The notes beneath the pieces are model-generated. The model was given only the letters and a program-made list of their open reading frames with translations. It did not search any database and was not told the origin of the DNA. From positions 69,793-133,792 of the forward strand of contig DATDEX010000279.1 in NCBI GenBank assembly GCA_036522895.1: a DNA stretch of 64,000 nucleotides. The letters are read 5' to 3'. This DNA is from Candidatus Eiseniibacteriota bacterium (GTDB lineage: Bacteria > Eisenbacteria > RBG-16-71-46). A program made the position numbers and the translations under genes. Each line of letters begins with the position of its first letter. The first letter of the stretch is position 1. Positions 1-64,000 of the stretch are shown here, piece by piece.

Positions 1-2821
1 GCGCCCCCGCTTGCTTGTGCGCACTCCCGATCTTTTCGAGTCTTCTCCGCTCGCGGGTTGCGGGTGGACTGGGTGTGAGGTGGCGTGTGGCTTCGATTAG
101 CTCAGGTGGGGCGCCGGGGCGGCGGGCAGCCTCAACTAGCCATTCGTACCCGGTCGCGCTATCGCCTGCCTGCACGAACGCGGTCGCGGCGTCGAACGCG
201 TAGCCGGAGCTGTCTCGGAACACGGTCGCGAGCTGGCGGAACTCGGCGGCGGCACTACGCCAGTTCCTTCCACGGGCGAATGCGTAGGCGAGCATTAGTC
301 GATCGTGCTCCCAGCGCGGATCGCGCTGGAGAGCGCCTATGTCTCCGAGCACCGTCGTCGTGACTGCCTTCGTCGTGTCGCCCAAAGCCACCTCGTAGAG
401 CGTACCGGCCTGGTCGACCCGGAAGAAGTGATCGCCGCCCCCGATCTCCCCCGCCACCGGCGGGCGGTAGGCACTGTAGGGACCGGCTTGGAGCGTATGG
501 TCGCGATACCACACCCGCACCGGCAGTCCGTCAACGGAGAGGAATGCGATTGTGTTGGGGAGCCCCGCGAACCAGAGCCGCGAGTGCGGCGCGAGCCGGG
601 GATAAAGTGTGAGGAGCCGAGTTCGAATCACACGGATGGACGCTCCAGCGCGCCGTTGATAGGCGGCATCGCCCCAGTCCGAGGATGGGGTCGCGGCGCG
701 CCCCGCGCTGATGAACGCCAGTGCGGAGAGGAGCACCATCGCCATGCCTGTCCGCCTTGCAAGAACGCTCCCGGCCGCAAGCCAGAGTCCGAACCCCGCG
801 AACTGCGCGTAGTGCGTGTGCCAGCCGAGTCCGGGGAGCAGGAGCGGCAGCGCGCCGCAGGTCCACCAAGTCAGCGCGAACGGCAACACGCCACGCAGCT
901 CCACGGTGGGTGCGCCGCTGGGTACATGAGTACTCTGTTCATCAAGACGCGCAAGCAGCTTGACGAAGCAGAGGAGCAGGAGTGCACCGCGGAGCCCGTC
1001 CCACCACACCGATTTCCAACCGCCGTCGGGAAGCGGCCACGCATCCAAAGAGAACGCAGTGAGTACGCTCTTCAGGACAGCAAGCCATGGCGCGACTGCG
1101 CCCGGCGCGCGTACCAAGGGGACCGGGGTCCCGGTCCAGAGCCCGCCAAGCAGCAGCGAGTGCGCGAGCGTCCATGCAAGCGCCACGGCGAACGAGGGCG
1201 CCGCCCGGAGCAGTGACTTGGACCATGGCCGACGGTCCCAGAAGTCGAGGGCGAAGAAGAACAGGAGCATGGGCGCCGCTGACTCCTTACTCAGGAGCGC
1301 GAGCGCGTAGGCCAGTGCTGCCCATCCGACTCGGTCCGCGCGCCAGGCCAGCAAGGAGAGCAGCGAGAGCAGCAGCATCCACAAATCCTGTGCGCCACCC
1401 GACCACAAGAGAAGAACGGCCCAGCCAGGCATCGTCGCCGCCCCGGCCACTGCGATTGAGGCTGCGGGCGCACCCACGAGCCGCCGCAGGAAGGCCCAAA
1501 GTGCTGCGAGAACGCCGCACGCGAGAACCAGATTCACCAGATGAAACGGCCATTCTACAGGCCCGAATGCACGCTGGAGCCACCAGTAGTGGAACTCGCG
1601 TGACCATGGTCGCCACCAAGTGAGCGCAACGTTGGGGGGCCCCCATAGCGCTCCGAAGCCCCTACCCGCCACCTTGTCGAGGAACACGTAATCATCGTTC
1701 AGGAACGGAATTACAAACGCATCACGATAGCGGACGAACAGGAACAGGCTTGGCAATAGCGAACCGATCGCCCGGACGTGGCGCACCGGGGGCAGTAGGA
1801 CCCTGCCGATCTTGCGCACACGCTCCAGAATGGCCGGAATCCTTCCGAGGAGCGTGGCCGGACCGTCAGCAAGCGTGCTGGGTGGCTTGTCGGTATCCTC
1901 CGGAACGATCGCTGTTACATACTGTTGCACGAGCTCGCGTCCGTTTGATAGCCCGCGCCGATGCAATTCCTGTTCGAACTCGGCTAGGACATGGCGAATC
2001 GTTGGGCGCGCCGCAGGCTCCTTGCGTAGCATCTCGCGAATGAGCTGGCTTAAAAGGGGCGAAAGCTCTGGCCGTAGGACTTCAATCCGCGTCGGCTCGT
2101 CCTGACGCACCCGCCGGAGATGCTCCTCGAGTCCCACACTGGGATCAGCGAACGGTTTCTCGCTAGTGAGCACATAGTACGCAACCACCCCGAGCGAGAA
2201 GATATCTGATGGCAGATCGGGATTCTGCATCTGCGTCTGCTCAGGAGACATGAACCCAAATGTACCTGCCAGCCTGGGCGTGGTCGTCGACTGTTCCACG
2301 ATGCGGAGTCGCCGCCCCAACCCCAGATCCATGAGCCGCGCGATTCCTCCGCGGTCCACCATCACGTTAGCGGGCTTCAGGTCGCGATGTACAATCCCTC
2401 GTTCGTGTGCGTGCTCGAGCCCACGCGCGATGTCGCGTAGGATCAGGAGCAGGACGTTCAGGTCCGGCGGCGCGGGGAGTTGCAACAGCTGTTCTAGGTT
2501 GATACCGTGGACGTACTCCATGACAAGGTAGGGCATGCCCTCGGTGGTCCCGAAATCCATCGCGCGCGCGACGTTCTCATCGTGCATCTGCCCGAGGGTT
2601 CGCCCCTCCCGCCTGAAGTCCTTGACCGCGCGTGGATCCCAACTCATGTTACGCGCGAGAACTTTGATTGCGACGAAGGTCTCGAGTTCCGGGTGCCAGG
2701 CCTTGAACACTTGCCCCATGCCACCCTTACCGAGACTGCGTACGACGCGAAAGCGTCCGATTCGCCGGGGTGTGGGCCATGTAGAGGCGGAGGAATGAAT
2801 GCCGGGGTCATCTTGAGACAT
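1..2821 (-). CDS. Ser/Thr protein kinase (N-terminal Hanks-type kinase domain) fused to a large C-terminal polytopic membrane domain. The 3' end lies beyond the window start.
   Basis: Own translation of the minus frame (codon tops = 1 mod 3): Gly-loop GKGGMGQVFKA, VAIKVL, catalytic loop HRDLKPANV, SPEQ (APE-like). A continuous open frame then runs through >500 aa of Trp/Leu-rich TM segments to position 1. No stop occurs, so it is absent from the ORF track. ATG at 2821 is preceded by an in-frame TGA. Confidence 0.8.
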   Translation of the reverse strand, partial: MSQDDPGIHSSASTWPTPRRIGRFRVVRSLGKGGMGQVFKAWHPELETFVAIKVLARNMSWDPRAVKDFRREGRTLGQMHDENVARAMDFGTTEGMPYLVMEYVHGINLEQLLQLPAPPDLNVLLLILRDIARGLEHAHERGIVHRDLKPANVMVDRGGIARLMDLGLGRRLRIVEQSTTTPRLAGTFGFMSPEQTQMQNPDLPSDIFSLGVVAYYVLTSEKPFADPSVGLEEHLRRVRQDEPTRIEVLRPELSPLLSQLIREMLRKEPAARPTIRHVLAEFEQELHRRGLSNGRELVQQYVTAIVPEDTDKPPSTLADGPATLLGRIPAILERVRKIGRVLLPPVRHVRAIGSLLPSLFLFVRYRDAFVIPFLNDDYVFLDKVAGRGFGALWGPPNVALTWWRPWSREFHYWWLQRAFGPVEWPFHLVNLVLACGVLAALWAFLRRLVGAPAASIAVAGAATMPGWAVLLLWSGGAQDLWMLLLSLLSLLAWRADRVGWAALAYALALLSKESAAPMLLFFFALDFWDRRPWSKSLLRAAPSFAVALAWTLAHSLLLGGLWTGTPVPLVRAPGAVAPWLAVLKSVLTAFSLDAWPLPDGGWKSVWWDGLRGALLLLCFVKLLARLDEQSTHVPSGAPTVELRGVLPFALTWWTCGALPLLLPGLGWHTHYAQFAGFGLWLAAGSVLARRTGMAMVLLSALAFISAGRAATPSSDWGDAAYQRRAGASIRVIRTRLLTLYPRLAPHSRLWFAGLPNTIAFLSVDGLPVRVWYRDHTLQAGPYSAYRPPVAGEIGGGDHFFRVDQAGTLYEVALGDTTKAVTTTVLGDIGALQRDPRWEHDRLMLAYAFARGRNWRSAAAEFRQLATVFRDSSGYAFDAATAFVQAGDSATGYEWLVEAARRPGAPPELIEATRHLTPSPPATRERRRLEKIGSAHKQAGA

Positions 2822-3140
2822 AGACCCTCAGTTAGCGGGATTCTGACCGATGGCAGGGTACCTTGCTGTTGCGCACTTCGGGGCTAGGAACGCCCTGTTG
2901 AAGAAGGTGCTCTCGATGGCGGCGGAAAGCGAAAGTCACTGGCGGGCGCAGACCTCACGACGCGATGCGCTGCCGCCGAAAGCAGGAATCCGTCCAAACC
3001 AGGAGCTGCGCGCGAGTCACTGGAACACACGCCGAAGCCCAGAATTCACTGGTCAGAAGTGAGGTCGCCTTCTCTGGATGATCCGGCAACGCGTGGACAC
3101 GGCAGGACGGCGATGGGCTTTGAGGGGCAGCCAAACTTCC

Positions 3141-4844
3141 CTACTTGCTTTCGACTACGGGCGCCTGGGCCGGTCTTCCCGCGAGCCACTGCAGTACCCT
3201 CGGAAAGGGATCCGGAATCGCTAGTGACAGGTCGGCTGCCATCAGTCTGGCGCGCGTCGGTTTCCCGATGTTCGGGTACTTCTGGCACTCGGCTTGGTAG
3301 GCCCTTTCACCGAGCACTCCCCGCAAGTGATCCTCGAAGTTCCGCGAAAGTTCCCACACTTTCAACGACCCGTCCGACTTCTCAAGGGCCTTAAGGCTGG
3401 CATTGAAGGTCCGCTCACTGTCTCGATCATCTTTGAAGTCCGTTGAGTCAGAATCGAAGACCGCGCCGACTGGGATCCCGAACGAAGACGTGATCGCAAT
3501 GAACTCAGGTAGATTGCGCTTGCCACCGACCTCAACGATCGTCGCACCATCTCGATCGAGATCCACGCCGAGCCGCCTTGCGTACTCGGGCAATGCCAGT
3601 TTCTCGGTGTCGCCTTCCACAAACAACACGCGTGAAGCAAAGAAGAGCTCGTTGCGCTCAGGGTCGAGTTCCTTTAGCAGCTTCTCCCGGCGCTTGGGAT
3701 CACTCGGCAAAGCGGAGGGCGTTGCAAGCGTCCCGGCCGGCCCCCGACGAAGGATGACCACGTCGGTGTAGTCCGGGACTGCGACAAAGTGCGTTGAGTG
3801 TGTGGTGTAGATGACCTGATTGGTCCTGCCAATCTCGCGAAGCGTTCGGTAAAGAGACCGTTGCATCTGCGGGTGTAGGAACATCTCAGGCTCTTCGATC
3901 AGAATGATCGCACCCTGTCTACGTCGCTGCTCAAATGCTCGGAGGATCGCGAGCACCAAGGCGTTCTGCACTCCTTCACCAAGCTCCGTCGCGCTAATCG
4001 AGAAGCCCCCCTCGCGGACGCGCAAGTCGAGAGACTTGTAGAAGTCCATCGAATCAAACGGGGAAAAGAAGAAGTCCAGCTTCTCGGAGTCCGTCGAAGG
4101 ATCGAATCCTAGCTGATGAAGCGCGTTGTCCTTGATCGCCTTCTCCAGCGCTACGAGATCCGTGGTTCGAAGGACTTTGAGCGCTTCTCCCATAAGCTCT
4201 TGGAATCTCTCAAGTCGAGGCATCTCAACTTGGCCTCCACCGGGGCCCGCGCTCGTAATCGTGTTCTTGGGATCCCGCAGCCCGCGATCAATGTCTTCGA
4301 GCAGCGGCCGGAGCAGCGAGTACCGCGCACCAGGAAGATGCTCCTTGAGGCTGCGATTCGTTCCAATGTAGATCAGTGGAACCGCATCGCGCACGTCGCT
4401 CGGTATGCCAACGACTGGCTCGTACTTGTGTTGCTCGCCCTTCCTGGGCGGTTTGCCGACAACCATGACCGCCCCGCCCTTGCGGTCGATGCAATCTTGC
4501 TCAAGCCTGCGTTCGCCCTTTCGTGAGCCGATCTTGTAGCGCGTCCATTTGAACGTCACTCCAAACACGTCGGAGGGCGGAGCTCCCTTCACCTTGTTAA
4601 AGGCAATGGCGGGATCGAATTTCAAGGCGATCTCGATGTCAGTCGAGGGCTCGCGTAAGTAGACGTCGTCCTCCACAAACGAACTTGAGGACACCCAATC
4701 GCGCCCCATTACACGCCGAATCGCTTCAAGCAGGTTGCTCTTGCCCGCATTGTTAGGACCCACGAGCGCGCAGCCCTGTGGCAGCTCTAGGTCGACATCG
4801 CGAAGTGAGCGAAAGCCTTTGACGGTGACGTGGGAAATACGCAT
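3141..4844 (-). CDS. OLD-family ATP-dependent endonuclease (N-terminal ABC-type ATPase + C-terminal TOPRIM)
   Basis: Walker A GPNNAGKS near the N-terminus; ABC signature/Walker B region ILIEEPEMFLHP; C-terminal TOPRIM motif LFVEGDTEKLALPEY followed by DSDS. 567 aa, typical OLD/GajA-like size. No UvrD partner adjacent. Confidence 0.85.
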   Translation of the reverse strand: MRISHVTVKGFRSLRDVDLELPQGCALVGPNNAGKSNLLEAIRRVMGRDWVSSSSFVEDDVYLREPSTDIEIALKFDPAIAFNKVKGAPPSDVFGVTFKWTRYKIGSRKGERRLEQDCIDRKGGAVMVVGKPPRKGEQHKYEPVVGIPSDVRDAVPLIYIGTNRSLKEHLPGARYSLLRPLLEDIDRGLRDPKNTITSAGPGGGQVEMPRLERFQELMGEALKVLRTTDLVALEKAIKDNALHQLGFDPSTDSEKLDFFFSPFDSMDFYKSLDLRVREGGFSISATELGEGVQNALVLAILRAFEQRRRQGAIILIEEPEMFLHPQMQRSLYRTLREIGRTNQVIYTTHSTHFVAVPDYTDVVILRRGPAGTLATPSALPSDPKRREKLLKELDPERNELFFASRVLFVEGDTEKLALPEYARRLGVDLDRDGATIVEVGGKRNLPEFIAITSSFGIPVGAVFDSDSTDFKDDRDSERTFNASLKALEKSDGSLKVWELSRNFEDHLRGVLGERAYQAECQKYPNIGKPTRARLMAADLSLAIPDPFPRVLQWLAGRPAQAPVVESK

Positions 4845-4891
4845 AGCCTAAGCACACCACGGGGGCCGACATTTGTCCAGAGGCCACCGCT

Positions 4892-5581
4892 CTAGACAGC
4901 ACCTGCGTTCCGCAGTGGATGCCTAGAGATCTGTGCGCGCAGGTGCTGCGTGCTAGCCGCGAGGTAGAGCGTCGTCGACTTGATGTCGCTGTGCCCCATC
5001 ATCCTCAAGAGAGCGTAAATATCGCAGCCGCCTTCGAGCATCAAGGTCGCGAAGGTGTGGCGCAGAGTGTGTAGGTGGAAGCGGGGCGTGGGTGCCTTCT
5101 GCAGAGACACGATTACCCGTCGGAGGCCATCGACGGAGAGGACCTCGTCACGTCGGACTGACGTGAAGACCTCGGCACAGCGCTTGCCTGTTGCCTTCCG
5201 CTCCTCAAGGTAGCGCCGCAAGGTTCCTGCAAGGGCGGGCTGCACGGGCACATAGTGATCCTTTGAGCCCTTGCCCTGGCGCACGAGAGTGGATCGCCCA
5301 TCTAGATCAAGGTCGGTGAGGACCAGTCGTAAGAGCTCCGTGCGACGGAGACCGGCATACAGACACGTCGCGAGCAGCGCACGATTGCGGCTGTGGTGGA
5401 ACCGTGAACCGGTCCTGGCGTTCGCCACCAGTTCGAGGAGCCGCTGGGCCTCCTGAAGGGAGAGCCGTGCCGGCAGTCGCCGCTCGAGCCGTGGTAGGCC
5501 GAGCGGACGCGCGCCGGGATGCGAGCTGCTCTTGAGCATGGGCGCTGGACGTGGCAGCCGCCGGACCCACGTCCAGCACAC
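4892..5581 (-). CDS. Tyrosine recombinase, catalytic domain only (short integrase/invertase-like or N-terminally truncated)
   Basis: C-terminal HTLRHTFATLMLEGG...LLGHSDIKSTTLYL (R-H-R-Y catalytic pattern). No N-terminal core-binding domain. An in-frame stop lies 4 codons upstream of the Met. The IS3 element begins ~50 bp upstream. Confidence 0.75.
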   Translation of the reverse strand: MCWTWVRRLPRPAPMLKSSSHPGARPLGLPRLERRLPARLSLQEAQRLLELVANARTGSRFHHSRNRALLATCLYAGLRRTELLRLVLTDLDLDGRSTLVRQGKGSKDHYVPVQPALAGTLRRYLEERKATGKRCAEVFTSVRRDEVLSVDGLRRVIVSLQKAPTPRFHLHTLRHTFATLMLEGGCDIYALLRMMGHSDIKSTTLYLAASTQHLRAQISRHPLRNAGAV

Positions 5582-5687
5582 GGCACATCGTCAGCACGCT
5601 GTGCTCTCAGCGGTGAGCCTTTGGAGTGCCCCCTGATCTGAGGACCACCGGATATGGCAGGATTCCCCGGTCCACGGAGGATCCTGC

Positions 5688-5951
5688 ATGCGGAAGAGCC
5701 GGTTCACGGACGAGCAGATCGTCGCCATCGTTCGCGAGAGCGAGGGCATGACGGTCGAGCAGTGCGCGAAGAAGCACGGCATCACCCCGACGACGCTGTT
5801 CCGGTGGCGCAAGCGGTTCGGGGGCCTCGACGCCAGCCAGGCCGCGGAGTTGCGGCAACTGCAGGCGGAGAACGCGCGACTGAAGAAGCTGCTGGTGCAG
5901 CGCGAGCTCGACATCGACATCCTGCGGGAGATCAACGCAAAAAAATGGTGA
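5688..5951 (+). CDS. IS3-family transposase OrfA (HTH)
   Basis: MRKSRFTDEQIVAIVRE...TLFRWRKRF plus leucine heptads. Ends INAKKW* on the A7G motif. Confidence 0.85.
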   Translation: MRKSRFTDEQIVAIVRESEGMTVEQCAKKHGITPTTLFRWRKRFGGLDASQAAELRQLQAENARLKKLLVQRELDIDILREINAKKW

Positions 5952-6880
5952 GCGCACAGGCTCGCCGCGAACAAGTGGACTTCGCCGTCGGTCGTGGGGC
6001 GTCGGTCCGCCGATCCTGTGCGCTGCTGCAGGTGAGCCGTTCGGCGCTGGGCTACACGAGTACGATGCCGGCCCGCGATGCAGAGTTGGCGACCGAGTTG
6101 ATCGAGATCTCGGCGGCGCACGCGGCCTACGGGCATCGGTTCGCCTGGGCGTTGCTGCGGCGTCGCCAGTGGCGGGTGAACAAGAAGCGGGTGCGCCGGG
6201 TGTGGCGGGCGCTGGGATTGCACGTGCGCAAGAAGAAGCGCCGGAAGATTCACACCGGCCAGGCGCGGGTATTCGCGGCGACGGGACCGAACCAAGTCTG
6301 GGCGTACGACTTCACGCTCGATCGCTGTGCCAACGGGCAGGTGCTGAAGTCGCTGTCGATCGTGGACGAGTGGACCCGCGAGTGCCTGGCCATCGAGGTC
6401 GGCTCGTCGCTGACCGCCGTGCGCGTCATCGCCGTGCTCGAGCGGCTGTTCCGGCAGTACGGGGCCCCGCAGGTGTTGAGGAGCGACAACGGCCCCGAGT
6501 TCATCGCACGGGCCCTGAAGATCTGGACATTGCTGCACCACAGCGAGACGGCGACGATCGACCCCGGCAAGCCGTGGCAGAATGGCAGCGTCGAGAGCTT
6601 CCATGCGACGTTTCGACGCGAGTGCCTGGACGCCGAGTACTTCGCGCACTTGCGCGAGGCGAAGATCCTGATTGAGCAGTGGCGGTGGGAGTACAACACG
6701 CAGCGGCCGCACAGCAGCCTCGGCTATCGCACGCCGGCGGAAGTCGGCGGAGAGGCCCGCGCGGCAATGATGTCTAAGTCGAGTGGCCCCGAGATCGGCG
6801 ATCCTGGGGCAACCTTGGAAGCCGCAGTCGAGGGAAACCAAGTCGAAGCTCACCCCATCACGCCGGAGACCCTGTCATAG
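5945..6880 (+). CDS. IS3-family transposase OrfB (DDE integrase core). Expressed as an OrfAB fusion by a -1 frameshift.
   Basis: Frame of ORF 5654..6880 downstream of the slippery site. rve-domain motifs; C-terminal GYRTPAEV. Confidence 0.8.
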   Translation: MVSAQARREQVDFAVGRGASVRRSCALLQVSRSALGYTSTMPARDAELATELIEISAAHAAYGHRFAWALLRRRQWRVNKKRVRRVWRALGLHVRKKKRRKIHTGQARVFAATGPNQVWAYDFTLDRCANGQVLKSLSIVDEWTRECLAIEVGSSLTAVRVIAVLERLFRQYGAPQVLRSDNGPEFIARALKIWTLLHHSETATIDPGKPWQNGSVESFHATFRRECLDAEYFAHLREAKILIEQWRWEYNTQRPHSSLGYRTPAEVGGEARAAMMSKSSGPEIGDPGATLEAAVEGNQVEAHPITPETLS

Positions 6881-7073
6881 CCGATGGTCCGAGGATCGGG
6901 GACACTCCACCTTGACGAACTCGTACGTCCCGCGGACTCGACCAGTGCTCGGCTTCGTGGACATCGGCATTGCCCTCCCGGGCTGCTAGCATGCCATCAG
7001 CTGTCCACCAATCCCTGGGATCTCCACCAACTTGCGTATCTGTCGATAGTGCTGTTATCCACAGGAGGATGAG

Positions 7074-7823
7074 ATGGCCGCACGTCCAAGCGTGGTGCAC
7101 GGTACTCTTCGCGTACTGCTGCATGACACGCTGCGCACCATTGTGCATGACACGACGGTCGTGCGGGACACACTCACGGCGTTTAAGGGAGCGGTCCCCT
7201 CCCCGCTGCGCGTTGAACTGCTTGACCACTTCGTCGCGAAGGACTGGATCAACGTCGCAGTCGCTCTCGGGGCAGCTTGGTTGGGCGCGTGGATTGGTGC
7301 GAGGCTGACGAGAAAGGCAAGCATCGAGGCGTTTGAGAATGAGCAAAGCACCCGCCACAGGGACGCCGCCGACAGATTCCGGCGGCGTGTTCTGAGCAAT
7401 CTGCGCCGCGTTGCGCGGCTGTGTGGGGAGCTGCAGACCCACGAGCCCATGAAGGCTTTCCGCGAGACGGTAGGCGAGGAACTCGAAGTCGCGTGGAACT
7501 TGTACTACCACGTTGCCGACCCGATCTTCTTTTCATCGCGGAACGATCTACCGGAGCGCATCGACGCATTCTTCGTGCGCATTCATTCGCTCGCCGAGCA
7601 CATCAAGGCGATCCGCGCCGAGACAACCTCGGCAGTTGTCGGAGGGCAGTCGGCGGGGGCTATGGGGTTCGTCTACCTGCCGCACGGATCGCTTCCAGAT
7701 CGACGCAAGCGGGTGTCAGAAGAAGCCACGGCGCTGAACAGTCAGGCGATGGCTCTCTTAGGAGAGATTGAGCCGCAGTCTACCGAAACACCCGCTGAGT
7801 CGGGAGGCGAGATGAAGCAATAA
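7074..7823 (+). CDS. Hypothetical protein with one N-proximal TM helix
   Basis: Strong RBS AGGAGG 9 nt upstream of the ATG. Hydrophobic segment INVAVALGAAWLGAWIGARL. No recognisable family. Confidence 0.6.
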   Translation: MAARPSVVHGTLRVLLHDTLRTIVHDTTVVRDTLTAFKGAVPSPLRVELLDHFVAKDWINVAVALGAAWLGAWIGARLTRKASIEAFENEQSTRHRDAADRFRRRVLSNLRRVARLCGELQTHEPMKAFRETVGEELEVAWNLYYHVADPIFFSSRNDLPERIDAFFVRIHSLAEHIKAIRAETTSAVVGGQSAGAMGFVYLPHGSLPDRRKRVSEEATALNSQAMALLGEIEPQSTETPAESGGEMKQ

Positions 7824-7848
7824 CGTTGCCCGACTCCCTCGGACGCGC

Positions 7849-8811
7849 CTAGAGCGGCGGCTTGTTCGGTCCCGGCCCAATCACAGACTCTATGCGGTGC
7901 TGTAGCTTCAGTTTGAACACGGCGCAACCGTCGGCCGAATCGTCCCAGCCCAGAAAGTTGAAGTGGGCGACGTCAAAGTGCAGTCGCTTCTTGTCGAGCG
8001 TCGCTTGCTTGCATGTCCAGATCACCGGCAGGCCGAGACCGAGGGCAAACCCCGCTTCAAAGTAGACACCACCACGAGAACCGGTGAAGTCCGCCACGAT
8101 GAATCGGCTTTGACGAATCTGCGCAATGATCTCGTCGTCGATCCGGTTCACGTGCTCGTGCAGGTTGATGACTTGCGGCTCGTACCCGGCGTCACGGATG
8201 GCTGCCTGAAGGCCATCGTCTCGTAGGGTCTCGAGCCCGGGGTGGAACCACATGGCCACGAACCCTACGCGGCTTGTGCTTGGCTTGTGGCGCATTTCCG
8301 CGAGGCGCGCCCATCCTGGGGCGGCAATCTTCACTTGCGTAACGTTGTTCACAAGTACCGTGGGATTCTTCACCTGAAGCTGGCCAAGATCGCTGCCAAG
8401 GTACTCCTGCGTCAGGTAGGCCAGCTCGACCGCATCCCACGCCTGCGTCCGGGCGAGCAGGCTTGGACTATCACATTGAACCGGAATAAGACGACCTGGC
8501 GCCGGGCTGGTATGCGCCAAGATCGCGAGGAGGCGATCGCCCTTCTCGGCTACACTCAAGGGTCGCATTGCGAGCAGGCGCGGCACCTGCGGAGAAGTAA
8601 AGCGAGTCCTTGGGTTCTCCGAGAGATAGCCAGAGATCGTCGCGCGCTGCGTGTCGCCGACCTTTGGCGAGGCCAGCAGGTCTCTCGCTTCTTCAGTCGT
8701 GGTGAACGTGCCGCAACGTGGGCAGCGGACGTCGAGGTCAGTGCTCATCGCATTCGGAGATTCAACCCTCGCATCCTCACGTTGGCATACGGGGCAGATT
8801 GAGCGGTCCAT
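7849..8811 (-). CDS. Zn-ribbon + nucleoside 2-deoxyribosyltransferase-like (DRT/TIR-clan) domain protein
   Basis: N-terminal CPVC...CPRC zinc ribbon. C-terminal VGFVAMWF ... IVADFTGSRGGVYFEAGFALGLGLPVI resembles the NDT motif D-x-GT-x-FE-x-GyA-x-GKPV. Confidence 0.6.
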   Translation of the reverse strand: MDRSICPVCQREDARVESPNAMSTDLDVRCPRCGTFTTTEEARDLLASPKVGDTQRATISGYLSENPRTRFTSPQVPRLLAMRPLSVAEKGDRLLAILAHTSPAPGRLIPVQCDSPSLLARTQAWDAVELAYLTQEYLGSDLGQLQVKNPTVLVNNVTQVKIAAPGWARLAEMRHKPSTSRVGFVAMWFHPGLETLRDDGLQAAIRDAGYEPQVINLHEHVNRIDDEIIAQIRQSRFIVADFTGSRGGVYFEAGFALGLGLPVIWTCKQATLDKKRLHFDVAHFNFLGWDDSADGCAVFKLKLQHRIESVIGPGPNKPPL

Positions 8812-8829
8812 CGTGGGAGCCTACGGCTC

Positions 8830-9100
8830 CAGTTACCACCCTCACAAGCCCACGCCATCGACGCACCCGCTGCACCGTGAGGCGAAGTGCCAGGGCGATC
8901 CCGAGCACCCGGCTGATCGGTGCCAACGGCCGGCCCGTTACCGCTCGGACACCCCGTAGAAGCGTGGTCTTTGTTCTTACCTCGTCACGCATCGCGCGCA
9001 GGATCTCCAGGTCCACCGCCCGTTTCCCGATCAGCCGCTCGAGCTCGCGAAGCTTCTGCTGCGCCGCCAGCGGTTCGCTCGAACGTCGAGTGGAGACGTA
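8830..9100 (-). pseudogene. Remnant of an IS3-family transposase (OrfA C-terminus/OrfB start junction)
   Basis: Part of ORF 8777..9259(-): QQKLRELERLIGKRAVDLEILRAMRDEV ... PISRVLGIA resembles IS3 OrfA zipper/OrfB start segments. It is flanked by Arg-rich junk, so it is a fragment only. Confidence 0.35.
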
Positions 9101-9172
9101 TACTGTGCCTTGCTGGTGGGCGCCCGCTTGGGCGAAGCGCACGCGCGCCCGGCACGAGAACCGAGGAGGAGA

Positions 9173-9599
9173 CATGGGGCTGCTGGACAAGCTGAAGTTC
9201 CAACTCTGGGACGACGTCGGCGCCGTCGTCGACCTGATCGCGAAGTGGCGCCCACGCAAGTGTGAAACCGAGAAGGACTTCGAGAAGTCGCTGTACGCCT
9301 ACCTGCACGAGGCGTTCGAGGACACGCAGATCACGAAGCAGTTCGCGCAGGGTCGCATGCGCGCGGACCTCATGGTTGGGGGGAAGGTCATCATCGAGCT
9401 GAAGCACAACCTCGATTCCACGGCGAAGCTCCAGAGGCTCATCGGCCAACTCAGCCAGTACGACTCCTGGAAGGGGCGCGTCATCGTTCTCTTGACCGGG
9501 GAGACGGAGCCGAACCTTCTGAAAGAGCTGAAGCAGTTCATCAGGAAGCAGGGGTGGGACGACCTGGATGGCGAGAAGGTGACAATCACTCAGAAGTAG
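9173..9599 (+). CDS. Hypothetical small protein (142 aa), possible PD-(D/E)xK-like motif
   Basis: RBS GGAGGAG 6 nt before the ATG at 9173. D-x(n)-E-L-K segment RADLMVGGKVIIELK. The upstream part of ORF 8718..9599 is Arg-rich junk. Confidence 0.55.
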
Positions 9600-9673
9600 C
9601 GGCGCGGTTGTGCATCACCGCATCAATCAACGCTTGCAACCGTCGCAAGTCGAGAACAAGGAGTAAGATAGGC

Positions 9674-10612
9674 GTGGCCCCCGCAGCGCTCCGGGCGATC
9701 TTCACTGATGTGGTTCTAGAGCGACTCAGGCGTGCGCCCGAGACGGAGCCGCTGAGCTTCCGACTACATGTACTCACTGGCGAGAGCCTCGGGGATGGCC
9801 CGGAGCACGAGCATCGTGCGCGTTTCTGCGAGGCCCAACGTGGAGCGTGGGCTGCCTATGTGGAAGCCGCTGTCGCGTGTGGCCTGTTCGACGAGCCGCA
9901 TAGGAGCGAACTCGTATCGCGCCTCTCGGGCGTGCATGACGAGAACTTCCGGTCGGCGATGGCGGAGTGCGAAGCGGCATGGTACCTCGGCAGCAAGCTC
10001 GGCCTCGCCGTGTCTGCTCGGCCCCCGGGCGGTGGCAATAGCGAACTCGAACTTCTTGTGACGCTGCCCGACGGCGATGTGCACGTCGAGGTCAAGGCAC
10101 CCTTCCGTGATGCAATCGCCGATGGGATCGTTCGACATGTGGACGACTCAGACATCCTCGACCGTTGCCTTGCCGACGCGTCGAGGCAGTTCAAGAAGTC
10201 GACGCGCAATCTCATCATGCTGGTTGGCAGGATAACACTCGGGACTCGTGCTCGCCGCTTCTTCATTGACGCCTTCTACGCCACGAGGAAGTGGCTCATC
10301 ACGAAACACCTCGTCACGCACACGACCGGGCCGCTGCGGACCGAGTTCGAGCCCACTGGCCGGTTCCTCAAGGTGTGGCCCGGCAACAAAGGGCCGAGAC
10401 ACACGCGAGTCTCCGGTGTGCTCTACGTAGAAGAGCGCATTCGCGACTACCGTAGGCCCGACGGCACCCTCGGACTCCGAGCCGAGCACGACGTCCTTAT
10501 GTTCCACAACCCAAACGCGCTTCACCCGCTTCCCGAAGGACCTTGGGGTGACTGCCCACAGCTGGTCACACGTGGCGAAGCGATGGAATGGACGGATGGG
10601 GCGGATGTCTGA
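9674..10612 (+). CDS. Hypothetical protein (GTG start)
   Basis: RBS AAGGAG at 9658-9663 followed by GTG at 9674. LPDGDVHVEVK segment is nuclease-like but unrecognised. Confidence 0.5.
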   Translation: MAPAALRAIFTDVVLERLRRAPETEPLSFRLHVLTGESLGDGPEHEHRARFCEAQRGAWAAYVEAAVACGLFDEPHRSELVSRLSGVHDENFRSAMAECEAAWYLGSKLGLAVSARPPGGGNSELELLVTLPDGDVHVEVKAPFRDAIADGIVRHVDDSDILDRCLADASRQFKKSTRNLIMLVGRITLGTRARRFFIDAFYATRKWLITKHLVTHTTGPLRTEFEPTGRFLKVWPGNKGPRHTRVSGVLYVEERIRDYRRPDGTLGLRAEHDVLMFHNPNALHPLPEGPWGDCPQLVTRGEAMEWTDGADV

Positions 10613-10887
10613 GCCTTCGGAGCGGCCCCCGCGCCCGTCGGGGCTACTCAAGTACATCGCGCTCGAGCGCTTGGACGCCCTCCGGCTCCGACACCAACGT
10701 CGCCTCCGGTCTCACGCAGAAAGAAGTTGATAGCCTCCGCCAGCTCCTGGAGAAGGAGTGTGGCGTGGTCTGGTCGAACGCTGAAGCCTGGCAGCGAGCG
10801 AGAGAGCTCCTGGCCTTCGCCAAGATCCCGCTCCGGGCGCTGCCAAGTCAGTCTGAGGACGAAGCGCACGATGGTCGAGGGCATTGA
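10588..10887 (+). CDS. Small conserved ORF, family copy A
   Basis: C-terminal ~50 aa LTQKEVDSLRQLLEKECGVVWSNAEAWQRARELLAFAKI is shared with ORFs 11912..12196 and 15598..15798. Confidence 0.45.
   Translation: MDGWGGCLSLRSGPRARRGYSSTSRSSAWTPSGSDTNVASGLTQKEVDSLRQLLEKECGVVWSNAEAWQRARELLAFAKIPLRALPSQSEDEAHDGRGH
10683..10832 (+). repeat. ~150-bp direct repeat, copy 1 (about 90% identical to 11996..12147)
   Basis: Read directly: ctccggctccgacaccaacgtcgcctccggtctcacgcagaaagaagttgat... versus ctccggctcagacatcagcgtcgcctccgctctcacccagaaagaagttgat... Confidence 0.7.
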
Positions 10888-10918
10888 CGTTTGAGACATG
10901 CGGTCCTAATGTGAAACC

Positions 10919-11533
10919 ATGAGTACCAAGACCATGGGTTCAGATCCTGAGCTCAAGCATGCCAAGACGGTCTTTCTGGCAAACGCGCGAGCGCTCAAGA
11001 AGCTCGCGAGAGATCCGAAGCACCGCAACGCACTGGTCTTCGTCGTGGCGAGCGCGTTCATCGAGTATCTGAGTAAACTAGTGTTCACCGGCACAGGTGC
11101 GAAGGAATACAAGAAGTTCGTGCGCTCGTACCTCGCCAGGACCAGGAAACGGTACCGCACCTTTACCTACCGGTTCACGGGTGCGCCCGCAAAGCGAGAT
11201 CTGCCGGAGCAAATGTACCACGTGCTTAGATGTGGAGCGGTGCACGGCTATTCACTCGTTCCAGATCAAAGAGCCATAGCTCACGGGGGGCGGACGAGAT
11301 CAATAGTGGTAGCTCATCGGATCTCGAAGAATACCCACCTGTCGCTCAGATACCTTGGCGGGCAACCGACCTGCGTCTTCATTGCCGAAGATTTCGCGGC
11401 GGATATTGAGGCCACGGTCCAGCACATCATCAGCGAGGCTAGGAAGAACAAGGCGCTGGCCAAGCGGATTGCCGACCGCATGAGAAAGCATCCGCCGATA
11501 CAGGGCGGGTTTGCCCTGACGGCAAAACGCTAG
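10919..11533 (+). CDS. Hypothetical protein (204 aa) in a lower-GC patch, flanked by the 150-bp direct repeats
   Basis: Complete ORF with a basic C-terminus. Local GC is clearly lower than the surroundings. Confidence 0.55.
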   Translation: MSTKTMGSDPELKHAKTVFLANARALKKLARDPKHRNALVFVVASAFIEYLSKLVFTGTGAKEYKKFVRSYLARTRKRYRTFTYRFTGAPAKRDLPEQMYHVLRCGAVHGYSLVPDQRAIAHGGRTRSIVVAHRISKNTHLSLRYLGGQPTCVFIAEDFAADIEATVQHIISEARKNKALAKRIADRMRKHPPIQGGFALTAKR

Positions 11534-11639
11534 TATTGGACGGGGCGTCCGATCACAAACGTATGAGGCATTGGAGGTGGTGCTTAGGATGTCACCGCTA
11601 TGCGCGCGTCAACCCACCTTGCTAGAGTGAGATGCTTCT

Positions 11640-11775
11640 GGTCTGACGGCGACACTGAAGCGTGGAAGAGGCGGAAAGTACTCTGCTTTGTGCAACCAGG
11701 TTCGCAGGTTCTTCACGACGCTCAGGCGTACAATTCTCGTACGCGTCCACCCCCCTGCACTGGGGACAACTCGGC
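11640..11775 (-). pseudogene. C-terminal remnant (~45 aa) of a large serine recombinase paralogue
   Basis: Own translation: ...AGGWTRTRIVRLSVVKNLRTWLHKAEYFPPLPRFSVAVR. Compare the intact recombinase C-terminus ...SGGGSNIHCLSVAKDLRRWLQKAAYFPPLPRFTNEPR (13918..). Confidence 0.55.
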
Positions 11776-11911
11776 TGGTACGGCTAACCTTGGCGGCAGT
11801 TGTCCACTTCTCCTGGGGGAGAAGACGCGACCTGGCGCGCAGAATCCTGGGTGGCGGCGAGGACGTGCGAACTGAGAGTGCTGTTCGCTGATCTTCTGCC
11901 TGCCGGGGTCA

Positions 11912-12196
11912 ATGGTCTTACTCGTAACCACGATCCCTATGACCCAGAGCCACAGTCTCCTTGATACCCCTCCTGAAGCCGCCCCCGAACCAAGCTCCGG
12001 CTCAGACATCAGCGTCGCCTCCGCTCTCACCCAGAAAGAAGTTGATCGCCTCCGCCAGCTCCTGGAGAGGGAGTGTGGGGTCGCGTTGTCGAACGCGGAA
12101 GCCTGGCAGCGAGCAAGAGAGCTCCTGGCCTTCGCCAAGATCCTACTGGAATCGCTTCCTCCCAGACGGTCAGGCTCGGGCCTATCTCGGCTGTAG
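11912..12196 (+). CDS. Small conserved ORF, family copy B
   Basis: ...LTQKEVDRLRQLLERECGVALSNAEAWQRARELLAFAKILL. Confidence 0.45.
   Translation: MVLLVTTIPMTQSHSLLDTPPEAAPEPSSGSDISVASALTQKEVDRLRQLLERECGVALSNAEAWQRARELLAFAKILLESLPPRRSGSGLSRL
11996..12147 (+). repeat. ~150-bp direct repeat, copy 2
   Basis: See copy 1. Confidence 0.7.
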
Positions 12197-12228
12197 AACA
12201 AAACGCACCCGCGCCACAACGATTGACG

Positions 12229-12846
12229 TCAGTCAGCGTAGCTCCAGTGCCACCACTCGGGGGCATAGCCCAAGAAGCCCGCTTTGCTCAAAGCCGACCT
12301 CAGCTTGCGGCGATTCCGCCTCGCTTCGCCCTCGAGGGGAGTAAGCCTTTTCCTGCCCTCGAAATAGTCCAATGCTGCCCTCGGGGTGAGATCGTCATGG
12401 TCCGTTCCCATGTATAGCTCGACGCCTTGGCGGTCGACGATCGTAATGTCGAAAGAACCGCCGTTTCGGTGAGTATCAGGACGCGTAATCACTGCCCGAG
12501 GCCGGCCGCCGAACCGGTAGAGTAGGTCAAGGCGTGCACGTTGCGAGCGCCGCGGGTACATCAGACGCAATCGTCTGCGGAAGCTTCCAAGCATAGCGCG
12601 CTCAACCTTCCGGGTTCGCCACGCATCCCATACCTTGAACCTAAACCCAACCGGCAACATGGCCTCTGCATCGACCAGGGCTCGGGCGGCGGATTCCCGT
12701 GCGTAAAGTCGCGGAGATCTTGACCAACCAAAGAAGTAGTACCGGGGTTCGAGCAAGAACCCGAACGACGCTAAGTCAACGAACTTTCGAGAACTTGCAC
12801 TGTGGTACGATGGCGTGTAAACGGCTCGTGAGTTTTTCCCGTCCAT
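12229..12846 (-). CDS. Peptidase M15 family (VanY/D-Ala-D-Ala carboxypeptidase-like) protein
   Basis: HRNGGSFDITIVD (H-x-x-G-x-x-D) and C-terminal EWWHWSY (E-x-x-H) zinc-binding motifs. Confidence 0.65.
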   Translation of the reverse strand: MDGKNSRAVYTPSYHSASSRKFVDLASFGFLLEPRYYFFGWSRSPRLYARESAARALVDAEAMLPVGFRFKVWDAWRTRKVERAMLGSFRRRLRLMYPRRSQRARLDLLYRFGGRPRAVITRPDTHRNGGSFDITIVDRQGVELYMGTDHDDLTPRAALDYFEGRKRLTPLEGEARRNRRKLRSALSKAGFLGYAPEWWHWSYAD

Positions 12847-12902
12847 AGTTTTAGTCTACGCGACCAAGGGATTCTGTCAATGCACCGCTCCAGTCCAAAC
12901 CT

Positions 12903-13793
12903 GTGAACTTCGATCCTCCATCTCCTGCCAGCAAAGTTGCCTTCGTCAGCTCGACTGTGTACGACCTTGAACGCGAGCGCTCACTCCTCCGCTCCGTCCT
13001 CGAGGACTTCGTCGGTCCCGTGCGATTCACCGCTCTGCTGAGCGAAGACCCAGCATTTCCCCTGACTCCCCTCGATCTAGCCGAGAAACATTCCTATCAG
13101 ATCTGCCTCGACAAGATTGCCGAGGCTGACTATTTCCTTCTCCTTATCAAGAATCGGTACGGCGCCACCAATGTCCCGGATGGCGACGACATGATCTCGA
13201 TCACTCACCGCGAATACCGGGAGGCGTACCGGCTTCGCCTACCGCTCTTTACGTTTGTCGATCGTAGGACGTGGAACGCGCGAAATCGTCATAAGAAGGG
13301 CAACGTCCAGCGATTCGTCCCGAGCACCCAGTTGCGAGTGTTTGACCTTTTGGATGAAATCACCCGTCAGCCGCGAAGCATGTGGCTTAACATCTACCGA
13401 AACCCCAGGGACATTCGGACCGTTGTCGAGAGGGCACTCTTTTCCTTCGACGATTCGGTCTTCGTGGCCGATGTTACGATCCCCGATGGAACGATCGTGC
13501 ACGCGAACCAGACGTTCGAGAAGATCTGGGAGATCCGCAATAATGGTTGTGTGATATGGGAGAACCGGCGACTGCAGGAGGACAATACTGGGGCTTCGGG
13601 CCTCGTGCCGGCCGAGGGGAGGATAGAAGTTCCGCGAACTCTCCCCGGAAGCACGGTGAGACTTAGTGTCACCTTCAAGGCACCGCCATATCCATGCACC
13701 TGTGAGTCCTATTGGAAGATGATCGGCCCCGATGGACGCCTTCTGTTCCCGAACAAGAAGGGTCTGTATTGTCGTATTAAGGTCGTCTTTTGA
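12903..13793 (+). CDS. DUF4062 (TIR-like) N-terminal domain + Nbr1-FW-like C-terminal domain protein
   Basis: VAFVSSTVYDLERERSLLRSVLE (DUF4062 signature). C-terminal VTIPDGTIVHANQTFEKIWEIRNNGCVIWEN (FW-domain pattern with conserved Trp). Confidence 0.6.
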   Translation: MNFDPPSPASKVAFVSSTVYDLERERSLLRSVLEDFVGPVRFTALLSEDPAFPLTPLDLAEKHSYQICLDKIAEADYFLLLIKNRYGATNVPDGDDMISITHREYREAYRLRLPLFTFVDRRTWNARNRHKKGNVQRFVPSTQLRVFDLLDEITRQPRSMWLNIYRNPRDIRTVVERALFSFDDSVFVADVTIPDGTIVHANQTFEKIWEIRNNGCVIWENRRLQEDNTGASGLVPAEGRIEVPRTLPGSTVRLSVTFKAPPYPCTCESYWKMIGPDGRLLFPNKKGLYCRIKVVF

Positions 13794-13917
13794 CTCTGCG
13801 GCCTTGGTCCTGATAACGAAGCCCTAGCGGGTTCGGTATTCAGGATGCGGGCGCGAACCATTAGCGTCACGCACGGACGAAGTCGTGAGCGTCAGTACGT
13901 CCGCCCCCCTTGTGAGA

Positions 13918-15510
13918 TCAAGCTGCGTGTGGTGCGGTCTCACGAGGCTCGTTGGTGAAGCGCGGAAGCGGCGGGAAATACGCTGCTTTCTGCAACCACC
14001 TTCGGAGGTCCTTCGCGACGCTCAAGCAGTGTATATTCGACCCTCCGCCAGACAGGAACGAGAACGGTTCCTTGGCTAGGTAGACGCATTTCTTGTCCTC
14101 GACGATCCAGTTGGAACTCACCGCCTGGAGAATCTGCCGGCGTCCAACGGGATCGTCCTTGGCCTTCAAGAACGCGGCGGGCGCGGTGGCCGAGAACTCG
14201 AGGATCTCCGCAGCGCGGTCAACCAGTTGCTCCGTGGTGCTGGCGGGCTGGGTGAGCTTCTGACGGAGACTCGCCTTCCTCGCCTGCAGATCCGCGCGAC
14301 GGGGCTCGAATGTCTCGTCGTCGATCTGGTCGCGCTGCTTCATGGTCACGAGCCGACCCCACTCCTGCTCGGTGGCTGCCAGGGCCGCTCGGAGGGAGTG
14401 GCGGGTGGTCTCGTGTCGGGCCTTATCGCGGCTGAGGTCGCGCCGGAGGTTCTCGAGGATCCATTGACCGGTCTCGGGTGGGACGGCCAGGCGCCGCAGA
14501 TCGTTCAGGATCTGGGTTTCGAAGACGTGCTCGGGCAGAGCCGGTGCCGTGCAGTGGCGAGGGGCAAGGCGGCCACGGCAGCGGTAATACAGGTACGTCT
14601 TGCCGTTCGGCCGCGGGTGCAGTTCGGGGGTGAGGACGCCCTGGCACTGCCCGCAGCGCAGCATCCCCGAGTAGGCGAATTCGTGCTTGCTGGGGCGTGG
14701 CCGGCTCGATCGGCCGAGGATCTCCTGGGCACGGTCGAACTCCTCCTGGGTCACCATTGCCGGCCAACGGCCGGTCCACGTCTCGCCCGTGGCACGGTGA
14801 AGGGGTAGGCCGAGGTAGAAACGGCTCTTGAAGATCTTGTAGACGAGCTGCACCTGGATGAGATTGCCCCCTGCGTGGGAACTTTTCGGCGTGCGGAGGC
14901 CCAGCTCGTCGTTGGCGTACTTCGCGATCTGGCTCGGGCGCATGGCCCCGCTCAGGAGCATGTCCCAGAGGCGGCGGACGAGATCGAAGCGGAGCGGATC
15001 CTTGATGGTCTCCTTCGTCCCGCGCTCCTCCAAGTAGCCGATCGGGGGGCGATAGCTCGGCCAGCCGCGTTCGCGCCGGGCCCGCATCCCGCGCTTGATG
15101 TTGGCGCGCAGGTCGTCGATGAACTTGGTGGCTACCCCGAACTCGAACCCGGCCATGAAGCGGTCGTTACCGTCGCCCGTGTAGGTCCGGTCCGGCGTGA
15201 TGACCGACTGCAGCCGGTGGTCGGCCAGCGCTTGCAGGACGCGGCCCGTATCGGCGTGGTTCCTGGCCAGCCGGTCCGCTTTCCAGCACAGGATCGACCC
15301 GACCTCACCGCGGTCCACCCGCCGCATCAGTTGGTCGAAGACCAGTCGGCCCGGTGCCTTCGCCGAACGGGCTTCGGTCAGGACATCGCTCACCACCAGG
15401 CCCTGCCGAAGCGCGACGAGCTTCAGTTCCTGAATCTGGGAATCGATCGAGAGGACCTGGCGGTCGTCGGACTCGGTGGATTTTCTGGCGTAGATGACGT
15501 GGGTGGACAT
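13918..15510 (-). CDS. Large serine recombinase (resolvase + recombinase + zinc-ribbon domains)
   Basis: N-terminal YARKST...SIDSQ catalytic Ser region. Recombinase domain. CGQCQG...YYRC zinc ribbon. 530 aa. Confidence 0.9.
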   Translation of the reverse strand: MSTHVIYARKSTESDDRQVLSIDSQIQELKLVALRQGLVVSDVLTEARSAKAPGRLVFDQLMRRVDRGEVGSILCWKADRLARNHADTGRVLQALADHRLQSVITPDRTYTGDGNDRFMAGFEFGVATKFIDDLRANIKRGMRARRERGWPSYRPPIGYLEERGTKETIKDPLRFDLVRRLWDMLLSGAMRPSQIAKYANDELGLRTPKSSHAGGNLIQVQLVYKIFKSRFYLGLPLHRATGETWTGRWPAMVTQEEFDRAQEILGRSSRPRPSKHEFAYSGMLRCGQCQGVLTPELHPRPNGKTYLYYRCRGRLAPRHCTAPALPEHVFETQILNDLRRLAVPPETGQWILENLRRDLSRDKARHETTRHSLRAALAATEQEWGRLVTMKQRDQIDDETFEPRRADLQARKASLRQKLTQPASTTEQLVDRAAEILEFSATAPAAFLKAKDDPVGRRQILQAVSSNWIVEDKKCVYLAKEPFSFLSGGGSNIHCLSVAKDLRRWLQKAAYFPPLPRFTNEPRETAPHAA

Positions 15511-15597
15511 GCGAGGTGAAGGTTCACTGGTATCAATTCAACATGGGAGGAAATCCGTCAAGGTTGCAGGAGCGAGGACGTGCGAACGGACACAAGA

Positions 15598-15798
15598 TCA
15601 CGCCCCCTTGGGTGGCAAGGAGTTGAGGAGCACCTTGGCGAACGCCAGTACCTCGATAGCCCGGGTCCAGGCGGCTTCCATCGTCAGTTCGACACCGCAC
15701 TCCCGGCGGATGATGTCCCGGAAGCGAGCGACCTCGGCCGTGGTCAAACCGAAAGCGAAGCGGCCATGGTCACCCGATCTGTCTGCGTCAAGCGGCAT
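15598..15798 (-). CDS. Small conserved ORF, family copy C, immediately upstream of the serine recombinase
   Basis: LTTAEVARFRDIIRRECGVELTMEAAWTRAIEVLAFAKVLLNSLPP. Divergent paralogue of copies A and B. Confidence 0.45.
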   Translation of the reverse strand: MPLDADRSGDHGRFAFGLTTAEVARFRDIIRRECGVELTMEAAWTRAIEVLAFAKVLLNSLPPKGA

Positions 15799-16361
15799 GC
15801 CTTCAGCATGCGCCCAACTCAGTCAGGTTCGTAGGTGGGGCGAATCGTGATCGGCAAGCGCTCCTGTGGAATGAAACGTTGGCGAATCCTGAGGCGCAGT
15901 TGGCCCGAGCCTTAGGCCATGGTGTCGGACGGGCGATCTTATGCGCGGGTGGTTGCCCGCGGGGTTGCTCATCACGATGAGATGACCGTAGCTCGATATC
16001 AGGCTCGTGGATGATCAGCAACCGCTCGGCCTCGACCCCGGTCAGCGGCTGGCGGTTTTGGTACTCGCTGCCGGTCAATCAGCGATTGAGCCGGCCCTCG
16101 GCGGCAGGCGCGCACACGCTAAGCTGGGCCGAACACATGGGGGCGACCGGGACTACGATCCTAGGAAGTTGTCTCGGCTGCACAACGCCAAGTCGGACAA
16201 GAGGAACCCGCCCCGGAAGGGCGCGACTTCTCGTCATGCGCCAGTACTTCGATGATCACGGGTCTGCTGACGTCGCACAAAGGCCTTGTCCCTTCAAACA
16301 CTTGCACCGGATACTCATCCTGAACTTAGGGGTCGACCTGCCGTAACTTGCCGGAGGACCC

Positions 16362-19300
16362 ATGCGAAAGGCTGCATCACGCAAGCGCCTCCACGCCATC
16401 TTGGTTGTCGCAGTCCTCGTTTGCATCTTCCCACGGAACGTTCCCGGACAGTGTCGCTCACTGCGGACCTTCAGCTTGCCCGCAGGAGTGGCGGGGATCA
16501 GTGGAGTCGGGGATTTCGACGGTGACGGAATCCCCGACATTGCCTCGTTGGAAGCCGCCTTTGACAGCTCTCGGGGACGCGTGGAGGTCTTCTCCGGTCG
16601 CAGCGGCGCGGTTATTCGCACATTTGAGGGTGAAGCGCGCCGGGATAACTTCGGGCACTCAATCGCCGTACTCCCCGATCTGAACGGCGACCACATCGCA
16701 GAATTGCTGGTTTCAGCCCCGGGGCACAGTTCGAACGGCTTCACTGAAAACGGCAGGGTCTACGTGTTCAGTGGTGCTGCTGGTGCGTTGCTGTTCCCTC
16801 CCAAGGACGGCGAAAGGGACCTCGAATCATATGGTACCGCTGTGGCCCCAGCGGGGGACTTCGACAGCGACGGCACGCCCGACTTCATTGTAGGCACAGA
16901 CACCCATAGCCCGCCCGGCCTCCCGCAGGCGGGCGGGATCTCCGTGTTCTCGGGCCGGGACGGCCATGAGGTGTTTCACCGCGACGGCACGACCAGCTTT
17001 GGATTCTTTGGGGCCGCCGTCGGCGCAGTTGGCGATTTCAACGGTGACCACGTCGATGACATCTTCGTCGACGAACCAAGTAGCCAGCCGGGGAATGCCC
17101 ACGCATACGTGTTTTCTGGCGGCTCAGGTCAGCTGCTCGCCCAAATTGACGGTCCGAACGATCATCGGACGTTTGGCAGCCCGATTGCGGGCATCGGTGA
17201 TTTCAATGGCGACGGACTCGCGGACGTCATGCTCACTGATCTGGTAGGCGCCAAGTTCGACCTGTTCCTAGGCCGCAAGGGATCGGGAACTGTCCTGACC
17301 TTCGCAGGAGCTGACATCGTCGTGCAGGGTGTTCAGGGCTTCGCCGCTCCGATCGGTGATCTCGACAAAGATGGTCTAGCCGACTTCGTGGTCAGTGGCA
17401 CGCCTTCGCCCGGATCTGGGTCGGCTCCCGGCTACTACGCCTTCAACGGCAGACGCGAGGGCCCGTTTCCCCTCGTATTGACCACGGCCGATGCCCATTC
17501 GAGTTGCCTTGGTGACGCATTTCCTCCTGCCCCGGTATGGCCCGCTGGAGACACAGACGGTAATGGAGTGCCCGAGGCGATCGTGAACGTTACGTGCGGA
17601 GGAGTCGTGTGCTTTCGGGTTTTCGAGTTTGGCGCGATGGAGATGCGAGACATCCAAAATCCGGCGTGGATGGATTCGCAGTTTCGAATAACGACGGATC
17701 AGAATATACTGGCGCGCGGCGGGCAATCGAGGATTGGCGTCGCTGCCGATGGGGTGACAACTCTCTTGCTACGCATCCATACAGAGACGCTAAGCTCGGT
17801 GCGCTTTTCGCTCTCGACGCCTCATGATCTGGGGGACATTGGACTGGGTCGACTCCTTCCGCTCGTCACGGTGGGGACACCTGGTACGACGCTCACTGTG
17901 CCCGCGGTCAACACAAACGACGGACCGATGGCCTTTGTGCTGTACCAGGCGCCGCTCGACTTCGAGCGTCTTGACAAGCCCGACGACAAGTCGCTGGCCA
18001 CGAGGCTCGTCCGCATCTCCTGTCAGGTGGAAGGAGCCGCAGGTCCGGAAGGCAAGGTACAGGCCGATCTCGTGATTCTGCGGCCACCGGTCGTCCTGTG
18101 TCACGGCCTTTGGTCATCGAGCGATGCGTGGAAATGGCCGACCCTCCTTTCCGACCCACGCTGGGCAGAAGGCAATTTCAAGATAGACTATCGAATGACC
18201 CACGCCGCCGCGCTTCAAGTAAATGCGCCAGTTGTTCGAACAGGAATCGACTCCGCTCGGGCCGCGTTCCATGCTGCCGGGATCGCGTGCGCACAAGTCG
18301 ATTTCATAGGCCACTCGATGGGCGGCGTACTCGGTCGGGTTCAGGCGGCATCGCCAGGGTATCTTCGGCTCGATAACGAAGGGCAAGGCGACTACCACAA
18401 GTACATTGCGCTGGATTCGCCCTTCCTCGGCTCACCCGTTGCGGCGTGGGCCGCAAAGGTGAGGGCCATCCTCCAGCGTCCTTTGCCTGGACTCCGCGTC
18501 GCCTACGTCCGCATCGTGATTGCCGTGAAGGCGGGCCTAGGTTTTGGGAACGAGCGGATCCTCGATTTCCTGGGCCCGGCGCTCGTCGACCTCTCCCCGG
18601 GGAGCGCGGCGCTTTCGGGGCTGGTCGGCATCGCTGCCCCGTCACACACGCACGTCGGGACGGGCGGCAGCGACTTGTTCCTGCAAAACCACTCCGACTA
18701 CAAATTGGCGAGCAAGTCAGATGACAAGGCACGACTGTTGTGGATCGACCACTACATCACCAGTCACGACGGGGGTGACCCGTTTCCCGGGATCGTTAAC
18801 GACGGCGTTGTGTCATCAGAGAGCCAGTCTGGTGGTCTCGTGGGTCAGGCCGTGTCGACTTCGTCGTTCCTCGACGGCCTCCACACTGTGGTCACGTCGT
18901 CCACGACCGTCGAAGCGACCGTCAGGGAGCTCCTCCTCGCGCCGGTGAACTCGCCGCAGTTCGCTCCCCGCCTGCCGGCCAACCCCGTGGTGGCAGCCTT
19001 CAAACAGTCTCAGTCAGGCGCTGTGGGCGGTGACGAGGCCCCGTCGACGACCCTGCACTTCGTAGGCACGCTTCCTTCGTTCACCTCGCCTGCCCCCGGA
19101 ACGTCTGTGGAGCCGGATACTCGGGTCGCGTTCCAGCTCGGCGGAGGAGGGCCGCCCCTGAGTGACTTGCTCGTCTTTACGCAGGGAACCATCGAGCCGG
19201 TCGATCCGGCCGCGCGAAGCGGATCGATCTTGATTCCCGAGGGCGTCGACGAGGTCGAGCTGAATGCGATCGGGTTCACGTCGGACAACGGTCTCGTCGA

Positions 19301-28500: not shown

Positions 28501-29454
28501 CAAGCCGACACCCTTCTCACTGGCGAACTCGTCGGATTCAGACCGGACAGCCTTCGTGCGCGCAGCGCCTGCTTCGGTCCAAGTGGGCCTCTCCCGGACG
28601 CTCGTATCACCGCACTTCTCGAGCTTCCCGACTCGTCTTCCATTCCCGTGCCGTTGTACGACGACGGTGCTCATGGGGACAGCTTGATAGGCGATGGCAT
28701 CTTCGGGGCAGTCGTTCCAACCGCGCGCGGATCGGGCGCCTATGTCCTCCGCCTTGATGGGACCATTGAACAGAGTGATGTTGTGCTAGTCCACCAACAG
28801 AGCTTTGCGACAGCGGTCGTCCAGCCTCTACCCGATCTCCAGATCGATGCGACTGGCGTCGTAATTTCACGGGTAGCCGACAGCGAGGACTCGCTCACTG
28901 TTGTCGCCACTGTCCGGAACGTCGGCTTGGCAGCCGCCGGTGGTGCGCTGATCCAGTTTGAAGAGCCTGCGGGCGTCGTCGCGACGAAGGTTGCCGATAT
29001 CGACTCCTCGGGCGCCATTACGGTCTCGGTGGGCTGGCGCCCGTCGCGAAGTGATTCGAGTTCCATGCTGGTCTACATCGACCGGGCCAGTCCTTTCCTT
29101 CAATGCCGCTACGATAACGATTCGGTTGCGGTTGTCCTGAATCCGAGTTCCTTGGCTGTGGAACCGGCCCACACGCCGATCGCGGTGTGGCTTGCGTCTC
29201 CCGCGCCGAACCCAGTCGTTGGCCACGCCATAATTCGTTTTGGCCTCCCACGCGCAGGTCGCATTAGTCTGAGCGTCTTCGACGTGGCCGGGCGCAGAGT
29301 TGCAACGCTCTTGGATGGCACTAAGAATGCCGGGGCTTATGCCGTGCCTTGGGGGGATGCGGAAGGGGGACGGCGCATCGGGCCTGGCATGTACTTCGTT
29401 GAGCTCCGGGCCGAGGGGCACCAGATCGTACGGCGGGCTGTGTTCCTCCGGTAG
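25591..29454 (+). CDS. Giant secreted protein: signal peptide, 5 tandem ~90-aa B-repeat/Ig-like modules, FN3, Lipase_2 (class 2 lipase) domain, C-terminal sorting-type beta-sandwich
   Basis: Signal peptide RICVVTLLLILASTF. Repeated ...SPSGSV.V.CGGSQ.FT.TP..CY.V..V.VDG.SVGA..SYTF.NVQ..HTISASF. Lipase motif LLVHGICGS...NIIAHSQGGL...IGTPNHGS. C-terminal ...ISLSVFDVAGRRVATL...GMYFVEL....VFLR. The start could also be 25399 or a later Met. Confidence 0.85.
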   Translation: MSIAEMECSAACRRMFTRIRKKRICVVTLLLILASTFMYPSLALANGTISGNVKTSSGTAVPYTRVTWGAVTTGGCINNPGHAFTNAAGNWQSPILINGSYSVGSGSSPCVDKAYLCTAGNAPLINNNNVTGINFIKPLYSISTSVGLGGAMTVTYGDDADSPTIAATGSVPAVCNALMHFTITPDGCHTIANVVVDGSSVGAVSTYTFSGVQANHSISVSFAANVTYTIVASAGANGTISPSGSVTVGCGGSQAFTITPSGCYQVADVLVDGVSVGARPSYTFTNVQTNHTISASFSTAAGYSITSSAGSNGSISPSGSVSVPCGGSQSFTMTPSPCYHVQSVVVDGTSVGAPGSYTFSNVQASHTISVSFTLDTYTIAATAGIGGSIAPSGSVVVNCGASRSFTIAAGTCYVISNVLVDGTSRGPITSYTFNNVQSGHTISASFAANSGVLPTIPTGLSVMNLGTGTSLHASWNPVTGATSYVLRRVGGGGTTDTPVSGTQTDITNLTRTTSYAFSAQAINGCGAGQFSPTVSRAPDWYPVLLVHGICGSSADFTQCSLSSLGELACIVPNPGLLGDVLKSAGISHVFAVNYPNNASIASVAPTVAQRVRDILTATGESRLNIIAHSQGGLVSRYATQTLGMSSRVANLVMIGTPNHGSEWAKWMILAPAFQPSWMKQIRASLGLDCLATGQAGYDLVPGSAFLNQLNYGNNTGHYDALANPFNPFQICPSHYAENLPSSTQCWLILGTGGWCGLPGAAKGSVGLCEPNDGVVSIANGRLSGLEAFYSRADDGLDPAPARHPRATHFAGSTQFRGHGAGCNLEELKHPTLISAAYLIATTGTLPGSPSAQPGEVATELGDPSEPWIQTADVSSAVTVGEVLRDTVTVGSAKAITFLQAAEAGGLDLAVIDPSGVRWSLADTLSGALSYEGDPEAGLQALTFGTPAHGRWVIESSSPSKAQNYSAAAFIQADTLLTGELVGFRPDSLRARSACFGPSGPLPDARITALLELPDSSSIPVPLYDDGAHGDSLIGDGIFGAVVPTARGSGAYVLRLDGTIEQSDVVLVHQQSFATAVVQPLPDLQIDATGVVISRVADSEDSLTVVATVRNVGLAAAGGALIQFEEPAGVVATKVADIDSSGAITVSVGWRPSRSDSSSMLVYIDRASPFLQCRYDNDSVAVVLNPSSLAVEPAHTPIAVWLASPAPNPVVGHAIIRFGLPRAGRISLSVFDVAGRRVATLLDGTKNAGAYAVPWGDAEGGRRIGPGMYFVELRAEGHQIVRRAVFLR
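26040..26900 (+). repeat. Intragenic tandem coding repeats (about 5 x 270 bp) encoding B-repeat/Ig-like modules
   Basis: The protein-level periodicity above is mirrored at nucleotide level (ggcac/ggatcgatcagcccatc...). Confidence 0.6.
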
Positions 29455-29856
29455 CTAGCGGAAGGTCTGGGTGGCGCGTTGTCGGCGGCGATTTAGAAAC
29501 GTCGTGAACAGCCCCAAGGCCACGGCGGTCAGAACGATAGCCACAACGAGGATGGCAACGATGCGGTCGAAAGCGCCGAAGCCCTGACCGGAGAGGGCGG
29601 AAAGTCCAAAGGTGGAGAGGCCGGCGGTGACTAGATAGAAACCCTCAATGACAAGAAGGATGACGAGAAAGGCACTACCAGCCGATGAACGTTGCCAAAT
29701 GCCGAGGACGGCAATGCTCGAGAAGAGCAGAAAACCAAACATGGCCACGTCGGGCCCGTAGATGAGCATCGCAACAATAGCCGCTACGGGGAGAACGCTG
29801 GCGGTTAGCATGCTTCCAAGCCACAATAACTGGTCCGTGTGAGTAATGTCGGTCAT
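29455..29856 (-). CDS. Small 4-TM membrane protein
   Basis: Four hydrophobic helices. Lower-GC patch. Confidence 0.5.
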   Translation of the reverse strand: MTDITHTDQLLWLGSMLTASVLPVAAIVAMLIYGPDVAMFGFLLFSSIAVLGIWQRSSAGSAFLVILLVIEGFYLVTAGLSTFGLSALSGQGFGAFDRIVAILVVAIVLTAVALGLFTTFLNRRRQRATQTFR

Positions 29857-29940
29857 AGTAGTGATGTAGTAGCTATGGTCCGTTGATCCAGACCGGCCGC
29901 CGCGAGCTATTATCGCCTTGATTGCCCGTGGTGCGGCGCC

Positions 29941-30378
29941 CTATGGGGACAGGTCGCGAGGCGTCACCCCGAGCTGCCGCGCCCGCCGACGCTGCCGACC
30001 CCGTTCCGCCTGCGTGAGTGGCTTGTGGGTCATGTACAGCTGCACGCGGACCTTTTCACGTTCGGCGGCGTCCATGGCCGGCAGGACGGTGCACTCCAGC
30101 TCACGGAGCCCGAGGTCCCGGGCGATCCGGTAACGTCGCTCGCCGTCGATGATCAGGTAGCGCCCCTTGCCGGACGGGCAGACGAGCAGCCCGTTCATGA
30201 CCGCGAACTCCTGGATGGACGCTCGGAGGTCCGAGTCATCCTCGGCGATGCTGTACTTGCTGTGCACGCTGTCTGGGTCTGGCACGATCTGACTGATCAG
30301 GATGCGCTTGTAAGTGTGACGATGCTTCATACACTCACGATAGCAAATGAGCGCAGTTCGTCTAGGGCGGTTGTCCAC
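29941..30378 (-). CDS. ParB/Srx-like nuclease-domain protein
   Basis: YLIIDGERRYRIARDLGLRELECTVL (ParB N-domain GxRRxxA box). Confidence 0.6.
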   Translation of the reverse strand: MDNRPRRTALICYRECMKHRHTYKRILISQIVPDPDSVHSKYSIAEDDSDLRASIQEFAVMNGLLVCPSGKGRYLIIDGERRYRIARDLGLRELECTVLPAMDAAEREKVRVQLYMTHKPLTQAERGRQRRRARQLGVTPRDLSP

Positions 30379-30502
30379 AACGATGCGGCATCACATTCGC
30401 GTCCGCCTTCCTACCGGGAAGGACATCGGGGCGCTACGCTTCCCCACGCAGTACACCTGATGCCGCAACCGTTCCACCCGCCCCTTGTCAGGAGGCCTTC
30501 CC

Positions 30503-31201
30503 ATGAAGGCCGATCACCCCATCCCGTACACCGACACCCGCGAGTCCATCGCCTACGCCGAGCTCTTGAAGCTCGCCCACGAGGAGGGCCTCAAGTCCAT
30601 CAGCACCTCGCTCGTGCTTCAACCCAGCGAGGAGAACGGCCGACTCGCCATCGTCAAGGCCGCGGTCGAGACGGAGCGCGGCCACTTCGAAGGCCTCGGC
30701 GATGCCGACCCCGGCAACGTCGATGCCTTCCTCGTTCCGCACCTGATCCGCGTGGCCGAGACCCGGGCCAAGGCCCGCGCCCTCCGTGACGCCGTCAACT
30801 GCGGCGTCGTCTCCTCCGAGGAGTTGGACGACGTCAGCCTGGACCAGGCCTCACGCCCCGGACCGGGTGCTCCCGCACCCCCGTCCTCGCGCCCTGCGAG
30901 GAATGAAGCGCCGCCTGCGCGCCCGCGCGGCAATGGCGGGGCCCGGTCCCCTCGGGGCACCACCGGCAACGGCTCGCCCGAGCCGATGACCGAAGGCCAG
31001 CGCCGGTACCTGTTCCGCATAATGGCGGGGCAGGGCTACCAGCGCGAAGCCGCGGAGAATCGGCTCAAGGAGATCTTCGAGGTCGGCTCGCTCACGGAGA
31101 TCACGAAGACCGCCGCGATGAAGATGATCGACGAGCTGCTCCAGACCTCCGCCCCCGGAAACGGTGGCGGGAATGGACCAGCCTCGCGTCCTCTCCATTA
31201 G
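30503..31201 (+). CDS. Hypothetical two-domain protein. Possible single-strand annealing/DNA-binding partner of the adjacent exonuclease (inference from gene order only).
   Basis: RBS GGAGG before ATG 30503. Structured N-domain, Pro/Gly-rich linker, then conserved C-terminal TEGQRRYLFRIMAGQGY...MIDELL. Confidence 0.5.
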   Translation: MKADHPIPYTDTRESIAYAELLKLAHEEGLKSISTSLVLQPSEENGRLAIVKAAVETERGHFEGLGDADPGNVDAFLVPHLIRVAETRAKARALRDAVNCGVVSSEELDDVSLDQASRPGPGAPAPPSSRPARNEAPPARPRGNGGARSPRGTTGNGSPEPMTEGQRRYLFRIMAGQGYQREAAENRLKEIFEVGSLTEITKTAAMKMIDELLQTSAPGNGGGNGPASRPLH

Positions 31202-32006
31202 CCAGGTCAACGCCTACCTCGGCTGCCCGCTCAAGTACCGCTTCCAGTACGTGGACAAGATCCCACGGCCGTGGCGGGTAGCGGCCATGGCCTTCGGGAC
31301 ATCAGTCCACGCCGCCGTCGAGTGGTTCCACAAGGAACGCCTCGCCGGCCGAAGCCCGGAACTGACGCAAGTCCTCGAGGTCTTCGACGCGGACTGGTAC
31401 GCGCAGAACACGGAGCCGCTCGTCTTTTCGGAACGGGAGTCGAGAGACTCCCTGGCCGAGAAGGGCCGGGCGATGCTCCAGCTCTACGTCGAGTCCAGCA
31501 GCGGCGTGAAGCCGGTCGCGGTCGAACAGCCGTTCGAACTGGATCTCGCCGATCCCGAGACGGGGGAAGTTCTCGGCGTGCGGCTGCGCGGCATCATCGA
31601 TCTCGTGGAGGAGGGGGAGACGCTGGTCGACTTAAAGACGGCCGGCCGGACGCTCGAATCGGGGGGTCTCGAGCGGCACCTGCAGCTGTCGACCTACGCC
31701 CTCGCCTTCTTCCTCCTCCACGGTTCCATCCCCAAGCTCCGGCTGGACATGCTGCTCAAGACCGCCAAACCGCGGCTGGAGCGGCATCCCACCACCCGGA
31801 GCCTCGAGGATCTCGGCTGGACGGCCCGCCTCATCCGTGAGGTCTCACTGGCCATTCAGACCGAGCACTTCTTCCCAAACCCGAGCTGGCGCTGCACCGA
31901 GTGCGAGTACTTCGCCCACTGCCAACAGTGGCGCGGGACCTGGCCCAGCGAGCAGCTCATGCAGCTAGGTGACGGGGGAGGTGTCGGCGAGTCCGTGGGC
32001 GCGTAG
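31164..32006 (+). CDS. PD-(D/E)xK nuclease of the Cas4/RecB (phage-type exonuclease) family with a 1+3 Cys cluster
   Basis: N-terminal CPLKYRF. GIIDLVEEGETLVDLKT (D-E-K). QLSTYALA (QxxxY). C-terminal CTECEYFAHC. Confidence 0.75.
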   Translation: MAGMDQPRVLSISQVNAYLGCPLKYRFQYVDKIPRPWRVAAMAFGTSVHAAVEWFHKERLAGRSPELTQVLEVFDADWYAQNTEPLVFSERESRDSLAEKGRAMLQLYVESSSGVKPVAVEQPFELDLADPETGEVLGVRLRGIIDLVEEGETLVDLKTAGRTLESGGLERHLQLSTYALAFFLLHGSIPKLRLDMLLKTAKPRLERHPTTRSLEDLGWTARLIREVSLAIQTEHFFPNPSWRCTECEYFAHCQQWRGTWPSEQLMQLGDGGGVGESVGA

Positions 32007-32186
32007 GACCGATCAGCGGTCGATCGCGTGCTATCGGGGGCCACGGACGGCTGTTGAAGCCGAAACGTCCACGGCTCGTCGCACCTTCTCCCGTCAGTTG
32101 TTCCATCGCTCATTCCATTCAACGGGGCTCCACGCGTTCGCGCCTGGGGCCCTCTTTTCTACCCCAGCCCCTGCAGAGAGGCACCT

Positions 32187-32609
32187 GTGTATGTCTGCGA
32201 ACTGACGAAGCGGAAGTACCGCGGCAAGCAGCCGCGCCAGATCCGCGGACCGGACGATGTGTGTGCCGTGATTGGGCGGAAGCTCCATAGGGAACAACGC
32301 GAGCACTTTCTCGTCCTGCTCCTGAATGCCCGCCACGAGGTTATGGCCAAGGAGACCATCTCCATTGGCAGCTTGAACGCGTCGGTGGTTCATCCGCGCG
32401 AGGTGTTCAAACCCGCCATCCTCGCCTCGGCGGCCTCGATCGTGCTGGTTCACAACCACCCGTCCGGCGACCCCGAGCCAAGCGACGAGGATCTCTCAAT
32501 CACCAAGCGCCTCGTCGAGGCCGGTGAGCTGCTCGGCATCGGCGTGCTCGACCATGTCCTCATCGCCAGCCGGGGCGTCGTCTCGTTCCGCGCACGGCAG
32601 CTACTGTGA
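32187..32609 (+). CDS. RadC-like JAB/MPN domain protein
   Basis: HNHPSGDPEPSDEDLSITKRL (JAMM motif). Confidence 0.85.
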   Translation: MYVCELTKRKYRGKQPRQIRGPDDVCAVIGRKLHREQREHFLVLLLNARHEVMAKETISIGSLNASVVHPREVFKPAILASAASIVLVHNHPSGDPEPSDEDLSITKRLVEAGELLGIGVLDHVLIASRGVVSFRARQLL

Positions 32610-32636
32610 CCCCTCACTGAAGAAAGGAATGTTGTC

Positions 32637-33368
32637 ATGCCTGCAACACTTGTTGTCCACCGCGGCGGCTGGGATGCCACCAAGGCTGACCTCGCCAGCG
32701 TCCTCGTGCCCGAGTCCACCGAGTCGTACCACCCCGTCCCGTACCATCGCTTCATCGAGGAGGTTGAGCTGCACATCCCGCGCTTCGGACTCGCCGTTCG
32801 CTCGTCGCAGTTCGCGCTCGCGCGGGAGGGAGGCCAGATGTTCGGCGTCCTCACCTGCTCGAACGGTACGCCCGATCGCGACTACGCCCTCGCCATCGGC
32901 GTGCGGAACAGCTACGACCGCAGCCTGGCCGTCGGACTGACGCTCGGCTCGCGGGTGTTCTGCTGTGACAACCTCGCCTTCTCGGGCGAGGTGACGATGC
33001 ACCGGAAGCACACGCTGAACGTCTTCCGCGATCTGCCCGACTTGATCTACCGGATGCTGTCGCAGGTGGCGGCCATGCGGCAGCGCAGCGACGGCGAAAT
33101 CGCGGCGATGAAGGTTCGCGAGCTGCCGCCGGCTCATGCACATCACCTGATGGTCGAGGCGATCAAGGCGAACGTTGCGCCCGCCTCGCGTCTGCCGAAG
33201 GTGATCGAGGCGTGGGATGAGCCGAAGCACGAGGAGTTCGCGCCGCGCACGGCCTGGTCCCTCTTCAATGCCTTCACCGAGATCCAGAAGGCGGGGGCGC
33301 CTCGGGCACAGATGGAGGGGAGCCTTCGGCTCAGTTCGCTCTTTCGGAAGGAGTTGTCACTCTACTGA
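32637..33368 (+). CDS. DUF932-like (phage/plasmid-related) protein
   Basis: Overall similarity to the TIGR03299/DUF932 pattern, judged by eye. Low certainty. Confidence 0.45.
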   Translation: MPATLVVHRGGWDATKADLASVLVPESTESYHPVPYHRFIEEVELHIPRFGLAVRSSQFALAREGGQMFGVLTCSNGTPDRDYALAIGVRNSYDRSLAVGLTLGSRVFCCDNLAFSGEVTMHRKHTLNVFRDLPDLIYRMLSQVAAMRQRSDGEIAAMKVRELPPAHAHHLMVEAIKANVAPASRLPKVIEAWDEPKHEEFAPRTAWSLFNAFTEIQKAGAPRAQMEGSLRLSSLFRKELSLY

Positions 33369-33677
33369 TTCAATCTCCGGGGCCGTCCGATTCTCGACGG
33401 CCCCGTCTTCATGTCGACGCGTGCAAGAGAAGACGGAGAAGCGGGGGTGGGGCGGCGCCCTTGCTCATGACCGTACGTTGCAGTACTTCACCGCGAGTGC
33501 CACATCGACGAACGTTTCCATTCGGATTCGCTCGCCGTCTGCGGGGCTCTGATTCAGTCGCGCGACCTCCGTGCCTGCAGGAGCGAGCGCCCCGACCCGT
33601 GGTCGCGTGGCACCCCGCACGGGCCGGTGCGTCGCAAGTCGTTGAACCAGCGGGAAGAAGCAGCTATCTTCGGCCCC

Positions 33678-34868
33678 ATGAAACCCATCAACCAGCGGAC
33701 TACTTCGGGCGAGCGACTACGAATCGCGGGGCTCTTCGCGGGGATTGGTGGCATTGAGCTCGGGCTGCACCGAGCCGGCCACGTGACCGCCCTCTTGTGC
33801 GAGTCGGATCCCGGTGCTTCCAAGGTCTTGGCCGATCGATTCTCGCTTGAGGTGGCACCAGACGTGCGCGACCTTGAGTCGCTCGGCGATGTCGACTTGG
33901 TCACCGCTGGGTTCCCCTGCCAGGACCTCAGCCAAGCGGGTATGACCGCTGGCATTCGGGGGAGCAACTCCGGTCTCGTCGATCACGTCTTCCGGCTCCT
34001 CGACCAGCGGAAGCGCGGTCCACGCTGGCTGCTCCTGGAAAACGTCTCGTTCATGCTCCACCTCGATCGTGGCCGCGGCATGCGCCACCTCGTCGACGAA
34101 CTCGAGAAGCGCCGTTTTCGCTGGGCGTACCGCGTAGTGGACACGCGGGCCTTCGGGTTGCCGCAGCGGCGCCACCGAGTCATCCTGCTCGCATCCCGCA
34201 GCGAGGACCCGCGCGGGATCCTGTTCGGCCAGGATTCAAGAGTAACAGAACCCACATTCTCCACGGAGCTCTGGTGTGGATTCTACTGGACGGAGGGACT
34301 TCGCGGACTCGGGTGGGCAGTCGACTCGGTGCCCACGCTCAAGGGCGGTTCGACGATTGGCATTCCATCCCCGCCAGCGATCTGGGATCCCGAGAGCGGT
34401 GAGATCTCCACCCCCGAGATCCGGGATGCCGAGCGGCTGCAGGGATTCGAGGCCGACTGGACGCTCCCGGCTCTTCAAGTTCCCGGTGTCCGACCAGGAC
34501 ACCGGTGGAAGCTGGTCGGGAACGCGGTGAGCGTGCCCGTGGCGAAGTGGGTGGGGGAGCGTTTGGCCTACCCAGAGCCGTTCGATGGCGCTCGCACCCT
34601 CGAGGAACTGTCGCCGGGCGTGGCGTGGCCCAAGGCCGCGTGGGGCGCGAAGGGGCGTGTCTTCTCGGTCTCGGTCTCCACCTGGCCCGTGCGCATCCGC
34701 ACCCCGCATCTGTCTCGGTTCGTGCGGTTCCCGCTGGCGCCACTGTCGTACCGAGCGGCATCGGGCTTCAAGAGTCGAATGGACGTGAGCGGACTCAACT
34801 TTGAAGACGCCTTCCGTCGCGCGATCGCGCGATACGTGAAGCGCGGCCTTCGGGTGGCCGTCGCCTAA
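33678..34868 (+). CDS. DNA (cytosine-5)-methyltransferase 1
   Basis: Motif I LFAGIGG, IV PCQDLS, VI ENV, VIII QRRHRVIL, X GNAV. Confidence 0.9.
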   Translation: MKPINQRTTSGERLRIAGLFAGIGGIELGLHRAGHVTALLCESDPGASKVLADRFSLEVAPDVRDLESLGDVDLVTAGFPCQDLSQAGMTAGIRGSNSGLVDHVFRLLDQRKRGPRWLLLENVSFMLHLDRGRGMRHLVDELEKRRFRWAYRVVDTRAFGLPQRRHRVILLASRSEDPRGILFGQDSRVTEPTFSTELWCGFYWTEGLRGLGWAVDSVPTLKGGSTIGIPSPPAIWDPESGEISTPEIRDAERLQGFEADWTLPALQVPGVRPGHRWKLVGNAVSVPVAKWVGERLAYPEPFDGARTLEELSPGVAWPKAAWGAKGRVFSVSVSTWPVRIRTPHLSRFVRFPLAPLSYRAASGFKSRMDVSGLNFEDAFRRAIARYVKRGLRVAVA

Positions 34869-35662
34869 TGGTCGAACCTCCCCCCAAGCCCATCCGTACC
34901 CTTGCCGATGTCTTGCGCGAATCGGAGCCGAGACCTCTTCCCGGCCCGGAGAGAGTGCGCGGCGAGAAAAACACGTACTCGACTCGCTTTGCTAACAACA
35001 TGGCTCGGCTGGTTGCCTTCGGACTGCGTGAGCAGTTCGGGGACTTCTTCCGCGGTATCCTGCCGCACGACGAGGGGGGCCTGGAGTCGACGGCGTGGGG
35101 CTCGAGGGGCACCGGCAGGCTCGACGTCAACTATTCGACGCCTGAACTGGGGCTCGGACTCGGGATCTCACTGAAGTCGGTTCACATCCCGGAGGAGAAA
35201 TCGGGACGCGCTCGGCGATACACGCACAACATGAAGCGCAACGACGAGGAGCTACGGGTCGAGTCGATCAGCTACCACACCCGGCAACCGTACGCGGTCA
35301 TGGTCGCGGTGCTCTTCCTGCCGTACGACTCCTGCACCGACGGGACGGACATCTCCTCGTTCGGCGCCTGGGCCGAGTACCTCCACGAGCTGGTCGGACG
35401 CACGGATCCAGGAGACGACGCGGCACTCTTTGAACGTGGATTCATCGGTCTCTACGATCCCGATCCAACCACGAACCGAATGGAGTTCTTCGACATCGAG
35501 CAGCCGCCTCCACGCAAGGGCCGGCCGCAGCGCTTACTTCCCTTCTCGGGATTCCTGAGCGAGGTCAAGAAGACGTACGACCGCCGGAACCACAAGGACT
35601 TCAAATGGGCAGACGATGTCCCGCTTGACGAGGTCCCACCCCCATACGGCGAGCCGACCTGA
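34868..35662 (+). CDS. Putative Type II restriction endonuclease partnering methyltransferase 1 (by position)
   Basis: Start overlaps the methyltransferase stop (taATGg). Loose PD-(D/E)xK pattern GRLDV...PELGLGLGISLKS. It lies between a C5-methyltransferase and Vsr. Confidence 0.45.
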   Translation: MVEPPPKPIRTLADVLRESEPRPLPGPERVRGEKNTYSTRFANNMARLVAFGLREQFGDFFRGILPHDEGGLESTAWGSRGTGRLDVNYSTPELGLGLGISLKSVHIPEEKSGRARRYTHNMKRNDEELRVESISYHTRQPYAVMVAVLFLPYDSCTDGTDISSFGAWAEYLHELVGRTDPGDDAALFERGFIGLYDPDPTTNRMEFFDIEQPPPRKGRPQRLLPFSGFLSEVKKTYDRRNHKDFKWADDVPLDEVPPPYGEPT

Positions 35663-35690
35663 AGCCTCCTCGTTGTCGGTTCGTCGGCGG

Positions 35691-36074
35691 ATGCAGGCCA
35701 CCCCCAGACGCGACACACAGTGCGAACTCGCGCTGCGCTCAGTGCTCCATCGGCTCGGCCTACGCTTTCGTGTTGATCGCAGGTTGCCTGATGCGCGGCG
35801 AAGAGCCGACCTGACTTTCGTCCGCGCCAGAGTGGTCGTGTTCGTCGACGGTTGCTTCTGGCACGGCTGCCCTCAACACGCATCATGGCCAAAGTCGAAT
35901 GCGGAGTGGTGGCGCGCCAAGATTGAGATGAACCGCCGGCGGGACATCGAGACGAGCCGCAAACTTCGACGGGCGGGTTGGAAGGTCGTTCGAGTGTGGG
36001 AACACGAAGACCCGCACCGGGCATCGCAACGGGTGGTCGCGGCCATTGGGGAGACAAGCTCGCCAAGACGCTAA
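35691..36074 (+). CDS. vsr: Very short patch repair endonuclease (Vsr)
   Basis: VVFVDGCFWHGCP plus the downstream W/H pattern typical of Vsr. Confidence 0.85.
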   Translation: MQATPRRDTQCELALRSVLHRLGLRFRVDRRLPDARRRADLTFVRARVVVFVDGCFWHGCPQHASWPKSNAEWWRAKIEMNRRRDIETSRKLRRAGWKVVRVWEHEDPHRASQRVVAAIGETSSPRR

Positions 36075-36288
36075 GGGCGATCTCACCAACAACGGAAGGC
36101 CGCCCGTGAGACCTGAGCTGGTCATAGCGTGCGTTGGCGAAGCGGTCCTCTCGGTGGAGGCTTCGATGCGCCTGGCCACGGGCAGAGGTAGGTACTTGGC
36201 GGGAGTGGCAGATGTCGCGCTCGCGGGAAGAGCTTACACTTGGCGGACGACCTGCCTCCAAGACAACTCGAATGGAAGGAGGAGTGCT

Positions 36289-36542
36289 CAGTGAATGGGA
36301 CCGACTATCAGATCGCACTGCTGCTGGCGACACTGTGCCTACGGCTTTCCTCGCTGGCCGCGGGACTGTTTCTGGTTCGGGGCGGCGTTCGCGTTCTGAT
36401 GCTCGATTCGACCGGACACGGCCTCGGATCGCGAGAGTGGCTATCCAGGTGCTGGCTTGGAGCGATGCTCGGTCTTGCACTAGTCGTCGGAGGCGCGATC
36501 CTAGTCTTCGGCAAAGGGTTGGGAGCTCTGGTTCACAGCTAA
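36289..36542 (+). CDS. Possible small 2-TM membrane protein
   Basis: Hydrophobic ORF (36240..36542 frame), preferred over the Arg-rich overlapping frame. GTG start guessed. Confidence 0.3.
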
Positions 36543-36577
36543 ACCCGCCCACCAAGGGCGCCAGCGTAGGGGGGGAC

Positions 36578-37333
36578 GTGCAGTTAACCGGCAGAGAATC
36601 TGTGGTTCGCGGGTTCATCGACGGATTGATTCCGCCCAGGTTGCGGCCGGGCAGCTTTGATCTCACGGTCGGTAGGATCGTCGTTCGGGGCGAGGAGCGA
36701 CACGACCCAGTCGTGATTCAACCGCAACAGACATTTCTCATCGAATCGGAACAGACCGTGACGGTCCCGATTGGGTACGTGGGGTACGCAATGCCGAAGA
36801 CGAGCCTTTGCAACGATGGGATCCTCGTCCTCAACACAGGGCTCGTCGACCCAGGCTACAACGGCAAGCTCTCGACGATCGCCATCAACTTCTCCGACAG
36901 CGACCAACGGATCCGGCGGGATACTGCGTTTCTGCGGCTGGTCTTTCACCAGCTTACGGGAGCCGATGCAGATCGCGAAGACGCACATACGCAAACCGCG
37001 ACCTTGGACGACCTCAAGTCCCGATCACGACATATCAGTGCGTCCTTCCTCGATGTGCCGGGCCAGGCCGACCGCATCATGCGTGAGCTGACCAACGATG
37101 TCATGGACAGACAACGCAACGCGATCTTGCTCCTCATCAGCACAATTGGCTTCCTATTTGTAATGTGGAACTTGGGGTCGTTCTTCCTCCTATCTCGACA
37201 GACCAACGCGATCGCAGATCGCACTGCGCAAACCGGGTCGCGGGAGCTCGGGGCACTTGAGGAGCGGGTGAAACAGCTCGATGAACGCGTGGCGAGGCTA
37301 CAAACCCTTGTCACACCGCCAAAAGCGCGATAG
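36578..37333 (+). CDS. dCTP deaminase/dUTPase-fold protein with a C-terminal TM helix and coiled coil
   Basis: LTGRESVVRGFIDGLIPPRLRP...DLTVG aligns with the Dcd N-terminus. GLVDPGYNGKLSTIAINFSD matches the Dcd/dUTPase motif (HRIDPGWSG / IDSDYRGE). TM segment AILLLISTIGFLFVMWNLGSFFLL, then heptad-rich tail. GTG start at 36578; the upstream ORF part is junk. Confidence 0.7.
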   Translation: MQLTGRESVVRGFIDGLIPPRLRPGSFDLTVGRIVVRGEERHDPVVIQPQQTFLIESEQTVTVPIGYVGYAMPKTSLCNDGILVLNTGLVDPGYNGKLSTIAINFSDSDQRIRRDTAFLRLVFHQLTGADADREDAHTQTATLDDLKSRSRHISASFLDVPGQADRIMRELTNDVMDRQRNAILLLISTIGFLFVMWNLGSFFLLSRQTNAIADRTAQTGSRELGALEERVKQLDERVARLQTLVTPPKAR

Positions 37334-37348
37334 CATCAAAGGATTCTT

Positions 37349-38251
37349 ATGATTCGATTGACCGTTTCTTCCGCCGACGAAGTCCTAGCGTGGCTCTCAC
37401 ATGAGCTCGTCCACCACGGGCGTGAAGTCCAGCCCCGGGGACGCCGCACCTTGGAGATAGCGCCTTGCGCGTTCACGCTCTCGAACCCCCGGGCACGCAA
37501 GATTGCCAACACACACCGACGTTGGAACGAGGCGCTGGCCGTCGGTGAACTGGCATGGCATCTGGCCGGCTCGGACGATCTCGATGCCATCGCGTATTAC
37601 GCGAAGGCGTGGCGCGGCTTCTCGGACGACGGCCGCACCATCCATGGAAGCTGCTATGGCCGCAAGATCTTCGGCGGCGGGGCGGGTGCTAGTCAGTGGG
37701 ACCGCGTCCGCGCTGAACTTCAGCACGATCCTGATTCGAGACGGGCACTGCTCGCAATTGCAGATCCGCATCATGACCTGAGCGCTTCGAGCAAGGATGT
37801 GCCGTGCCTGACGGCGTTGCAGTTTTTGATTCGTGACGGAGCGCTACATGCCGTCGCCTTCATGCGCAGTAATGACCTCATCTGGGGGCTTTGCTACGAC
37901 CTCTACCTGCTCACCATGCTTCAAGAACTGATGGCCTGCGAGCTCGGCGTGGGACTAGGCCAGTACACGCACGTCGCCACCTCGATGCATGTCTATGAGC
38001 AGCACTTGGAGATGGTGAGGCGAATCGCCGACTCGAACCCGCCTAGGATTGCTCCGCCAATGGAGCCTCTCGGCCAGCCCAAGCAGAAGGAGGAGTTCAT
38101 CCGGCTCGAGCGTGTCTTGAGGGAGGGTGGCAATGCGACGACCGAAGGGTTGGATCCTTTCTGGAAGGGGCTTGCGAAGCCGCTACTCCGACTGGCCGAA
38201 AGACGTCGCGCGCGGCTGCACCCGACGCCGACGCACGAGATAACCGTCTGA
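37349..38251 (+). CDS. Thymidylate synthase / dCMP (dUMP) hydroxymethylase family protein
   Basis: ELAWHLAG, GSCYG, DPDSRRALL, DVPCLTALQF...MRSNDLIWGLCYDLYLL, THVATSMHVYEQH all align to ThyA conserved blocks including the catalytic Cys. Confidence 0.8.
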   Translation: MIRLTVSSADEVLAWLSHELVHHGREVQPRGRRTLEIAPCAFTLSNPRARKIANTHRRWNEALAVGELAWHLAGSDDLDAIAYYAKAWRGFSDDGRTIHGSCYGRKIFGGGAGASQWDRVRAELQHDPDSRRALLAIADPHHDLSASSKDVPCLTALQFLIRDGALHAVAFMRSNDLIWGLCYDLYLLTMLQELMACELGVGLGQYTHVATSMHVYEQHLEMVRRIADSNPPRIAPPMEPLGQPKQKEEFIRLERVLREGGNATTEGLDPFWKGLAKPLLRLAERRRARLHPTPTHEITV

Positions 38252-38273
38252 GCGTGACGCCCGGCGGCGGAGA

Positions 38274-38717
38274 TTGCAGCACGCGCACGGGCGGCGCCAT
38301 CTGAGGTGGGACACGTCCTTGAGTGACATCAGCGTTGAAGCCTTAGGGCAGCTACGGTTGGCGGCATGGCGCGCAAGAGACCACGCGCGCACCTACAGCG
38401 GTATCAAGGTCGGTGCGGCTGTCTTGACCGCGGCGGGCGAGGTATTCGCCGGGTGCAATCTCGAGCATCGTTTCCGGGCCCATGATATTCACGCCGAGAC
38501 GAACGCAATCGGCTCCTTCGTCGCGGGCAGCGTGTCGACCGTCGTCGCGGTGTTGGTGGCATCAGAGGAAGCGCTCTTTACGCCGTGTGGCGGGTGCATG
38601 GATTGGATCTTCGAGCATGGTGGAGCGGATTGCGTGGTCTACGTCATGAGCTCCCGGGATACGGCGCCGATGACGTGGCGCGCCTCCGAGCTCATGCCGC
38701 ATTACCCGCATCAGTAA
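38274..38717 (+). CDS. Cytidine/deoxycytidylate deaminase (CDA-fold) protein
   Basis: HAETNAI (H-A-E) and TPCGGCMDW (PC-x-x-C) zinc-ligand motifs. Upstream of the HAE block: ...SGIKVGAAVL, as seen upstream of the H-A-E zinc motif in CDA-fold enzymes. Confidence 0.75.
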   Translation: MQHAHGRRHLRWDTSLSDISVEALGQLRLAAWRARDHARTYSGIKVGAAVLTAAGEVFAGCNLEHRFRAHDIHAETNAIGSFVAGSVSTVVAVLVASEEALFTPCGGCMDWIFEHGGADCVVYVMSSRDTAPMTWRASELMPHYPHQ

Positions 38718-38759
38718 CCGGGTTGGTGGGCTGACGTTGGTGCGATCCGGCATCATTCC

Positions 38760-38937
38760 GGGTAATGGGCGCCTCGACCACCTCGGGTACCTGAGCATGG
38801 GCTCGACGTCTATCTACGCCCGCATGACGGGCCAACACCGGGTTGCGGTGTTCCGCGAGCTCGCCCGCTCGCCGTGGATCGTCCAGCCCGGAACGGGATT
38901 CTCCGCAGTTCGACAACTTGAACGGAAGTCGCCATGA
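38760..38937 (+). pseudogene. 3'-terminal fragment (~50 codons) of a tyrosine recombinase gene. About 85% nucleotide identity to the 3' end of the intact gene at 44883..45725.
   Basis: Encodes ...GSTSIYARMTGQHRVAVFRELARSPWIVQPG, versus intact ...RSTSIYARITDRHRVAVFRELARSPWIVQPG. Both copies end ...gtcgccATGaa. Confidence 0.65.
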
Positions 38938-38977
38938 ACGCACGCCGTCTGCCGCTCATGATCCGGAGCTTGGCACC

Positions 38978-40177
38978 ATGGTCCGTTTGAAGATCGCTGA
39001 ACTCTTTGCGGGTATTGGTGGTGTCGCGGGCGGGCTCCTGGACGCCGGCGGCTTCGATCCCGTGCTGCTTATCGATCGTGAGCCGCTGGCAGCGAAGGTC
39101 TTCAATGCCAACTTCCCGACCTACGCGCCCCGCTACCACACGCGATCTGTCAGCGCCCGACTCACCGGGAGGGAGCTGCTGGAGCAGGCCGGGGGCGAGA
39201 TCGACGGCATTCTCGGCTGCCCGCCATGTCAAGGATACAGCGCCGCCGGCCTTCGTGACCCGGACGACGCGCGCAATCAGCTCCTGGACGAGATGCGGCG
39301 ACTCATCGCCTCGATCGAGCCGCTCTTCTTCCTCATCGAGAATGTCCCCAGCCTCAGGAGTTCCCATCAGTTTGAACGGTTCGGCCAGTCGCTCGAATCG
39401 AAGTACGAGATTGCGGCGCAAGTCCTCAACGCGGCCGAGTTCGGCATCCCACAACTTCGGCGCAGGCTCGTGGTGTTGGGCGTCCACCGGTGCGCGAAAG
39501 TATCGCCGTCCTTTCCGACGCCGACGCACGGCGGCAAGGGACGCGTCTTCGACTACTGCAGTGGCAGGTATCTCCGACCCAGCTCACCTGCCGGTCGTCA
39601 GGCGTTTCAAGTCGATCCCGGACTTCATTTCGCACGCCGCAAGATGGTGACGCTCTCAGCAGCCCTTGACGACTTGCCTGCCAACCCACCCCTTCATCTT
39701 GGTCGAGGCCTGTCTGGCGACGCTCCACTCGAGTACGCAGGACCGGCGCGGACCACCTTCCAGCGCCGAATGCGGCGAGAATCTCGCCGGCCGACGCACC
39801 ATGTTGCCTGGCGACATCGATCGACCCTCGTCAAGCGTCTGGCGCGGATCGCTCCCGGCGACTGCCCACCAGGCACGGGCGGTAGGTCGCGCAACGCGGA
39901 GTACTTCAGCCAGGCCTACGCTCGGCTTCACCCAGCCGGTCTGGCCCGCACCGTAACGACGAACTTTCACAATCCAGGATCCGGCCGCTTCACTCACTAT
40001 GCGGTGCCGCGCGCCTTGACGCTGCGAGAGGCGATGCGGCTTCAAAGCTTCCCGGACAGCTTCGTCCTGCCGGAAATGCACCTGAGTGAAGCTGAGCGGC
40101 TTATCGGCAACGCCTTCCCCCGGCGCTTAGCTGAAGTCCTTGGTCGACACATCGCGCGGCTGCTCAGCGGGAGGTAG
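38978..40177 (+). CDS. DNA (cytosine-5)-methyltransferase 2
   Basis: LFAGIGG, PPCQGYS, ENV, QLRRRLVV motifs. Confidence 0.9.
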   Translation: MVRLKIAELFAGIGGVAGGLLDAGGFDPVLLIDREPLAAKVFNANFPTYAPRYHTRSVSARLTGRELLEQAGGEIDGILGCPPCQGYSAAGLRDPDDARNQLLDEMRRLIASIEPLFFLIENVPSLRSSHQFERFGQSLESKYEIAAQVLNAAEFGIPQLRRRLVVLGVHRCAKVSPSFPTPTHGGKGRVFDYCSGRYLRPSSPAGRQAFQVDPGLHFARRKMVTLSAALDDLPANPPLHLGRGLSGDAPLEYAGPARTTFQRRMRRESRRPTHHVAWRHRSTLVKRLARIAPGDCPPGTGGRSRNAEYFSQAYARLHPAGLARTVTTNFHNPGSGRFTHYAVPRALTLREAMRLQSFPDSFVLPEMHLSEAERLIGNAFPRRLAEVLGRHIARLLSGR

Positions 40178-42391
40178 TGTCGTCGGCTCCGGCCCGGCAT
40201 CGCCCAGCGCTTCCCCGCGCCGAACGGTCAGTTTGGCCATTCGCTCAAGCTGCTTCCTGAGCCTCTGAAGAGACACGTACTCTATCGTTGTGCGTGGAAC
40301 TGCCATGCCCCGCAGCCCCTTCATGGCACTCAGGTTCGCGGCGATGGCTTGCTGCAATTCCGAAATAAGCTTGTGACCGAGCACCTTGCACTTCTCGTGT
40401 GCCTCGTAGATCACGAAGGGTATGAGTCGCGGCAGCCGGCGCCGGCTCATGATGTTGTGGTCTTGATCAAGGGCCCATTTGGATGAGTGGACCCCACGAA
40501 CGATCAGGTCGGCGACGTGCATCACCCGTGCGGATCGTTGTTCGGCGCCTCGCGTGCGTATCGAGTCGAGAAACTCGAACCGTGGGAACCGAATCTGTGG
40601 GCTGCCGCCGGGACGCCCCAGGTAGAACATGCCAAAGTCCGCGTACTCGCACATGCGCACGTACTCGTCCTCGGCAATGTCCCGACCGTCGAACCACGGC
40701 CGCTCGCCGGAGCCCGAGTGGTTGTAGCGCTTCACCTGTTCCGCCAGCTGCTCTTCGAAGAAGCGTCGCCAATCGCCAGGCTCTCGGACGCGGTGGACCC
40801 GGAAGAGGCTCGTCACCATCGCGGTGAAGGGCCGGACGATCACGCAGGTGGAGTAGTACTGCGCCCGGTCAGGCACCGGGGACAGCGAGCACAAGAGCCG
40901 AGTCATCGCGACCGAGTCGCTGATCAGACCCATCCGTTCGAGTTCCCAGTGCGGATCGATCGCCTGACCGAAACGCAGCTCCGATCCCCGCTGGATGTAC
41001 CAGTTGAGAATCCGCGAAAATGTTCGCAGCTGCGTCGATTTCACCGCACCCGCGAACACACGGCGGTCAGAGTCCATCACGTGGCGCAGGATCTTGTAGC
41101 TCAGCCGGATCCCTTCGCGGACCATTTCTCCATAGGATGTCCGATTCGTGTAATTCTGCAGCTCGCGGCTCTGCGGAGACACGGCTCCGTCGCGCAGCAG
41201 CACGTGCGGCTTGGGCAACGCATCGCCGCCTTGTACCGCGTGGGCACCATAGGGCTGCGCCATGCCCGAGAGCAGCGCCTCATCGATCCGGTACTGGACG
41301 ACATCGAGCGCCGTTTTCCTCAGGTGTTCGAACTCCCCGTCGTCGAGGTCCTGGAACCACGGTCGCGAAATGATCATGCCCTTGTTGCCTGGATCCTCCA
41401 GCGCTGCGCGCGTGATCGGAATACCGTGATAGGGCGACGGAAACTTTCCGGGAAAGCTGGGAGGAAGGTCGACATATCCGGCACCGTTATTGAACCACAG
41501 AACCAAACGATCGTCGTCGGCGTAGGCCGCGGCAGGCATGCCTCGCACTTCACCTGGGTGGCTCGATCCGTCGGTACCCGCGATGATCAGTTGTGGCTGG
41601 CGGTCGGGTTCCGGCGTTACCGTCAGGGAGTGTAGGAATGTCGGCCCAAACACGTGGCCTGCGAGCTCGGCCGCCACGGCAGTCCAATCGTCAGCGCCCA
41701 CGTGTCGTTCCACGTCGCGATGGTCGACCGGTACCGGCTTCGCCTCGATCTCCGGAAGATCGGGGATCCTCCAGACCGCCGGGTTGATCCCCAGTTCACC
41801 GTGCACAAAGCGCGCAAAGTCCTGGAGCTGACGTTCCACCTTCTGCCGGTGGGCCTCATCGTTGCCGATGCTCGCGTCGCGCACATCGGCAACGTCCTCA
41901 TCGAGACGATGCGCTATGTCCTTCAGCATGCGAAGGATCAGTTCGCGCGGCTCCTCCTGCAGCAGGCCCTCGGCCGCCTGGCGCATGACGGCCGCCGAGC
42001 GACCCTCGAACTGTTCAACGGTATCGACGTAATAGGCCAGCGCCGTGGTTGGTCCGAGCTCCCACAAGGCCTGATTGAGATCAGGCTGGGAGAGCGGCGT
42101 CAGCGGCGACACGCGTGGCGCCACGGTGTACCGGGCGGCGGCACCGTCGGTTGACCCGTCAGACAGCAGGAAGCCGCGGGCTACCAACTTGGCCACAGTC
42201 CGGTGGTAGGTCGGGAGCGTCGCGGTATCGCCTATACCTCGAGGCTGGACCACTCCCGACTCGTCCTCAACGTGCGCCGAGTCCTTGGCGTGCTCCCAGA
42301 TGTCACGGATGGTCCGCTTGTCCTCCGGCGCATCCTGCAGGTAGCGGACGATCCAAGCGTCGCGTTCGTAAATGCTGATCTGCGTACTCAC
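40127..42391 (-). CDS. Large protein with NurA-like nuclease domain (C-terminal ~480 aa) and an N-terminal extension
   Basis: LIIAGTDGSSHPG matches the NurA motif I (hhAhDGS). The 3' end overlaps methyltransferase 2 convergently. It is adjacent and co-directional with the HerA-like ATPase. Confidence 0.5.
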   Translation of the reverse strand: MSTQISIYERDAWIVRYLQDAPEDKRTIRDIWEHAKDSAHVEDESGVVQPRGIGDTATLPTYHRTVAKLVARGFLLSDGSTDGAAARYTVAPRVSPLTPLSQPDLNQALWELGPTTALAYYVDTVEQFEGRSAAVMRQAAEGLLQEEPRELILRMLKDIAHRLDEDVADVRDASIGNDEAHRQKVERQLQDFARFVHGELGINPAVWRIPDLPEIEAKPVPVDHRDVERHVGADDWTAVAAELAGHVFGPTFLHSLTVTPEPDRQPQLIIAGTDGSSHPGEVRGMPAAAYADDDRLVLWFNNGAGYVDLPPSFPGKFPSPYHGIPITRAALEDPGNKGMIISRPWFQDLDDGEFEHLRKTALDVVQYRIDEALLSGMAQPYGAHAVQGGDALPKPHVLLRDGAVSPQSRELQNYTNRTSYGEMVREGIRLSYKILRHVMDSDRRVFAGAVKSTQLRTFSRILNWYIQRGSELRFGQAIDPHWELERMGLISDSVAMTRLLCSLSPVPDRAQYYSTCVIVRPFTAMVTSLFRVHRVREPGDWRRFFEEQLAEQVKRYNHSGSGERPWFDGRDIAEDEYVRMCEYADFGMFYLGRPGGSPQIRFPRFEFLDSIRTRGAEQRSARVMHVADLIVRGVHSSKWALDQDHNIMSRRRLPRLIPFVIYEAHEKCKVLGHKLISELQQAIAANLSAMKGLRGMAVPRTTIEYVSLQRLRKQLERMAKLTVRRGEALGDAGPEPTTLPPAEQPRDVSTKDFS

Positions 42392-44061
42392 GAACGTGGC
42401 TGCCCATCGCGCGTGCTGGTCGGAATCTCGCGTCGAGCGGTCCAGCCTCGTTTGGCCAAGTCCGCGAAAATGTCAGGCGTCGCGCCGCCGACCGGCGTTC
42501 GCCGCCGACGGATGTCGACCAGGGTGGCGTGCTTGACCGTCTCGGACACGCCGCTCAGCACGCACGTGCCGATCGGCGCCCTGGTCAGCCGATGAATCAT
42601 CGCCTCCGGGGCATCCGAAAACACGCCGCGCAGGGATTCGAGCTGATCAGGCTCGATGGCGAAGATGAACCGCGTAAGCAGACGCTTCAGCAGCGGCCGA
42701 TCGAGGTCGGCGGGGCTCTGACTGGTGAGGATGAGGCCGATCCGGTAGTGGCGCCCGATGCGCGCGATCTCGCGCAGGACCTGTGTGGTGACCACCTTGT
42801 CATCGTTGGGGGCGATGAGGTGTGCCTCGTCCATCGACAAGACCACGAAGGGAATCTTTCGGGCGCGCGCCAGTCGCTGGATATCGCGCGCCACGGCCGC
42901 GGCGATAAGCCGCAAGTCCGACACCGAGAGGCCACGGCAGTCGATGTTGATAATTCTGCCGGGCGTGAGCTCCTGCTCCCAATCGAAGGGTGCGCCGATG
43001 TACGGGATGTTTTCCAGGCTGCGCGCTCGGAGCATCGCCGGGCGGAAAGTTTGTGCTTTCATCTCGAGCGCCGGGGCCAGCTCTTCGATCTTGGCGATCA
43101 GCGCGTCGACGCCGAACTCTTTGCCACCGCGCAGCACCTGATTGAGCAGCGACTCGTGGGCGAACTGAACCAGTGTTTCGATATTCGTGCCCTTGTTGAT
43201 GGCGGGGATCGAATCGATGATTTCGTCCGGCTGGAGAGCGCTAAGCGGCAGGCTGAAGCCGTCGCCTGGCCGAACATTGGTGCCACCGAGGCTCGTGGTC
43301 GCATCAACCATCTCACCCAAGGGGTCGATGTTGATCTGCGGGACGCCATGACTCCAGAGCTCCTCGGCCACGACGCCGCGGCCATATGACTTGCCGCGTC
43401 CGATTCCACCGCAGAAGAAGATGTGCGTTTGCACCACATCGCGGCGCAATCGCACGGTCACGTCGGGCAATCCATGAATCGTTCCCACTTCAAGGCCGCT
43501 CTGCGAGTCGGGCGCAAAATTGAGCGCCTGCGCGATCAGCCCCGGCTGCACGACCACCACGGGACTGCCCGAGAGGGGGAGGGTCTCGACAGACTCGATT
43601 CGGTCGAGGCTTCCGTCCAATTTGAAGACCACTTCCTCGAGCGGATCGGCCGAGGCGGCGCGATAGATGACGGTCGACTGGCCCTCTGGCGCGTACCTGG
43701 TCTCAAACGGGATCACGTCGCTCACCGTCGAGCTCAGTGCGTCCTCATGCGGGTTCTGCTCCCACACGCCTTCGACCCGAATGAGCGTGAGGACGCTCGG
43801 GCCATTAATCTGCTTTCCCCGGACTCCCAACACCCGGCCGGCGGTCGTGTCTTGCCCGGGAAGAAGCCGGAACAGCACCTTGTCCAGGCTCGGAGACTCG
43901 CGCTCGCAGATGACCCGGCCGATCACGACGTCATTCTGATCCGCCTCGGTCCCGACGAGAGGCGGCTGATCGAACTCGGCTTCCTCCTGCCCCCTTGCGC
44001 TCATGGTGCCATCCTTCATAGCATCTCCTTCGATTCGGTGCGCGGGTCCTTCGGTGAACAT
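42388..44061 (-). CDS. HerA/FtsK-superfamily ATPase (HAS-barrel + RecA-like core)
   Basis: Walker A GGIGRGKS. Walker B VVLSMDEAH. LILTSQSP (TQxP). N-terminal HAS-barrel-like VVIGRVICERESP...RVLGVRGK. Start placed at MFTEGP; the listed 44157 start adds an Arg/Pro-rich N-terminus. Confidence 0.7.
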   Translation of the reverse strand: MFTEGPAHRIEGDAMKDGTMSARGQEEAEFDQPPLVGTEADQNDVVIGRVICERESPSLDKVLFRLLPGQDTTAGRVLGVRGKQINGPSVLTLIRVEGVWEQNPHEDALSSTVSDVIPFETRYAPEGQSTVIYRAASADPLEEVVFKLDGSLDRIESVETLPLSGSPVVVVQPGLIAQALNFAPDSQSGLEVGTIHGLPDVTVRLRRDVVQTHIFFCGGIGRGKSYGRGVVAEELWSHGVPQINIDPLGEMVDATTSLGGTNVRPGDGFSLPLSALQPDEIIDSIPAINKGTNIETLVQFAHESLLNQVLRGGKEFGVDALIAKIEELAPALEMKAQTFRPAMLRARSLENIPYIGAPFDWEQELTPGRIINIDCRGLSVSDLRLIAAAVARDIQRLARARKIPFVVLSMDEAHLIAPNDDKVVTTQVLREIARIGRHYRIGLILTSQSPADLDRPLLKRLLTRFIFAIEPDQLESLRGVFSDAPEAMIHRLTRAPIGTCVLSGVSETVKHATLVDIRRRRTPVGGATPDIFADLAKRGWTARREIPTSTRDGQPRS

Positions 44062-44361
44062 GACTTGCTGTGGGGGAGGAGCCGGCGCGGGTACGCCGGC
44101 TCCGACCCCCGTTCCCCCCGGTCGGGAGCTAGGCCGCCTGACGGCGGACCTGCGCACCCGGAGCCTGCTTCTTCACGAGATCGATGCTGTGGTCACAGTC
44201 CGCCTCGTTGACGTAGCCGTCCGTGGAGCGACAGATCTCCCGGCCGTTGGGGGACATGAACCGCCAGTACCACTGGCGGTCCCGACCCGGAAACTTCTCG
44301 AAGTAGTACATCCGCGCGATCACCTCCTTCCGTTGAGGGATCCGGAGCCGCTGACAGCAAC

Positions 44362-44850
44362 GTGTTATTCATTTCGCGGTTCCGAGAAACACGAAATGAT
44401 TACCGCTGCCGTGCGTCGGCTACAAGTCAGGTATTTGTGAATTCGCGCGACAACCTCACTCCCGAGCAGCGGGTACGGGCGATGCGGGCGGTGCGGTCGA
44501 CGTCCTCGGCCGAGGCCACCGTCCGGGACGCGCTCCGGGCTCTAAAGGTGCGGATTGGTAGAGGGCTCACCTTGCCGGGCCGTCCGGACTTTGTTCTCCC
44601 CGACCAACGGATCGCCCTCTTCGTCAACGGCTGCTTTTGGCACGCCCACGGATGTCGGCCGCTGTACCCGGTCGCGAACCGTTCCTACTGGAAGCAGAAG
44701 CTCGCGTCGAATGTCCGGCGCGACCGTCGAGTTCGCCGCCAACTGAATAGGGCAGGGTGGAGCGTCGTCGTCTTGTGGGAGTGCAAGCTCTCGAAGCAGG
44801 ACCCCGCCGCCTCCGTCCTGCGGGTGATGAAGAGAGCTCGAAGGTATTGA
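44362..44850 (+). CDS. Vsr-family endonuclease paralogue with Asn in place of the catalytic Asp
   Basis: IALFVNGCFWHAHGC read directly from cgtcaacggctgcttttggcac. Otherwise Vsr-like. Confidence 0.75.
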   Translation: MLFISRFRETRNDYRCRASATSQVFVNSRDNLTPEQRVRAMRAVRSTSSAEATVRDALRALKVRIGRGLTLPGRPDFVLPDQRIALFVNGCFWHAHGCRPLYPVANRSYWKQKLASNVRRDRRVRRQLNRAGWSVVVLWECKLSKQDPAASVLRVMKRARRY

Positions 44851-44882
44851 CGGGCGGTGATGCCGGAGCTACTTTGAAATGA

Positions 44883-45725
44883 GTGCGCCGTTTAGCAGAA
44901 GCGCGCACTCCAAGGCTCCGCGGCACGATACCCCCAATCCTTGCTGCGTTTGAGCCGATCCCCGAGTCGCTGAAGGGCCCGGGGCTGCCCGTCGCCCGAC
45001 ACAAAGACGCCCGGTTTGCGGGCGATCGCTACCCACTGCGCGCTTCTGCTATTACGCGCAGTGACGTCGGGGCGGCGATCCTAGATCTCCCCACCTTGTC
45101 CATCCTCCCGCACTCCCATCAGCGCCCACCTCGCTACCTCACGCAGGGTGAAGTTCAGCGCTTCTTCTCGGTGATCGCCGACCCGCGCGATCGGGCGTTA
45201 TTCGTGCTGATGTACCACCACGGCCTGCGCGTGGGGGAGGTCCTGCTGTTAACTCGCGGCGACCTCGACCTCACTCGCGGACGACTGCTCGTCCGCCGCC
45301 TCAAGGGCGGCGTCTGGAGCGAGCAGATCCTCTTCGCAGGGACGATTCAGCTGCTCCGTGCCCATTTGGCCCGGACTGCCGGAGGGCCCGAGGCGCCGCT
45401 CTTTGCCGGCCGAGACGGACCGCTCCGCTGCCGGCAGATCCAGCTGCGGTTCGTTCGATACCGCCAGCGTGCTGGGCTCTCCGCACACCTGACGACTCAC
45501 TCGCTGCGGCATTCGATCGCCACCCACCTGCTCGACGCGGGCGTCAACCTCGAGTTCGTCCAGGACCACCTCGGCCACCAGAGCATCCGCTCGACGTCGA
45601 TCTATGCCCGCATCACCGACCGGCACCGCGTCGCCGTGTTTCGCGAGCTCGCGCGCTCCCCGTGGATCGTCCAGCCCGGTAGCGAAGTTCCCGCCGTCCA
45701 ACCACCAGAAACGAGGTCGCCATGA
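44883..45725 (+). CDS. Tyrosine recombinase (short form; catalytic domain)
   Basis: LRHSIATHLLDAGVNLEFVQDHLGHQSIRSTSIYARI. Confidence 0.8.
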   Translation: MRRLAEARTPRLRGTIPPILAAFEPIPESLKGPGLPVARHKDARFAGDRYPLRASAITRSDVGAAILDLPTLSILPHSHQRPPRYLTQGEVQRFFSVIADPRDRALFVLMYHHGLRVGEVLLLTRGDLDLTRGRLLVRRLKGGVWSEQILFAGTIQLLRAHLARTAGGPEAPLFAGRDGPLRCRQIQLRFVRYRQRAGLSAHLTTHSLRHSIATHLLDAGVNLEFVQDHLGHQSIRSTSIYARITDRHRVAVFRELARSPWIVQPGSEVPAVQPPETRSP

Positions 45726-46381
45726 ATACCCGCCACGTGTTTCTGATCCTCGGGATTGCCGTCGCCGCTGGATGCTCGAAGAACAGCAGCAGCCCCACAA
45801 CTCCTGGTGGTGGAGGCGGTAGCGGCAATCCGACGCTCAACGTGGCCGCCGATTCCATCCGGATGCTGACCGACAACAGCTGCACGGTGCACGCCACGGC
45901 CACGGATCCGAGCGGCTTTCAACTGACCTTTGCGTACGTGGCGAAGGGCGGAACCGTGGCGGCGGGAAGCTCGACGTCGACGAGTGCGATCTTCACCCCC
46001 ACGCGGATCGGGAACGATTCGGTCCTCGTCACCGTCAGCAATGGGCACGGGGGCCAGGCCTCCGCCACGCTGCTCGTCTACGCCGTGGACCGGTTTGCGC
46101 CTGGGCACAGCCAGAGCTTGGGCTGCGCGTTCAACTTCACGCCCGCCGAGAGCCTCTTCGTCCTCGATTGCACTGTCTGTGTTTCCATCGGCGCCGGGGG
46201 GTGTCAGGTCACGGGCGTCACCAGTTTTCCCCCGGATGTGCTCCCGCCCGGTGTGCCCTACACCTTCTGGCCCGCAGACGATCCGGGGCAGACCTGCAAG
46301 GACTTCCTCCAGAGCTGGGACATCACCGTCCGGCGGCCGCTGCCAGACGGGCGGATTTACCGCTTCGCGGGACTGCGCTGA
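45722..46381 (+). CDS. Lipoprotein (signal peptide + lipobox AAGCS), Ig-like
   Basis: LILGIAVAAGCSKNSSS. Start overlaps the integrase stop (gccATGAat). Confidence 0.6.
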   Translation: MNTRHVFLILGIAVAAGCSKNSSSPTTPGGGGGSGNPTLNVAADSIRMLTDNSCTVHATATDPSGFQLTFAYVAKGGTVAAGSSTSTSAIFTPTRIGNDSVLVTVSNGHGGQASATLLVYAVDRFAPGHSQSLGCAFNFTPAESLFVLDCTVCVSIGAGGCQVTGVTSFPPDVLPPGVPYTFWPADDPGQTCKDFLQSWDITVRRPLPDGRIYRFAGLR

Positions 46382-47407
46382 CGAATTGGTTGGATTGTCA
46401 ACACCAACTGAGGGACCGGGCCCCGCCGGGCCACACCATCACACGCTCCCGGCTCCCGATCAGCCCGGATTGCCAGGCAACCACGGCGGTGGGCGCGGCG
46501 GTTGTGCCACCGACGTGTGCGCTGTCAACGCAAGACGCTCGATTTCGAGTACGTACCGCTGGCGCAGCGCCGCGACCTGAGCTTCGACTTCCTCGACTAG
46601 GGCAGGGGCACACAGTACGGCCCGGCCAACGCTCGGCGGCGCCGCGATCGGAACAACTTGGCCGATTCCTGTAAATGCACAGGCCTCTCTTCATGGAGCG
46701 TGGTTTCGAGCGAAGCGGCAGAGCTGGTATTGCGTCGCTTCCGTCCGACGCAATGCCCCCAGGTGGTGACTCGCCAGTAGTCAAGTCTGGCGACAGCAAT
46801 CACTTGCAATCATCGAGGTGGCTCCGCACAAAGAAACTACTGCCTTCCGCCTCAGGATCCGGGATGGGCACCTCAAGGGCCGGGTCAGTAGCACATCGGA
46901 TAAGAATCTTCTGTTCACTTATATATTAGAATGAGAAAGACTTGACTTGTCACACATGCGCTCTATGGTGCCCCTCTCAGGGACGCAGCTGCCGCCAGTT
47001 CTCCATCCTCGAGGCAATGACCGTGCGCTCCGGGGTTCTTCCCCAGCTAGGCGTGGAGCGGCACAGGCAGGAGTCACCTGTATCTCAGCATCGAGTACCG
47101 CCTGACAGAAGTGATTGCGAGTCTGCCATCTCGGCGGCTTCAACGCTCTGGTGACTGGCTTGGGAAATGAACGCGGATGAACATCAGCCGTTGTCCAGGC
47201 CCGAGCTTCAGGTAGAGCGATTCCCCGCTTAGCAGGATAGGATCGTCTCTAACAAGGGCATAGCGCTTGGCACATTTTGCGCTTGTCTCATGTGCTCGCC
47301 AACGGATTCATGCAGCCTGGATGCATGAGACCAGAGTCTACATAAGTAGCTAACCTGACCGATCAGTTCGACACGGCACGTTAGATCTCGGAAGGAAGCC
47401 CAACGTC

Positions 47408-48025
47408 GTGCATAACTTGGCTGCAGGCATTCTTATCGCCCTGCTGATGGCGGGTTTGTGGGCGGAGGCCTCGGCCGACAAATCCACGAGCGGCGGGGCT
47501 GCACCCGAGAGCGCCCAGGCCTCGGTCGCGCCGATTCCGTCAAACAGCGACACCTCCATGGTCACGGGAGCGGGGCTCAACACGAAGTCTTGGCCGATTG
47601 ATCGCCCTGTTCAAGGTGGCGTGATGCGGAAGCTACCCGGACGACGTGATTGGATCTTTGTACGAGCGATACCCGAGGCGGAGATGCAGCGGCTTGGTCA
47701 GCAACAACAGATTGACCTCCTGAAACTTCACGGCAGCGAACCGCGGGACATCGAACTCGTGATCCCCGACTCGCTTGCTTTGAGGAGGTTACCGCGGTTC
47801 GGAATCGCCTCGAGCTGCGCTCCGCCTTGCACGCTTCAGGTCCGCGTCCTCTATCGCCAGCTTCCGCGCCTGCTCGCCGACAGCTTGGTGTTCTGGGGAT
47901 CCGGCGACCGTGATTCGAGGGGGGCGGGATCAGTGAAATCGCAACGATCCACGCCGGGCGATCCGAAGTCGCCTACCCCGTATTCCGCCCGCCCGAGAAA
48001 ACCGCCCCGCAGTGGCGGCCATTAA
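47408..48025 (+). CDS. Secreted protein, paralogue of the N-terminal domain of the 49058..52471 protease
   Basis: GAGLNTKSWPIDRPVQGGVMRK...RVLYRQLPRL versus GTGLNQRPWPVDRPVAGGAMRK...RVLYRQLPEM. Confidence 0.6.
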   Translation: MHNLAAGILIALLMAGLWAEASADKSTSGGAAPESAQASVAPIPSNSDTSMVTGAGLNTKSWPIDRPVQGGVMRKLPGRRDWIFVRAIPEAEMQRLGQQQQIDLLKLHGSEPRDIELVIPDSLALRRLPRFGIASSCAPPCTLQVRVLYRQLPRLLADSLVFWGSGDRDSRGAGSVKSQRSTPGDPKSPTPYSARPRKPPRSGGH

Positions 48026-48154
48026 ACAACGTTGCACTCAACGCGCCGCTCATCGTGCGGCCTGTGGGCTAGGCGCCGATCGCCGCTTCCCGCGCGAGGC
48101 GGGACGACGCCGTCTGTCAGTGCCCAACGCGCAATACAACGCACGGAGGTTGAA

Positions 48155-49009
48155 ATGGGTCGCACGCGCGCACTGCTTGTCGCTGTCGTCGTCTATCTGG
48201 CATGGCTCCCGACTGTGCAGGCCGGGAACAATGCCGGCGGGACTGCTTATCTGACGTGGGATGTCGCCGGTCAGGTGCCGGTGCTCTCCCAACCGGTCGC
48301 CCAGCCGTTCCCGCTCTACCTCCATCTTGCCGGCGTACCTGATATCCGGTCGCTGGCGGTGTCGCTGCGCTGGGCACCTTACGATTCGGTAGGCGCCTGT
48401 TACACGATGATTTCTGGCGCGCCGGATGAATCCTGCGGCGCGGGAAACGACAGCCTTCCTGGCGGGCCATTTGCCGGGGACTCCAGCTACACTTGGAGCA
48501 TTCGCTACGCGCCTGGCGACGGCACCAAGACCTGTGTCCAGTATTGGTTCTCCGCGGCCTCATGTGACACCGCGCCGCCCGGCAAATTTGCGATCGCCTC
48601 CGTCGCCGTGCTCGATGGTAACGGCTCCGTTGACACCCTGAGGAACGTCGGGGACGCCAAGCTCTCTGGGGTGGCCGGTGCGGACACCACTTGGTGGGGG
48701 TCAGCTACGGCGCCGCCGACTCCCTCAGCCGTTGCCTTCTGGATGCTCCTGCATCCCAACCCGACAACTGGTGAAGTGCGCCTCGACGTGTCGCTCCCAT
48801 CGCCGGAGATGATTCACCTCGGCATCTATGACCTCGCCGGTCGGGCGGTACGCCAGCTCGAACAGGGTGGGGCGCTCGGCAGTGGCCTGCACCGCTACCG
48901 TTGGGACCTGAGAGATGCCAGTGGTCAACGGGTGCCAAGCGGCATCTATTTTGCCCGCGTCGCAAGTGCGCGTGGATCCCGACTCATGCGAATCGTGGTG
49001 GTGAAGTAA
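48155..49009 (+). CDS. Secreted protein with C-terminal sorting-type beta-sandwich domain
   Basis: RBS GGAGGT, ATG 48155, signal peptide. C-terminal ...IHLGIYDLAGRAVRQL...GIYFARV...RIVVVK. Confidence 0.7.
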   Translation: MGRTRALLVAVVVYLAWLPTVQAGNNAGGTAYLTWDVAGQVPVLSQPVAQPFPLYLHLAGVPDIRSLAVSLRWAPYDSVGACYTMISGAPDESCGAGNDSLPGGPFAGDSSYTWSIRYAPGDGTKTCVQYWFSAASCDTAPPGKFAIASVAVLDGNGSVDTLRNVGDAKLSGVAGADTTWWGSATAPPTPSAVAFWMLLHPNPTTGEVRLDVSLPSPEMIHLGIYDLAGRAVRQLEQGGALGSGLHRYRWDLRDASGQRVPSGIYFARVASARGSRLMRIVVVK

Positions 49010-49057
49010 CTCTTGACGAACCTCTTTCCTCCCAGACAAGAAACACGGAGGCCACCC

Positions 49058-52000
49058 ATGCGTCAGATCGTCGCGCTCGTTCTCGCGGCGTGTTTCTTTA
49101 GCACGACCCCCACCTCAGCCGCCCAAACGCCCGCTCGCGACAGCCAGCCTGATAGAATCCACAGTCAGCCGGCGATAGCCCCGATTCCCACTCCTGAGGC
49201 GCCTGACACATCGACGCTGGCCGGCACCGGACTCAACCAGAGACCCTGGCCGGTTGACCGTCCCGTGGCCGGCGGCGCAATGCGCAAGGACCCCGGTAGC
49301 CGGGAATGGCACTTCGTAAGGGCGATGAGCGACGAGGAGATGCGCACGGCGCACCAGAGATACCTCGAGGAAATGGTTGCCAAGCATGGCAACGAGCCGC
49401 GGGACATCATGGTTCAGGTCAATGATTCGCTCGACGCTTCAAGGCTGGAACGCCTGGGCATCGGAGTCCGGGGGCATGCTCCCTACACGTTGTCGACGCG
49501 CGTCTTGTACCGGCAGCTGCCAGAAATGAAGAGAGCGGGACTGCTCTACTGGGGCAAGAACAGCCCCCAACCGATCCACAGACCGGACGTTCGCGACTCC
49601 TGGCCGGTGAAGCCAGCGGAACCGACACGCGACGGTACCCCTTGGCTACCGACGCCACCACCTAGGCCCATGGTGGTCGACGGCGTATCGTCAACACAGA
49701 CCGTGACAATTTGGAGTGAGGGCTTCGAGACAAATCAGGTGCCTGGTACCTACTGGTCCACCGGTGATCTCAACCCCAACACAGGCCACGACTACTGGGG
49801 CGACAGATCGAGTGGCTGCGGTGCTTGGATTCGCAGCGGAGCCTGGAGCGCAGCTTGTAACGGCAATCTGTCCGGCGACTTTCCATCATGTACGCAGTAT
49901 GTTGACGATCAAGATGCCTACGTGCAAAATCCAGGATACTTTCCGATGAGCGGGTACTCAACTTATGACGCGCTCTTCTACCTCAAGTACCAAACCGAAC
50001 CGAGCTACGATTACTTCTGGTGGGCGTATTCGACTGGCGGCGGCTGGATTCAGGCGGGCGGTAACTACTCGGGGTCGGGCGACTGGACGCAGCTCGGGGT
50101 GACAATCTCGAACGCGACGCACAGCGCCGACAATTTCGCCTTTCAATTTCGCTTCTTCAGCGATTTCAGCAACACCGACGTCGGGGCCTTTGTCGACGAC
50201 GTGCTTCTGCGCGGCGATCCTCTTCAGCCCAACCTGACGTACTACACACCCTCTGGATGGAGCGGGCCGATTGTGCCGTCTTCGATCCAGTTTACATCTA
50301 CGACCGGCACACTCTATGCCGGACAGCCGACCTACATTGATTGGGCGGTCCAGAACAATGGTGTAGCGTCCGCTGCCGGCTTCGATGTCAATTTCTACCT
50401 CGACGGTGGTTACATAGGCTCTAACCACGTCGCTAGCCTGACGAACGGAACCTACTGGTACAGCCCGGATTGGTCCTACACCGTCCAGACTCCTGGCACG
50501 CACACCTTGCAGATGACGATTGATCCCTCGGGGACCGTTGGTGAGTCCAACGAGGGTGATAACACGTTCTCCTCCAGCTTTTACTGGAACCCTGCTCCTC
50601 CGCCGGATCTGATCGTGCAGAGTGTGGTGCCGAGTTCGAGCTTCCCTGCCGTGGGATCAACGATAAGCGCGACGGTAACGATCAAGAACCAGGGGACCGG
50701 GACGGCGAACGGAACCTTTTACACTTACTTTTACAAGAATCCTGGATCAGCGCCCACTCAGGGCCAACTGGGGTACGACGACAGCCACCCGTCGTTCTCC
50801 CTCGCCCCTGGGGCCTCAGAGAGTTACGTGGTGCAAGGGTTGACGTCATCGCTTGCTGTCCCGTGGACAATGTATGCCTATGTCGATGCTACGAATGCGA
50901 TTACAAATGAGTCGTCCGAGGCAAACAACCGAACGGCGAGCTCCGTCGTCAATTGGACTTCCGGCACCGTTACAGTGTCCGGGGTGTTCGCGTACGACGA
51001 CTCACTGCTTGGCCCCAATACACCTATGCGGTGTGCCCACGTGGTGCTGGTAGATGTGGATCCTCCGGGAACACCGGGGTCTGCCAACGGCGAAGACATT
51101 GTCGCGGATCTGAACACGGATGCAACAGGACATTTTGGGCCGGTTACGATTCCCAATCAGGACACGGACGGGGATCAAGGGCGACTTGATCTTTACGCGC
51201 GAGTCTTCGTGGACGCTAGCGCGTCGTGCCTTGGTTCTTACGCGACGGCAGTCCACGCCTACGCGGGCGATCCAGCTCCAGTGTGGTTTTGGCAATCGCC
51301 GACTGTAACGGACATCCCGAACGGTGCATACTCCTTCGGGACGGTCAAACCGTCTGGGTACGTCTTACCGACCGCAGCGCATCTCTATGCGACCGTGCTG
51401 CGCGGCTATGATTATGTCCGCGCACTTGGGGCGACGCCTCCATTCGTGGATATCAGATGGAGCCCAGGGGAGGGATTTGTAACAGCATACGTTTCGGGCT
51501 CGCCACAGCGGCTGTGGATTCAAGGCGACTATTCGTGTTATGCATTGGGTGGATTACGATTGTGGCCGGACGATTGGGATGACGCTGTGATTTTGCACGA
51601 GTATGGGCACGCCGTTGCAGATGCGTTCGGTTTCAAGCCGACGTTCCCACCAGGAACGAGCCTGAGTCACGCCGCCTTCAAGGAGGCGATGGTGAATGGC
51701 ACGCCGTCGCGCGAATTGGCATGGTCGGAGGGGTGGGCATGGTACTTCGCTGCCCAAGTGCTCGGAAGAAATGTATTGGTGAATACGGGGGATTCGCTGG
51801 GCTGCACGGCGGAGGAGAGGATTGATGTTGAGTCCGGGACGTACTGGGATTCAGTGAGCGGAGTGACGGTCAATGCTAACGAGCGAGGGCCGACCTGGGA
51901 GATACCAAATGCCGGAATCCTTTGGGATATTGCCGACGCCGCGAACGACAACCCAAATGGGGACAGGTACGCGGACCGTCTGACAAGTACGCCTGCGGCT

Positions 52001-52471
52001 GTCTGGGATGCCGTGAAGAATCCCGGAGCAACTCACATGACTTCGGCGGACTCATTCTACGTTGTCTACCAGCCGCGGTATGCGAGCGGAGCGACTCAAC
52101 CGACATTGTTCGAGGCGTTGAACGAGGTGTACTGCGAACACGGCGCGTGTGCGCAGAGCGTCGGCGTCACAAGTGGTGGCAACCCCCTTAGCTGGGGAAG
52201 GGTGGAGGCCCGGCCAAATCCATTCTATGGGCGCGCGCGGATTGCGTTGCGTGTACCGCCCGGGGGAGGCGGCACAGTTACCCTGAGGGTATACGATGTG
52301 GGCGGGCAAGTAGTTCGCAGTCTTATGGAGGGGCCGGTCGACGCCGGGGAGTTGCTGGTGCCATGGGACGGGCGCTCGGATCGCGGACGAGTTCTCCCAG
52401 CGGGCATCTACTATGGCCATTTGTCCGGCAAGGGGACCGACCAGGTCTTTAAGCTCGTGTTGCTACGGTGA
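49058..52471 (+). CDS. Secreted zinc metalloprotease (HExxH) with CARDB/Ig-like repeats and C-terminal sorting-type domain
   Basis: RBS ACGGAGG, then MRQIVALVLAACFF signal peptide. VILHEYGHAVADAFG. C-terminal ...VTLRVYDVGGQVVRSL...GIYYGHL...KLVLLR. Confidence 0.8.
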   Translation: MRQIVALVLAACFFSTTPTSAAQTPARDSQPDRIHSQPAIAPIPTPEAPDTSTLAGTGLNQRPWPVDRPVAGGAMRKDPGSREWHFVRAMSDEEMRTAHQRYLEEMVAKHGNEPRDIMVQVNDSLDASRLERLGIGVRGHAPYTLSTRVLYRQLPEMKRAGLLYWGKNSPQPIHRPDVRDSWPVKPAEPTRDGTPWLPTPPPRPMVVDGVSSTQTVTIWSEGFETNQVPGTYWSTGDLNPNTGHDYWGDRSSGCGAWIRSGAWSAACNGNLSGDFPSCTQYVDDQDAYVQNPGYFPMSGYSTYDALFYLKYQTEPSYDYFWWAYSTGGGWIQAGGNYSGSGDWTQLGVTISNATHSADNFAFQFRFFSDFSNTDVGAFVDDVLLRGDPLQPNLTYYTPSGWSGPIVPSSIQFTSTTGTLYAGQPTYIDWAVQNNGVASAAGFDVNFYLDGGYIGSNHVASLTNGTYWYSPDWSYTVQTPGTHTLQMTIDPSGTVGESNEGDNTFSSSFYWNPAPPPDLIVQSVVPSSSFPAVGSTISATVTIKNQGTGTANGTFYTYFYKNPGSAPTQGQLGYDDSHPSFSLAPGASESYVVQGLTSSLAVPWTMYAYVDATNAITNESSEANNRTASSVVNWTSGTVTVSGVFAYDDSLLGPNTPMRCAHVVLVDVDPPGTPGSANGEDIVADLNTDATGHFGPVTIPNQDTDGDQGRLDLYARVFVDASASCLGSYATAVHAYAGDPAPVWFWQSPTVTDIPNGAYSFGTVKPSGYVLPTAAHLYATVLRGYDYVRALGATPPFVDIRWSPGEGFVTAYVSGSPQRLWIQGDYSCYALGGLRLWPDDWDDAVILHEYGHAVADAFGFKPTFPPGTSLSHAAFKEAMVNGTPSRELAWSEGWAWYFAAQVLGRNVLVNTGDSLGCTAEERIDVESGTYWDSVSGVTVNANERGPTWEIPNAGILWDIADAANDNPNGDRYADRLTSTPAAVWDAVKNPGATHMTSADSFYVVYQPRYASGATQPTLFEALNEVYCEHGACAQSVGVTSGGNPLSWGRVEARPNPFYGRARIALRVPPGGGGTVTLRVYDVGGQVVRSLMEGPVDAGELLVPWDGRSDRGRVLPAGIYYGHLSGKGTDQVFKLVLLR

Positions 52472-52478
52472 GGAGGCA

Positions 52479-53294
52479 ATGATGAGGTGGCGACTGACCG
52501 TGCTCACGACTGTCGCGTCTGCCGCAATGTGCTTTGGGACTAGTGGGGCGACCCCGCGTCAGGAACCGGGCGAGGCGTTGTTCGTGCTGGAGGCGAGGTT
52601 TAGTGAACCTCCGCGAGTTGGCCTGCCGGTAAAGCTCGGCTTGATGCTGCTTGACTTCGCGGGTTATCCACCAGATTCGAGCACGGTTGAGGCTCGGCTG
52701 ATACTGCCTCAGGGCTGGGAAGTCATCTCCGGTGATACCACGTACCGCGGGCCGATTCCGCGCGGCGAACTTCACTGGTCCCTTACCGTGAGACCAGCTC
52801 ATCCAGGACGCTACGAGATCCGGCGCTCGGTACGAATCGAGCGTGGCCGCTTCGGTGTGGACGAGGGCGAGTGGAAGCAAGGCATTGACGTTCGACAAGA
52901 CACGACGATCGTGAGCCGCAGCGAGCCGGCTCGGCTCGAGACTGTTCGCCGCGGTCAGCGTTATCGCTATGGGTACCTGTTCTTGGTTCCGATTGATGGC
53001 CCGGAGGAGTTCACCCAAGACAATCTGACGGACCGGGCGAGTGCGGTTGCGGGCCCACCGGCCATTTGCAGCGCATGCTCGACGGGGGATCCGACCACTG
53101 TACGCTGGGCAGTCTTGACAGACAGAAATGGCGCAATCCTGGATGTGCGCCTTTGTGACCAGGTGGATCCGGAGTCGCCAGTCGCGACCACTACTCGCCA
53201 GGCTTTGCGGAAATGGACATTCGTGCCCGGTCGATATCGTGGCCGATCCGTCGCCGATTGGGTGATCGTGAAAGTGCCAGTAGCCCGCCGGTAA
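52479..53294 (+). CDS. Secreted protein with TonB-C-like C-terminal domain
   Basis: RBS AGGAGG; signal peptide. QALRKWTFVPGRYRGRSVADWVIVKVPV. Confidence 0.5.
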   Translation: MMRWRLTVLTTVASAAMCFGTSGATPRQEPGEALFVLEARFSEPPRVGLPVKLGLMLLDFAGYPPDSSTVEARLILPQGWEVISGDTTYRGPIPRGELHWSLTVRPAHPGRYEIRRSVRIERGRFGVDEGEWKQGIDVRQDTTIVSRSEPARLETVRRGQRYRYGYLFLVPIDGPEEFTQDNLTDRASAVAGPPAICSACSTGDPTTVRWAVLTDRNGAILDVRLCDQVDPESPVATTTRQALRKWTFVPGRYRGRSVADWVIVKVPVARR

Positions 53295-53302
53295 TTGTTG
53301 CG

Positions 53303-53330
53303 GTGCGTCCGGGGGTTGTACCCCCGCAAA
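53303..53330 (+). terminator. Possible hairpin downstream of 52479..53294
   Basis: ccgggggttgtacccccg inverted repeat. No U-tract, so weak. Confidence 0.3.
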
Positions 53331-53484
53331 CAAGACAGTTAGCGACATCTCTTATAACTGTTCGACGTTGCACACTCTCGTGTAACGGTTGTGTCGGGCA
53401 GGATGTTCACTAGCTTTCAGAAGTGCCTGTACTAGCGGTTGCGTAGCTTCGCGGCCGCCTGACCCAACTTATCCGGAACCGGGT

Positions 53485-54585
53485 CTAGCCAGGAATGGTC
53501 TGACCAACCAAGGACGACGGTTCGTGACCCGGGGTGGGAAGCATCGAGTACCGCCGCGAGTCCGCCGGATCGAGCGAAAACCATCCGCGAGCAAGCAAAG
53601 CGGAATCGGTGAGCGCGTCCTCTGTCGTCAGCCACAGGAACCGCTTGGCGTGTTCTGGGTCAAAGGTGCTTGTGCCGCAGATCTGACGGATGTTTTGGAG
53701 TCGCTCTGCCGACGAAACGACGAACAAGGTTCGGAACGCCTTGAATGGCTTCGCCACGCCGAACTCTCCTTGGTAGCGCTGGTAGCTTCCACTGACGAGG
53801 GACGAGAGGTAGAAGCGAGTCGTTTTGAGCACGCCACGGTCCGGGTTGCTCAGCACTTCGGTGCCTCGGTCGACCTCGAGAAAGAACAGCGCACTGGACT
53901 CTCCCCGCTGTAGCGAAAAGACTCCATCGGGCGCATGGGAGATCTTCTGTCTCGGGTCCATAGCGTCTGTCGTGACGTCGCGGACGTGCTTCTTAAGGTC
54001 GGCGCCTGCCGCACCGTCGACAACGTGCTCTGGTATGAAGCCGAGTAACCGGACGTCCGGTCTCTCGGCACAGGCCTGCGTAAGCGTAATCCGGAAGTCG
54101 GAGGCGGCAAGGAAGTGCTTGATGAACAAGTAGTCCTTGGGCTGTTCGCGCCGGGCGTCCCACCCGAGGCTGTCTAGGGGAGCGGCCAGCCGCTCGGCGA
54201 CGACCTCCGCCCCTCGGCGTGCGAGCAAGGCCAGACGGTCTGCGCTGGCCGTTGTCGTGAACGTGGCGATGAACCCGGCCGTCTCCAGCAGTCGTAGCCG
54301 GCGCGAGGCCGTCTGCTCCGACGGGAAGTAGAGCCGCTGGACCTGGGAGGTGGACAGGTAACGGTACTTCAGCAGCGACACGAGCAGTTCGTGGTCGCGC
54401 TCGGTCAAGATGACTGCGCCGTCCTTGCCAGACTTACGAACCAAAGACGTCTCCCGGATCGATGCCCTCGAGCGGTACAGGCGTCGCTCGAGTAATGGCC
54501 GTTGAGAGCGGAGCGACGCGGGTTGTCTTGGCTGAGACGCCGTAGAGCTGGCGGGAGCTTTCGACGACTTGCCTGGCACGCTCAT
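53485..54585 (-). CDS. Replication-relaxation family protein (plasmid/ICE-type). True start possibly downstream (TTG ~54444).
   Basis: ILTERDHELLVSLLKYRYLSTSQVQRLYFPS...RRLRLLETAGFI (wHTH) then ...FFLEVDRGTE. The listed ATG start overlaps the upstream gene by 150 nt. Confidence 0.6.
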   Translation of the reverse strand: MSVPGKSSKAPASSTASQPRQPASLRSQRPLLERRLYRSRASIRETSLVRKSGKDGAVILTERDHELLVSLLKYRYLSTSQVQRLYFPSEQTASRRLRLLETAGFIATFTTTASADRLALLARRGAEVVAERLAAPLDSLGWDARREQPKDYLFIKHFLAASDFRITLTQACAERPDVRLLGFIPEHVVDGAAGADLKKHVRDVTTDAMDPRQKISHAPDGVFSLQRGESSALFFLEVDRGTEVLSNPDRGVLKTTRFYLSSLVSGSYQRYQGEFGVAKPFKAFRTLFVVSSAERLQNIRQICGTSTFDPEHAKRFLWLTTEDALTDSALLARGWFSLDPADSRRYSMLPTPGHEPSSLVGQTIPG

Positions 54586-55876
54586 TGGTACCGCGTGCCG
54601 GCGCAGACGGAGTCTCGACCTGCAGGACTTGGTCGTTGATTCGCGCGTAGACGCGGCCGCGCGACAGGTAGACCACCTCGTTCGGATCCAGACTTACGAG
54701 CTTTGCGTCTGACTCGCGGCGGTAAACCATCTCCCGACAGAGCCGGCGGGCGTCGGATGCGCCAGTGGCGAAGAACACGAGCGTCGAGACCGTCCCGAGA
54801 ATGTGACGGAGTAGCGGCTCCGACAGGTCGCCGGTCTCGAGATGCGCCACCGTCAGCGGTACGCGGTACTTCCTGGTGCGAGAGAACATCTCGCTGTAGT
54901 CCTCGACAGACCCGGCGCAGAAGTGCTGGAACTCATCGATGAAGACGGGGAAGAATGGGCGCTCGCTCTCTGGCACGTCCTCCCGGCTGGTCGCCGCCAG
55001 CTTCAGCTTCGCCACGATCAGTTGACCGACCATGTGGGCGTTGCCCGCGCCCTTGAGCGCTTTGGAGGTCACCCGGAATAGCAGGATCTTTTTCGAGTCG
55101 ATCGCCTCGCGGAAGTTGAGGCAGGCTCCTGGCGTGCAAAGCATCCGCCGGACCGGAGGCGTCATTAGACGATCGAGGCGATTCATCACGGCTTGGTGAG
55201 CAGTCTTATCGAAGGCCGGGTAGTCCTCGGTCCAGAAGGTTGTGAGGAACTCGTCGCTGAGTTGCTCGCACGCCCAGGCCCGGAACTTGTCGCCCTCGGG
55301 ATTGCGGCGTAGGAGGCGCGGAATGTCGAGCAGCGTCCGGTTCGGAATCGCCATCAGAGTTTGGAGCGTCATCCTGAGAATACGCTCCATGCGCGGGGCC
55401 CCGGCCGACTCTCCCTGACCCTCGACCAGGCGGAGGAAAGCGCGGTACGTCTCGTCCACCTTCTCGTGGAGGTCCTCTTCCTTCGCGAGGTGGAGCGGAT
55501 TGAGCGGAACCGGGCACTCCAGATCCCCTGGATCGACGTAGATCACGTCGCGGATGCGGTCCTCGGGGATGGATGGCAAGAGGTAATCACGGTAGAGCTC
55601 GTCGTCCGGCGCCAGGACGGCCAGTCCGTGGCCCAGCTGCAGGTCCTGGGCGATCAGGTTTCGCAGCAGTGTGGTCTTGCCCTTGCCCGACTTGCCGATG
55701 ATGTAGACGTGCTGCGTCCGGAGTTCCGGGTCGAGCCAGACTGGCTGCCGTGAGGTCGCGCCCACTCCAAGCTGCACGCCGTCGGCTGGGGACTCCGGCG
55801 GCTTGGGCTTCAACGTCCGTATTGCGGCGATGTGCTTGTCGAGCAGCCGTCGACCAGCTCCACTCGTCATTGGCAT
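54434..55876 (-). CDS. Type IV coupling protein-like (TraD/TraG/VirD4-like) P-loop ATPase
   Basis: Walker A YIIGKSGKGKTTLL; Walker B FFPVFIDEFQHF. Start placed at MPMTSG to avoid an 80-nt overlap. Confidence 0.6.
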   Translation of the reverse strand: MPMTSGAGRRLLDKHIAAIRTLKPKPPESPADGVQLGVGATSRQPVWLDPELRTQHVYIIGKSGKGKTTLLRNLIAQDLQLGHGLAVLAPDDELYRDYLLPSIPEDRIRDVIYVDPGDLECPVPLNPLHLAKEEDLHEKVDETYRAFLRLVEGQGESAGAPRMERILRMTLQTLMAIPNRTLLDIPRLLRRNPEGDKFRAWACEQLSDEFLTTFWTEDYPAFDKTAHQAVMNRLDRLMTPPVRRMLCTPGACLNFREAIDSKKILLFRVTSKALKGAGNAHMVGQLIVAKLKLAATSREDVPESERPFFPVFIDEFQHFCAGSVEDYSEMFSRTRKYRVPLTVAHLETGDLSEPLLRHILGTVSTLVFFATGASDARRLCREMVYRRESDAKLVSLDPNEVVYLSRGRVYARINDQVLQVETPSAPARGTNERARQVVESSRQLYGVSAKTTRVAPLSTAITRATPVPLEGIDPGDVFGS

Positions 55877-55889
55877 GGACCGTGCCGCC

Positions 55890-56567
55890 TCAGCCCTTCG
55901 ACTTCCGTTGCAGTATCTCGGCAGCGACCTCTTCCAGCCATTCGATGTTGGCCCGCTTGGCGCCGTCACTGATGTCTCCCCGGGTCTCGGTCTCCCTGAT
56001 TAGTTTGGCGAGCGGCACCAAGACATCATCGACTTGTTCCAGCTCCCGGCGGGCATACACTTCGAAGTCGTCATCGAGGGGCCGGACGCGGGTAGCAGCT
56101 ATCCGTCTCTGGAGTCGAACCCGCGCAAGTTCCTGCTCGAGTCGAGCGGTCTCGTGTTGATCGAGTGTCCCGCGAAGCTTTGCACGCGCAGCCGCCTGTT
56201 CGAGGATCTTGGTCTCATGCTCCTCGGCGCTTAACTCTTCGTCGCGCTGAAGGTGCAGATCAAGTTTCGCTGCCTCGTGCGCAGAACTGCGCAGGGCGGT
56301 AATGGCGTCGATCACATTCTTGCCGGCGTTGATCTTGCGGGCATACGCCTCAAGGATTGACGTGTCAACCTTGAGGTGCTGGCGCTTGATGACGCCTTGG
56401 ATCTTGTGCAGGAGGACCGGAGTGCTGTGGTCGTCGTCGTTGAGGAGTTTCGTCAGTTCGCTCGGAAGACCACCGCTGAGCTGAAGTGCTGCTCGCTCGG
56501 CTTCCTTGTCCTTCTTACCGCCAAGCAATCGTCCCAACTTCTTCCACACCAGAGGTTCGTCACTCAT
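55890..56567 (-). CDS. Coiled-coil hypothetical protein
   Basis: Start at MSDEPLVWKK. The upstream 140 aa of the listed ORF overlap the ATPase gene and look spurious. Confidence 0.4.
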   Translation of the reverse strand: MSDEPLVWKKLGRLLGGKKDKEAERAALQLSGGLPSELTKLLNDDDHSTPVLLHKIQGVIKRQHLKVDTSILEAYARKINAGKNVIDAITALRSSAHEAAKLDLHLQRDEELSAEEHETKILEQAAARAKLRGTLDQHETARLEQELARVRLQRRIAATRVRPLDDDFEVYARRELEQVDDVLVPLAKLIRETETRGDISDGAKRANIEWLEEVAAEILQRKSKG

Positions 56568-56929
56568 TGTGGGCCTCTTGACATAATCTATTACAGGACA
56601 TAGACTTAGCGGTCCTGATGCGGGCCCGGGGCGGACCCTCCACGTCGGAGCGCCAGCCCCGCCACCTTCACCAGGAGGTCTCGGATGCTTGATGAGATAT
56701 TTGCCGCTGCGGAGCGCGAAGCGCGCGAACGACTCGCCCCCTTCGAAGAACGCCATCGCGCCTGGCGTGCGTACCACCAAGCCAACTCGCGCGCGCTGCT
56801 CGACTACTTGGCAGCACGCGCGGAACGCTCGATGCCAACCTTCCGCTCGCACTACCGCGAAGCACGTGAGCGCCACGGAGTGGCCTAGATTGCTAGCGCA
56901 TCCATCGTTCTCCCTCGCCCTGCCGTGTG

Positions 56930-58060
56930 TCAGGGCGAGCTTCTTGTCAGATCGAAGTACATCGTGCCATGTCGAGCCACGCTCCGGTCGATGATCTCCA
57001 GTTGCAGCATCCATTGCTCGTAAGGGTCCTCTGGACGGGCAAAGTACAGCGTGCCATCCGAAGAGCCATGGGGTGCGACCATCACAACCTGGGAGAGTGG
57101 CGTGCGCTTGTCGTCACCGGACACGAACGCCCAGCGCGATGCGTAGGTCTGCTCGCGCACCCGCTGCAGCGTCGTGTGGTTTGAAATGTCCAGGGGGAAT
57201 GGCCGGTCGCCGCGGTTGCTGAAGTGCAACGTGACAGAAACGCGATCGTGCTCCACTTCAACCATCGTGACTTCACTGCCGAAGTCTCGCGCGATGTCCG
57301 ACGCAGCCGGTCGCCACTGGGGCGTCGGCCGGAAACGCTCGACCTGTTGGACCGGTGCATCGGTGCGCGGAATCACGCGAGAACTCAACCGGTAGACGAA
57401 GACGCAGGTTCCGACTGCTACCAGCACGACCGCCAGCGCGAACAGCCGGTGTCCTCTCCGCTTTGCGGTGAATACTTCGACCGCCGAGACTCCCGTATCG
57501 ACCGCCGCTCCGCGTAGCAGCTGTCCTGTCTTGACGAAGATCGACGAAGGGATCCTGGGTTCGAGTCCAACGAGAAACCCAAGAACCGGCAAGAGGTAAT
57601 ACCGCTGGGCAAGAACGAGGCAGCCGACGAAGACCCGGAGCGCCAAGACTGCCGCCGCCGCGGCCAACGTCACCGGGATCATGAGGAGCAGGAGGAAGCT
57701 CTGGGGCGGGGTGTCGGAGAGATGCTTGAGCCACAGATCCGACGCGCTGGCCCACTGCACGAGGGTGGGGGTAGTGAGCAGCCCGGTGACCCAGAACACA
57801 ATCGCCCATCCGATCGCACCGGGAAGCCATGGACGACGCGGCAACACCGGTGCGCCGCTCGGCGCGTAGGTCGGGACGGGGGTGTAATACCTGCTGAAGT
57901 AGTAGGCGCCACCCAGAACGCCGATAGCGCCCGCCACGAGCCACGGCCGCCACGGAGCCGGCAGATGATCAATCAGCCAAGCCAAGGCAAGCCCGAGCAG
58001 GCAAAGCCGGAAGGGAAACACACCTCCGGTGACCGCGGACGCAGCGCGATGATTAGCCAT
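56930..58060 (-). CDS. Polytopic membrane protein with C-terminal soluble domain
   Basis: Start at MANHRAAS. Multiple TM helices. Confidence 0.5.
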   Translation of the reverse strand: MANHRAASAVTGGVFPFRLCLLGLALAWLIDHLPAPWRPWLVAGAIGVLGGAYYFSRYYTPVPTYAPSGAPVLPRRPWLPGAIGWAIVFWVTGLLTTPTLVQWASASDLWLKHLSDTPPQSFLLLLMIPVTLAAAAAVLALRVFVGCLVLAQRYYLLPVLGFLVGLEPRIPSSIFVKTGQLLRGAAVDTGVSAVEVFTAKRRGHRLFALAVVLVAVGTCVFVYRLSSRVIPRTDAPVQQVERFRPTPQWRPAASDIARDFGSEVTMVEVEHDRVSVTLHFSNRGDRPFPLDISNHTTLQRVREQTYASRWAFVSGDDKRTPLSQVVMVAPHGSSDGTLYFARPEDPYEQWMLQLEIIDRSVARHGTMYFDLTRSSP

Positions 58061-58618
58061 CTCGGCGGCCTCCCAGCCGCCCGATTGGCGAGCTGCTTGG
58101 CACCGCATCCGTGCACGAGGTCGAGGCAACAGGAATGAAGCCGAGAGCCGGGCGATCCTTCGGGCGGCCAACTTCGTTCCCAGCAGGATATTGGCTGGCC
58201 CAAGGGTGTATCACGAGGAGGTACACCCTCGCTACAGGCAAAACCGCTCTTCCGATACACCCAACGTACGCCCCCTTGGGTCGGGCAGAAGCGCAGTTGA
58301 CGAGCCGGCTGGTCCTGGCGGGGTCGACACTGCGAGCCTCCCGACACCAGTCTCTGACGCTTCTCGCACGTCGCTGCGCCGCGGCCCTGACTTGAACAAT
58401 CAGGCCCACGATTTTGCTTGGACGCACGCATGCGGACCGTTAACTTTCTAGCCCCGTGCGGGGTCGGGGACGGCAGCCATTACCTATCGATAGGCGAATG
58501 CGCTGCTCATCCCCACTCCACCGGGGCGCTCGGCACGAAACGCAAGAACGCACCCACACAAACCCTTCGATCACGAGAAAGGAGTACTTCGACATGAACG
58601 CAGATTGACGAGGCTGAG

Positions 58619-58936
58619 ATGAACAAGAGTGCCTTCATTGCTGCCAGGGAATCTGGCGAATCAGCAGATTGCATGAGCTGTGCGCAGTTGTGCCGAGTGA
58701 ACATCGCCGATGGCTCCGCGAACGCGTCGAGCCCTGATCCTTCTCACATCACACCGGCTCCCTGGCTCCGCCCGCTCCTCACGATCGAGCAGGTCGCAAC
58801 CTACCTCCGCGTCAATGCCAAGACGGTAAGGCGTTGGGTCGCAAAGAGACGCATCCCTTGCGTGCGCATTGGAACGCGTCTTAGGTTCGACTACGGCGAC
58901 ATCGTTTCGTGGGTCCGGCAGCGGAAGGAGGGCTAA
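58619..58936 (+). CDS. Excisionase/MerR-like HTH DNA-binding protein (start may be internal)
   Basis: LLTIEQVATYLRVNAKTVRRWVAKRRIPCVRIGTRLRF. Confidence 0.6.
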   Translation: MNKSAFIAARESGESADCMSCAQLCRVNIADGSANASSPDPSHITPAPWLRPLLTIEQVATYLRVNAKTVRRWVAKRRIPCVRIGTRLRFDYGDIVSWVRQRKEG

Positions 58937-59901
58937 TGCCGAGGCTCATGCAAGGGATGTTCAAGCGAAGGAAGTCCTACTACTTCCGTGACCAGCAGGG
59001 AGGTCGCGACAAGTGGGTGTCGCTCGGGACGGACTACGAGCAGGCCTGCGAGAAGCTCAGGACGATCCGGGCCGGTGGGTTCATGCCACGGAGTCGGCTT
59101 TCGGTTCGCCAGGCCTCCGAACAGTGGTTCGAGAAATACGTCCAGACGAGGCGTGCCGTGAGTGATCACGTCATGACTGCGCAGCGGCTCCGGGACTATC
59201 TGGTTCCGTTCATCGGTCACAGGCCGCTGGCCGAGGTCACGAAGGACGATGTCCGGTCCTACCGTCTCTGGCTGGAGAAGGACGGACACCTCAAGCCGGC
59301 GAGCGTGAAGCACATCATGTCGGACCTACGGTGCCTGATGTACTGGGCGGTCGACTCGGACTTGATCGACCGGGTCAACTTCCCCCGGCGCGTCATGCCG
59401 AAACTGCAAGAGCGTCCGCCGGACCGGCTCACAGACGAGGAAGTCGAGAAGGTGGTCAAGTTGCCCAACCCGTACGGGTTCATTTCCCGGTTCGGGATTG
59501 GGACCGGGATGCGGTGGGGGGAACTCATCCGGGCGCAGAGCACGGACGTCCAAAACGGCCTGCTCATCGTCCACCACACGAAGAGCGGCAAGATGCGTCG
59601 GGTACCCCTGCATCCAGTGCTGGCGGGGGAGCTCCGGTTCAGAATCGGGCGGCTCATGCCGCTGATCAACCCCTGGGGCTTCGCCAAGATGGTCCGGCGG
59701 GCCACGGGGATCTCTCGGTTCCACGCCCACCAGATGCGGCACACCTACGCGTGCCGGATGCTGGAGGCGGGGGTCTCACTGGCGGCGGTGCAGCAGTTGC
59801 TCGGGCACAGCACGGTTGTGATGACCCAAAGGTACGCACGCATCAGCGATGAGAGCGTGAAACGAGAGGTCGAAAGAGCTGTTGCCAACGGTTGGCAGTA
59901 G
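58936..59901 (+). CDS. Tyrosine integrase (full length, phage/ICE type)
   Basis: RBS AAGGAGGG; ATGA overlap with the excisionase. N-terminal SAM-like domain. Catalytic RHTYACRMLEAGVSLAAVQQLLGHSTVVMTQRYARI. Confidence 0.9.
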   Translation: MPRLMQGMFKRRKSYYFRDQQGGRDKWVSLGTDYEQACEKLRTIRAGGFMPRSRLSVRQASEQWFEKYVQTRRAVSDHVMTAQRLRDYLVPFIGHRPLAEVTKDDVRSYRLWLEKDGHLKPASVKHIMSDLRCLMYWAVDSDLIDRVNFPRRVMPKLQERPPDRLTDEEVEKVVKLPNPYGFISRFGIGTGMRWGELIRAQSTDVQNGLLIVHHTKSGKMRRVPLHPVLAGELRFRIGRLMPLINPWGFAKMVRRATGISRFHAHQMRHTYACRMLEAGVSLAAVQQLLGHSTVVMTQRYARISDESVKREVERAVANGWQ

Positions 59902-59969
59902 CAGGAGCAGTAGCAGGCAACCTCCGCGGCGCTTGCACGAACCCCGTAAGTTCGTGTAAACACGCCGGC

Positions 59970-60059
59970 GGAGAGGTGCGAGAGTGGTTGAATCGGGCGG
60001 TCTCGAAAACCGTTATACCCGTAAGGGTATCGAGGGTTCGAATCCCTCCCTCTCCGCCA
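59970..60059 (+). tRNA. tRNA-Ser (anticodon CGA), class II with long variable arm
   Basis: Manually folded: acceptor GGAGAGG/CCTCTCC. Anticodon stem GCGGT/ACCGT with loop CTCGAAA. Variable stem ATACCC/GGGTAT. T-arm GAGGG-TTCGAAT-CCCTC. Discriminator G, then CCA. Confidence 0.85.
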
Positions 60060-60093
60060 GCTTCCCGTTGGATCGCGCCGGAAGGAGCCGCCA

Positions 60094-60485
60094 TGCGACT
60101 GCTCGGCCTCGTCATCGGCGTACTCGTCATCATTGCTTGCGCGATTGCGGTCGCGGCCCCCGATCGGCTCATCGCATTCGGTCGCTCGCTGATCACGCCA
60201 GGCCGCCTCTACGCGATCGCCGCCCTGAGAATCGCGCTCGGGCTTTTCTTCATCCTCGCCGCCCGAGCATCACGCGCCCCGCGGACGCTCCTCGCCATCG
60301 GCGCAGTCGTCATAATCGCGGGACTGACCACGCCCTGGTTCGGCGTCGCCCGCTCGCTCGCGCTCCTCGACTGGTGGTCAGGCGCGGGGCGGCCCTTCAT
60401 GCGCCTCGCCGCCGCTGCCGCGCTGGCTATCGGCGGATTCCTCGTCTACGCCTTCAGGCCCCCCACTCCGGCGCCGACCAAGTGA
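60094..60485 (+). CDS. Small membrane protein
   Basis: Start MRLLGLVIGVLVIIA. The listed ORF 59892.. overlaps the tRNA and was trimmed. Confidence 0.5.
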
Positions 60486-60535
60486 TCGTCACCACGAGCC
60501 ACATCGCGAGCCACCCAGCACTCACGACCTGATCC

Positions 60536-61300
60536 TCACGCCGCCGACCCCGCCGTCGCCCCCGTCGCCGGCTCGCGCATCGCCATGTACGTGATCCACC
60601 CCGAGCCGGCGTCGATCAGCGCGTGGAGCGCCATGCCGGGCAGGAGCGAGCCGGTCACGAGTGCCAGCACGCCCATCGCCACGCCGGCGAAAAACGCGCG
60701 CACGCCGAAGCTCACGCCCTGGTACGCGTGCGCGAGCCCGAACAGCACCATGCTCGCGGCGGCGGCGGGGTAGAGCCCGATCCACGCGCGGAGCACCCAC
60801 ACGAGGTAGCCGCGGAACAGGAACTCCTCGCAGATCCCGGCGGTGACGCTGAGCGGCACGAAGAGCCGGAACTCGGCGGCCGTGTGCGGCACGAGCGCGC
60901 GGAGCGGCTCAAGCCGCTTGCGGAGCTTCGCGAGCGACTCGGTGCGGCCGGCGAGCGCGCGGCCCTGCACCACGATGAGTACCAGGTACGCGAGCGGGAG
61001 CGCGGCGCCGAACACGAGCCGCCAGCCGTGCGGTGCGGCCAGGTTGAGCACGCCGAGCGACCGGCCGGCGCCGAGCATCACCGCCACCACGGCAGCGGCG
61101 AGGAGCCACTCCTCCACGAGCGTGCGCGTGTAGGCGCGCAAGCGGGCGCCGGGGTCGCCGGCGTCCACGGCGCGCACGTGGCGCGGCCAGAGCACGAAGT
61201 ATTCGACGAGCGGCCACACGGCCGAAAAGAGGGCGATCAACGCAATGTCGAGCATGCCGGGCATGGGTGCCTCCGCGGGTCCTGGTTGTTCGAGCCACAA
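60536..61300 (-). CDS. CPBP-family (CAAX) intramembrane metalloprotease
   Basis: EEFLFRGYL, FGLAHAY, HALIDA motifs. Confidence 0.75.
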   Translation of the reverse strand: MWLEQPGPAEAPMPGMLDIALIALFSAVWPLVEYFVLWPRHVRAVDAGDPGARLRAYTRTLVEEWLLAAAVVAVMLGAGRSLGVLNLAAPHGWRLVFGAALPLAYLVLIVVQGRALAGRTESLAKLRKRLEPLRALVPHTAAEFRLFVPLSVTAGICEEFLFRGYLVWVLRAWIGLYPAAAASMVLFGLAHAYQGVSFGVRAFFAGVAMGVLALVTGSLLPGMALHALIDAGSGWITYMAMREPATGATAGSAA

Positions 61301-61372
61301 CGATTATTCAAAGTATCATGAACAATGGTCCCGGTTGTCAAGAGGGCTCTGGCCCGCTAGTTTGGCGGCCTC

Positions 61373-62056
61373 ATGCCACGCACTTACGCCAGCCCCAGAC
61401 CCGCCCGCCAGGCGAACGCAGCCGCGAAGCCCGCCGCCGGGACCCCGGCGACCGCCCGCCGCCCGCGAACCCGCACCGCCAGCGCCGCCGCCGAGCGCCG
61501 GCGGCTCACGCAGGAGCTGCGCGCGCTCGCCCATCCGCTCCGGTTGAAGCTCGTGGAAATGTTCGCGGGGACGCCGCGCACCACGATGCAGGTGGCGGCG
61601 CTCATGGGGGAGCCGCCGACGCGGCTCTACCACCACGTCAACGCGCTCGAGCGGGCGGGGATCCTCCACCTCGAGCGCACCCGGCAGGTGCGCGGCACCA
61701 CCGAAAAGTACTTCGTGGTGGCGAAGCAGCGGATCGGCATCGCGAGTCGCCAGGGCGTGACCCCGGCCTCGCGCGCGGCGTTCCGCGGGGTCGCGACGCT
61801 CGTGCTCGACGAGGCGCGCGCCGAGCTGGCCGCGGCCCTCGCCCGGCCGGGCGGCTTCACCAAAACGACCGCGCCCGTGGCGCTCCGCATGCTCCTCGCG
61901 GTGCCACCCACTCACCACGAGCGTGTGCGCAAGCGCATCCTGGCGACGATCGAAGCGATCAAGCGCGAGCTCAAGGACTGCGACAAGCGCTCGGCGCCGC
62001 GCTGGGCGCTCACGCTCTCGTTCGCACCCACGCTCGGGGGGAAGCAGGGCGACTAG
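61373..62056 (+). CDS. ArsR/wHTH-family transcriptional regulator
   Basis: HPLRLKLVEMFAG...TTMQVAALMGEPPTRLYHHVNALERAGIL. Confidence 0.55.
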   Translation: MPRTYASPRPARQANAAAKPAAGTPATARRPRTRTASAAAERRRLTQELRALAHPLRLKLVEMFAGTPRTTMQVAALMGEPPTRLYHHVNALERAGILHLERTRQVRGTTEKYFVVAKQRIGIASRQGVTPASRAAFRGVATLVLDEARAELAAALARPGGFTKTTAPVALRMLLAVPPTHHERVRKRILATIEAIKRELKDCDKRSAPRWALTLSFAPTLGGKQGD

Positions 62057-62388
62057 CGCGGTCGGACCCGCCGGCCACGGGCTCGGGCCACGTTCGCGGT
62101 CCGCGCTGCCCGGTGTCGCCGGTCGCGCTTCATGCCCCCTTCGCCTACCCCCGCGCCCGCGACCGCGCCATTCGTCACGCCACCGTCAAGCGCGACCCTT
62201 CGCCACTCTTGAAGCGTGGCCCGTGACTCGCTAGGCTCCGGCGGGTTTTTCGTTGCGGACTCGGAGCCGGCGTGGCCGCCCGCTCGGCTCCCGCGCGTTC
62301 CACCCGTGGCAACTCGCGTTCGTTCCGCGAGTTGGTCGCGGCACGCGGCTCCGGCCAGCAAGCCGGAGGACGCAGCGACAGATCTCGT

Positions 62389-62479
62389 GGAGAGGTGTCC
62401 GAGTGGTTGAAGGAGCACGATTGGAAATCGTGTAGGCGCTAATACCGCCTCGAGGGTTCGAATCCCTCTCTCTCCGCCA
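62389..62479 (+). tRNA. tRNA-Ser (anticodon GGA)
   Basis: Acceptor GGAGAGG. Anticodon stem CACGA/TCGTG with loop TTGGAAA. Long variable arm. T-arm GAGGGTTCGAATCCCTC. ...G CCA. Confidence 0.85.
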
Positions 62480-62623
62480 TCTTCAAAGGAAGTCGAGCGG
62501 GGCCCGGCGAGGCCCCGCGGGGGTTCAACCGAAACCCGAGTGGCCCCAACGCCCGCGGACGCCTACAATCTCGCGTGGGTCCGCGCGACAACTGGTCCGG
62601 TCCAAGCTCAGCGGAGAAGCCAA

Positions 62624-62998
62624 ATGGAACGCACGACGGCGCAGCGCAAGGCCATCCATCAGGTTCTCGAGGATTCCGGGCGACCTTTGAGTCCGCCCGA
62701 GATCTACACCGCGGCGCGTTCCATCGCGCCGGGGCTCGGCATGGCCACGGTGTACCGCACGATCAAGCGCCTGCTCGACGAGGGCTCGATCTCGCAGGTC
62801 GAGCTGCCGGGCGAGGCGCCGCGTTACGAGCGCTCGGGCATGCGGCACCATCACCACTTCCGCTGCAACGCGTGCAACAAGGTCTACGACCTGTTCGCGT
62901 GCAGCAGCGAATTCCGGGAGTGCACGCCGAAGGGGTTCGCGCTCGAGAGCCACGAGCTCTACCTGTTCGGCCGCTGCGAGGCCTGCGCCTCGGCGTAG
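62624..62998 (+). CDS. fur: Fur-family metal-responsive transcriptional regulator
   Basis: MATVYRTIKRLLDEG. HHHHFRCNACNKVYD...FGRCEAC metal-site motifs. Confidence 0.85.
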   Translation: MERTTAQRKAIHQVLEDSGRPLSPPEIYTAARSIAPGLGMATVYRTIKRLLDEGSISQVELPGEAPRYERSGMRHHHHFRCNACNKVYDLFACSSEFRECTPKGFALESHELYLFGRCEACASA

Positions 62999-63116
62999 CC
63001 CGCACCGCTTGACCGACCCGCGCGGCCTGCTAGTATCCGCCGCGCTCGTCGCCCGTGGCCGGTCCCGCGCGCCTTCTGGGCGCCGGTGGGGACCGCGGGC
63101 GCGAACCTGTTTGGGT

Positions 63117-63192
63117 GGGGATGTAGCTCAGTTGGGAGAGCGCCTCGTTCGCAACGAGGAGGTCGTCGGTTCGATCCCGATCATCTCCACCA
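63117..63192 (+). tRNA. tRNA-Ala (anticodon CGC)
   Basis: GGGGATGTAGCTCAGTTGG... with G3:U70. Anticodon loop TTCGCAA. T-loop GGTTCGATCC. CCA. Confidence 0.9.
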
Positions 63193-63207
63193 TTCCCTTG
63201 AAGAGTT

Positions 63208-63306
63208 GGGCCAGGCCCAGCGCAACCCGGACTTGTGAACCCCGTCAGGACCGGAAGGTAGCAGCGGTAAGCAAACCTTCGGGTGTGCCGCTGGACCACC
63301 TGGCCC
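63208..63306 (+). ncRNA. ffs: Signal recognition particle RNA (small/4.5S type)
   Basis: Contains GTCAGGACCGGAAGGTAGCAGC (domain IV consensus GUCAGGUCCGGAAGGAAGCAGC). Closing helix gggccagg...cctggccc. Conserved ffs-dnaX synteny. Confidence 0.6.
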
Positions 63307-63442
63307 TTTACCTTGGCGGCTCTCGTCGGCGTCGACGCCCGCTCGCGGCGACGTCCCTTCGCGGCAACGGCTCCTGACGCGGCAACGCCTCCCGGGCGCG
63401 GCGACGCCGCCCGCGGGGCCGCACCGCAGGCGGCACGGTCCC

Positions 63443-64000
63443 ATGGCCCATCGCGCGCTCACGCTCAAGTACCGGCCGCAGGTCTTCGCCGACCTCGTCG
63501 GGCAGGAGCACGTCTCGCGCGTGCTCGTGGCCGCGCTCGAGTCCGGCCGCGTCGCGCAGGCGTTCCTCTTCACCGGTGCCCGCGGGGTGGGGAAGACGAC
63601 GAGCGCGCGGATTCTCGCGAAAGCTCTCAATTGCGAGCGACGCGCGACCGCGAAGGGCAAGGTCAGCGGTGAGCCGTGTGGAGAATGCACGAGCTGCACC
63701 GAGATCGCGGCCGGCGTCTCGCTCGACGTGCTGGAGATCGACGGCGCGAGCAACCGCGGGATCGCCGACGTCCAGCAGCTCCGCGAGAGCGTGCGCTTCA
63801 CGCCCACCGGCGGGCGCCACCGCGTCGTGATCATCGACGAGGTGCACCAGCTCTCGGGCGACGCGTTCGCGGCACTCCTAAAGACGCTCGAGGAGCCGCC
63901 GGCGCACCTGGTGTTCATCTTCGCCACCACCGACCCGCAGAAGCTCCCCGACACGATCCGCTCGCGCACGCAGCGGTTCGACTTCGCGCGCGTGCCGATC
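63443..64000 (+). CDS. dnaX: DNA polymerase III subunit gamma/tau, N-terminal part (runs off window end)
   Basis: MAHRALTLKYRPQVFADLVGQEHV...FLFTGARGVGKTTSARILAKALNCE...CGECTSC...VVIIDEVHQLS...TIRSRTQRFDF. Open to the last base. Confidence 0.9.
   Translation, partial: MAHRALTLKYRPQVFADLVGQEHVSRVLVAALESGRVAQAFLFTGARGVGKTTSARILAKALNCERRATAKGKVSGEPCGECTSCTEIAAGVSLDVLEIDGASNRGIADVQQLRESVRFTPTGGRHRVVIIDEVHQLSGDAFAALLKTLEEPPAHLVFIFATTDPQKLPDTIRSRTQRFDFARVPI

Follow-up and report, generated by a model that had tools for sequence, protein, structure and literature searches.

The locus considered here raises two questions, what the protein encoded by ORF A does, and whether ORF A and its neighbour ORF B form a functional unit. 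Both lie in a window (the whole stretch of DNA that was analysed) of 64,000 nucleotides from Candidatus Eiseniibacteriota, and both are real genes, as given in the preliminary description of this DNA. ORF B (249 aa) is at 7074..7823 on the plus strand and ORF A at 7849..8811, including the stop codon, on the minus strand, such that the two are convergent with 25 nt separating their stop codons. ORF A encodes a Zn-ribbon / winged-helix / NDT-TIR-like protein of 320 aa. In the public record the start is at M22, giving a protein of 299 aa in which the first CxxC is lost. The 320-aa start is backed by homologues, and judged by these the deposited MAG model begins 21 codons late and deletes half of the zinc site. 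The public label of nucleoside 2-deoxyribosyltransferase is also probably misleading.

ORF A has 3722 homologues at E<=1e-3, nearly all of 300-330 aa and full length, and a profile of the N-terminal part finds ~3,700 clusters at 50% identity. The combination of a Zn-ribbon with an NDT-like domain had been called unusual, but it is a conserved architecture of thousands of proteins, spread sporadically over more than 15 phyla and including proteins from plasmids and prophages. There is no dedicated Pfam or NCBIfam model for the family, no whole-length PADLOC model for ORF A, and the family name is absent from the defence catalogues searched. No related solved structure was found in single-sequence or profile searches, and the literature on this architecture gave only the analogues discussed below (retron effectors and Swarozyc), with nothing on the family itself.

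The C-terminal domain (residues 179-320; 7852..8277, minus strand) is NDT/DNPH1/TIR-like, in the TIR-DrHyd-SLOG clade. It had already been placed in the NDT/TIR clan, and there is now good support for this. PF05014 matches residues 217-270 with an E value of 2.9e-4 and 21.4 bits, under the Pfam gathering threshold of 28.8, and matches all 48 of 48 family members at E<=0.05, the best E being 6.5e-7. In PADLOC the match is to the CBASS model PDLC00733, labelled 'Effector TIR', over residues 209-293 (E 3.3e-12), and 48 of the 48 members match it likewise. With Foldseek the domain matches NDT, DNPH1, BcmB, SARM1-TIR and SPARTA-TIR, each with prob 1.00; for 8pqt (CtNDT), 8rps, 4p5d and 4jen (BcmB), again all at prob 1.00, the target-normalised TM is 0.5-0.66, and for the TIR of SPARTA TIR-APAZ there are 145-151 columns at rmsd 3.3-3.9. 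Of the TIR NADase effectors (SARM1, SPARTA TIR-APAZ, CBASS/Pycsar), those of SARM1 and SPARTA are structural matches, yet Pfam gives no TIR family (TIR, TIR_2 or TIR-like) for ORF A at E<=0.1, and none for any of the 48 members. Some relatives of ORF A carry a precomputed PF05014 annotation. The AF2 model of ORF A has pLDDT 92.3 and pTM 0.71, and is not the unrelated Rossmann-like fold that the preliminary description had allowed for. On these models the domain is predicted to have the NDT / DNPH1 / TIR fold, with E252 as the retained candidate for the catalytic Glu.

In the NDT fold the catalytic Glu is at the start of the helix that follows the central strand (E98 in LlNDT, E93 in Rcl). The family profile 'FvvaDftGqrgGVYFEaGfAlGlglpViW' aligns without gaps to 'VVVAEVTQPSLGVGYELGRAVALGKPIL' of rat Rcl, which puts E252 of ORF A opposite the Glu of 'GVGYELG', the established catalytic Glu of Rcl/DNPH1, and the nearly invariant R246 opposite the Ser by which Rcl binds the 5'-phosphate. 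The codon for Glu252, the predicted catalytic nucleophile/acid, is at 8056..8058 on the minus strand, and the residue is invariant in the 48 homologues together with F184, A186, F189, H220, I224, D225, D226, D241, T243, G244, the rest of G248-E252, H278, F279, D280, W289 and R306. The motif first reported for this region is present, as 'YFEAGFALGLGLPV', but its true form is FE-x-G-x-A-x-G-x-G-x-PV, two residues being missing from the first version. The active-site segment '...A(D/E)xT....G..(Y/F)E.G.A..LG.P(V/I)...' of NDT, DNPH1 (Rcl) and MilB-BcmB is thus also found, gapless, in ORF A, which differs from these proteins in its 178 extra N-terminal residues. The conserved strand-1 Tyr of the NDT family is Phe in ORF A, and the invariant H220 and HFD278-280 are absent from the classical NDT family.

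The N-terminal module begins with a Zn-ribbon at residues 1-39 (8695..8811, minus strand), with the two CxxC at 8785-8796 and 8713-8724. The CxxC...CxxC ribbon was correctly recognised in the first reading: C6-x2-C9 and C30-x2-C33 are invariant in the 48 homologues, and the region is three-stranded in AF2 models. Pfam matches at this end are weak, to Zn-ribbons of the Com/Lar/PaaD type, and phrog_6417, a 'translational regulator', matches the ribbon region with E 6.5e-5. A helical linker and winged-helix-like domain, with a conserved RQxANxSGWxRE helix, make up residues 40-178 (8278..8694, minus strand). Modelled alone, the N-terminal part has pLDDT 95.1 and pTM 0.88. The winged-helix matches given by Foldseek, to MarR/PadR proteins, are weak and all non-significant (E 0.3-2, prob up to 0.91, ~85-90 columns, rmsd 3.6-4.1). 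The same N-terminal module is present in protein P0194 (hmmsearch E 5.8e-34; hhalign prob 99.8 over residues 1-176), there joined to a Pfam TIR_2 domain above threshold, and in P0133, with an unrelated helical C-terminus. The module is thus exchangeable, being joined to the NDT-like domain in the one case and to canonical TIR in the other. Effector swapping on one sensor is typical of immune sensor-effector proteins.

We suggest that ORF A is, on balance, a stand-alone sensor-effector of the abortive-infection type, serving in biological conflict with phages or mobile elements, in which an engaged N-terminal module would cause the N-glycosidase domain to deplete NAD+ or nucleotides. The N-terminal module would recognise a cue derived from the invader, which could be nucleic acid or else a phage protein in oligomeric form, and engagement of the cue would gather the C-terminal domains together. 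In TIR and NDT enzymes active sites are completed only by dimer or oligomer interfaces. The activated N-glycosidase would then cut the base-ribose bond either of NAD+, in the manner of TIR-like enzymes (compare Swarozyc and the effector of retron-Ec86), or of a different nucleotide, and with the pool drained the infected cell would stop growing. Consistent with this sensor-effector reading are the retention of E252 and of the invariant polar set (H220, D225/D226, D241, R246, H278, D280), the patchy presence in phyla, plasmids and prophages, the lack of a gene partner, the sharing of the N-terminal module with a TIR protein (P0194), and, as given below, the PHROG membership, the defence-type genes among the neighbours and the island around the window copy. 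Against a role in defence are the housekeeping neighbours and the gshA/lysS synteny discussed below, the lack of a whole-length PADLOC model, the absence of the family from the defence catalogues searched, the non-significance of the winged-helix matches and the uncertain expression of the window copy. If the inference holds, the family would be among the larger single-gene immune families still unnamed, and the C4 ribbon and winged helix would be a new sensor module for switching on nucleotide-destroying enzymes of the TIR/NDT type. It would also offer a compact model of 320 residues for how such enzymes stay off and for what is cleaved, and the presence of NDT-like and TIR domains on one sensor would give a direct handle on the interchangeability of the two folds in immunity.

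The closest analogues of ORF A would seem to be the NDT-wHTH effectors of type II retrons, and Swarozyc. Retron type II-A effectors bring about abortive infection by depletion of nucleotides or NAD+ (PMC7736814; bioRxiv 10.1101/2023.08.16.553469; PMC13276650). In the case of retron-Ec86 the NDT-like + wHTH effector requires dimerisation and E106 (bioRxiv 10.1101/2023.08.16.553469), and it depletes NAD+ (review PMC13276650). The type II-A effectors (Retron-Eco1/Ec86, Sen2 RcaT and Ec73), at ~310 aa, have NDT-like and winged-helix blocks as in ORF A, and the catalytic E106 of Ec86 is in a helix equivalent to that of E252. However the domain order is reversed, with the wHTH first and the NDT-like domain last in ORF A, which also has the C4 zinc ribbon, and apart from the fold no relationship could be detected in the sequences. 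PADLOC retron-effector models do not match ORF A, there is no RT in the island in which it lies, and no Rfam match in positions 1-24000 of the window. Assignment as a retron type II effector was rejected for the lack of an RT and of an msr-msd ncRNA match and for the reversed order. Swarozyc has a TIR-like NADase and a winged-helix AUX domain and becomes active when it assembles on the portal of the phage (bioRxiv 10.64898/2026.05.01.722283). It resembles ORF A as a single-gene TIR-like N-glycosidase joined to a recognition domain of winged-helix type, but the domain order is opposite and the Zn ribbon is found in ORF A. ORF A was not accepted as a Swarozyc (DUF4062) protein, there being no PF13271 match and an hhalign probability of only 0.2 to the DUF4062 protein of the window. 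With regard to other named systems, a CBASS effector was rejected as the window has no gene for CD-NTase, Cap2/Cap3 or SAVED/STING up to 8 kb from ORF A, and CBASS genes are absent from the most frequent neighbour families of 35 ORF A loci. Thoeris ThsB was rejected as there is no ThsA-like neighbour in the window and no conserved neighbour in 80 loci. An Argonaute partner was found neither in the window nor in the frequent neighbour families.

The architecture may be as we describe but the chemistry different, and this is the first alternative to be weighed. The C-terminal domain would be a (deoxy)nucleoside-5'-monophosphate N-glycosidase of the DNPH1/MilB/BcmB type and not a NADase, with a role either in defence, by destroying canonical nucleotides or modified ones specific to phages (for example hm-dCMP or hm-dUMP), or in clean-up of the nucleotide pool. 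In its favour, the top Foldseek matches are NDT and DNPH1 (5-hydroxymethyl-dUMP N-hydrolase), ahead of TIR, and the best viral match, in BFVD, is a 303-aa protein annotated as CMP/hmCMP (hydroxymethyl-CMP) hydrolase (E 3.6e-6); PF05014 is the only Pfam family matched by the domain, with no TIR model, and R246 is at the phosphate-binding position. However NAD+ depletion has been reported for NDT-like retron effectors (PMC13276650), so that the fold is compatible with NAD+, P0194 joins the same N-terminal module to canonical TIR, a NAD+ specialist, and the best PADLOC model for ORF A is one labelled TIR. We regard this chemistry as unlikely. A broader form of the proposal, which we think rather improbable, is that the Zn-ribbon/winged-helix is a new and portable invader-sensing module serving at least three effectors (NDT-like, TIR and helical), of which the NDT-like version acts on nucleoside monophosphates and not on NAD+. 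If so, one protein of this family could suffice for defence, by hydrolysing dNMPs either in bulk or of the phage type (for example hydroxymethylated). Such DNPH1-like immunity would be so far undescribed in bacteria.

The genomic neighbourhood bears on the sensor-effector reading and on the remaining alternatives. Among 80 ORF A loci there is no conserved neighbour of at least 70 aa and no small partner (25-110 aa), the clusters found in the latter size range being alternate frames of gshA and lysS. The lack of a conserved neighbour in 80 genomes indicates that ORF A is a single-gene unit. The neighbours are mostly ordinary housekeeping genes (lysS, ABC-F, gshA), and in two lineages the homologue directly follows gshA or lysS in the same orientation, in 6-7 species each. 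This pattern resembles stable vertical inheritance more than it does the behaviour of a fast-moving defence gene. The 271 nearest neighbours of the family include strong PADLOC matches to RM I/II/III, AriA/AAA_21 ATPases, MADS, DRT, GajB, AbiLi, PD-T4-6 and PDC-S31, and as these are raw counts of defence-like neighbours the enrichment is suggestive only. A copy on a Leptospira phage-plasmid adjoins a SEFIR protein.

The synteny in two lineages would also fit a non-catalytic regulator, in which the Zn-ribbon/winged-helix part binds DNA and the NDT-like domain senses a nucleotide, making ORF A a ligand-controlled transcription factor or a housekeeping regulator. The N-terminal domain is closest, if weakly, to MarR/PadR regulators, and TIR-DrHyd-SLOG domains are able to act as pure sensors (PMC9503650). 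We nonetheless consider a regulator improbable, as the catalytic Glu and nearby polar residues are invariant in 48 divergent members, the N-terminal module has been swapped onto a TIR domain, the distribution is patchy and includes plasmids and prophages, and no target operon is conserved beside the homologues.

The family is found in at least about 0.3% of species genomes, again in a patchy distribution, with 32 plasmid records and 15 viral or prophage contigs in IMG/VR. A further alternative is a gene that serves the mobile element. Prophages and plasmids would use it to alter the nucleotide pools of the host, or to break down the nucleotides through which the host signals in immunity. In keeping with this, ORF A belongs to a PHROG (phrog_16139, E 1.7e-36), there are the plasmid copies and the 15 viral contigs, and in Bacillus prophages the homologue is between late activator/integrase-like genes and the HNH-terminase packaging module, just upstream of the latter. 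However tblastn of ORF A against 50,697 deposited phage genomes gave zero matches, so that virulent phages seldom carry the gene. Most copies are on chromosomes and lack surrounding phage genes, and the accessory ('moron') position in prophages is also a typical one for defence genes that prophages encode. We give an element-serving or counter-defence function little weight.

ORF B was judged an independent gene. Its product has HDT repeats at the N-terminus and a single hydrophobic segment. The strong RBS noted for it is there, AGGAGGA at 7063-7069, 4 nt upstream of the ATG. The single TM claimed is less clear, as residues 58-76 reach only 1.49 (Kyte-Doolittle-19; usual cut-off 1.6), but homologues have 2.2-2.6 there, and one TM helix is plausible from the sequences. 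There are only 4 homologues of ORF B. In the contigs of a 69%-identical one the homology ends at ORF B, with no ORF A relative after it, and a 38% homologue is located in another operon. A two-gene system (effector and membrane partner, or toxin-antitoxin), as the adjacency, the convergent arrangement and the flanking mobile-element sequences might suggest, is very improbable indeed, as there are 4 homologues of ORF B against thousands for ORF A, in differing contexts and none beside an ORF A homologue, nothing like ORF B is found beside ORF A in the 80 loci, homology in related contigs breaks exactly at the gene borders, and convergent orientation excludes co-transcription. The functional pair of the preliminary description is accordingly not upheld; on the sequence comparisons the adjacency appears coincidental and ORF B an unrelated neighbour, which we judge to be a separate small membrane-associated protein beside ORF A in this island.

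With regard to the island itself, the pair had been placed between an IS3 element and an IS fragment. The IS3-family element is complete, with orfA at 5688..5951 and orfB to 6880 (Pfam HTH_Tnp_1 and rve), but support is weak for the fragment that lies upstream of ORF A, which has no Pfam match, no similarity to the IS3 of the window and only marginal tblastn matches (E ~0.01) to IS2/IS3-type transposases. A composite transposon of the IS3 and an inverted IS fragment was rejected because the IS-like remnant is not related to the IS3. The native upstream region of ORF A has been replaced by this remnant, and its expression here is thus uncertain. No tRNA features were found near the island, which includes an OLD/GajA-like nuclease, an integrase, the IS3, a serine recombinase and, 4 kb from ORF A, the DUF4062 protein of the Swarozyc family.

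ORF A (7849..8811, minus strand, 320 aa) and the convergent ORF B (7074..7823, plus strand, 249 aa) are both present as in the preliminary description, and proteins identical to them are deposited as VI504_10790 and VI504_10785; the source is a Candidatus Eisenbacteria metagenome-assembled genome. The deposited ORF A gene model begins at Met22 (299 aa) and so loses the first half of the N-terminal CxxC...CxxC noted earlier, which we find as C6-x2-C9 and C30-x2-C33. We take the 320-aa start as correct because the alignment with homologues starts at residue 1 and each of the four Zn-ribbon Cys is invariant in A1, our alignment of 48 family sequences (lowest identity to ORF A about 36%). A perfect 6-bp hairpin (GGAGCC-GTA-GGCTCC, coding strand; about 8815-8829) lies directly 5' of the start codon, and there is no obvious Shine-Dalgarno sequence in this region.

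The AlphaFold2 model from A1 (pLDDT 92.3, pTM 0.71) runs from a ribbon of three strands (residues 1-39) through a region that is helical and winged-helix-like (40-178) to a five-stranded alpha/beta domain (179-320). No Pfam, NCBIfam or PADLOC model covers the whole protein, and no solved structure related to it by sequence was found. Searched against the PDB with Foldseek, the C-terminal domain matches the Chroococcidiopsis NDT (8pqt), DNPH1/Rcl, BcmB (4jen, a CMP N-glycosidase), the SARM1 TIR and the SPARTA TIR-APAZ TIR at probability 1.00 each, with the SPARTA matches covering 145-151 columns at rmsd 3.3-3.9. PF05014 gives 21.4 bits with ORF A itself, under the threshold of 28.8, and matches all 48 relatives (best 6.5e-7), as does the PADLOC CBASS 'Effector TIR' model over the domain core (48/48, best 2.7e-16). 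The deoxyribosyltransferase-type signature is there near the C-terminus (ADFTGSRGGVYFEAGFALGLGLPVIW), with spacing FE-x-G-x-A-x-G-x-G-x-PV and not that first described. The family profile 'skFvvaDftGqrgGVYFEaGfAlGlglpViW' aligns ungapped with rat Rcl ADVVVAEVTQPSLGVGYELGRAVALGKPIL, which puts E252 on the catalytic Glu of Rcl, and the nearly invariant R246 on the Ser by which Rcl holds the 5'-phosphate. Also invariant in A1 are F184, A186 and F189 (strand 1 and its loop), H220, I224, D225, D226, D241, T243, G244, G248-V-Y-F-E252, G254, A256, G258, V263, W265, H278-F279-D280, W289, R306 and I307, so that the active-site Glu is conserved throughout. On the Foldseek, PF05014, PADLOC and Rcl evidence the reading as an unrelated Rossmann fold lacking the Glu fails, and the domain, as first proposed, is NDT-like, a member of the TIR-DrHyd-SLOG clade (PMC9503650).

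We think it slightly more probable than not that ORF A is a defence sensor-effector. The ribbon/winged-helix module would recognise nucleic acid or protein from an invader, the C-terminal domains would then self-associate, as is needed for NDT dimers and TIR assemblies, and the activated N-glycosidase would drain NAD+ or some other nucleotide and so bring about abortive infection. As the substrate, NAD+ is a little more probable than nucleoside monophosphates. Coupling a sensor to a TIR/NDT-type effector is an established principle, and there are two precedents for the mechanism. The retron-Ec86 effector, an NDT-like protein with a wHTH, forms a dimer, uses E106 in catalysis and depletes NAD+/adenine nucleotides (bioRxiv 10.1101/2023.08.16.553469; PMC7736814; PMC13276650). 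In Swarozyc, a single-gene anti-phage system, a DUF4062 TIR-like NADase carries a winged-helix AUX domain that assembles on the phage portal (2026 preprint, bioRxiv 10.64898/2026.05.01.722283). The defining partners or domains of CBASS, retrons, Thoeris and Swarozyc were looked for and not found, and we thus place ORF A outside all four, as a divergent protein within the NDT/TIR structural clade; nothing on its architecture was found in the papers searched. Among predicted viral structures, the C-terminal domain best matches a 303-aa 'CMP/hydroxymethyl-CMP hydrolase' (E 3.6e-6, rmsd 2.4, 137 columns). With this match and those to DNPH1/Rcl and BcmB on one side, and the TIR matches on the other, we regard a DNPH1/MilB-like nucleotide N-glycosidase as possible but unlikely.

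As for the putative sensor, a model of the N-terminal half by itself has pLDDT 95.1 and pTM 0.88; none of its fold matches, which are to MarR/PadR winged-helix regulators, is significant, and the ribbon weakly resembles Com/Lar-type ribbons. Searching with a profile built from residues 1-178 gave 3662 representatives at E<=1e-3 (1056 at E<=1e-10) among 50%-identity cluster representatives, most of them about 300-340 aa with an NDT-like C-terminus. In P0194, a 586-aa protein (L111, 213-1973), the module occupies residues 1-204 (hhalign probability 99.8, E 1.9e-30) and precedes a TIR_2 domain that passes the Pfam threshold (45 bits vs 28); in P0133 (459 aa) it precedes an unrelated helical region. 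A TIR domain in place of the NDT-like one on a constant module is what one would expect of a sensor with interchangeable NAD+/nucleotide-cleaving effectors. A ligand-sensing regulator, to which the winged-helix likeness might point, is improbable beside this exchange.

The defence sensor-effector would act alone. A search of 5.8 billion proteins gave 3722 relatives at E<=1e-3, and the best 120, almost all of them 300-330 aa, have query coverage of 97-100%; the family is large and unstudied, and the TIR/NDT swap is informative. A scan of one genome per species gave at least 563 loci, and the best 80 are from Proteobacteria, Verrucomicrobiota, Acidobacteriota, Chloroflexota, Planctomycetota, Ignavibacteriales, Nitrospinota, Desulfobacterota, Methylomirabilis, Hydrogenedentota and others. 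When all ORFs of at least 70 aa within 5 kb of these 80 were clustered, no neighbour family occurred in more than 13 loci (ABC-F ATPase, 13; integrases, 7; type I restriction subunits, 4-5), and a separate search found no conserved small ORFs beside the gene; it is therefore a single-gene unit. lysS and gshA, each in 7 of the 80 and each in a single lineage, lie immediately upstream on the same strand. Homologues begin 0-42 nt after gshA in Gallionellaceae/Nitrosomonadales (five loci) and 8-45 nt after lysS in Verrucomicrobiota (five loci), which suggests read-through expression from housekeeping genes; P0168, a gene call fusing the lysS C-terminus with a homologue, fits the tight spacing. The 271 nearest neighbours (two genes each side) mostly have housekeeping functions by Pfam. 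PADLOC (E<=1e-10) finds AriA/AAA_21-type ATPases, type I/II/III RM subunits, MADS components, DRT reverse transcriptase, GajB, AbiLi, PD-T4-6 and PDC-S31 among them, 20-25 of 271 by a rough, raw count not set against genomic background.

The family is also mobile, being found in 32 plasmid records and 15 IMG/VR viral contigs. In a Leptospira phage-plasmid the gene has a SEFIR-domain protein on one side and a large methyltransferase on the other, in a Hydrogenimonas plasmid it adjoins an ATPase and HNH pair, and in Bacillus prophages it is between late activator/integrase-like genes and an HNH-terminase module. ORF A matches phrog_16139 (E 1.7e-36), and the family is absent from the 50,697 deposited phage genomes searched. 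We see little chance that ORF A is an element-serving or counter-defence enzyme.

The island around ORF A has slightly lower G+C. It holds an OLD/GajA-like nuclease (3141..4844, minus strand, 567 aa; Pfam AAA_15, AAA_21 and OLD-like_TOPRIM; PADLOC GajA 1.7e-52, Old 1e-49) with no GajB-like helicase beside it, whose other neighbour is a 909-aa protein kinase extending past the window start. A short tyrosine integrase (4892..5581, minus strand), with the catalytic domain only (about 215-229 aa), abuts an IS3 element (5654..6880, plus strand) that may have truncated it. Of the two IS flanks first described, the upstream IS3 is complete (Pfam HTH_Tnp_1 and rve), and for the supposed fragment upstream of ORF A neither a Pfam match nor similarity to that IS3 was found; by tblastn it reaches IS2-type transposases only at E about 0.01. 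A small ORF (9150..9599, plus strand) has sub-threshold matches to sce7726 (NCBIfam, E 2.4e-5) and the DpnII/MboI-type restriction endonuclease fold (Pfam, E 1.1e-3) and is possibly a PD-(D/E)xK nuclease remnant. A 149-nt direct repeat (10680-10828 and 11995-12143, 1315 nt apart, 91% identical) flanks a 204-aa ORF (10919..11533); the duplicated peptide that the repeat encodes is LTQKEVDxLRQLLExECGV..SNAEAWQRARELLAFAKI. The island also has a serine recombinase and a 296-aa DUF4062 protein with an NBR1-type Ig domain (12903..13793, plus strand); as DUF4062 is reported to be a TIR-like NADase, there may be two independent TIR-clan effectors here.

ORF B is a real though rare gene, with AGGAGGA at 7063-7069, 4 nt 5' of its ATG, as the strong RBS recognised earlier. 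Its sole hydrophobic stretch (residues 58-76) scores 1.49 in a 19-residue Kyte-Doolittle window, so the single TM helix described is marginal here, and plausible because homologues score 2.2-2.6. That the two convergent genes form a pair can be dismissed as very improbable: ORF B has 4 homologues in the whole database (4 clusters), on three contigs with a 69%-identical homologue similarity to the window ends at the ORF B stop codon and the convergent ORF that follows bears no relation to ORF A, a 38%-identical homologue is in another, co-directional operon beside a 598-aa TPR protein, and on contigs with ORF A homologues at 47-57% identity similarity is confined to ORF A. Besides its hydrophobic segment, ORF B has conserved N-terminal tandem 'HDT' heptad-like repeats and a conserved GEELEVAWNLYY motif. 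A relative in another lineage is translationally coupled to a 116-aa ORF and followed by a 598-aa TPR protein.

Follow-up and report, generated by a model that had tools for sequence, protein, structure and literature searches.

A pair of adjacent genes, which encode a tail-anchored protein of the Dcd/dUTPase fold and a thymidylate synthase (TS)-like enzyme, is joined in the window by a cytidine deaminase gene, lies next to an m5C restriction-modification (R-M) cassette and has the look of a system for diverting cytosine nucleotides for which we found no description. We put the probability of this whole explanation, a mobile module diverting cytosine nucleotides with most likely a defence role, at roughly 0.5. 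Its biochemical part, a dCMP-specific C5-transferase fed by a non-deaminating Dcd-fold enzyme, can be read from the sequence as likely. The original prediction had called the arrangement not described as a unit, and this agrees with our finding no published description and no PADLOC match. The features are listed below for the window, which is the whole stretch of 64,000 nucleotides analysed; L numbers denote related loci.

33627..34868, + strand: C5-cytosine DNA methyltransferase (C5-MTase, Dcm) of the linked type II R-M cassette (PF00145, MTase_II, TIGR00675)
34868..35662, + strand: probable cognate restriction endonuclease (REase), 264 aa, PD-(D/E)xK fold, CCGG/CCWGG family
35616..36074, + strand: Vsr T:G mismatch endonuclease (very-short-patch) of the linked cassette (TIGR00632, Pfam Vsr)
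36291..36542, + strand: small ORF, 83 aa, two predicted TM helices (RBS, L087 counterpart, JGI gene call)
36578..37333, + strand: core gene 1, tail-anchored Dcd/dUTPase-fold protein, 251 aa (Pfam, AF2/Foldseek, profile)
37349..38251, + strand: core gene 2, predicted TS-fold pyrimidine C5-transferase, 300 aa (Pfam PF00303, best PDB match MilA)
38319..38717, + strand: accessory zinc deaminase, probably of the homotetrameric cytidine-deaminase (CDA) type, 132 aa (dCMP_cyt_deam_1, zinc motifs)
38776..38890, + strand: remnant copy of a tyrosine-integrase 3' end, cf. 45564-45678 (blastn of L087 against the window, three-way alignment)
Right-flank genes: C5-MTase 38843-40177, 754-aa ORF, HerA 42388-44157, Vsr 44362-44850 (Pfam)

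Gene organisation and the tail-anchored Dcd/dUTPase-fold protein

The trio of dC-nucleotide genes named in the original prediction is real and intact, and all three are matched in Pfam: the ORF at 36134-37333 by DCD (PF22769, E 2.5e-10) and dUTPase, the ORF at 37349-38251 by Thymidylat_synt (PF00303, E 1.3e-23), and the ORF at 38274-38717 by dCMP_cyt_deam_1 (E 1.1e-11). The span 36289-38717 assigned to the trio is retained for the genes, whereas 36289-36577 does not belong to the Dcd-like gene: a distinct ORF, read in another frame, occupies 36291-36542. The homologue alignment places the Dcd-like start at GTG 36578, with the conserved N-terminus MQLTG. For the deaminase, TTG 38319 appears more likely as the start than TTG 38274, because GAGGTGG lies upstream of it and the same start is found in the JGI call and in the sister element L087.

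The Dcd-like protein starts with a catalytic-type β domain (residues 1–130), which is followed by the conserved motif FLDVPGQ, by a TM helix at about residues 176–200 and by a C-terminal coiled coil. Its AF2 model (pLDDT 80) matches DCD-DUT, Dcd and dUTPase structures with a Foldseek probability of 1.0 and a target-normalised TM-score of up to 0.78. The jelly-roll β fold and the retained motif III Asp (D91) place it, at the fold level, in the trimeric dUTPase superfamily. No family member deviates at D91, P92 or N104, and 53/53 have a TM segment. The predicted 'Dcd-like' gene is thus borne out for the Dcd/dUTPase fold, while its product is a tail-anchored membrane protein and its identity as a dCTP deaminase is ruled out: the residue that aligns with the catalytic Glu of Dcd (E. 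coli E138, 'TLE' motif) is T/A/V/I/S/L in all 55 of 55 family members, and the score against the NCBIfam equivalog TIGR02274 is 44.6 bits, below the cutoff of 92.8.

The closest relatives of the N-terminal domain, in both sequence and structure, are the archaeal Dcd-like dUTPases (Thermococcus P45, PDB 9ln0 / 8y1w), which are the best PDB matches of the profile (E 9e-17). Both groups have lost the Dcd catalytic Glu and keep the DPG-motif Asp. The archaeal proteins, however, are soluble, with a length of about 155 aa. In core gene 1 the profile match stops at about residue 132, the C-terminal motif V of dUTPases (a P-loop-like arm) appears to be absent, and FLDVPGQ, the TM helix and the coiled coil stand in place of the dUTPase C-terminus. 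Core gene 1 is probably a pyrimidine dNTP pyrophosphatase of dCTPase-like type, as predicted from these features. It could also be a nucleotide sensor or anchor instead of an enzyme.

A thymidylate synthase-like enzyme with cytosine-type residues

The TS-like protein belongs, as had been proposed, to the thymidylate synthase family, with PF00303 matched and the catalytic Cys present (C153), together with E67, H214 and Y216 of the active site. C153, E67 and the phosphate-binding R30, R131/R132 and R173 do not vary among the family members. Its best PDB match is MilA (E 1.8e-47, residues 21-236), compared with about 1e-14 for thymidylate synthases and 3.6e-12 for T4 dCMP hydroxymethylase. The substrate residues were read using PMC5175136. 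D184 aligns with N177 of E. coli ThyA, where Asp specifies cytosine, and R131 and S174 are of the deoxy type. Of the adjacent DCD-TS pairs, 26/26 show the combination of Asp with Arg/Ser, and 78/78 viral relatives have the Asp, whereas TS-like proteins adjoining a 5-hmdU DNA kinase or TIR gene carry Asn at this position, which indicates that the discriminator follows the partner genes. The protein is not an ordinary housekeeping ThyA, which was one half of the outcome on which the original prediction would have failed: all 8 of the 8 NCBIfam thyA models score below cutoff (best TIGR03283, 85.9 bits, cutoff 174.55), Asp occupies the N177 position, and MilA is the closest solved relative.

MilA (mildiomycin) and BcmA (bacimethrin) are CMP 5-hydroxymethylases. 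MilA shares the Cys, Glu, His, Tyr and cytosine-specifying Asp with the TS-like protein of the window, and both have a C-terminal extension unlike that of TS. In contrast, Lys133 and Ala176 of MilA favour ribo-CMP, whereas the window protein and its whole family carry the Arg and Ser of deoxy-specific enzymes. The MilA pathway also includes a MilB-type N-glycosidase; none is encoded near the window module, and no hmCMP N-glycosidase recurs among the neighbours of the pair. Membership in the MilA/BcmA CMP hydroxymethylases was rejected on these grounds.

Core gene 2 falls in the MilA / phage 'pyrimidine hydroxymethylase' clade and is predicted to be a dCMP C5-hydroxymethylase; a dCMP methylase producing 5-methyl-dCMP would be the less likely assignment. 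Hydroxymethyl is favoured over methyl because the nearest characterised relative is a hydroxymethylase, and because the Pfam TS profile match ends at position 226 of 266, as it likewise does in T4 dCMP hydroxymethylase (CH). The partner genes point the same way: HMUDK, which needs a hydroxymethyl group, follows the Asp-type TS in L009 and L012, and aGPT-Pplase3/ADDT genes lie alongside sister Asp-type TS genes. Phage Asp-type TS enzymes modify dCMP in experiments; five of the seven assayed gave 5m-dCMP, a result that speaks for a methylase, and these enzymes pair with dCMP_cyt_deam/MafB19 deaminases acting on 5m/5hm-dC nucleotides (bioRxiv 10.1101/2024.12.05.627091).

Distribution of the pair and its island context

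About 26 species, scattered sporadically over at least nine phyla, have the DCD-like gene and the TS-like gene as a strictly conserved pair. The pairing is obligate and translationally coupled, usually through a 4-bp overlap, and the adjacency was found again in every related locus examined, which places the gene combination far from chance. The pair is rare and horizontally spread. In Agrobacterium, it occupies a variable islet flanked by housekeeping genes. Its sole recurrent neighbours are C5-MTases, Vsr, zinc deaminases, REases (EcoRII, MvaI/BcnI, NaeI, MTaX1), HMUDK and HTH-M78, the last in only some loci. Dcm lies near 13–15 of the 26 pairs. The proposed co-occurrence with methyltransferase genes was checked against sister TS-like loci in a neighbour census with crude ORF calls and loci that are not phylogenetically independent: Dcm is found at 13/26 pairs versus 2/53 sister loci (p = 3e-6) and Vsr at 12/26 versus 0/53 (p = 2e-7). 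The link to C5-methyltransferases and Vsr is therefore statistically real.

The third gene is less constant. The deaminase of the window carries the zinc motifs HAE and PCGGC, matches mouse and human CDA best in the PDB (E 4e-11) and scores 65.8 bits against NCBIfam cyt_deam_tetra (TIGR01354, cutoff 113.65). L011, L031 and L087 encode the same CDA-type family after the TS gene, and a PF00383/MafB19 deaminase is the accessory in 8/26 bacterial loci. The presence of a zinc cytidine/dCMP deaminase is thus upheld and its place in the core is not, as a zinc deaminase accompanies the DCD-TS pair in 11/26 loci and is drawn from two families.

The module of the window lies in an island of differing GC next to tRNA-Ser. 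Genes for an OLD nuclease, HerA and integrases are further cargo of this island. The cassette directly follows PDDEXK, RadC and DUF932 genes. Its C5-MTase (33627-34868) matches PF00145 (E 1e-41), PADLOC MTase_II (E 7e-139) and TIGR00675 (above cutoff) and is syntenic with L087; its Vsr (35616-36074) matches TIGR00632 with 116.8 bits (cutoff 97.85). C5-MTase, endonuclease and Vsr are adjacent, as in a type II m5C R-M system with Vsr. A second block on the right (38776-45120) is a 6.3-kb insertion containing Dcm2, the 754-aa ORF, HerA, DUF1508 and Vsr2, with the integrase remnant at 38776-38890 marking its left edge; the 754-aa HerA partner has no match in Pfam, NCBIfam or PADLOC, and its 'NurA' label is that of a candidate. 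This block is missing from L087 and, from the sequence comparison, is an independent insertion outside the module. The trio travels with the first cassette (Dcm, REase, Vsr). The earlier placement of the trio between two R-M modules is consequently correct for the flanking genes and does not hold for both as one system.

Source databases label the proteins thymidylate synthase, dUTPase or dCTP deaminase. These labels, and MilA as the closest solved relative, speak for plain pyrimidine metabolism by Dcd, ThyA and Cdd, or for a nucleoside-antibiotic pathway of the MilA type, with fortuitous R-M neighbours. Such a reading is largely refuted and highly improbable, with all equivalog models far below cutoff, Asp for Asn177, the Dcd Glu lost and a membrane anchor present. 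The deoxy-type Arg/Ser speak against a CMP-specific MilA/BcmA role, and neither a MilB-type glycosidase nor another biosynthetic gene recurs near the pair in the neighbour census. The trio is also not part of the core synteny, which was the other half of the outcome named as counting against the original prediction; its position in a mobile island of differing GC by tRNA-Ser argues against a housekeeping role.

The specific Dcm/Vsr linkage would be accounted for by house-cleaning in cells that carry C5-methyltransferases, which we consider quite unlikely. Through hydrolysis by the dNTPase and inactivation by the deaminase, the module would clear C5-modified or analogue dC nucleotides, such as 5m-dCTP from the turnover of methylated DNA or natural analogues like 5-azacytidine, by which C5-MTases become trapped on DNA. 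Animals detoxify analogues of the decitabine type with CDA and dCTP-directed enzymes; one paper on this theme is PMC12184417. For deaminases linked to Asp-type TS genes, 5m/5hm-dC nucleotides are the preferred substrates (bioRxiv 10.1101/2024.12.05.627091). However, the invariant core TS-like enzyme would make C5-substituted dCMP and could not use 5-substituted substrates, 15/26 loci lack the deaminase on which this model chiefly depends, and half of the pairs have no Dcm nearby.

Possible role and relation to known systems

The preferred reading is a mobile device for diverting cytosine nucleotides, with the two translationally coupled genes as its core. The tail-anchored dUTPase-fold protein, probably a membrane-bound trimer, would hydrolyse dCTP (perhaps dUTP) to the monophosphate and PPi, which is the role of gp56 in phage T4. 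In the best-supported step, the TS-fold enzyme would transfer a one-carbon unit from 5,10-methylene-THF to C5 of dCMP, which would give 5-hydroxymethyl-dCMP or, less likely, 5-methyl-dCMP. In the lineage of the window, the CDA-type deaminase may then turn a C5-modified (deoxy)cytidine compound, or dC, into the uracil/thymine series. No dNMP kinase gene is encoded in the module, which suggests that, on balance, dCTP is drained away into pyrimidine nucleotides of a non-canonical kind. The pair is cargo of variable islets and islands, preferentially recruited beside type II m5C R-M cassettes with Vsr. Its most likely role there is phage or mobile-element defence alongside the cassette, which could work through dCTP depletion, a 'wrong' nucleotide for invader replication, or both. 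Permanent draining of dCTP would be toxic to the cell, yet the window shows no obvious regulator. The depletion model leaves the specific partnership with m5C R-M and Vsr unexplained.

None of the three module proteins matches any PADLOC family at E <= 0.01, so the proposed defence role is built on context and analogy. For the same reason, the module does not count among the known dCTP deaminase / AvcD depletion defences, a group that the original prediction had said it mirrors. The module resembles the dCTP deaminase (a kinase-deaminase fusion) and the AvcD dCMP/dCTP deaminase in concept, as cytosine deoxynucleotides are withdrawn from the phage. Those systems use deamination, whereas the module chemistry is that of a pyrophosphatase and C5 transfer; its deaminase is optional and of the CDA type, and there is no sequence relationship.

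The analogy drawn earlier to the T-even dCTPase/dCMP-hydroxymethylase/dCMP-deaminase set holds for the first two genes. As in the T4 gp56/gp42/Cd pathway, dCTP would be converted to dCMP, followed by C5 hydroxymethylation, with an associated cytosine deaminase. T4 gp42 and the TS-like enzyme share the TS fold, Asp at the N177 position and the deoxy-type Arg/Ser. In contrast to T4, the module belongs to bacterial chromosomes and islands rather than to phages (the tail-anchored partner is present in 0/80 viral relatives), contains neither a dNMP kinase nor a glucosyltransferase, and has a TS-like protein that is distant from gp42 and much nearer to MilA. Its first enzyme is membrane-anchored, and the likeness to gp56 is one of role, not a fold comparison. 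The Xp12-type module likewise combines an Asp-type TS with a PF00383/MafB19 deaminase, but it is phage-encoded and uses a dCMP methylase for full replacement of C by 5mC (bioRxiv 10.1101/2024.12.05.627091). The bacterial pair instead has the tail-anchored DCD-like partner, and the deaminase of the window is of the CDA type rather than the dCMP-deaminase type.

DS-4, which consists of a TS, a dNMP kinase, a 5-hmdU DNA kinase, TIR and Nmad2, protects E. coli from phages (DefensePredictor, PMC13092281). Its TS-fold enzyme belongs to the same broad clade and sits in a defence operon. DS-4-like sister loci were recovered (L058, L067, L069, L072, L078, L079, L085); they combine an Asn-type (uracil-type) TS with kinases and a TIR effector, have no DCD-like partner and, unlike the module, show no Dcm/Vsr linkage (0–2 of 53). 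Assignment to the DS-4/thymidine-hypermodification type was rejected, since HMUDK, dNMP kinase, aGPT-Pplase and TIR/Nmad2 are absent from the window module and occur in sister loci only.

The shared logic with T4 gp56 plus gp42 and with Xp12-type modules also fits pre-replicative DNA modification, in which host or invader kinases phosphorylate the product and 5hmC or 5mC enters DNA. Island or host DNA could gain protection in this way (as anti-restriction, or as an aid in establishing the adjacent REase); alternatively, invader DNA could be flagged during its replication for downstream enzymes or a modification-dependent nuclease. L009 and L012 encode HMUDK, a kinase for hydroxymethyl bases in DNA, after the pair, and L071, L075 and L081 have it within the Asn-type variant; its place after the pair implies that the modified nucleotide enters DNA at least in L009 and L012. 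An HNH/DUF7662 protein is the sole other islet gene in Agrobacterium L004, the surroundings of the module (Dcm, Vsr) all concern cytosine C5 in DNA, and the PDDEXK, RadC and DUF932 genes before the cassette are typical of the entry regions of conjugative elements. We nevertheless regard DNA modification as rather unlikely. T4 requires its own kinase (gp1) for hm-dCMP, whereas a dNMP kinase does not recur beside the pair in the neighbour census. Partial replacement of C would be costly in a genome of 63–70% GC, 5hmC or 5mC in invader DNA would block and not help the neighbouring REases, and the absence of the DCD-like partner from 80/80 viral loci indicates that the pair is not simply a phage modification cassette.

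A further, unlikely reading is 'Trojan-horse nucleotide' immunity. A chromosomal, membrane-anchored T4-like pathway would produce 5hm-dC or 5m-dC nucleotides that host kinases exclude and that the replication machinery of an invader or broad-specificity dNMP kinases take up. Invader DNA would be mislabelled or poisoned at cytosine C5, in one unit with the m5C methyltransferase, REase and Vsr; Vsr or the deaminase, for example, might turn the mislabelled bases into nicks or mutations. If true, such immunity would follow a new principle and differ from the simple depletion of nucleotides.

If the diversion reading is confirmed, the module would represent a new architecture among nucleotide-pool-based immune systems, in which bacteria have co-opted chemistry that phages use against restriction (a dCTPase and a dCMP C5-transferase). 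It would also offer the first functional handle on the wider, barely studied bacterial TS-like operons, whose partners include HMUDK, aGPT-Pplase, TIR and HTH-M78, and of which DS-4 alone has been shown to defend. The strong and specific linkage to m5C R-M and Vsr poses a testable puzzle on the cooperation between defence layers. Possible tools include a dCMP-specific C5-transferase and perhaps deaminases and dNTPases selective for 5-modified dC; deaminases are already exploited for methylome sequencing.

The small ORF upstream of the pair (36291-36542) has the RBS GGAAGGAGG before its GTG start and is also predicted as a gene by JGI. A PHROG search gave no match, and its conservation is restricted to close relatives. 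L087 contains an 87-aa counterpart at the same position with a hydrophobic pattern in common, and the ORF may be a lineage-specific accessory.

Gene content and island setting of the module

The three genes of the original prediction match the DCD/dUTPase fold, Thymidylat_synt and dCMP_cyt_deam_1 in Pfam, and they are referred to here as the DCD-like, TS-like and deaminase genes. The boundaries of the first gene were revised. In the ORF at 36134-37333 the DCD profile match begins only at residue 190, and the DCD-like gene starts at GTG 36578, which has a G-rich RBS 5' of it and aligns to the conserved MQLTG start in other genomes. The start previously placed at 36289 is part of a separate 83-aa ORF, which sits between the Vsr and DCD-like genes and carries a strong RBS. 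An 87-aa counterpart occupies the equivalent position in the sister element L087, and no counterpart was seen in loci more distant than L087. In this lineage alone, the small ORF may provide the tail-anchored DCD-like protein with a membrane partner. For the deaminase, TTG 38319 is the most likely start and gives a product of 132 aa. A promoter and terminator scan of 33200-39100 gave no signal above shuffled expectation. In PHROGs, the TS-like protein matches phage TS families and the DCD-like protein matches them weakly; the deaminase, the small ORF, the probable REase (264-aa ORF) and the 754-aa ORF have no match.

Features of the window (positions, strand where assigned, description)
Window start: 942-aa Ser/Thr kinase that also has a PMT_2-like membrane domain, island, extending past the window start
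Within 1-5600 or 13918-20621: 1419-aa FG-GAP repeat protein, island
3141-4844, -: OLD-family ATPase-TOPRIM nuclease, island
13918-15510, -: large serine recombinase, island
25399-29454 and 49013-52471: large CARDB/abhydrolase/DUF7379 proteins, recurring in L087
33627-34868: C5-methyltransferase (Dcm), 5' flank (Pfam)
5' flank, among C5-methyltransferase and Vsr: 264-aa ORF
35616-36074: Vsr, 5' flank (Pfam)
36291-36542, +: 83-aa small ORF with two hydrophobic (TM) helices, in a frame other than that of the DCD-like gene, RBS GGAAGGAGG
36578-37333: DCD-like gene
37349-38251: Thymidylat_synt ORF, TS-like gene (Pfam)
Ending at 38717: dCMP_cyt_deam_1 ORF, deaminase gene (Pfam)
38843/38978-40177: Dcm2 C5-methyltransferase, second block (Pfam)
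40127-42391, -: 754-aa ORF, second block
42388-44157, -: HerA-type ATPase, second block (Pfam; PADLOC HerA and mad8 models)
44362-44850: Vsr2, second block (Pfam)
Within 38776-45120: DUF1508 gene, second block
62389 and 63117: tRNA genes Ser-GGA and Ala-CGC, past the island junction

An island of ~62% GC houses the module, and its end is formed by a tyrosine integrase gene (58909-59901) next to tRNA-Ser(CGA) (59970). The GC content jumps from ~0.62 to ~0.70 at this junction (window 59900-64000), which marks the island boundary with a very GC-rich host chromosome. Identical DNA is known solely from JGI metagenomes (L091-L093). Genes for ParB_N, PDDEXK, RadC and DUF932 proteins lie in the same island immediately upstream of the first cassette (Dcm, 264-aa ORF and Vsr). 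L087, whose TS is 68% identical to that of the window, shares the block PDDEXK-RadC-Dcm-264aa-Vsr-small ORF-DCD-TS-deaminase, which is followed directly by an integrase. Compared with L087, the window has 6.3 kb extra (38776-45120; Dcm2, the 754-aa ORF, HerA, DUF1508 and Vsr2), and at the left edge of this block the 3' end of the integrase gene (44883-45725) is repeated in degenerate form (38776-38890). The second R-M module is thus an independent insertion. The trio had been described as embedded between two R-M modules; both gene sets are present according to Pfam, but they do not form one system, since the second block is absent from L087. The 754-aa ORF has no match in Pfam, NCBIfam, PADLOC or PHROGs, and the NurA half of the proposed HerA-NurA pair was abandoned because no NurA signal was found for it in the first three of these; the ORF may instead encode a HerA-associated effector of an uncharacterised kind.

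Predicted activities of the three proteins

The TS-like protein falls below the cutoff of every curated thyA model (top score 85.9 bits versus a cutoff of 174.55). Among all solved structures MilA, which hydroxymethylates CMP at C5 in mildiomycin biosynthesis, is by far its best match (E 1.8e-47), compared with ~1e-14 for genuine thymidylate synthases and 3.6e-12 for T4 dCMP hydroxymethylase. In MilA, Asp186 determines cytosine specificity, and Asn at that position uracil specificity; Lys133' and Ala176 favour ribonucleotides, and deoxy-specific enzymes carry Arg and Ser instead (PMC5175136). Alignment with MilA places Asp184, Arg131 and Ser174 at these three discriminating positions of the window protein, which also keeps the nucleophile Cys153, Glu67, His214 and Tyr216. 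The Asp/Arg/Ser signature is invariant among the close TS-like family. The MilA match, the three residues and the intact catalytic residues place the TS-like protein in the MilA clade, with the substrate signature that a C5-transferase specific for dCMP would have.

The sequence is compatible with transfer of either a hydroxymethyl or a methyl group. A hydroxymethylase would agree with the activity of MilA, the nearest characterised relative, with a C-terminus that is not of the TS type (the Pfam match stops at profile position 226 of 266), and with the hydroxymethyl-acting enzymes that partner TS-like genes in related loci. A methylase would agree with the phage Asp-type TS homologues (Asp at the position of ThyA N177), five of seven of which yielded 5-methyl-dCMP when tested (bioRxiv 10.1101/2024.12.05.627091). 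Two other assignments were rejected: a housekeeping Dcd/ThyA/Cdd set, given the scores below cutoff, the residues that do not conform and the location of the genes in an island, and a MilA-type antibiotic pathway, given the deoxy-type residues and the absence of the glycosidase.

The AlphaFold model of the DCD-like protein (pLDDT 80) consists of an N-terminal beta domain (residues 1-130) and a single very long helix (residues 160-245). Foldseek groups the beta domain with bifunctional DCD-DUT, Dcd and dUTPases at a probability of 1.0, and the top matches of the family profile are the Thermococcus structures 9ln0 and 8y1w (E about 1e-16), which are called 'dCTP deaminase-like' and are actually dUTPases. 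Alignments show that Bacillus halodurans DCD-DUT keeps the Glu of the 'TLE' motif of Dcd and that archaeal dUTPases have Met there; the DCD-like family carries T, A, V, I, S or L at this position, and Glu in none of 55 members. The Asp of the VDPG motif, which is the residue used for alpha-phosphate hydrolysis, is invariant across the 55 members, as are the following Pro and Asn104. Instead of the C-terminal arm the protein carries a conserved FLDVPGQ motif, then a TM helix and a coiled coil, and a hydrophobic 19-mer lies beyond residue 130 in each of the 53 full-length members. Sequence and model together indicate a tail-anchored member of the trimeric dUTPase superfamily and not a dCTP deaminase, because the catalytic Glu is missing throughout the family. 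We infer that the protein is a pyrimidine dNTP pyrophosphatase, and its TS-like partner suggests that the substrate is probably dCTP, which would make it a dCTPase.

The window deaminase resembles the homotetrameric cytidine deaminases (mouse and human CDA, E 4e-11), scores below the TIGR01354 cutoff and has intact HAE and PCGGC zinc motifs. The 11 deaminases found at DCD-like/TS-like pairs comprise three of the CDA type, including that of the window, and eight of the dCMP-deaminase/MafB19 type.

Distribution of the pair and its link to m5C restriction-modification

The TS-like family is rare, with 208 matches among 5.8 billion proteins, all of them named merely 'thymidylate synthase' by their sources. 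Loci were scanned in one genome per species with a 10-sequence TS alignment, which returned 80 loci; a 41-sequence alignment proved too diverse as a query. ORFs in the collected loci were called, albeit crudely, and searched with profiles built from the window proteins. A tail-anchored DCD-like gene lies directly upstream of an Asp-type TS gene in 26 non-redundant loci, and the two genes usually overlap by 4 bp; this translational coupling suggests that their products form a complex. The loci belong to Alpha- and Gammaproteobacteria, Myxococcota, Acidobacteriota, Cyanobacteria, Firmicutes, Binatia, Bacteroidota and Planctomycetota. When metagenome contigs were searched from the DCD-like side, a TS gene adjoined every strong match that has downstream sequence; the pairing is obligate. 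An exhaustive profile search of 1.84 billion representatives gave 294 DCD-like clusters (50% identity, E <= 1e-30), so the family is rare yet diverse. In Agrobacterium the pair occupies a variable islet flanked by arginase/OCD genes and biotin genes. In one A. tumefaciens strain (L004) the islet contains one further gene, at 6722-7882, for an HNH/DUF7662 protein that is a candidate nuclease partner, possibly modification-dependent. The content of this islet site differs between A. tumefaciens strains: HNH and the pair in GCA_900466035, and EcoRII-Vsr-Dcm, two unknown genes, a dCMP-type deaminase and the pair in GCA_019969875.

[quoted passage not shown] No N6- or N4-methyltransferase family recurs in this set, and the remaining neighbours are heterogeneous housekeeping genes. 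The REases near pairs are EcoRII, MvaI/BcnI (twice), NaeI and MTaX1. A C5-methyltransferase lies within 7 kb of 13 of the 26 Asp-type pairs and within 10 kb of 15; Vsr accompanies 12, a zinc deaminase 11 and HMUDK two. The corresponding values are 2/53 for Dcm and 0/53 for Vsr at more distant TS-likes that have no DCD-like partner, and 5/80 and 1/80 at viral loci. The link to C5-methyltransferase and Vsr genes has statistical support (Fisher tests, p = 3e-6 for Dcm and 2e-7 for Vsr, on loci that are not phylogenetically independent and whose ORF calls are crude). Gene order, orientation and REase family vary from locus to locus, which argues that the association arose repeatedly and not via one inherited cassette. 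The 264-aa ORF has 680 homologues, every one named 'hypothetical'. In unrelated genomes that have no DCD-TS pair, they always come after a C5-methyltransferase gene whose stop codon overlaps their start codon, whether Vsr is present or not; the first cassette is a true R-M unit and is found on its own as well. Several explanations of the tie are possible: Vsr may buffer T:G mispairs arising from pool imbalance, modified nucleotides may enter invader DNA and cooperate with, or be processed by, Dcm, Vsr or the deaminase, or the module may clear 5-substituted dC nucleotides in cells that bear a C5-methyltransferase.

Related TS operons and proposed function

The more distant TS-likes sort into distinct operon types. 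Asn-type (uracil) TS genes adjoin HMUDK, often together with a TIR protein (L058, L067, L069, L072, L078, L079, L085), and an Asn-type variant has a tail-anchored DCD-like gene in a DCD-HMUDK-TS row, sometimes with a ThiF-like gene upstream (L071, L075, L081). An Asp-type operon in 17 species of many phyla combines the TS with aGPT-Pplase3/ADDT, an HTH-Peptidase_M78 regulator and a further two or three conserved ORFs that match no Pfam family (L037-L040, L050-L057, L059, L062, L064, L065, L070, L084); it resembles a 'hypermodification-type' system of bacteria that would act on cytosine, not thymine. Since the Asp/Asn discriminator tracks the partner genes, these arrangements support its functional meaning. 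The type with TS, kinase, HMUDK, TIR and Nmad2, with which the Asn-type loci carrying HMUDK and TIR agree, matches DS-4, an anti-phage system validated experimentally in E. coli by DefensePredictor, the mechanism of which is not established (PMC13092281).

In Clostridia and Streptococcus mitis (L035, L042-L048, L086), HMUDK lies directly upstream of an Asp-type TS with an APH-family phosphotransferase nearby, and an ABC transporter follows in some loci, so that these form a separate operon type of their own.

Each of the 78 viral TS-likes recovered is Asp-type. In phages, Asp-type TS genes are found together with PF00383/MafB19 deaminases, which favour 5m-/5hm-dC nucleotides (bioRxiv 10.1101/2024.12.05.627091), an accessory also found in the bacterial loci. 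A prophage modification cassette was rejected as a reading of the module, as the tail-anchored DCD-like partner occurs in 0/80 viral relatives and housekeeping genes flank the islets.

Sequence and structure indicate a membrane-anchored, non-deaminating Dcd-fold protein, a TS-fold enzyme that is catalytically intact and whose pocket is of the dCMP type, and a zinc deaminase; this biochemical reading is reasonably well supported. dCTP would be hydrolysed to dCMP, which would gain a hydroxymethyl (or methyl) group at C5; in lineages with the deaminase accessory, the C5-modified product, or dC itself, would then be deaminated. Because no dNMP kinase recurs near the pairs, the simplest cellular consequence would be that dCTP is lost irreversibly to non-canonical nucleotides. 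This potentially toxic activity might be regulated through the membrane anchor and the coiled coil. Defence against phages or MGEs is the reading with the best support, given the patchy distribution, the placement in islets and islands, the R-M genes nearby and the sister system that has been validated. The DCD-like, TS-like and deaminase proteins match no PADLOC family, and we found no description in the literature of a TS, Dcd/dUTPase and Vsr/Dcm defence unit, in line with the claim that the module had not been described as a unit; an earlier in-silico mention by the Aravind laboratory is possible (NAR 2013, NAR 2015). We rate the module as akin to nucleotide-centred defence and TS-based hypermodification-type systems.

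Two metagenomic loci unrelated to each other, L001 (6185-8125) and L090 (4333-6751), carry a ThiF (E1-like) gene, three small ORFs and an HTH/Peptidase_M78 pair just upstream of DCD-TS, which may represent either a defence module for ubiquitin-like conjugation next to the pair or a set of regulators.

Follow-up and report, generated by a model that had tools for sequence, protein, structure and literature searches.

Origin and reach of the fusion

Proteins of the Dcd/dUTPase fold process nucleotides, and the locus described here raises the question of why such a core should be joined to a transmembrane (TM) helix, and what the resulting protein would do in a bacterial cell. The locus lies in a 64,000-nucleotide stretch of contig DATDEX010000279.1 (Candidatus Eiseniibacteriota bacterium), the whole of which is called the window below. 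An initial annotation, made from the letters alone, had described a dCTP-deaminase-fold domain followed by a TM segment and about 60 aa of heptad-like sequence, and had proposed a membrane-tethered nucleotide-processing effector that might be gated by infection. The gene is real: its open reading frame, the GLVDPGYNGKL motif and the hydrophobic segment were all found where that annotation had placed them (Table 1). Translation from the GTG gives a protein that begins M-Q-L-T-G, and because most aligned homologues also begin with MQL (the remainder begin with MG or MA), the start chosen earlier is supported. A G-run at 36569-36575 precedes it, and the in-frame extension upstream of the GTG overlaps a small, separately conserved ORF of another frame.

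Table 1. Positions of the operon genes and of the parts of the target protein within the window
Feature	Position	Strand	Basis
Small upstream ORF (100 aa, two hydrophobic segments)	36240..36542	+	Conserved position
Target gene, Dcd/dUTPase-fold membrane-anchored protein (251 aa, GTG start, TAG stop)	36578..37333	+	ORF and translation
Beta-barrel Dcd/dUTPase-fold core (residues 1-126), motifs 1-4	36578..36955	+	Pfam, AF2, Foldseek, profile against PDB, alignment columns
Linker (residues 127-181), short helix and F157-L158-(D/N) motif	36956..37120	+	Homologue columns, AF2
Single transmembrane helix AILLLISTIGFLFVMWNLGSFFLL (residues 182-205)	37121..37192	+	Kyte-Doolittle, conserved position
C-terminal tail (residues 206-251)	37193..37330	+	Heptad score, AF2 helix
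Heptad segment L224-V245 of the tail	37247-37312	+	Heptad score
Partner gene, thymidylate-synthase-family enzyme with 5-hydroxymethyl-dCMP-synthase signature	37349..38251	+	Pfam, PDB, residues
Third gene, cytidine-deaminase-like zinc deaminase (H-A-E ... P-C-G-G-C)	38274..38717	+	Pfam, NCBIfam, PDB, orthologue

The target protein consists of four parts, namely a beta core, a linker, one TM helix and a heptad tail. Homologues with the same fusion were found: the architecture is common to at least 78 aligned homologues, and a profile search at E<=1e-30 recovered at least 293 clusters (made at 50% identity) that matched end to end and are widespread in metagenomes. A frameshift, a misassembly or chance hydrophobic read-through might have joined a soluble Dcd gene to unrelated sequence. 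Such an error is excluded because the identical gene (protein P0001) occurs on 7 independent contigs, from several samples, and because the architecture recurs in hundreds of clusters. It is present in 78/78 of the aligned homologues, in finished Bradyrhizobium genomes and on the S. meliloti plasmid pSymA. We found nothing in favour of an artefact and give it practically no credence in view of this conservation.

The family is patchy and rare among sequenced species, with 4 matches among 185,579 species representatives for the patterns used. No full-length homologue was found in 50,697 phage genomes, where only dUTPase-domain matches with a coverage of at most 42% were obtained, and none among the BFVD structures (TMq at most 0.46), which argues against a phage origin of the family. 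One member is carried by an IMG/VR contig (L019). Full-text searching of the literature returned nothing on a TM-anchored Dcd/dUTPase or on a Dcd-like/thymidylate synthase (TS)-homologue gene pair. The target protein is a member of an unnamed, unstudied family of membrane-anchored, nucleotide-binding proteins of the Dcd/dUTPase fold.

The core retains dUTPase motifs 1-4 and lacks the deaminase glutamate

The fold named in the initial annotation was borne out by sequence and structure comparisons. The target protein matched Pfam DCD (PF22769, residues 42-126, E=5.6e-11, 43.2 bits against a cut-off of 27) and Pfam dUTPase (PF00692, E=6.7e-7). In the AF2 model of the monomer, the beta core had a pLDDT of 86-91, and the best Foldseek matches in the PDB were Dcd-type dUTPases and DCD-DUT enzymes (9ln0, 8y1w and 4xjc). 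Foldseek probability was 1.0 for Dcd and DCD-DUT structures, with E values of about 1e-10 and TMt of 0.72-0.77 for 9ln0 and 8y1w, and the family profile matched 8y1w over positions 1-137, that is, over the entire core (E=1e-21).

Motifs 1-4 of the trimeric dUTPases (EC 3.6.1.23) are kept, including the Asp of motif 3 and the aromatic residue that selects deoxyribose. Motif 1 reads S-F/Y-D28-L, with D28 in 71/78 homologues; motif 2 is P-K74-T75-S-L (K/R74 in 78/78 and T75 in 75/78); motif 3 is G88-L-V-D91-P-G-Y94-N-G96 (D91 and Y/W/F94 each in 78/78); and motif 4 is F118-L-R120 (R120 in 78/78). D91, N104 and R120 are invariant among the 78 homologues. Motif 5, the C-terminal Gly-rich, P-loop-like arm with its conserved Phe, is required for full activity of canonical trimeric dUTPases; it is absent here, and the linker, TM helix and tail are found instead.

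The deaminase chemistry implied earlier was contradicted by the alignment. When the target protein was aligned to 4xjc, the Glu that catalyses the Dcd reaction (E138 in the E. coli enzyme, within ...G-x-I-T-L-E...) corresponded to Ile101, and over the 78 homologues this column contained T39 I10 V9 M6 S4 A4 N2 F2 Y1 K1 (residue and count), with E or D in 0/78. Because non-acidic residues replace the catalytic Glu in all 78 homologues, a dCTP deaminase function (EC 3.5.4.13) of the target protein was rejected. The scores against the NCBIfam Dcd equivalog TIGR02274 (45.6 bits) and the dut models TIGR00576 and NF001862 (36.8 and 36.0 bits) were below the respective cut-offs of 92.8, 102.6 and 103. 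The base specificity, dCTP versus dUTP, is not readable from the target sequence. A nucleotide-processing role as such, which had been part of the earlier proposal, is backed by the conserved nucleotide-binding and catalytic motifs and by the linkage to nucleotide-modifying enzymes described below.

A conserved linker, one membrane helix and a short coiled coil follow the core

In the linker, F157 is present in 78/78, L158 in 68/78 and D/N159 in 72/78 homologues, and the AF2 pLDDT is only 62-78. Conjecturally, the F157-L158-(D/N) motif may be a lid that replaces dUTPase motif 5. The TM segment was confirmed by a Kyte-Doolittle 19-residue maximum of 2.07 at residues 182-200, and a maximum of at least 1.81 was found at the equivalent place in 18/18 close and 78/78 wider homologues (median 2.41). 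The hydrophobicity of the segment is thus kept despite its divergent sequence. K+R residues flanking the helix were richer on the N-side than on the C-side (3.08 versus 2.22; N>C in 50 and N<C in 11 homologues), which suggests an N-in/C-out topology. By this positive-inside count, the tail is probably extracytoplasmic.

The heptads of the tail are real, but at 46 aa with about three perfect heptads the tail is shorter than the estimate of about 60 aa. In the segment L224-V245, every a/d position is hydrophobic and no other position is (score 1.0, z=4.7, equalled by 0/100 shuffles), and tail heptads with z>2 were found in 68/78 homologues. AF2 predicted a single unbroken helix over residues 160-245. 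The tail is nearly absent in two members (L017 and L018).

Many effectors of CBASS, Pycsar and type III CRISPR systems, and defence effectors more generally, are nucleotide-binding domains fused to TM helices. The target protein might likewise be an abortive-infection sensor-effector, in which the Dcd-like core would act as a sensor and not as a bulk enzyme, binding a nucleotide, perhaps the 5-hydroxymethyl-dCMP (5hm-dCMP) made by the partner enzyme once phage nucleases flood the cell with dCMP, and the TM helix and coiled coil would perturb the membrane. The dUTPase fold has a documented use in signalling (title of PDB entry 3zf0), as in staphylococcal phage dUTPases, the TM helix and tail are the constant and distinguishing feature of the family, and the motif needed for efficient catalysis, motif 5, is missing. 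However, D91, K74, T75 and R120 are as invariant as in enzymes, one TM helix per chain is poorly suited to forming a pore, and the two members named above almost lack a tail. We regard a sensor-effector as unlikely.

The target gene is paired with a predicted 5-hydroxymethyl-dCMP synthase

The most informative fact about the target gene is that it leads a tight operon, in which it is followed by a 5hm-dCMP-synthase-like enzyme and then by a cytidine-deaminase-like enzyme. The partner gene begins 15 nt past the stop of the target gene. A TS homologue was found 1-115 nt downstream in about 24/28 assessable contexts, over a span of 29-100% identity of the Dcd-like protein, and was missing in four (L017, L027, L028 and L039).

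The partner matched Pfam Thymidylat_synt (1.3e-23), and its best PDB match was the CMP hydroxymethylase MilA (5b6d, E=1.8e-47), compared with about 1e-13 for ThyA and 3.6e-12 for T4 gp42. Its signature residues are E67, R131, D150, C153, R173, S174, D176, D184, H214 and Y216. Every full-length partner has C153, D184, D150, S174, R131 and D176, and these six are also invariant in the partner alignment. Residue rules for the hydroxymethylase signature have been described (PMC5175136 and PMC13326640). In ThyA numbering, the partner has the Cys nucleophile, N177D for cytosine, L143D for hydroxymethyl rather than methyl transfer, and Ser167/Arg126' for deoxyribose, and it keeps D169, unlike the 5-hydroxy type. 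MilA owes its preference for ribo-CMP to Lys133/Ala176, and Arg/Ser occupy these positions in a dCMP-preferring MilA double mutant (PMC5175136). The partner carries the T4 gp42-type signature, and 5hm-dCMP synthesis is its predicted activity. A ribo-CMP hydroxymethylase of nucleoside-antibiotic synthesis was ruled out by the Ser/Arg signature and the lack of MilB, and a 5-hydroxy-dCMP synthase by the retained D169; a dCMP methylase is unlikely with Asp at the L143 position.

The third gene, for which the JGI gene call starts at 38319, encodes a protein that matched Pfam dCMP_cyt_deam_1 (1.1e-11), NCBIfam cyt_deam_tetra (4e-18, under the cut-off) and the CDA structure 1zab (4e-11). An orthologue of 75% identity occupies the same position in L001, and unrelated cytosine deaminases adjoin family members in L006, L027 and L017. 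A deaminase is thus a frequent third gene, drawn from three subfamilies (window/L001, L006 and L027/L017). Upstream of the target gene, the small ORF shares 40% identity with an ORF of 87 aa that occupies the corresponding place in L001; it has no family match and is absent in more distant contexts, and it may be the first operon gene in the source lineage only. A scan of the operon for promoters and terminators gave the same counts as in shuffles.

Family members occur in defence islands, mobile elements and housekeeping regions

About half of the long contexts are RM/defence islands (with Dcm/Vsr, Mza, Druantia, CBASS or HerA genes) or contain integrases or other mobile elements, and the remainder are housekeeping; the bearing of this split on the infection gating suggested in the initial annotation is indirect. 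In the window, the operon lies near RM+Vsr, a HerA-like module, ParB/RadC/DUF932 and an integrase, amid genes of ICE or plasmid leading-region type and orphan-like C5 methylases. Elsewhere, MzaC/D/E are immediately upstream and an integrase downstream (L015), and the neighbours include a DruE fragment with Vsr (L016), Dcm/Vsr with CBASS E2, an HTH + M78 peptidase pair and transposases (L004), Dcm with a DEAD helicase and IS21 (L010), Vsr with Dcm (L027 and L040) and a CapP-like regulator (L032). Plain housekeeping neighbourhoods account for about 7/19 long contexts (RecO/AlaRS, isocitrate dehydrogenase, peptidase M16 and NAGLU). PADLOC models (E<=0.01) matched none of the Dcd-like, TS-like and CDA-like proteins, and an already known defence system was thereby discarded as an explanation.

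In about 7/18 long contexts, Dcm and/or Vsr are encoded no more than a few kb away, which is consistent with a housekeeping role in pyrimidine metabolism tied to cytosine-5 methylation. The operon would then sanitise 5-methyl-dCTP or dUTP from the turnover of Dcm-methylated DNA, or provide an alternative route from dC to dU/dT nucleotides; the adjacent deaminases would convert 5m-dCMP to dTMP, and several neighbourhoods are indeed housekeeping. Nevertheless, sanitation has no use for a 5hm-dCMP-synthase signature and needs no membrane anchor, and the family is patchy and rare, with integrases or transposases often flanking its genes. This role appears very unlikely.

Another group of neighbours points to modification of DNA. 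In L051 and L054, the gene directly behind the TS gene encodes a homologue of the 5-hmdU DNA kinase (HMUDK_hel), which argues for DNA-level modification rather than a dead-end sink, and P-loop kinase fusions adjoin family members in L032 and L028. In such a (hyper)modification pathway, dCTP would be removed and 5hm-dCMP made, and host or unlinked kinases would provide 5hm-dCTP for incorporation into element or host DNA, protecting it from restriction or marking it. The enzyme logic is that of T4, as judged from the gp56 and gp42 annotations and the partner signature, and both the mobile-element setting of the window copy and the member on the IMG/VR contig are compatible with it. On the other hand, no dNMP kinase, glycosyltransferase or dedicated polymerase was found beside the pair in most contexts, full-length homologues were not found in the phage genomes or BFVD, several copies lie within stable housekeeping neighbourhoods, and C5 methylases beside a C5-blocking pathway would be odd. 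We consider DNA modification possible but doubtful.

Proposed function

The pairing with a predicted 5hm-dCMP enzyme and the frequent restriction and anti-phage neighbours make it probable that the target protein diverts the cell's dC nucleotides during phage or mobile-DNA conflicts. Our preferred, tentative reading, to which we assign a probability of roughly 45%, is that the operon is the cell's counterpart of T4 gp56+gp42+Cd and, in such conflicts, drains the dCTP pool by conversion into 5hm-dCMP and dU. The cytoplasmic core would be a trimeric dNTP pyrophosphatase that converts dCTP, and possibly dUTP too, to dNMP and PPi. The dCMP would be passed to the hydroxymethylase, while the deaminase would remove dC/dCMP by a separate route. 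Because there is no dedicated dNMP kinase, 5hm-dCMP would be a dead end, and the operon would therefore drain the dCTP pool irreversibly. Since many copies lie in RM/defence islands and mobile elements, the most likely use would be in conflict with phages or mobile DNA, in which the operon would deplete nucleotides, make a modified one, or do both. Assembly, localisation or gating of the enzyme would fall to the TM helix together with the coiled coil, which is probably extracytoplasmic and would be trimeric.

Several observations stand against a dCTP drain. A constitutively active drain would be toxic, and no conserved regulator accompanies the operon; in addition, motif 5 is missing, the housekeeping and TS-less contexts have to be accommodated, PADLOC has no model for the proteins, and the anchor is unexplained. 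A speculative extension, improbable as a whole, is a new form of nucleotide-based immunity, in which a host T4-like dC-to-5hm-dC pathway would have a membrane-anchored trimeric dNTPase as its entry enzyme. Diversion of dCTP would begin once the extracytoplasmic coiled coil had sensed a disturbance of the envelope, for example when a phage adsorbs or injects its genome. The phage would then be starved of dCTP or fed a base on which methylation-linked or restriction systems further downstream (Mza, Druantia, RM+Vsr) act.

If the dCTP-drain reading is true, bacteria have taken over the opening steps of the T-even hydroxymethylcytosine pathway for their own use, with the dCTPase step rebuilt from a different, membrane-tethered fold. 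This would be a third chemical route to depletion of the dC pool, besides zinc deaminases and dGTPase-type enzymes, and the first function assigned to a dUTPase-fold protein bound to the membrane. How nucleotide-pool immunity is switched on could then be studied in a tractable system of two or three genes that occurs in cultivable Bradyrhizobium and Sinorhizobium. Should the role instead be metabolic or lie in DNA modification, the tight Dcd-like/5hm-dCMP-synthase pairing still corrects the automatic labels 'dCTP deaminase', 'dUTPase' and 'thymidylate synthase'.

Comparison with known systems

The archaeal Dcd-type dUTPases (Pyrococcus 'P45', 9ln0/9ln3; Thermococcus pacificus, 8y1w) are nearest to the family in both sequence and fold (family profile over positions 1-137, E=1e-21 and 3e-21). 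Their PDB titles describe pyrophosphatases rather than deaminases. The motif vDPGw/y-G is common to them and the family, and Met, likewise non-acidic, stands at the position of the Dcd Glu. In contrast to the family, these dUTPases are soluble, measure about 155 aa and have the usual C-terminal arm, without the linker F-L-D motif, TM helix and coiled coil; identity is only 24-26%, and they have no known TS-homologue partner. Bacterial Dcd and bifunctional DCD-DUT enzymes (E. coli 1xs1, M. tuberculosis 2qlp, B. halodurans 4xjc) have the same fold (PF22769) and dNTP-binding motifs but are soluble and keep the catalytic Glu.

The T4 enzymes gp56 (dCTPase/dUTPase), gp42 (dCMP hydroxymethylase) and Cd (dCMP deaminase) provide the same predicted pathway logic and gene set. 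While gp42 is a true homologue of the partner enzyme with the same specificity signature, gp56 has an all-alpha dUTPase_2/MazG-like fold (PF08761) unrelated to the target protein, and homology between the two was rejected (hhalign of the family alignment against gp56, probability 0.1%). T4 also adds a dNMP kinase and glucosyltransferases, places hmC into DNA and has no membrane anchor, and the target family is cellular, not phage-borne. Among the CMP 5-hydroxymethylases MilA and BcmA, MilA is the partner's best match of solved structure, but it has Lys133/Ala176 where the partner has Arg/Ser as in T4 gp42, and no MilB-type glycosidase was found near the operon.

Nucleotide-depletion defences (defensive dCTP deaminase, AvcD/DcdV and dGTPase) share with our proposal the outcome, loss of dCTP to the phage, and the setting among defence-island genes. 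The defensive dCTP deaminases are fusions of a P-loop kinase and a zinc (CDA/APOBEC-like) deaminase (PMC13092281, supplementary domain table). Defensive dCTP deaminase and AvcD have a different fold from the target protein, which their PADLOC models miss, and none is membrane-anchored or TS-paired. A dUTPase domain has been predicted as a defence domain with MazG-C and aGPT-Pplase as partners, in a system that is unvalidated (PMC13092281). The same work validated DS-4 ('NTTI', DefensePredictor), an E. coli anti-phage operon of a TS homologue, a dNMP kinase, a 5-hmdU DNA kinase, TIR and Nmad2 (Science 2026, PMC13092281). Its TS is 25% identical to the partner but, at the position that sets base specificity, carries Asn in place of Asp and is therefore of the uracil type. 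The dNMP kinase, TIR and Nmad2 are absent from the window operon, which shares only the TS homologue, and DS-4 has no Dcd-like TM protein. DS-4 nevertheless resembles the family in its phage-like nucleotide and DNA modification enzymes, and its 5-hmdU DNA kinase domain recurs behind the TS gene of L051 and L054. The family links to validated but mechanistically unexplained defence operons of phage-like base-modification enzymes, of which DS-4 is an example.

Architecture of the membrane-anchored Dcd-like protein

The long ORF of the Dcd-like gene opens further 5′, at TTG 36134, and the true start is GTG 36578, as the initial annotation had proposed, because translation from it gives M-Q-L-T-G, with the MQL N-terminus of most aligned homologues, because a G-run (36569-36575) precedes it and because a separate 100-codon ORF, read in a different frame and conserved in a related contig, lies across the upstream extension. 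The counterpart of this small ORF in the 71%-identical relative (L001), an 87-aa ORF in the same position, showed 40% protein identity; the small ORF had no family match and was not seen in distant contexts. Translation placed the motif GLVDPGYNGKL (residues 88-98) and the hydrophobic run AILLLISTIGFLFVMWNLGSFFLL (residues 182-205) where they had been reported.

The proposed transmembrane (TM) segment and membrane tethering were borne out by a 19-residue Kyte-Doolittle maximum of 2.07 at residues 182-200, and all 78 homologues in the wide family alignment reached at least 1.81 (median 2.41) at the equivalent site, with varying residues. Lys and Arg in the 15 residues flanking the helix averaged 3.08 before and 2.22 after it, the N-side excess occurring in 50 homologues and the reverse in 11. 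This excess and the lack of a signal peptide favour a cytoplasmic core with an extracytoplasmic tail, and an outside location would fit the Pro/Ala/Ser/Thr-rich stretches in which several homologue tails finish. The tail is heptad-like as described, but shorter (46 aa rather than ~60 aa). In L224-V245 every a/d position is hydrophobic and no other position is (heptad score 1.0, z = 4.7, 0 of 100 shuffles), and z exceeded 2 in 68 of the 78 homologue tails. The proteins of two distant members, from Shimia (L017) and a Planctomycetales MAG (L018), end soon after the TM helix; it is therefore the anchor that stays constant, with the coiled coil often added. A trimeric dUTPase-fold head standing on a trimeric coiled coil is a geometrically attractive, putative arrangement; anchor and tail may contribute to trimer assembly, localisation or outside-in gating.

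A word-indexed search returned 18 relatives only. A search for homologues with the same fusion had been suggested in the initial annotation; when 1.84 billion cluster representatives were searched exhaustively with a profile, 293 matched at E≤1e-30 and 1225 matched at E≤1e-10, and the best of these were full-length, aligning end to end at 240-300 aa. The architecture of core, TM helix and tail is nearly certain. An artefactual fusion was excluded. Carriers include two Bradyrhizobium genomes, a Shimia genome, a Planctomycetales MAG, S. meliloti pSymA, an Agrobacterium rubi plasmid (divergent), many soil metagenomes and one TARA ocean contig. The Bradyrhizobium members are named 'dCTP deaminase domain-containing protein' or 'hypothetical protein' at NCBI.

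A dUTPase-type active site without the deaminase glutamate

Pfam matched residues 42-126 to DCD (PF22769, E=5.6e-11) and dUTPase (PF00692, 6.7e-7), while NCBIfam scores were far under the cut-offs for dCTP_deam (45.6 versus 92.8 bits) and dut (36.8 versus 102.6 bits). The AlphaFold2 model, built with 18 homologues as input, had a mean pLDDT of 78.6 (86-91 in the beta core, residues 1-125) and a single unbroken helix from residue 160 to 245. Its top Foldseek matches in the PDB were Pyrococcus dUTPase 'P45' (9ln0), Thermococcus pacificus dUTPase (8y1w) and DCD-DUT/Dcd enzymes (E about 1e-10, TM-score on target 0.6-0.77), and the 78-member profile aligned over the whole core with the two archaeal enzymes, which are Dcd-type dUTPases (E=1e-21 and 3e-21).

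The deaminase chemistry implied earlier did not hold up. In the profile alignment, the catalytic Glu of B. halodurans DCD-DUT (…GQITLELFN…) falls on Ile101, and this column contained T39, I10, V9, M6, S4, A4, N2, F2, Y1 and K1, with Glu or Asp in 0 of 78 homologues; archaeal Dcd-type dUTPases have Met there. Judged by this column, the protein is very likely not a deaminase. In contrast, the residues defining dUTPase motifs 1-4 were strongly kept: K/R74, D91, Y/W/F94, N104 and R120 in 78/78, G88 in 77, T75 in 75, G96 in 72 and D28 in 71. Motif 5, the Gly-rich C-terminal arm, is absent; the linker that replaces it has F157 as an invariant residue, then L, then D/N. We infer that the core binds a pyrimidine deoxynucleoside triphosphate, which it would most likely hydrolyse to the monophosphate, with a base specificity that is not readable from sequence; this predicted dNTP pyrophosphatase activity is reasonably probable. 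A sensor-effector would also fit the absence of motif 5 and the fusion to a TM helix, but we consider this reading quite unlikely, because the residues are conserved as in enzymes and a single helix would be a weak pore former.

Operon with a predicted 5-hydroxymethyl-dCMP synthase

The principal addition to the initial annotation is a near-obligate operon with a thymidylate-synthase (TS) homologue predicted to be a 5-hydroxymethyl-dCMP (5hm-dCMP) synthase. In about 24 of the 28 contexts with enough sequence, this partner begins 1-115 nt 3′ of the Dcd-like gene. These contexts span 29-100% identity. Divergence of the two proteins is roughly parallel. Among solved structures the partner is closest to the CMP 5-hydroxymethylase MilA (E=1.8e-47), compared with about 1e-13 for ThyA and 3.6e-12 for T4 gp42.

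Specificity residues were assigned by mapping published rules from Zhao et al. 2016 (PMC5175136) and from a 2026 NAR study of viral TS homologues (PMC13326640). Besides the Cys nucleophile for catalysis (C153), the partner has D184 (ThyA N177), predicting cytosine rather than uracil; D150 (ThyA L143), admitting water for hydroxymethyl rather than methyl transfer; and S174 with R131 (MilA A176 and K133), predicting deoxyribose rather than ribose. A 5-hydroxy-dCMP type was ruled out by D176, which retains ThyA D169. All full-length partners of related loci share this signature, which is invariant in the partner alignment. There is thus strong evidence that the two proteins form a functional pair, with dCMP to 5hm-dCMP as the predicted second step, and the Dcd-like protein is highly likely to be functionally coupled to this synthase. 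The operon and the kept motifs 1-4 agree with the nucleotide-processing role first suggested.

Genomic setting and other neighbours

Coordinates of the features are collected in the table.

Features of the target locus and of related loci carrying the Dcd-like gene
Locus	Feature	Coordinates	Strand	Remarks
Window	ParB_N, PD-(D/E)XK, RadC, DUF932 genes; short tyrosine-integrase gene	29941-33368 and 45096-45725
Window	C5 methylase (Dcm), 264-aa protein, Vsr	33627-36074	+	immediately 5′ of target locus
Window	small ORF, 100 aa	36240-36542	+	two hydrophobic segments; just 5′ of target gene
Window	Dcd-like (target) gene	36578-37333	+	intact ORF, 251 codons, TAG stop
Window	TS homologue, 300 aa	37349-38251	+	starts 15 nt past target-gene stop
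Window	cytidine-deaminase-like gene	38274-38717		H-A-E and P-C-x-x-C motifs
Window	block: second Dcm C5 methylase, 754-aa protein, HerA-like ATPase, DUF1508, second Vsr	38843-44850		3′ of target
Window	754-aa protein	40127-42391	minus
Window	HerA-like DUF87 ATPase	42388-44157	minus	PADLOC HerA and mad8, E=7e-12
Window	tRNA-Ser	59970-60059
L004	Dcm/Vsr, transposases, CBASS E2, HTH/M78 pair			near pair
L010	Dcm, DEAD helicase, IS21			adjoin pair
L015 (Bradyrhizobium)	MzaC/D/E; integrase			pair directly after MzaC/D/E, before integrase
L016	Vsr, DruE fragment			adjoin pair
L040, L027	Dcm, Vsr			adjoining
L027 (S. meliloti KH46 pSymA)	dCMP-deaminase-like gene divergent from Dcd-like gene, then Vsr, C5 methylase, 264-aa protein	6461-11810		no annotation in PLSDB table
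L032	CapP-like regulator			pair follows
L051; L054	5-hmdU DNA kinase homologue (HMUDK_hel, E=8e-107)	3793-4788; 2582-3397		directly 3′ of TS gene
L032; L028 (A. rubi plasmid pW2_73_2)	P-loop kinase (AAA_18)/adenylosuccinate-synthetase-like fusion	4666-6270; 8834-10447

The window copy lies in sequence of about 62% GC, among ParB_N, PD-(D/E)XK, RadC and DUF932 genes of the kind typical of ICE or plasmid leading regions, and GC steps from about 0.62 to 0.70 near 60 kb, beside tRNA-Ser genes. Gene content, integrase, GC step and tRNA-Ser suggest an integrated element that takes up most of the window. In the 5′ trio, which is 74-90% identical to its L001 counterpart, the methylase matched PADLOC MTase_II (PDLC03324, E=7e-139) and Vsr matched TIGR00632 (E=6e-34); the 264-aa protein between them had no family match and is probably the cognate restriction enzyme. 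The 3′ block looks like an independently inserted, putative methylation-linked defence module. Its 754-aa protein had no match in Pfam, NCBIfam, PADLOC or PHROGs. L001 lacks the block but is otherwise syntenic, which shows the modular structure of the island. Separately, 25399-29454 (+) encodes a 1351-aa secreted-type protein with CARDB, fn3, DUF7379 and alpha/beta-hydrolase domains, a homologue of which lies on the opposite flank of the island in L001.

Of 18 long contexts, about 7 had Dcm and/or Vsr no more than a few kb away, far above a random locus, for which the background is a general-knowledge estimate. Neighbourhoods were of housekeeping type (RecO/AlaRS, isocitrate dehydrogenase, peptidase M16, NAGLU) in about 7 of 19. 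The cytidine-deaminase-like gene is next in order in the window and in L001, and unrelated dCMP-deaminase-like genes adjoin family members in L006, L027 and L017, the last two of which have no TS homologue. Housekeeping or m5C-linked salvage would account for the Dcm/Vsr and deaminase links; it leaves the hydroxymethylase signature, the patchy distribution and the anchor unexplained, and we regard it as improbable.

The HMUDK_hel gene beside a cytosine-type hydroxymethylase gene may hint at a kinase for 5hmC in DNA or for 5hm-dCMP. The two kinase fusions, 47% identical to each other, lie in or beside the operon on unrelated replicons. In L032 the fusion, a CapP-like regulator, DUF7002, the Dcd-like gene and the TS homologue look like an operon of five genes. 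The putative fusion enzyme resembles the PurZ logic of phage Z-genomes. All partners are enzymes altering pyrimidine, or at least nucleotide, chemistry, and they vary across loci, so the constant element is the anchored Dcd-like protein.

Proposed mechanism and comparison with known systems

The operon enzymes (dNTP pyrophosphatase-like protein, predicted 5hm-dCMP synthase and cytosine deaminase) match the dC-diverting set of phage T4, namely the dCTPase/dUTPase gp56, gp42 and Cd. Because gp56 is a member of the all-alpha dUTPase_2 family without profile similarity to the Dcd-like family, the predicted first step is analogous, not homologous. T4 relies on its own dNMP kinase to take 5hm-dCMP to the triphosphate, and in the 2026 NAR study cognate kinases were co-expressed to obtain incorporation (PMC13326640). 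A kinase of the T4 kind is absent beside most copies of the pair, the simplest consequence of which would be that dCTP drains irreversibly into 5hm-dCMP and dU species.

The T4 parallel and the HMUDK and kinase neighbours would also suit DNA (hyper)modification by the mobile element or host. However, kinases and transferases are missing at most loci, and neither 50,697 phage genomes nor the viral structures of BFVD contained a full-length homologue of the Dcd-like protein; on both counts such modification is unlikely. The island settings, together with nucleotide-depletion immunity as a precedent, lead us to favour a role in conflict. The whole chain, a dCTP drain used in conflict, has a probability of about 0.45, as does a defence role.

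Full-text literature searches brought up neither a membrane-anchored Dcd/dUTPase-fold protein nor the Dcd-like/TS gene pair. Among published studies DefensePredictor (Science 2026, PMC13092281) comes closest; it lists a dUTPase domain among predicted, unvalidated defence domains and validated the E. coli operon DS-4, consisting of a TS homologue, dNMP kinase, 5-hmdU DNA kinase, TIR and Nmad2. The DS-4 TS shares only 25% identity with the window partner and has Asn at the base-specificity position, which marks DS-4 as a separate system based on uracil. The defensive dCTP deaminases known so far fuse a kinase to a zinc deaminase, and their fold differs from that of the Dcd-like protein. These comparisons place the pair in a known kind, the nucleotide-pool/base-modification conflict modules, with an undescribed protein architecture.

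Follow-up and report, generated by a model that had tools for sequence, protein, structure and literature searches.

A recurrent module of a C5-cytosine methyltransferase, a HerA-family ATPase and a predicted NurA-fold protein as a proposed ATP-dependent restriction–modification system

Introduction

TdpABC, reportedly a phosphorothioate-based defence system of thermophiles, is the closest known system to the three-gene module (trio) described here. TdpABC is presented as a modification-based defence built on TdpAB (PMC12914056). TdpA and TdpB (PDB 8wet) appear to be structural relatives of the HerA-like ATPase of the trio and of its 754-aa partner, respectively. The two systems differ in the modification, which is backbone phosphorothioation by TdpC in the one and C5-cytosine methylation in the other, and in sequence, since no similarity is detectable and profile searches of the PDB reached neither TdpA nor TdpB. 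They also differ in size: TdpB has 358 aa, about half the length of the 754-aa protein, in which a winged helix at the N-terminus and a helical linker are additional. No TdpC-type phosphorothioation enzyme is encoded in the cassette, where the C5-methyltransferase is the only modification gene, and searches with Pfam, PADLOC and NCBIfam found no phosphorothioate-synthesis family among the cassette proteins.

The HerA–NurA complex of S. solfataricus, T. kodakarensis and D. radiodurans has its canonical role in DNA-end resection and repair from DNA ends, which counts against a restriction function of the trio, and the T. kodakarensis complex has been shown to cut both strands of dsDNA by ATP-driven translocation (PMC12977600). 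In contrast to NurA of these complexes, the 754-aa protein has no Pfam NurA match and carries extra N-terminal domains and large insertions. The resection complex is linked to Mre11–Rad50, whereas the trio joins the pair to a C5-methyltransferase and often to Vsr; no Mre11 or Rad50 gene was found among the neighbours here or in those related loci that were covered by gene calls or by ORF scans of the whole locus. The trio is also sporadic and carried on mobile elements, unlike the resection complex.

A methyltransferase, a nuclease and an NTPase motor are likewise combined in ATP-dependent C5 restriction–modification (R-M) systems such as CglI and NgoAVII, and the convergent arrangement of restriction and modification genes and the accessory Vsr are features that the trio shares with R-M systems in general. 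The motors of known systems are of the SF2 helicase or McrB type, and their nucleases are PD-(D/E)XK, PLD or HNH enzymes; to our knowledge, no methylation-based restriction enzyme described so far combines a HerA ring translocase with a nuclease of the NurA/RNase H fold.

SIR2–HerA (Nezha) and HerA–DUF4297 resemble the trio in coupling a HerA-family hexamer to one effector gene, and the HerA-like protein has structural relatives in 8j4u and 9c1m as well as weak PADLOC HerA matches. In those systems, however, HerA is accompanied by either a NADase (SIR2) or a nuclease (DUF4297) and by no methyltransferase, and both were rejected on gene content, as the 754-aa partner has no Pfam or PADLOC match and a predicted NurA-like fold. 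MADS (mad1–mad8) was rejected as well: only the HerA ATPase domain matches mad8 (E = 7e-12), and no other cassette protein matches any mad model.

A search of the literature on HerA, NurA or DUF87 in connection with methyltransferases, restriction or anti-phage defence found no paper describing the trio; papers on the Dnd/HerA “capture system” and on BREX-related systems concern other HerA systems. The statement in the initial annotation of this DNA that no named system pairs a C5-methyltransferase with HerA and NurA is consistent with this search, although it passed over the close functional analogue TdpABC. The trio is probably a new form of HerA–NurA restriction, based on methylation.

Gene content of the cassette

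The window, a stretch of 64,000 nucleotides from a Candidatus Eiseniibacteriota bacterium, contains the cassette whose features are collected in Table 1. Every gene of the initial description was found at its given position or close to it.

Table 1. Features of the cassette and its edges (coordinates within the window)
Feature	Position	Strand	Size	Basis
Probable 3' remnant of a second, paralogous tyrosine-recombinase gene of the short type	38776..38946	+	last ~57 codons + ~10 nt downstream	alignments
MTase2, C5-cytosine DNA methyltransferase	38978..40177	+	399 aa	PF00145 E = 1.4e-47; TIGR00675 136.5 bits
Overlap of convergent 3' ends, MTase2/754-aa gene	40127..40177		51 nt	ORF coordinates
Proposed restriction nuclease	40127..42391	-	754 aa	NurA fold from predicted structure
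HerA-family hexameric translocase ATPase	42388..44019 (ORF to 44157)	-	543 aa	Pfam DUF87
DUF1508 (YegP-like) gene	44129..44311	-	60 aa	PF07411 E = 8.7e-12
Vsr2, very-short-patch-repair endonuclease	44437..44850 (ORF from 44362)	+	137 aa	TIGR00632
Short tyrosine recombinase, catalytic domain only	45096..45725	+	209 aa	PF00589

The methyltransferase MTase2 is complete, matching positions 2–322 of the 324 in the Pfam profile, and the motifs FAGIGG, PPCQ, ENV, QLRRR and GNAFP are all visible in its translation. It also matches the PADLOC MTase_II model (E = 3e-65), its best PDB matches are C5-methyltransferases, and it is the proposed modification (self-marking) component. The gene is convergent with, and overlapped by, a minus-strand operon, as first described, and the same overlap of 3' ends recurs in related loci (51 nt in L002, 30 nt in L005).

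The ATPase is firmly placed in HerA of the FtsK–HerA superfamily, with an N-terminal HAS barrel, a RecA-like core and a central DUF87/HerA ATPase domain (E = 9.7e-10) that contains the Walker A (GGIGRGKS) and Walker B (VLSMDEAH) motifs. The GGIGRGKS and DEAH motifs had been read correctly, but the supposed TQSP is in fact TSQSP. Homologues and the public gene call place the true start at M47. The stop codon overlaps the GTG start codon of the 754-aa gene by 4 nt (GTGA), the corresponding overlap in relatives being 4–11 nt, and the two genes constitute a translationally coupled operon.

The 754-aa protein begins with a PadR/Fur-like winged helix (about residues 1–95), followed by a helical linker (about residues 114–200) and a domain that is predicted, from the modelled structure, to adopt the RNase H-like NurA fold (about residues 245–700). 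The sequence includes IIAGTDGSS, so that the modelled fold is accompanied by an N-terminal D(G/A)S and a downstream acidic “DG”, as in NurA-type proteins. In an alignment of 48 sequences, which share 17–49% identity with the protein of the window and have a mean column identity of 25%, D274 (of DGS), D401–G402 (of RDG), K451, R520 and E606 vary little or not at all, and H665–E666 is kept in most of the sequences; these are the putative catalytic residues. Even with the threshold relaxed to E ≤ 1, the Pfam NurA profile (PF09376) matched neither the protein of the window nor any of 61 close relatives; weak matches below threshold appeared in only two distant family members (E = 0.03–0.09). In the distant relative P0229, the NurA match covers the motif, with DGS aligned to the start of the model. 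Searches of the PDB with profiles from close and broad alignments of the family reached no NurA structure; the broad profile confirmed only the N-terminal Fur/PadR-like winged helix, and its matches to designer-PPR proteins were set aside as repeat artefacts. The NurA assignment is thus a structural prediction with no sequence-profile link; the DGS of the initially proposed NurA-type motif is present.

The Vsr2 ORF scores 107.9 bits against TIGR00632, above the curated cutoff of 97.85. The Vsr paralogue had been said to follow the operon immediately, but the DUF1508 gene, which shares the strand of HerA and precedes it, intervenes, and Vsr2 lies on the opposite strand. The DUF1508 gene had no tblastn match in any related locus and is probably not part of the system. 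Promoter and terminator predictions in the cassette did not exceed those in shuffled sequence, and an Rfam scan gave no match.

Recombinase, flanking repeat and mobile element

The tyrosine recombinase lies at the right end of a mobile element, within a conserved recombinase module that begins at about 44,881 and has DNA homology to L080 and L078, and the probable recombinase remnant marks the left edge of the cassette. An intact recombinase gene had been proposed at 44,883–45,725; the recombinase is indeed present, but the shorter extent given in Table 1 is more likely. In the 280-aa ORF, matches to the Xer and invertase profiles of NCBIfam do not start before residue ~76, the Xer profiles entering at profile position ~87–97, and PF00589 is the only domain found, with no N-terminal core-binding (SAM-like) domain. 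More than 1476 homologues have ~200–215 aa and the catalytic domain only, and one protein of 209 aa (P0346) is 100% identical. The recombinase is of a short, FimB-like type and not a classical Xer.

The surroundings of the cassette are mobile or defence-related, with a second R-M module and backbone genes for DUF932, RadC, PD-(D/E)XK and ParB proteins, and a related element carries different cargo. In the reading preferred below, which we judge as a whole to be fairly likely, an integrated mobile element of Eisenbacteria, with a short tyrosine recombinase at its end, would carry the module as cargo in its variable region.

The repeat of the recombinase 3' end, estimated in the initial annotation at ~150 bp and ~85% identity, was reproduced by alignment, but is longer and more diverged. 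A gapped local alignment of 38,776–38,946 with 45,564–45,734 gives 137/169 identical positions (81%), and blastn finds 78% identity across 171 nt (E = 2.8e-35). In a repeat scan of the window, no direct repeat was longer. The reading frame of the left copy agrees with that of the recombinase C-terminus and takes in the STSIYAR region of the catalytic Tyr, and both copies share, as had been noticed, the ending GTCGCCATGAA at the stop codon.

The two copies, 171 nt long and pointing the same way, have a common ending and border a cassette that sits in a region varying between related elements, which could point to a discrete integrative element that was inserted site-specifically at the recombinase 3' end and duplicated that end as an att site. 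We regard this origin as doubtful. The copies are only 78–81% identical, and the recombinase family has very many paralogues, one of which, the L078 recombinase on another contig, is nearer to the left copy (83.6%) than the resident gene is (78–81%). The duplication left by an integration is a short core and does not extend over 170 nt of coding sequence that has diverged. All 14 contigs with an identical nuclease share the same arrangement, so that the neighbourhood comparison suggested at the outset revealed no empty insertion site among them. Because it is closer to the L078 paralogue than to the resident gene, the left copy looks like a decayed second recombinase and is probably not a target duplication. 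Of the initially suggested site-specific insertion or cassette exchange, the exchange finds support only in general terms: the cassette occupies the variable cargo region of a family of mobile elements.

Conservation of the module

The C5-methyltransferase, the HerA ATPase and the winged-helix protein with its predicted NurA fold form a conserved, co-inherited module found in many phyla. Both flanks are visible in 38 related loci, of which 37 have a C5-methyltransferase gene no more than 2 kb from the HerA–nuclease pair; it is convergent and downstream in 19, upstream in 15 and downstream and co-directional in 3, often at a spacing of 0–50 nt or with overlapping 3' ends. The three genes co-diverge (Spearman 0.5–0.7 within the main methyltransferase clade), and the methyltransferase has been replaced by other C5-methyltransferase lineages at least five times, always by a C5 enzyme. 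Most loci have no second nuclease candidate beside the methyltransferase. The 46 usable systems, which fall into 36 clusters at 90% identity, come from Eisenbacteria, Bacteroidota, Chloroflexota, Cyanobacteria, Actinomycetota, Deinococcota, Proteobacteria and Bacillota. The adjacent C5-methyltransferase in 37 of the 38 loci is the opposite of a linkage to housekeeping repair loci without methyltransferases, which had been named at the outset as a refutation; together with the firm HerA assignment and the literature search, it supports the initial view of the trio, with Vsr, as a candidate undescribed restriction-type system.

Two loci depart from this picture. In Dulcicalothrix desertica PCC 7102 (L022), the sole such case among the 38, the pair has no adjacent methyltransferase, and in the cultured Paenibacillus sedimenti (L021; GCA_014534655.1, JACVVD010000010.1, module around 167–171 kb), the adjoining methyltransferase has its own Type II restriction enzyme (DUF4928; PADLOC REase_II, 3e-44) and therefore need not be cognate to HerA–NurA. 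Both would fit a self-contained defence or DNA-end-degrading pair, merely co-localised in defence islands with C5 R-M or Dcm–Vsr genes and not controlled by methylation, as would the several effectors with which HerA is paired in defence systems that act alone (9c1m and 8j4u being structural relatives) and the covariation results given below. Such independence is nevertheless unlikely, as an adjacency this frequent and this tight far exceeds the clustering of defence islands, the methyltransferase co-diverges with the pair, and the partner is always a C5-methyltransferase and never another defence gene.

A Vsr gene occurs within 2.5 kb of the pair in 20 of the 38 loci, directly downstream of the nuclease gene and on the same strand in 13 of these, and is an optional accessory. 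Although these positions, an HhH-GPD glycosylase gene between the methyltransferase and HerA genes in L003 and the known repair role of HerA–NurA would suit a methylation-plus-repair package, in which HerA–NurA handles Vsr nicks or other 5mC-deamination lesions as an extended very-short-patch repair without restriction, this is very improbable, given that Vsr is absent from about half of the loci while the methyltransferase is nearly universal, that the module is sporadic, horizontally distributed and on mobile elements, unlike housekeeping repair, and that Dcm–Vsr in other bacteria works without a HerA–NurA-type partner.

Proposed mechanism and implications

The reading that we prefer, and hold to be rather likely, is that the cassette is an ATP-dependent R-M system with a HerA–NurA-type machine as its restriction enzyme. 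In structural models, one restriction-side protein has the fold of the hexameric translocase HerA and the other that of the nuclease NurA, and the HerA Walker motifs and the conserved acidic and His residues of the 754-aa protein are intact. The methyltransferase would mark host target sites with 5-methylcytosine. A HerA hexamer would join a dimeric 754-aa protein in the manner of archaeal HerA–NurA and TdpAB, and this complex would thread DNA into the NurA-like active sites using ATP, processively degrading unmethylated (foreign) DNA, whereas 5mC on self DNA would block loading, translocation or cleavage. Where present, Vsr would repair the T:G mismatches that arise from 5mC deamination.

5mC might be read by the N-terminal winged helix, which would then recognise unmethylated sites, or by the motor or nuclease, which may be stalled by the modified strand, as proposed for phosphorothioate in TdpAB. 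If the winged helix and the methyltransferase read a shared site, the winged helix should covary with the target-recognition domain of the methyltransferase. The partial correlation is 0.18 over all loci and 0.03 within the main methyltransferase clade, where 151 of 500 permutations reached as high a value; no specific covariation was found, and the winged helix is not claimed as the specificity element. A Type IV (methylation-dependent) system was rejected, because a constantly adjacent methyltransferase would be suicidal.

In its fullest form, for which the case appears evenly balanced, the proposal makes the trio the founding example of an unrecognised R-M class, the base-methylation counterpart of TdpABC, in which a HerA ring and a nuclease combining a winged helix with the NurA fold processively destroy DNA lacking C5-cytosine methylation. 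If true, a HerA hexamer with a NurA-fold nuclease would be a new R-M architecture, tying the archaeal DNA-end-resection machine to epigenetic self/non-self discrimination by 5mC, and the Tdp principle, in which a modification restrains a HerA–NurA-type destroyer, would extend beyond phosphorothioates. A ring motor–nuclease complex would then be able to sense 5-methylcytosine, which would raise the question of how a translocase–nuclease reads this base.

Occurrence of the 754-aa family

Because Pfam, PADLOC, NCBIfam and PHROG contain no model for the 754-aa family, annotation and defence-finder pipelines currently miss it; the family alignments from this analysis could be the starting point for one. 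In a set of 1.84 billion representative proteins, ~231 clusters (50% identity) match the family at E ≤ 0.001, a distant clade at E = 1e-33 to 1e-17 among them, and protein-only matches, assigned by name, add Gemmatimonadetes and Poribacteria to the host phyla, for a total of about ten. With so few clusters in so many phyla, the system is rare and horizontally moving. No homologue of the 754-aa protein was found among PLSDB plasmids or INPHARED phages, and the one IMG/VR homologue (L081) lies amid three or four C5-methyltransferase ORFs and a Vsr.

The cassette module

The C5-methyltransferase (MTase), HerA-like ATPase and 754-aa protein encoded in the cassette rather likely constitute a methylation-based restriction system of HerA–NurA type; the module's gene identities and folds, its intact motifs, its operon structure and its conserved linkage are established. 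The MTase and 754-aa genes are convergent and overlap by 51 nt, and the HerA stop codon and the GTG start of the 754-aa gene overlap by 4 nt, which indicates that these two genes are translationally coupled. The HerA ORF reaches 44157, and homologues and the public gene call place its start at M47. A PDB search with a profile of 33 HerA homologues retrieves S. solfataricus HerA at 1.5e-15, and the ATPase is a genuine HerA. The 754-aa protein is 100% identical to VI504_10930 from a Candidatus Eisenbacteria metagenome-assembled genome (MAG). The gene map of the initial annotation was correct overall, apart from the HerA and recombinase starts and the DUF1508 gene lying between HerA and Vsr.

Features of the cassette and of the adjoining mobile element
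Feature	Position	Strand	Remarks
Backbone genes of Eisenbacteria mobile-element family	~30330-33368 (L080: 569-3933)		
Second C5-MTase module	33678-36074	+	MTase: PADLOC MTase_II PDLC03324, E 7e-139; stop overlaps start of ORF at 34868
264-aa ORF	34868-35662	+	
Vsr	35616-36074	+	Overlaps 264-aa ORF
C5-MTase, 399 aa	38978-40177	+	PF00145 E 1.4e-47 across entire profile; canonical motifs all present
754-aa protein	40127-42391	-	No match in Pfam, NCBIfam, PADLOC, PHROGs
HerA-family ATPase	42388-44019	-	DUF87 E 9.7e-10; weak HerA matches in PADLOC and NCBIfam
DUF1508 gene	44129-44311	-	Between HerA and Vsr
Vsr	44437-44850	+	TIGR00632 above cutoff
Tyrosine recombinase	45096-45725	+	

A predicted NurA-fold nuclease

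Pfam and PDB profile searches detect no link between the 754-aa protein and NurA by sequence, and Pfam NurA gives sub-threshold matches in two distant relatives. In one relative, P0229, the match spans the motif, and the D(G/A)S motif of the family aligns to the start of the NurA model. An AlphaFold model built from an alignment of 61 family members is confident (pLDDT 84, pTM 0.84), and a Foldseek search with it returns TM1739 as the best match, followed by the Tn5 transposase, another RNase H-like fold, with weak statistics. The protein is best described as a predicted combination of a winged helix, a helical linker and a NurA-fold nuclease, and the model suggests a NurA relative at fold level that lies outside Pfam NurA.

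Across 48 sequences with 17–49% identity to the window protein, D274 (DGS), D401-G402 (RDG), K451, R520 and E606 (PRxE) are invariant or nearly so, and H665-E666 (AHE) are kept in most. The active-site layout of NurA and RNase H places one aspartate after the first strand and a second in a 'DG', and by inference the D274- and D401-type aspartates would fit it. The winged helix and linker are the most variable nuclease regions, with a mean pairwise identity of 35–36% versus 47% in the NurA core and 59% in HerA.

Linkage to C5-methyltransferases

The 754-aa family is rare, comprising 78 proteins by word-indexed search and only 231 matching clusters among 1.84 billion representatives at E ≤ 0.001. 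Wherever gene calls exist for the neighbourhood, the family gene directly follows a DUF87/HerA gene and its start overlaps the HerA stop. HMMs built iteratively for the C5-MTase, Vsr, HerA and nuclease families were run over the ORFs of 73 independent related loci from genomes and metagenomes, and adjacency was counted in the 38 loci that show 1.4 kb or more of sequence on each side. A C5-MTase lies within 2 kb of the HerA–nuclease pair in 37 of the 38 (19 convergent downstream, as in the window, 15 co-directional upstream and 3 co-directional downstream), and a Vsr lies within 2.5 kb in 20. A rough estimate puts the probability of lying next to one of a genome's few C5-MTase genes by chance at well under 1%. 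Loci from named organisms include Eisenbacteria, Saprospiraceae, Dehalococcoidia, Viridilinea, Phormidesmis, Solirubrobacterales, Deinococcales, Proteobacteria and Paenibacillus, and further protein-level matches are labelled Gemmatimonadetes and Poribacteria.

Clustering at 90% identity sorts the 46 complete systems into 36 groups. In the main MTase clade, MTase pairwise divergence follows that of HerA and the nuclease (Spearman 0.5–0.7), which argues that the three genes are largely co-inherited. At least five further C5-MTase lineages have taken the place of the common one, and what stays constant in the module is C5 methylation chemistry, not a single MTase lineage.

Two loci leave room for a pair that functions without a dedicated MTase. 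In Dulcicalothrix desertica PCC 7102, the pair has no MTase within 7 kb and adjoins a UvrD-like helicase and a PD-(D/E)XK protein. In Paenibacillus sedimenti, a DUF4928 protein (Type II REase in PADLOC, 3e-44) is encoded after the neighbouring C5-MTase, with a Vsr in addition, and these make up a complete conventional R-M system beside the pair.

In one clade (L003, 5721-6272; also L004 and L057), the C5-MTase and HerA genes are separated by one for an HhH-GPD DNA glycosylase, which may substitute for Vsr in T:G mismatch repair. The only relative of the 754-aa protein in viral collections is IMG/VR locus L081 (UViG_3300036850_000316, 1-10848), where three or four C5-MTase ORFs and a Vsr surround the pair, so that cytosine methylases are clustered unusually densely; no relative was found among PLSDB plasmids or INPHARED phages.

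Known systems and proposed mechanism

No PADLOC 2.0 model matches the nuclease, and HerA matches solely generic HerA models and mad8, a MADS component. Literature searches of incomplete coverage turned up no account of a C5-MTase combined with HerA and NurA, so that an earlier description elsewhere is possible. TdpABC is the known system closest in logic and fold, and the archaeal HerA–NurA pair is the one closest in structure. In T. kodakarensis, ATP hydrolysis drives dsDNA along the tunnel of HerA towards the NurA dimer, where both strands are cut; the NurA D49A substitution abolishes this, and the authors raise foreign-DNA destruction as a possible role (PMC12977600). TdpABC is a three-gene phosphorothioate R-M system in which TdpC by itself makes the modification (PMC12914056); in PDB 8wet, the ATPase is TdpA and the nuclease TdpB.

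By the restriction reading, the MTase would mark self DNA, a HerA6–nuclease2 complex would degrade unmethylated DNA, 5mC would block loading, translocation or cleavage, and Vsr would limit 5mC-driven mutation. A winged helix that reads the MTase's site would be expected to covary with the MTase target-recognition domain, and no covariation beyond shared ancestry was found between the two (partial r 0.03). Winged helices that read methylation state exist, such as the C-terminal domain of DpnI, and such reading and Tdp-like stalling are equally possible candidates for 5mC sensing.

Mobile-element context

The 280-aa recombinase ORF is an over-extension and not a truncated Xer, because the family (more than 1476 matches at E ≤ 1e-10) consists of 200–215-aa tyrosine recombinases with the catalytic domain only, and a public gene call of 209 aa is 100% identical to the window recombinase. 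Homologues (P0346-P0465) from soil metagenomes, and from MAGs assigned to Eisenbacteria, Acidobacteria and even Bathyarchaeia by their labels, share 63–82% identity, and this conservation across lineages suggests that the family marks a widely mobile element. The recombinase gene is often directly followed by one for a secreted Ig-like-repeat protein.

ParB_N, 232-aa ORF, PD-(D/E)XK, RadC and DUF932 genes lie 5' of both R-M modules. In L080, a contig of a second Eisenbacteria genome (GCA_020847735.1), this backbone matches window 30371-33333 at 69–77% nucleotide identity and the recombinase module matches 44881-45676 at 73%; unrelated genes fill the 4.8 kb between them, versus a distance of 11.5 kb in the window. 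Since the same backbone and recombinase module enclose other genes there, the cassette lies within the variable cargo region (about 33369-44880) of a mobile-element family with the short recombinase at its right end.

The repeat of an integrase fragment that the initial annotation had noticed is real by alignment, although more diverged than estimated: 38776-38946 and 45564-45734, the longest direct repeat of the window, are 81% identical over 169 aligned positions (blastn 78% over 171 nt, E 2.8e-35). The left copy has the same reading frame as the final ~57 recombinase codons and preserves both the ATGA stop/start junction and the opening codons of the gene that follows. The family has many paralogues, and the fragment resembles the recombinase of L078, a different contig, more closely (83.6%) than it does the resident gene. 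This favours a second recombinase, now decayed, that tandem accretion or recombination among related elements left behind, over a duplication arising from cassette insertion. Among contigs that carry the identical nuclease, none showed an empty site; the suggested cassette exchange is plausible in a general sense and is not demonstrated by the repeat.

Other features of the window

The module at 33678-36074 looks like a conventional second R-M module, and its 264-aa ORF, which has no match in Pfam, NCBIfam, PADLOC, PHROGs or PDB sequences, is on that ground a candidate for a new Type II restriction endonuclease. The two R-M modules are separated by three nucleotide-metabolism genes (36578-38717, +) with no PADLOC match. 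In order, these encode a dCTP-deaminase/dUTPase-like protein that appears to have a C-terminal hydrophobic (transmembrane-like) segment and a coiled coil, a homologue of thymidylate synthase with its best match in phage TS-like families (phrog_5131, 3.7e-56), and a cytidine-deaminase-like protein; they could form a pyrimidine-modifying, 5-methyl-dC-sanitising or nucleotide-depleting module.

Three repeats at 26169-26706 (225-nt spacing, 67–74% identical), inside a 1351-aa ORF (25399-29454), are presumably repeated protein domains, and a separate direct repeat of 149 nt, with copies at 10680 and 11995, shows 91% identity. Genes for tRNA-Ser(CGA), tRNA-Ser(GGA), tRNA-Ala(CGC) and the small SRP RNA lie at 59970-63308, and GC content rises to ~70% beyond 60 kb.
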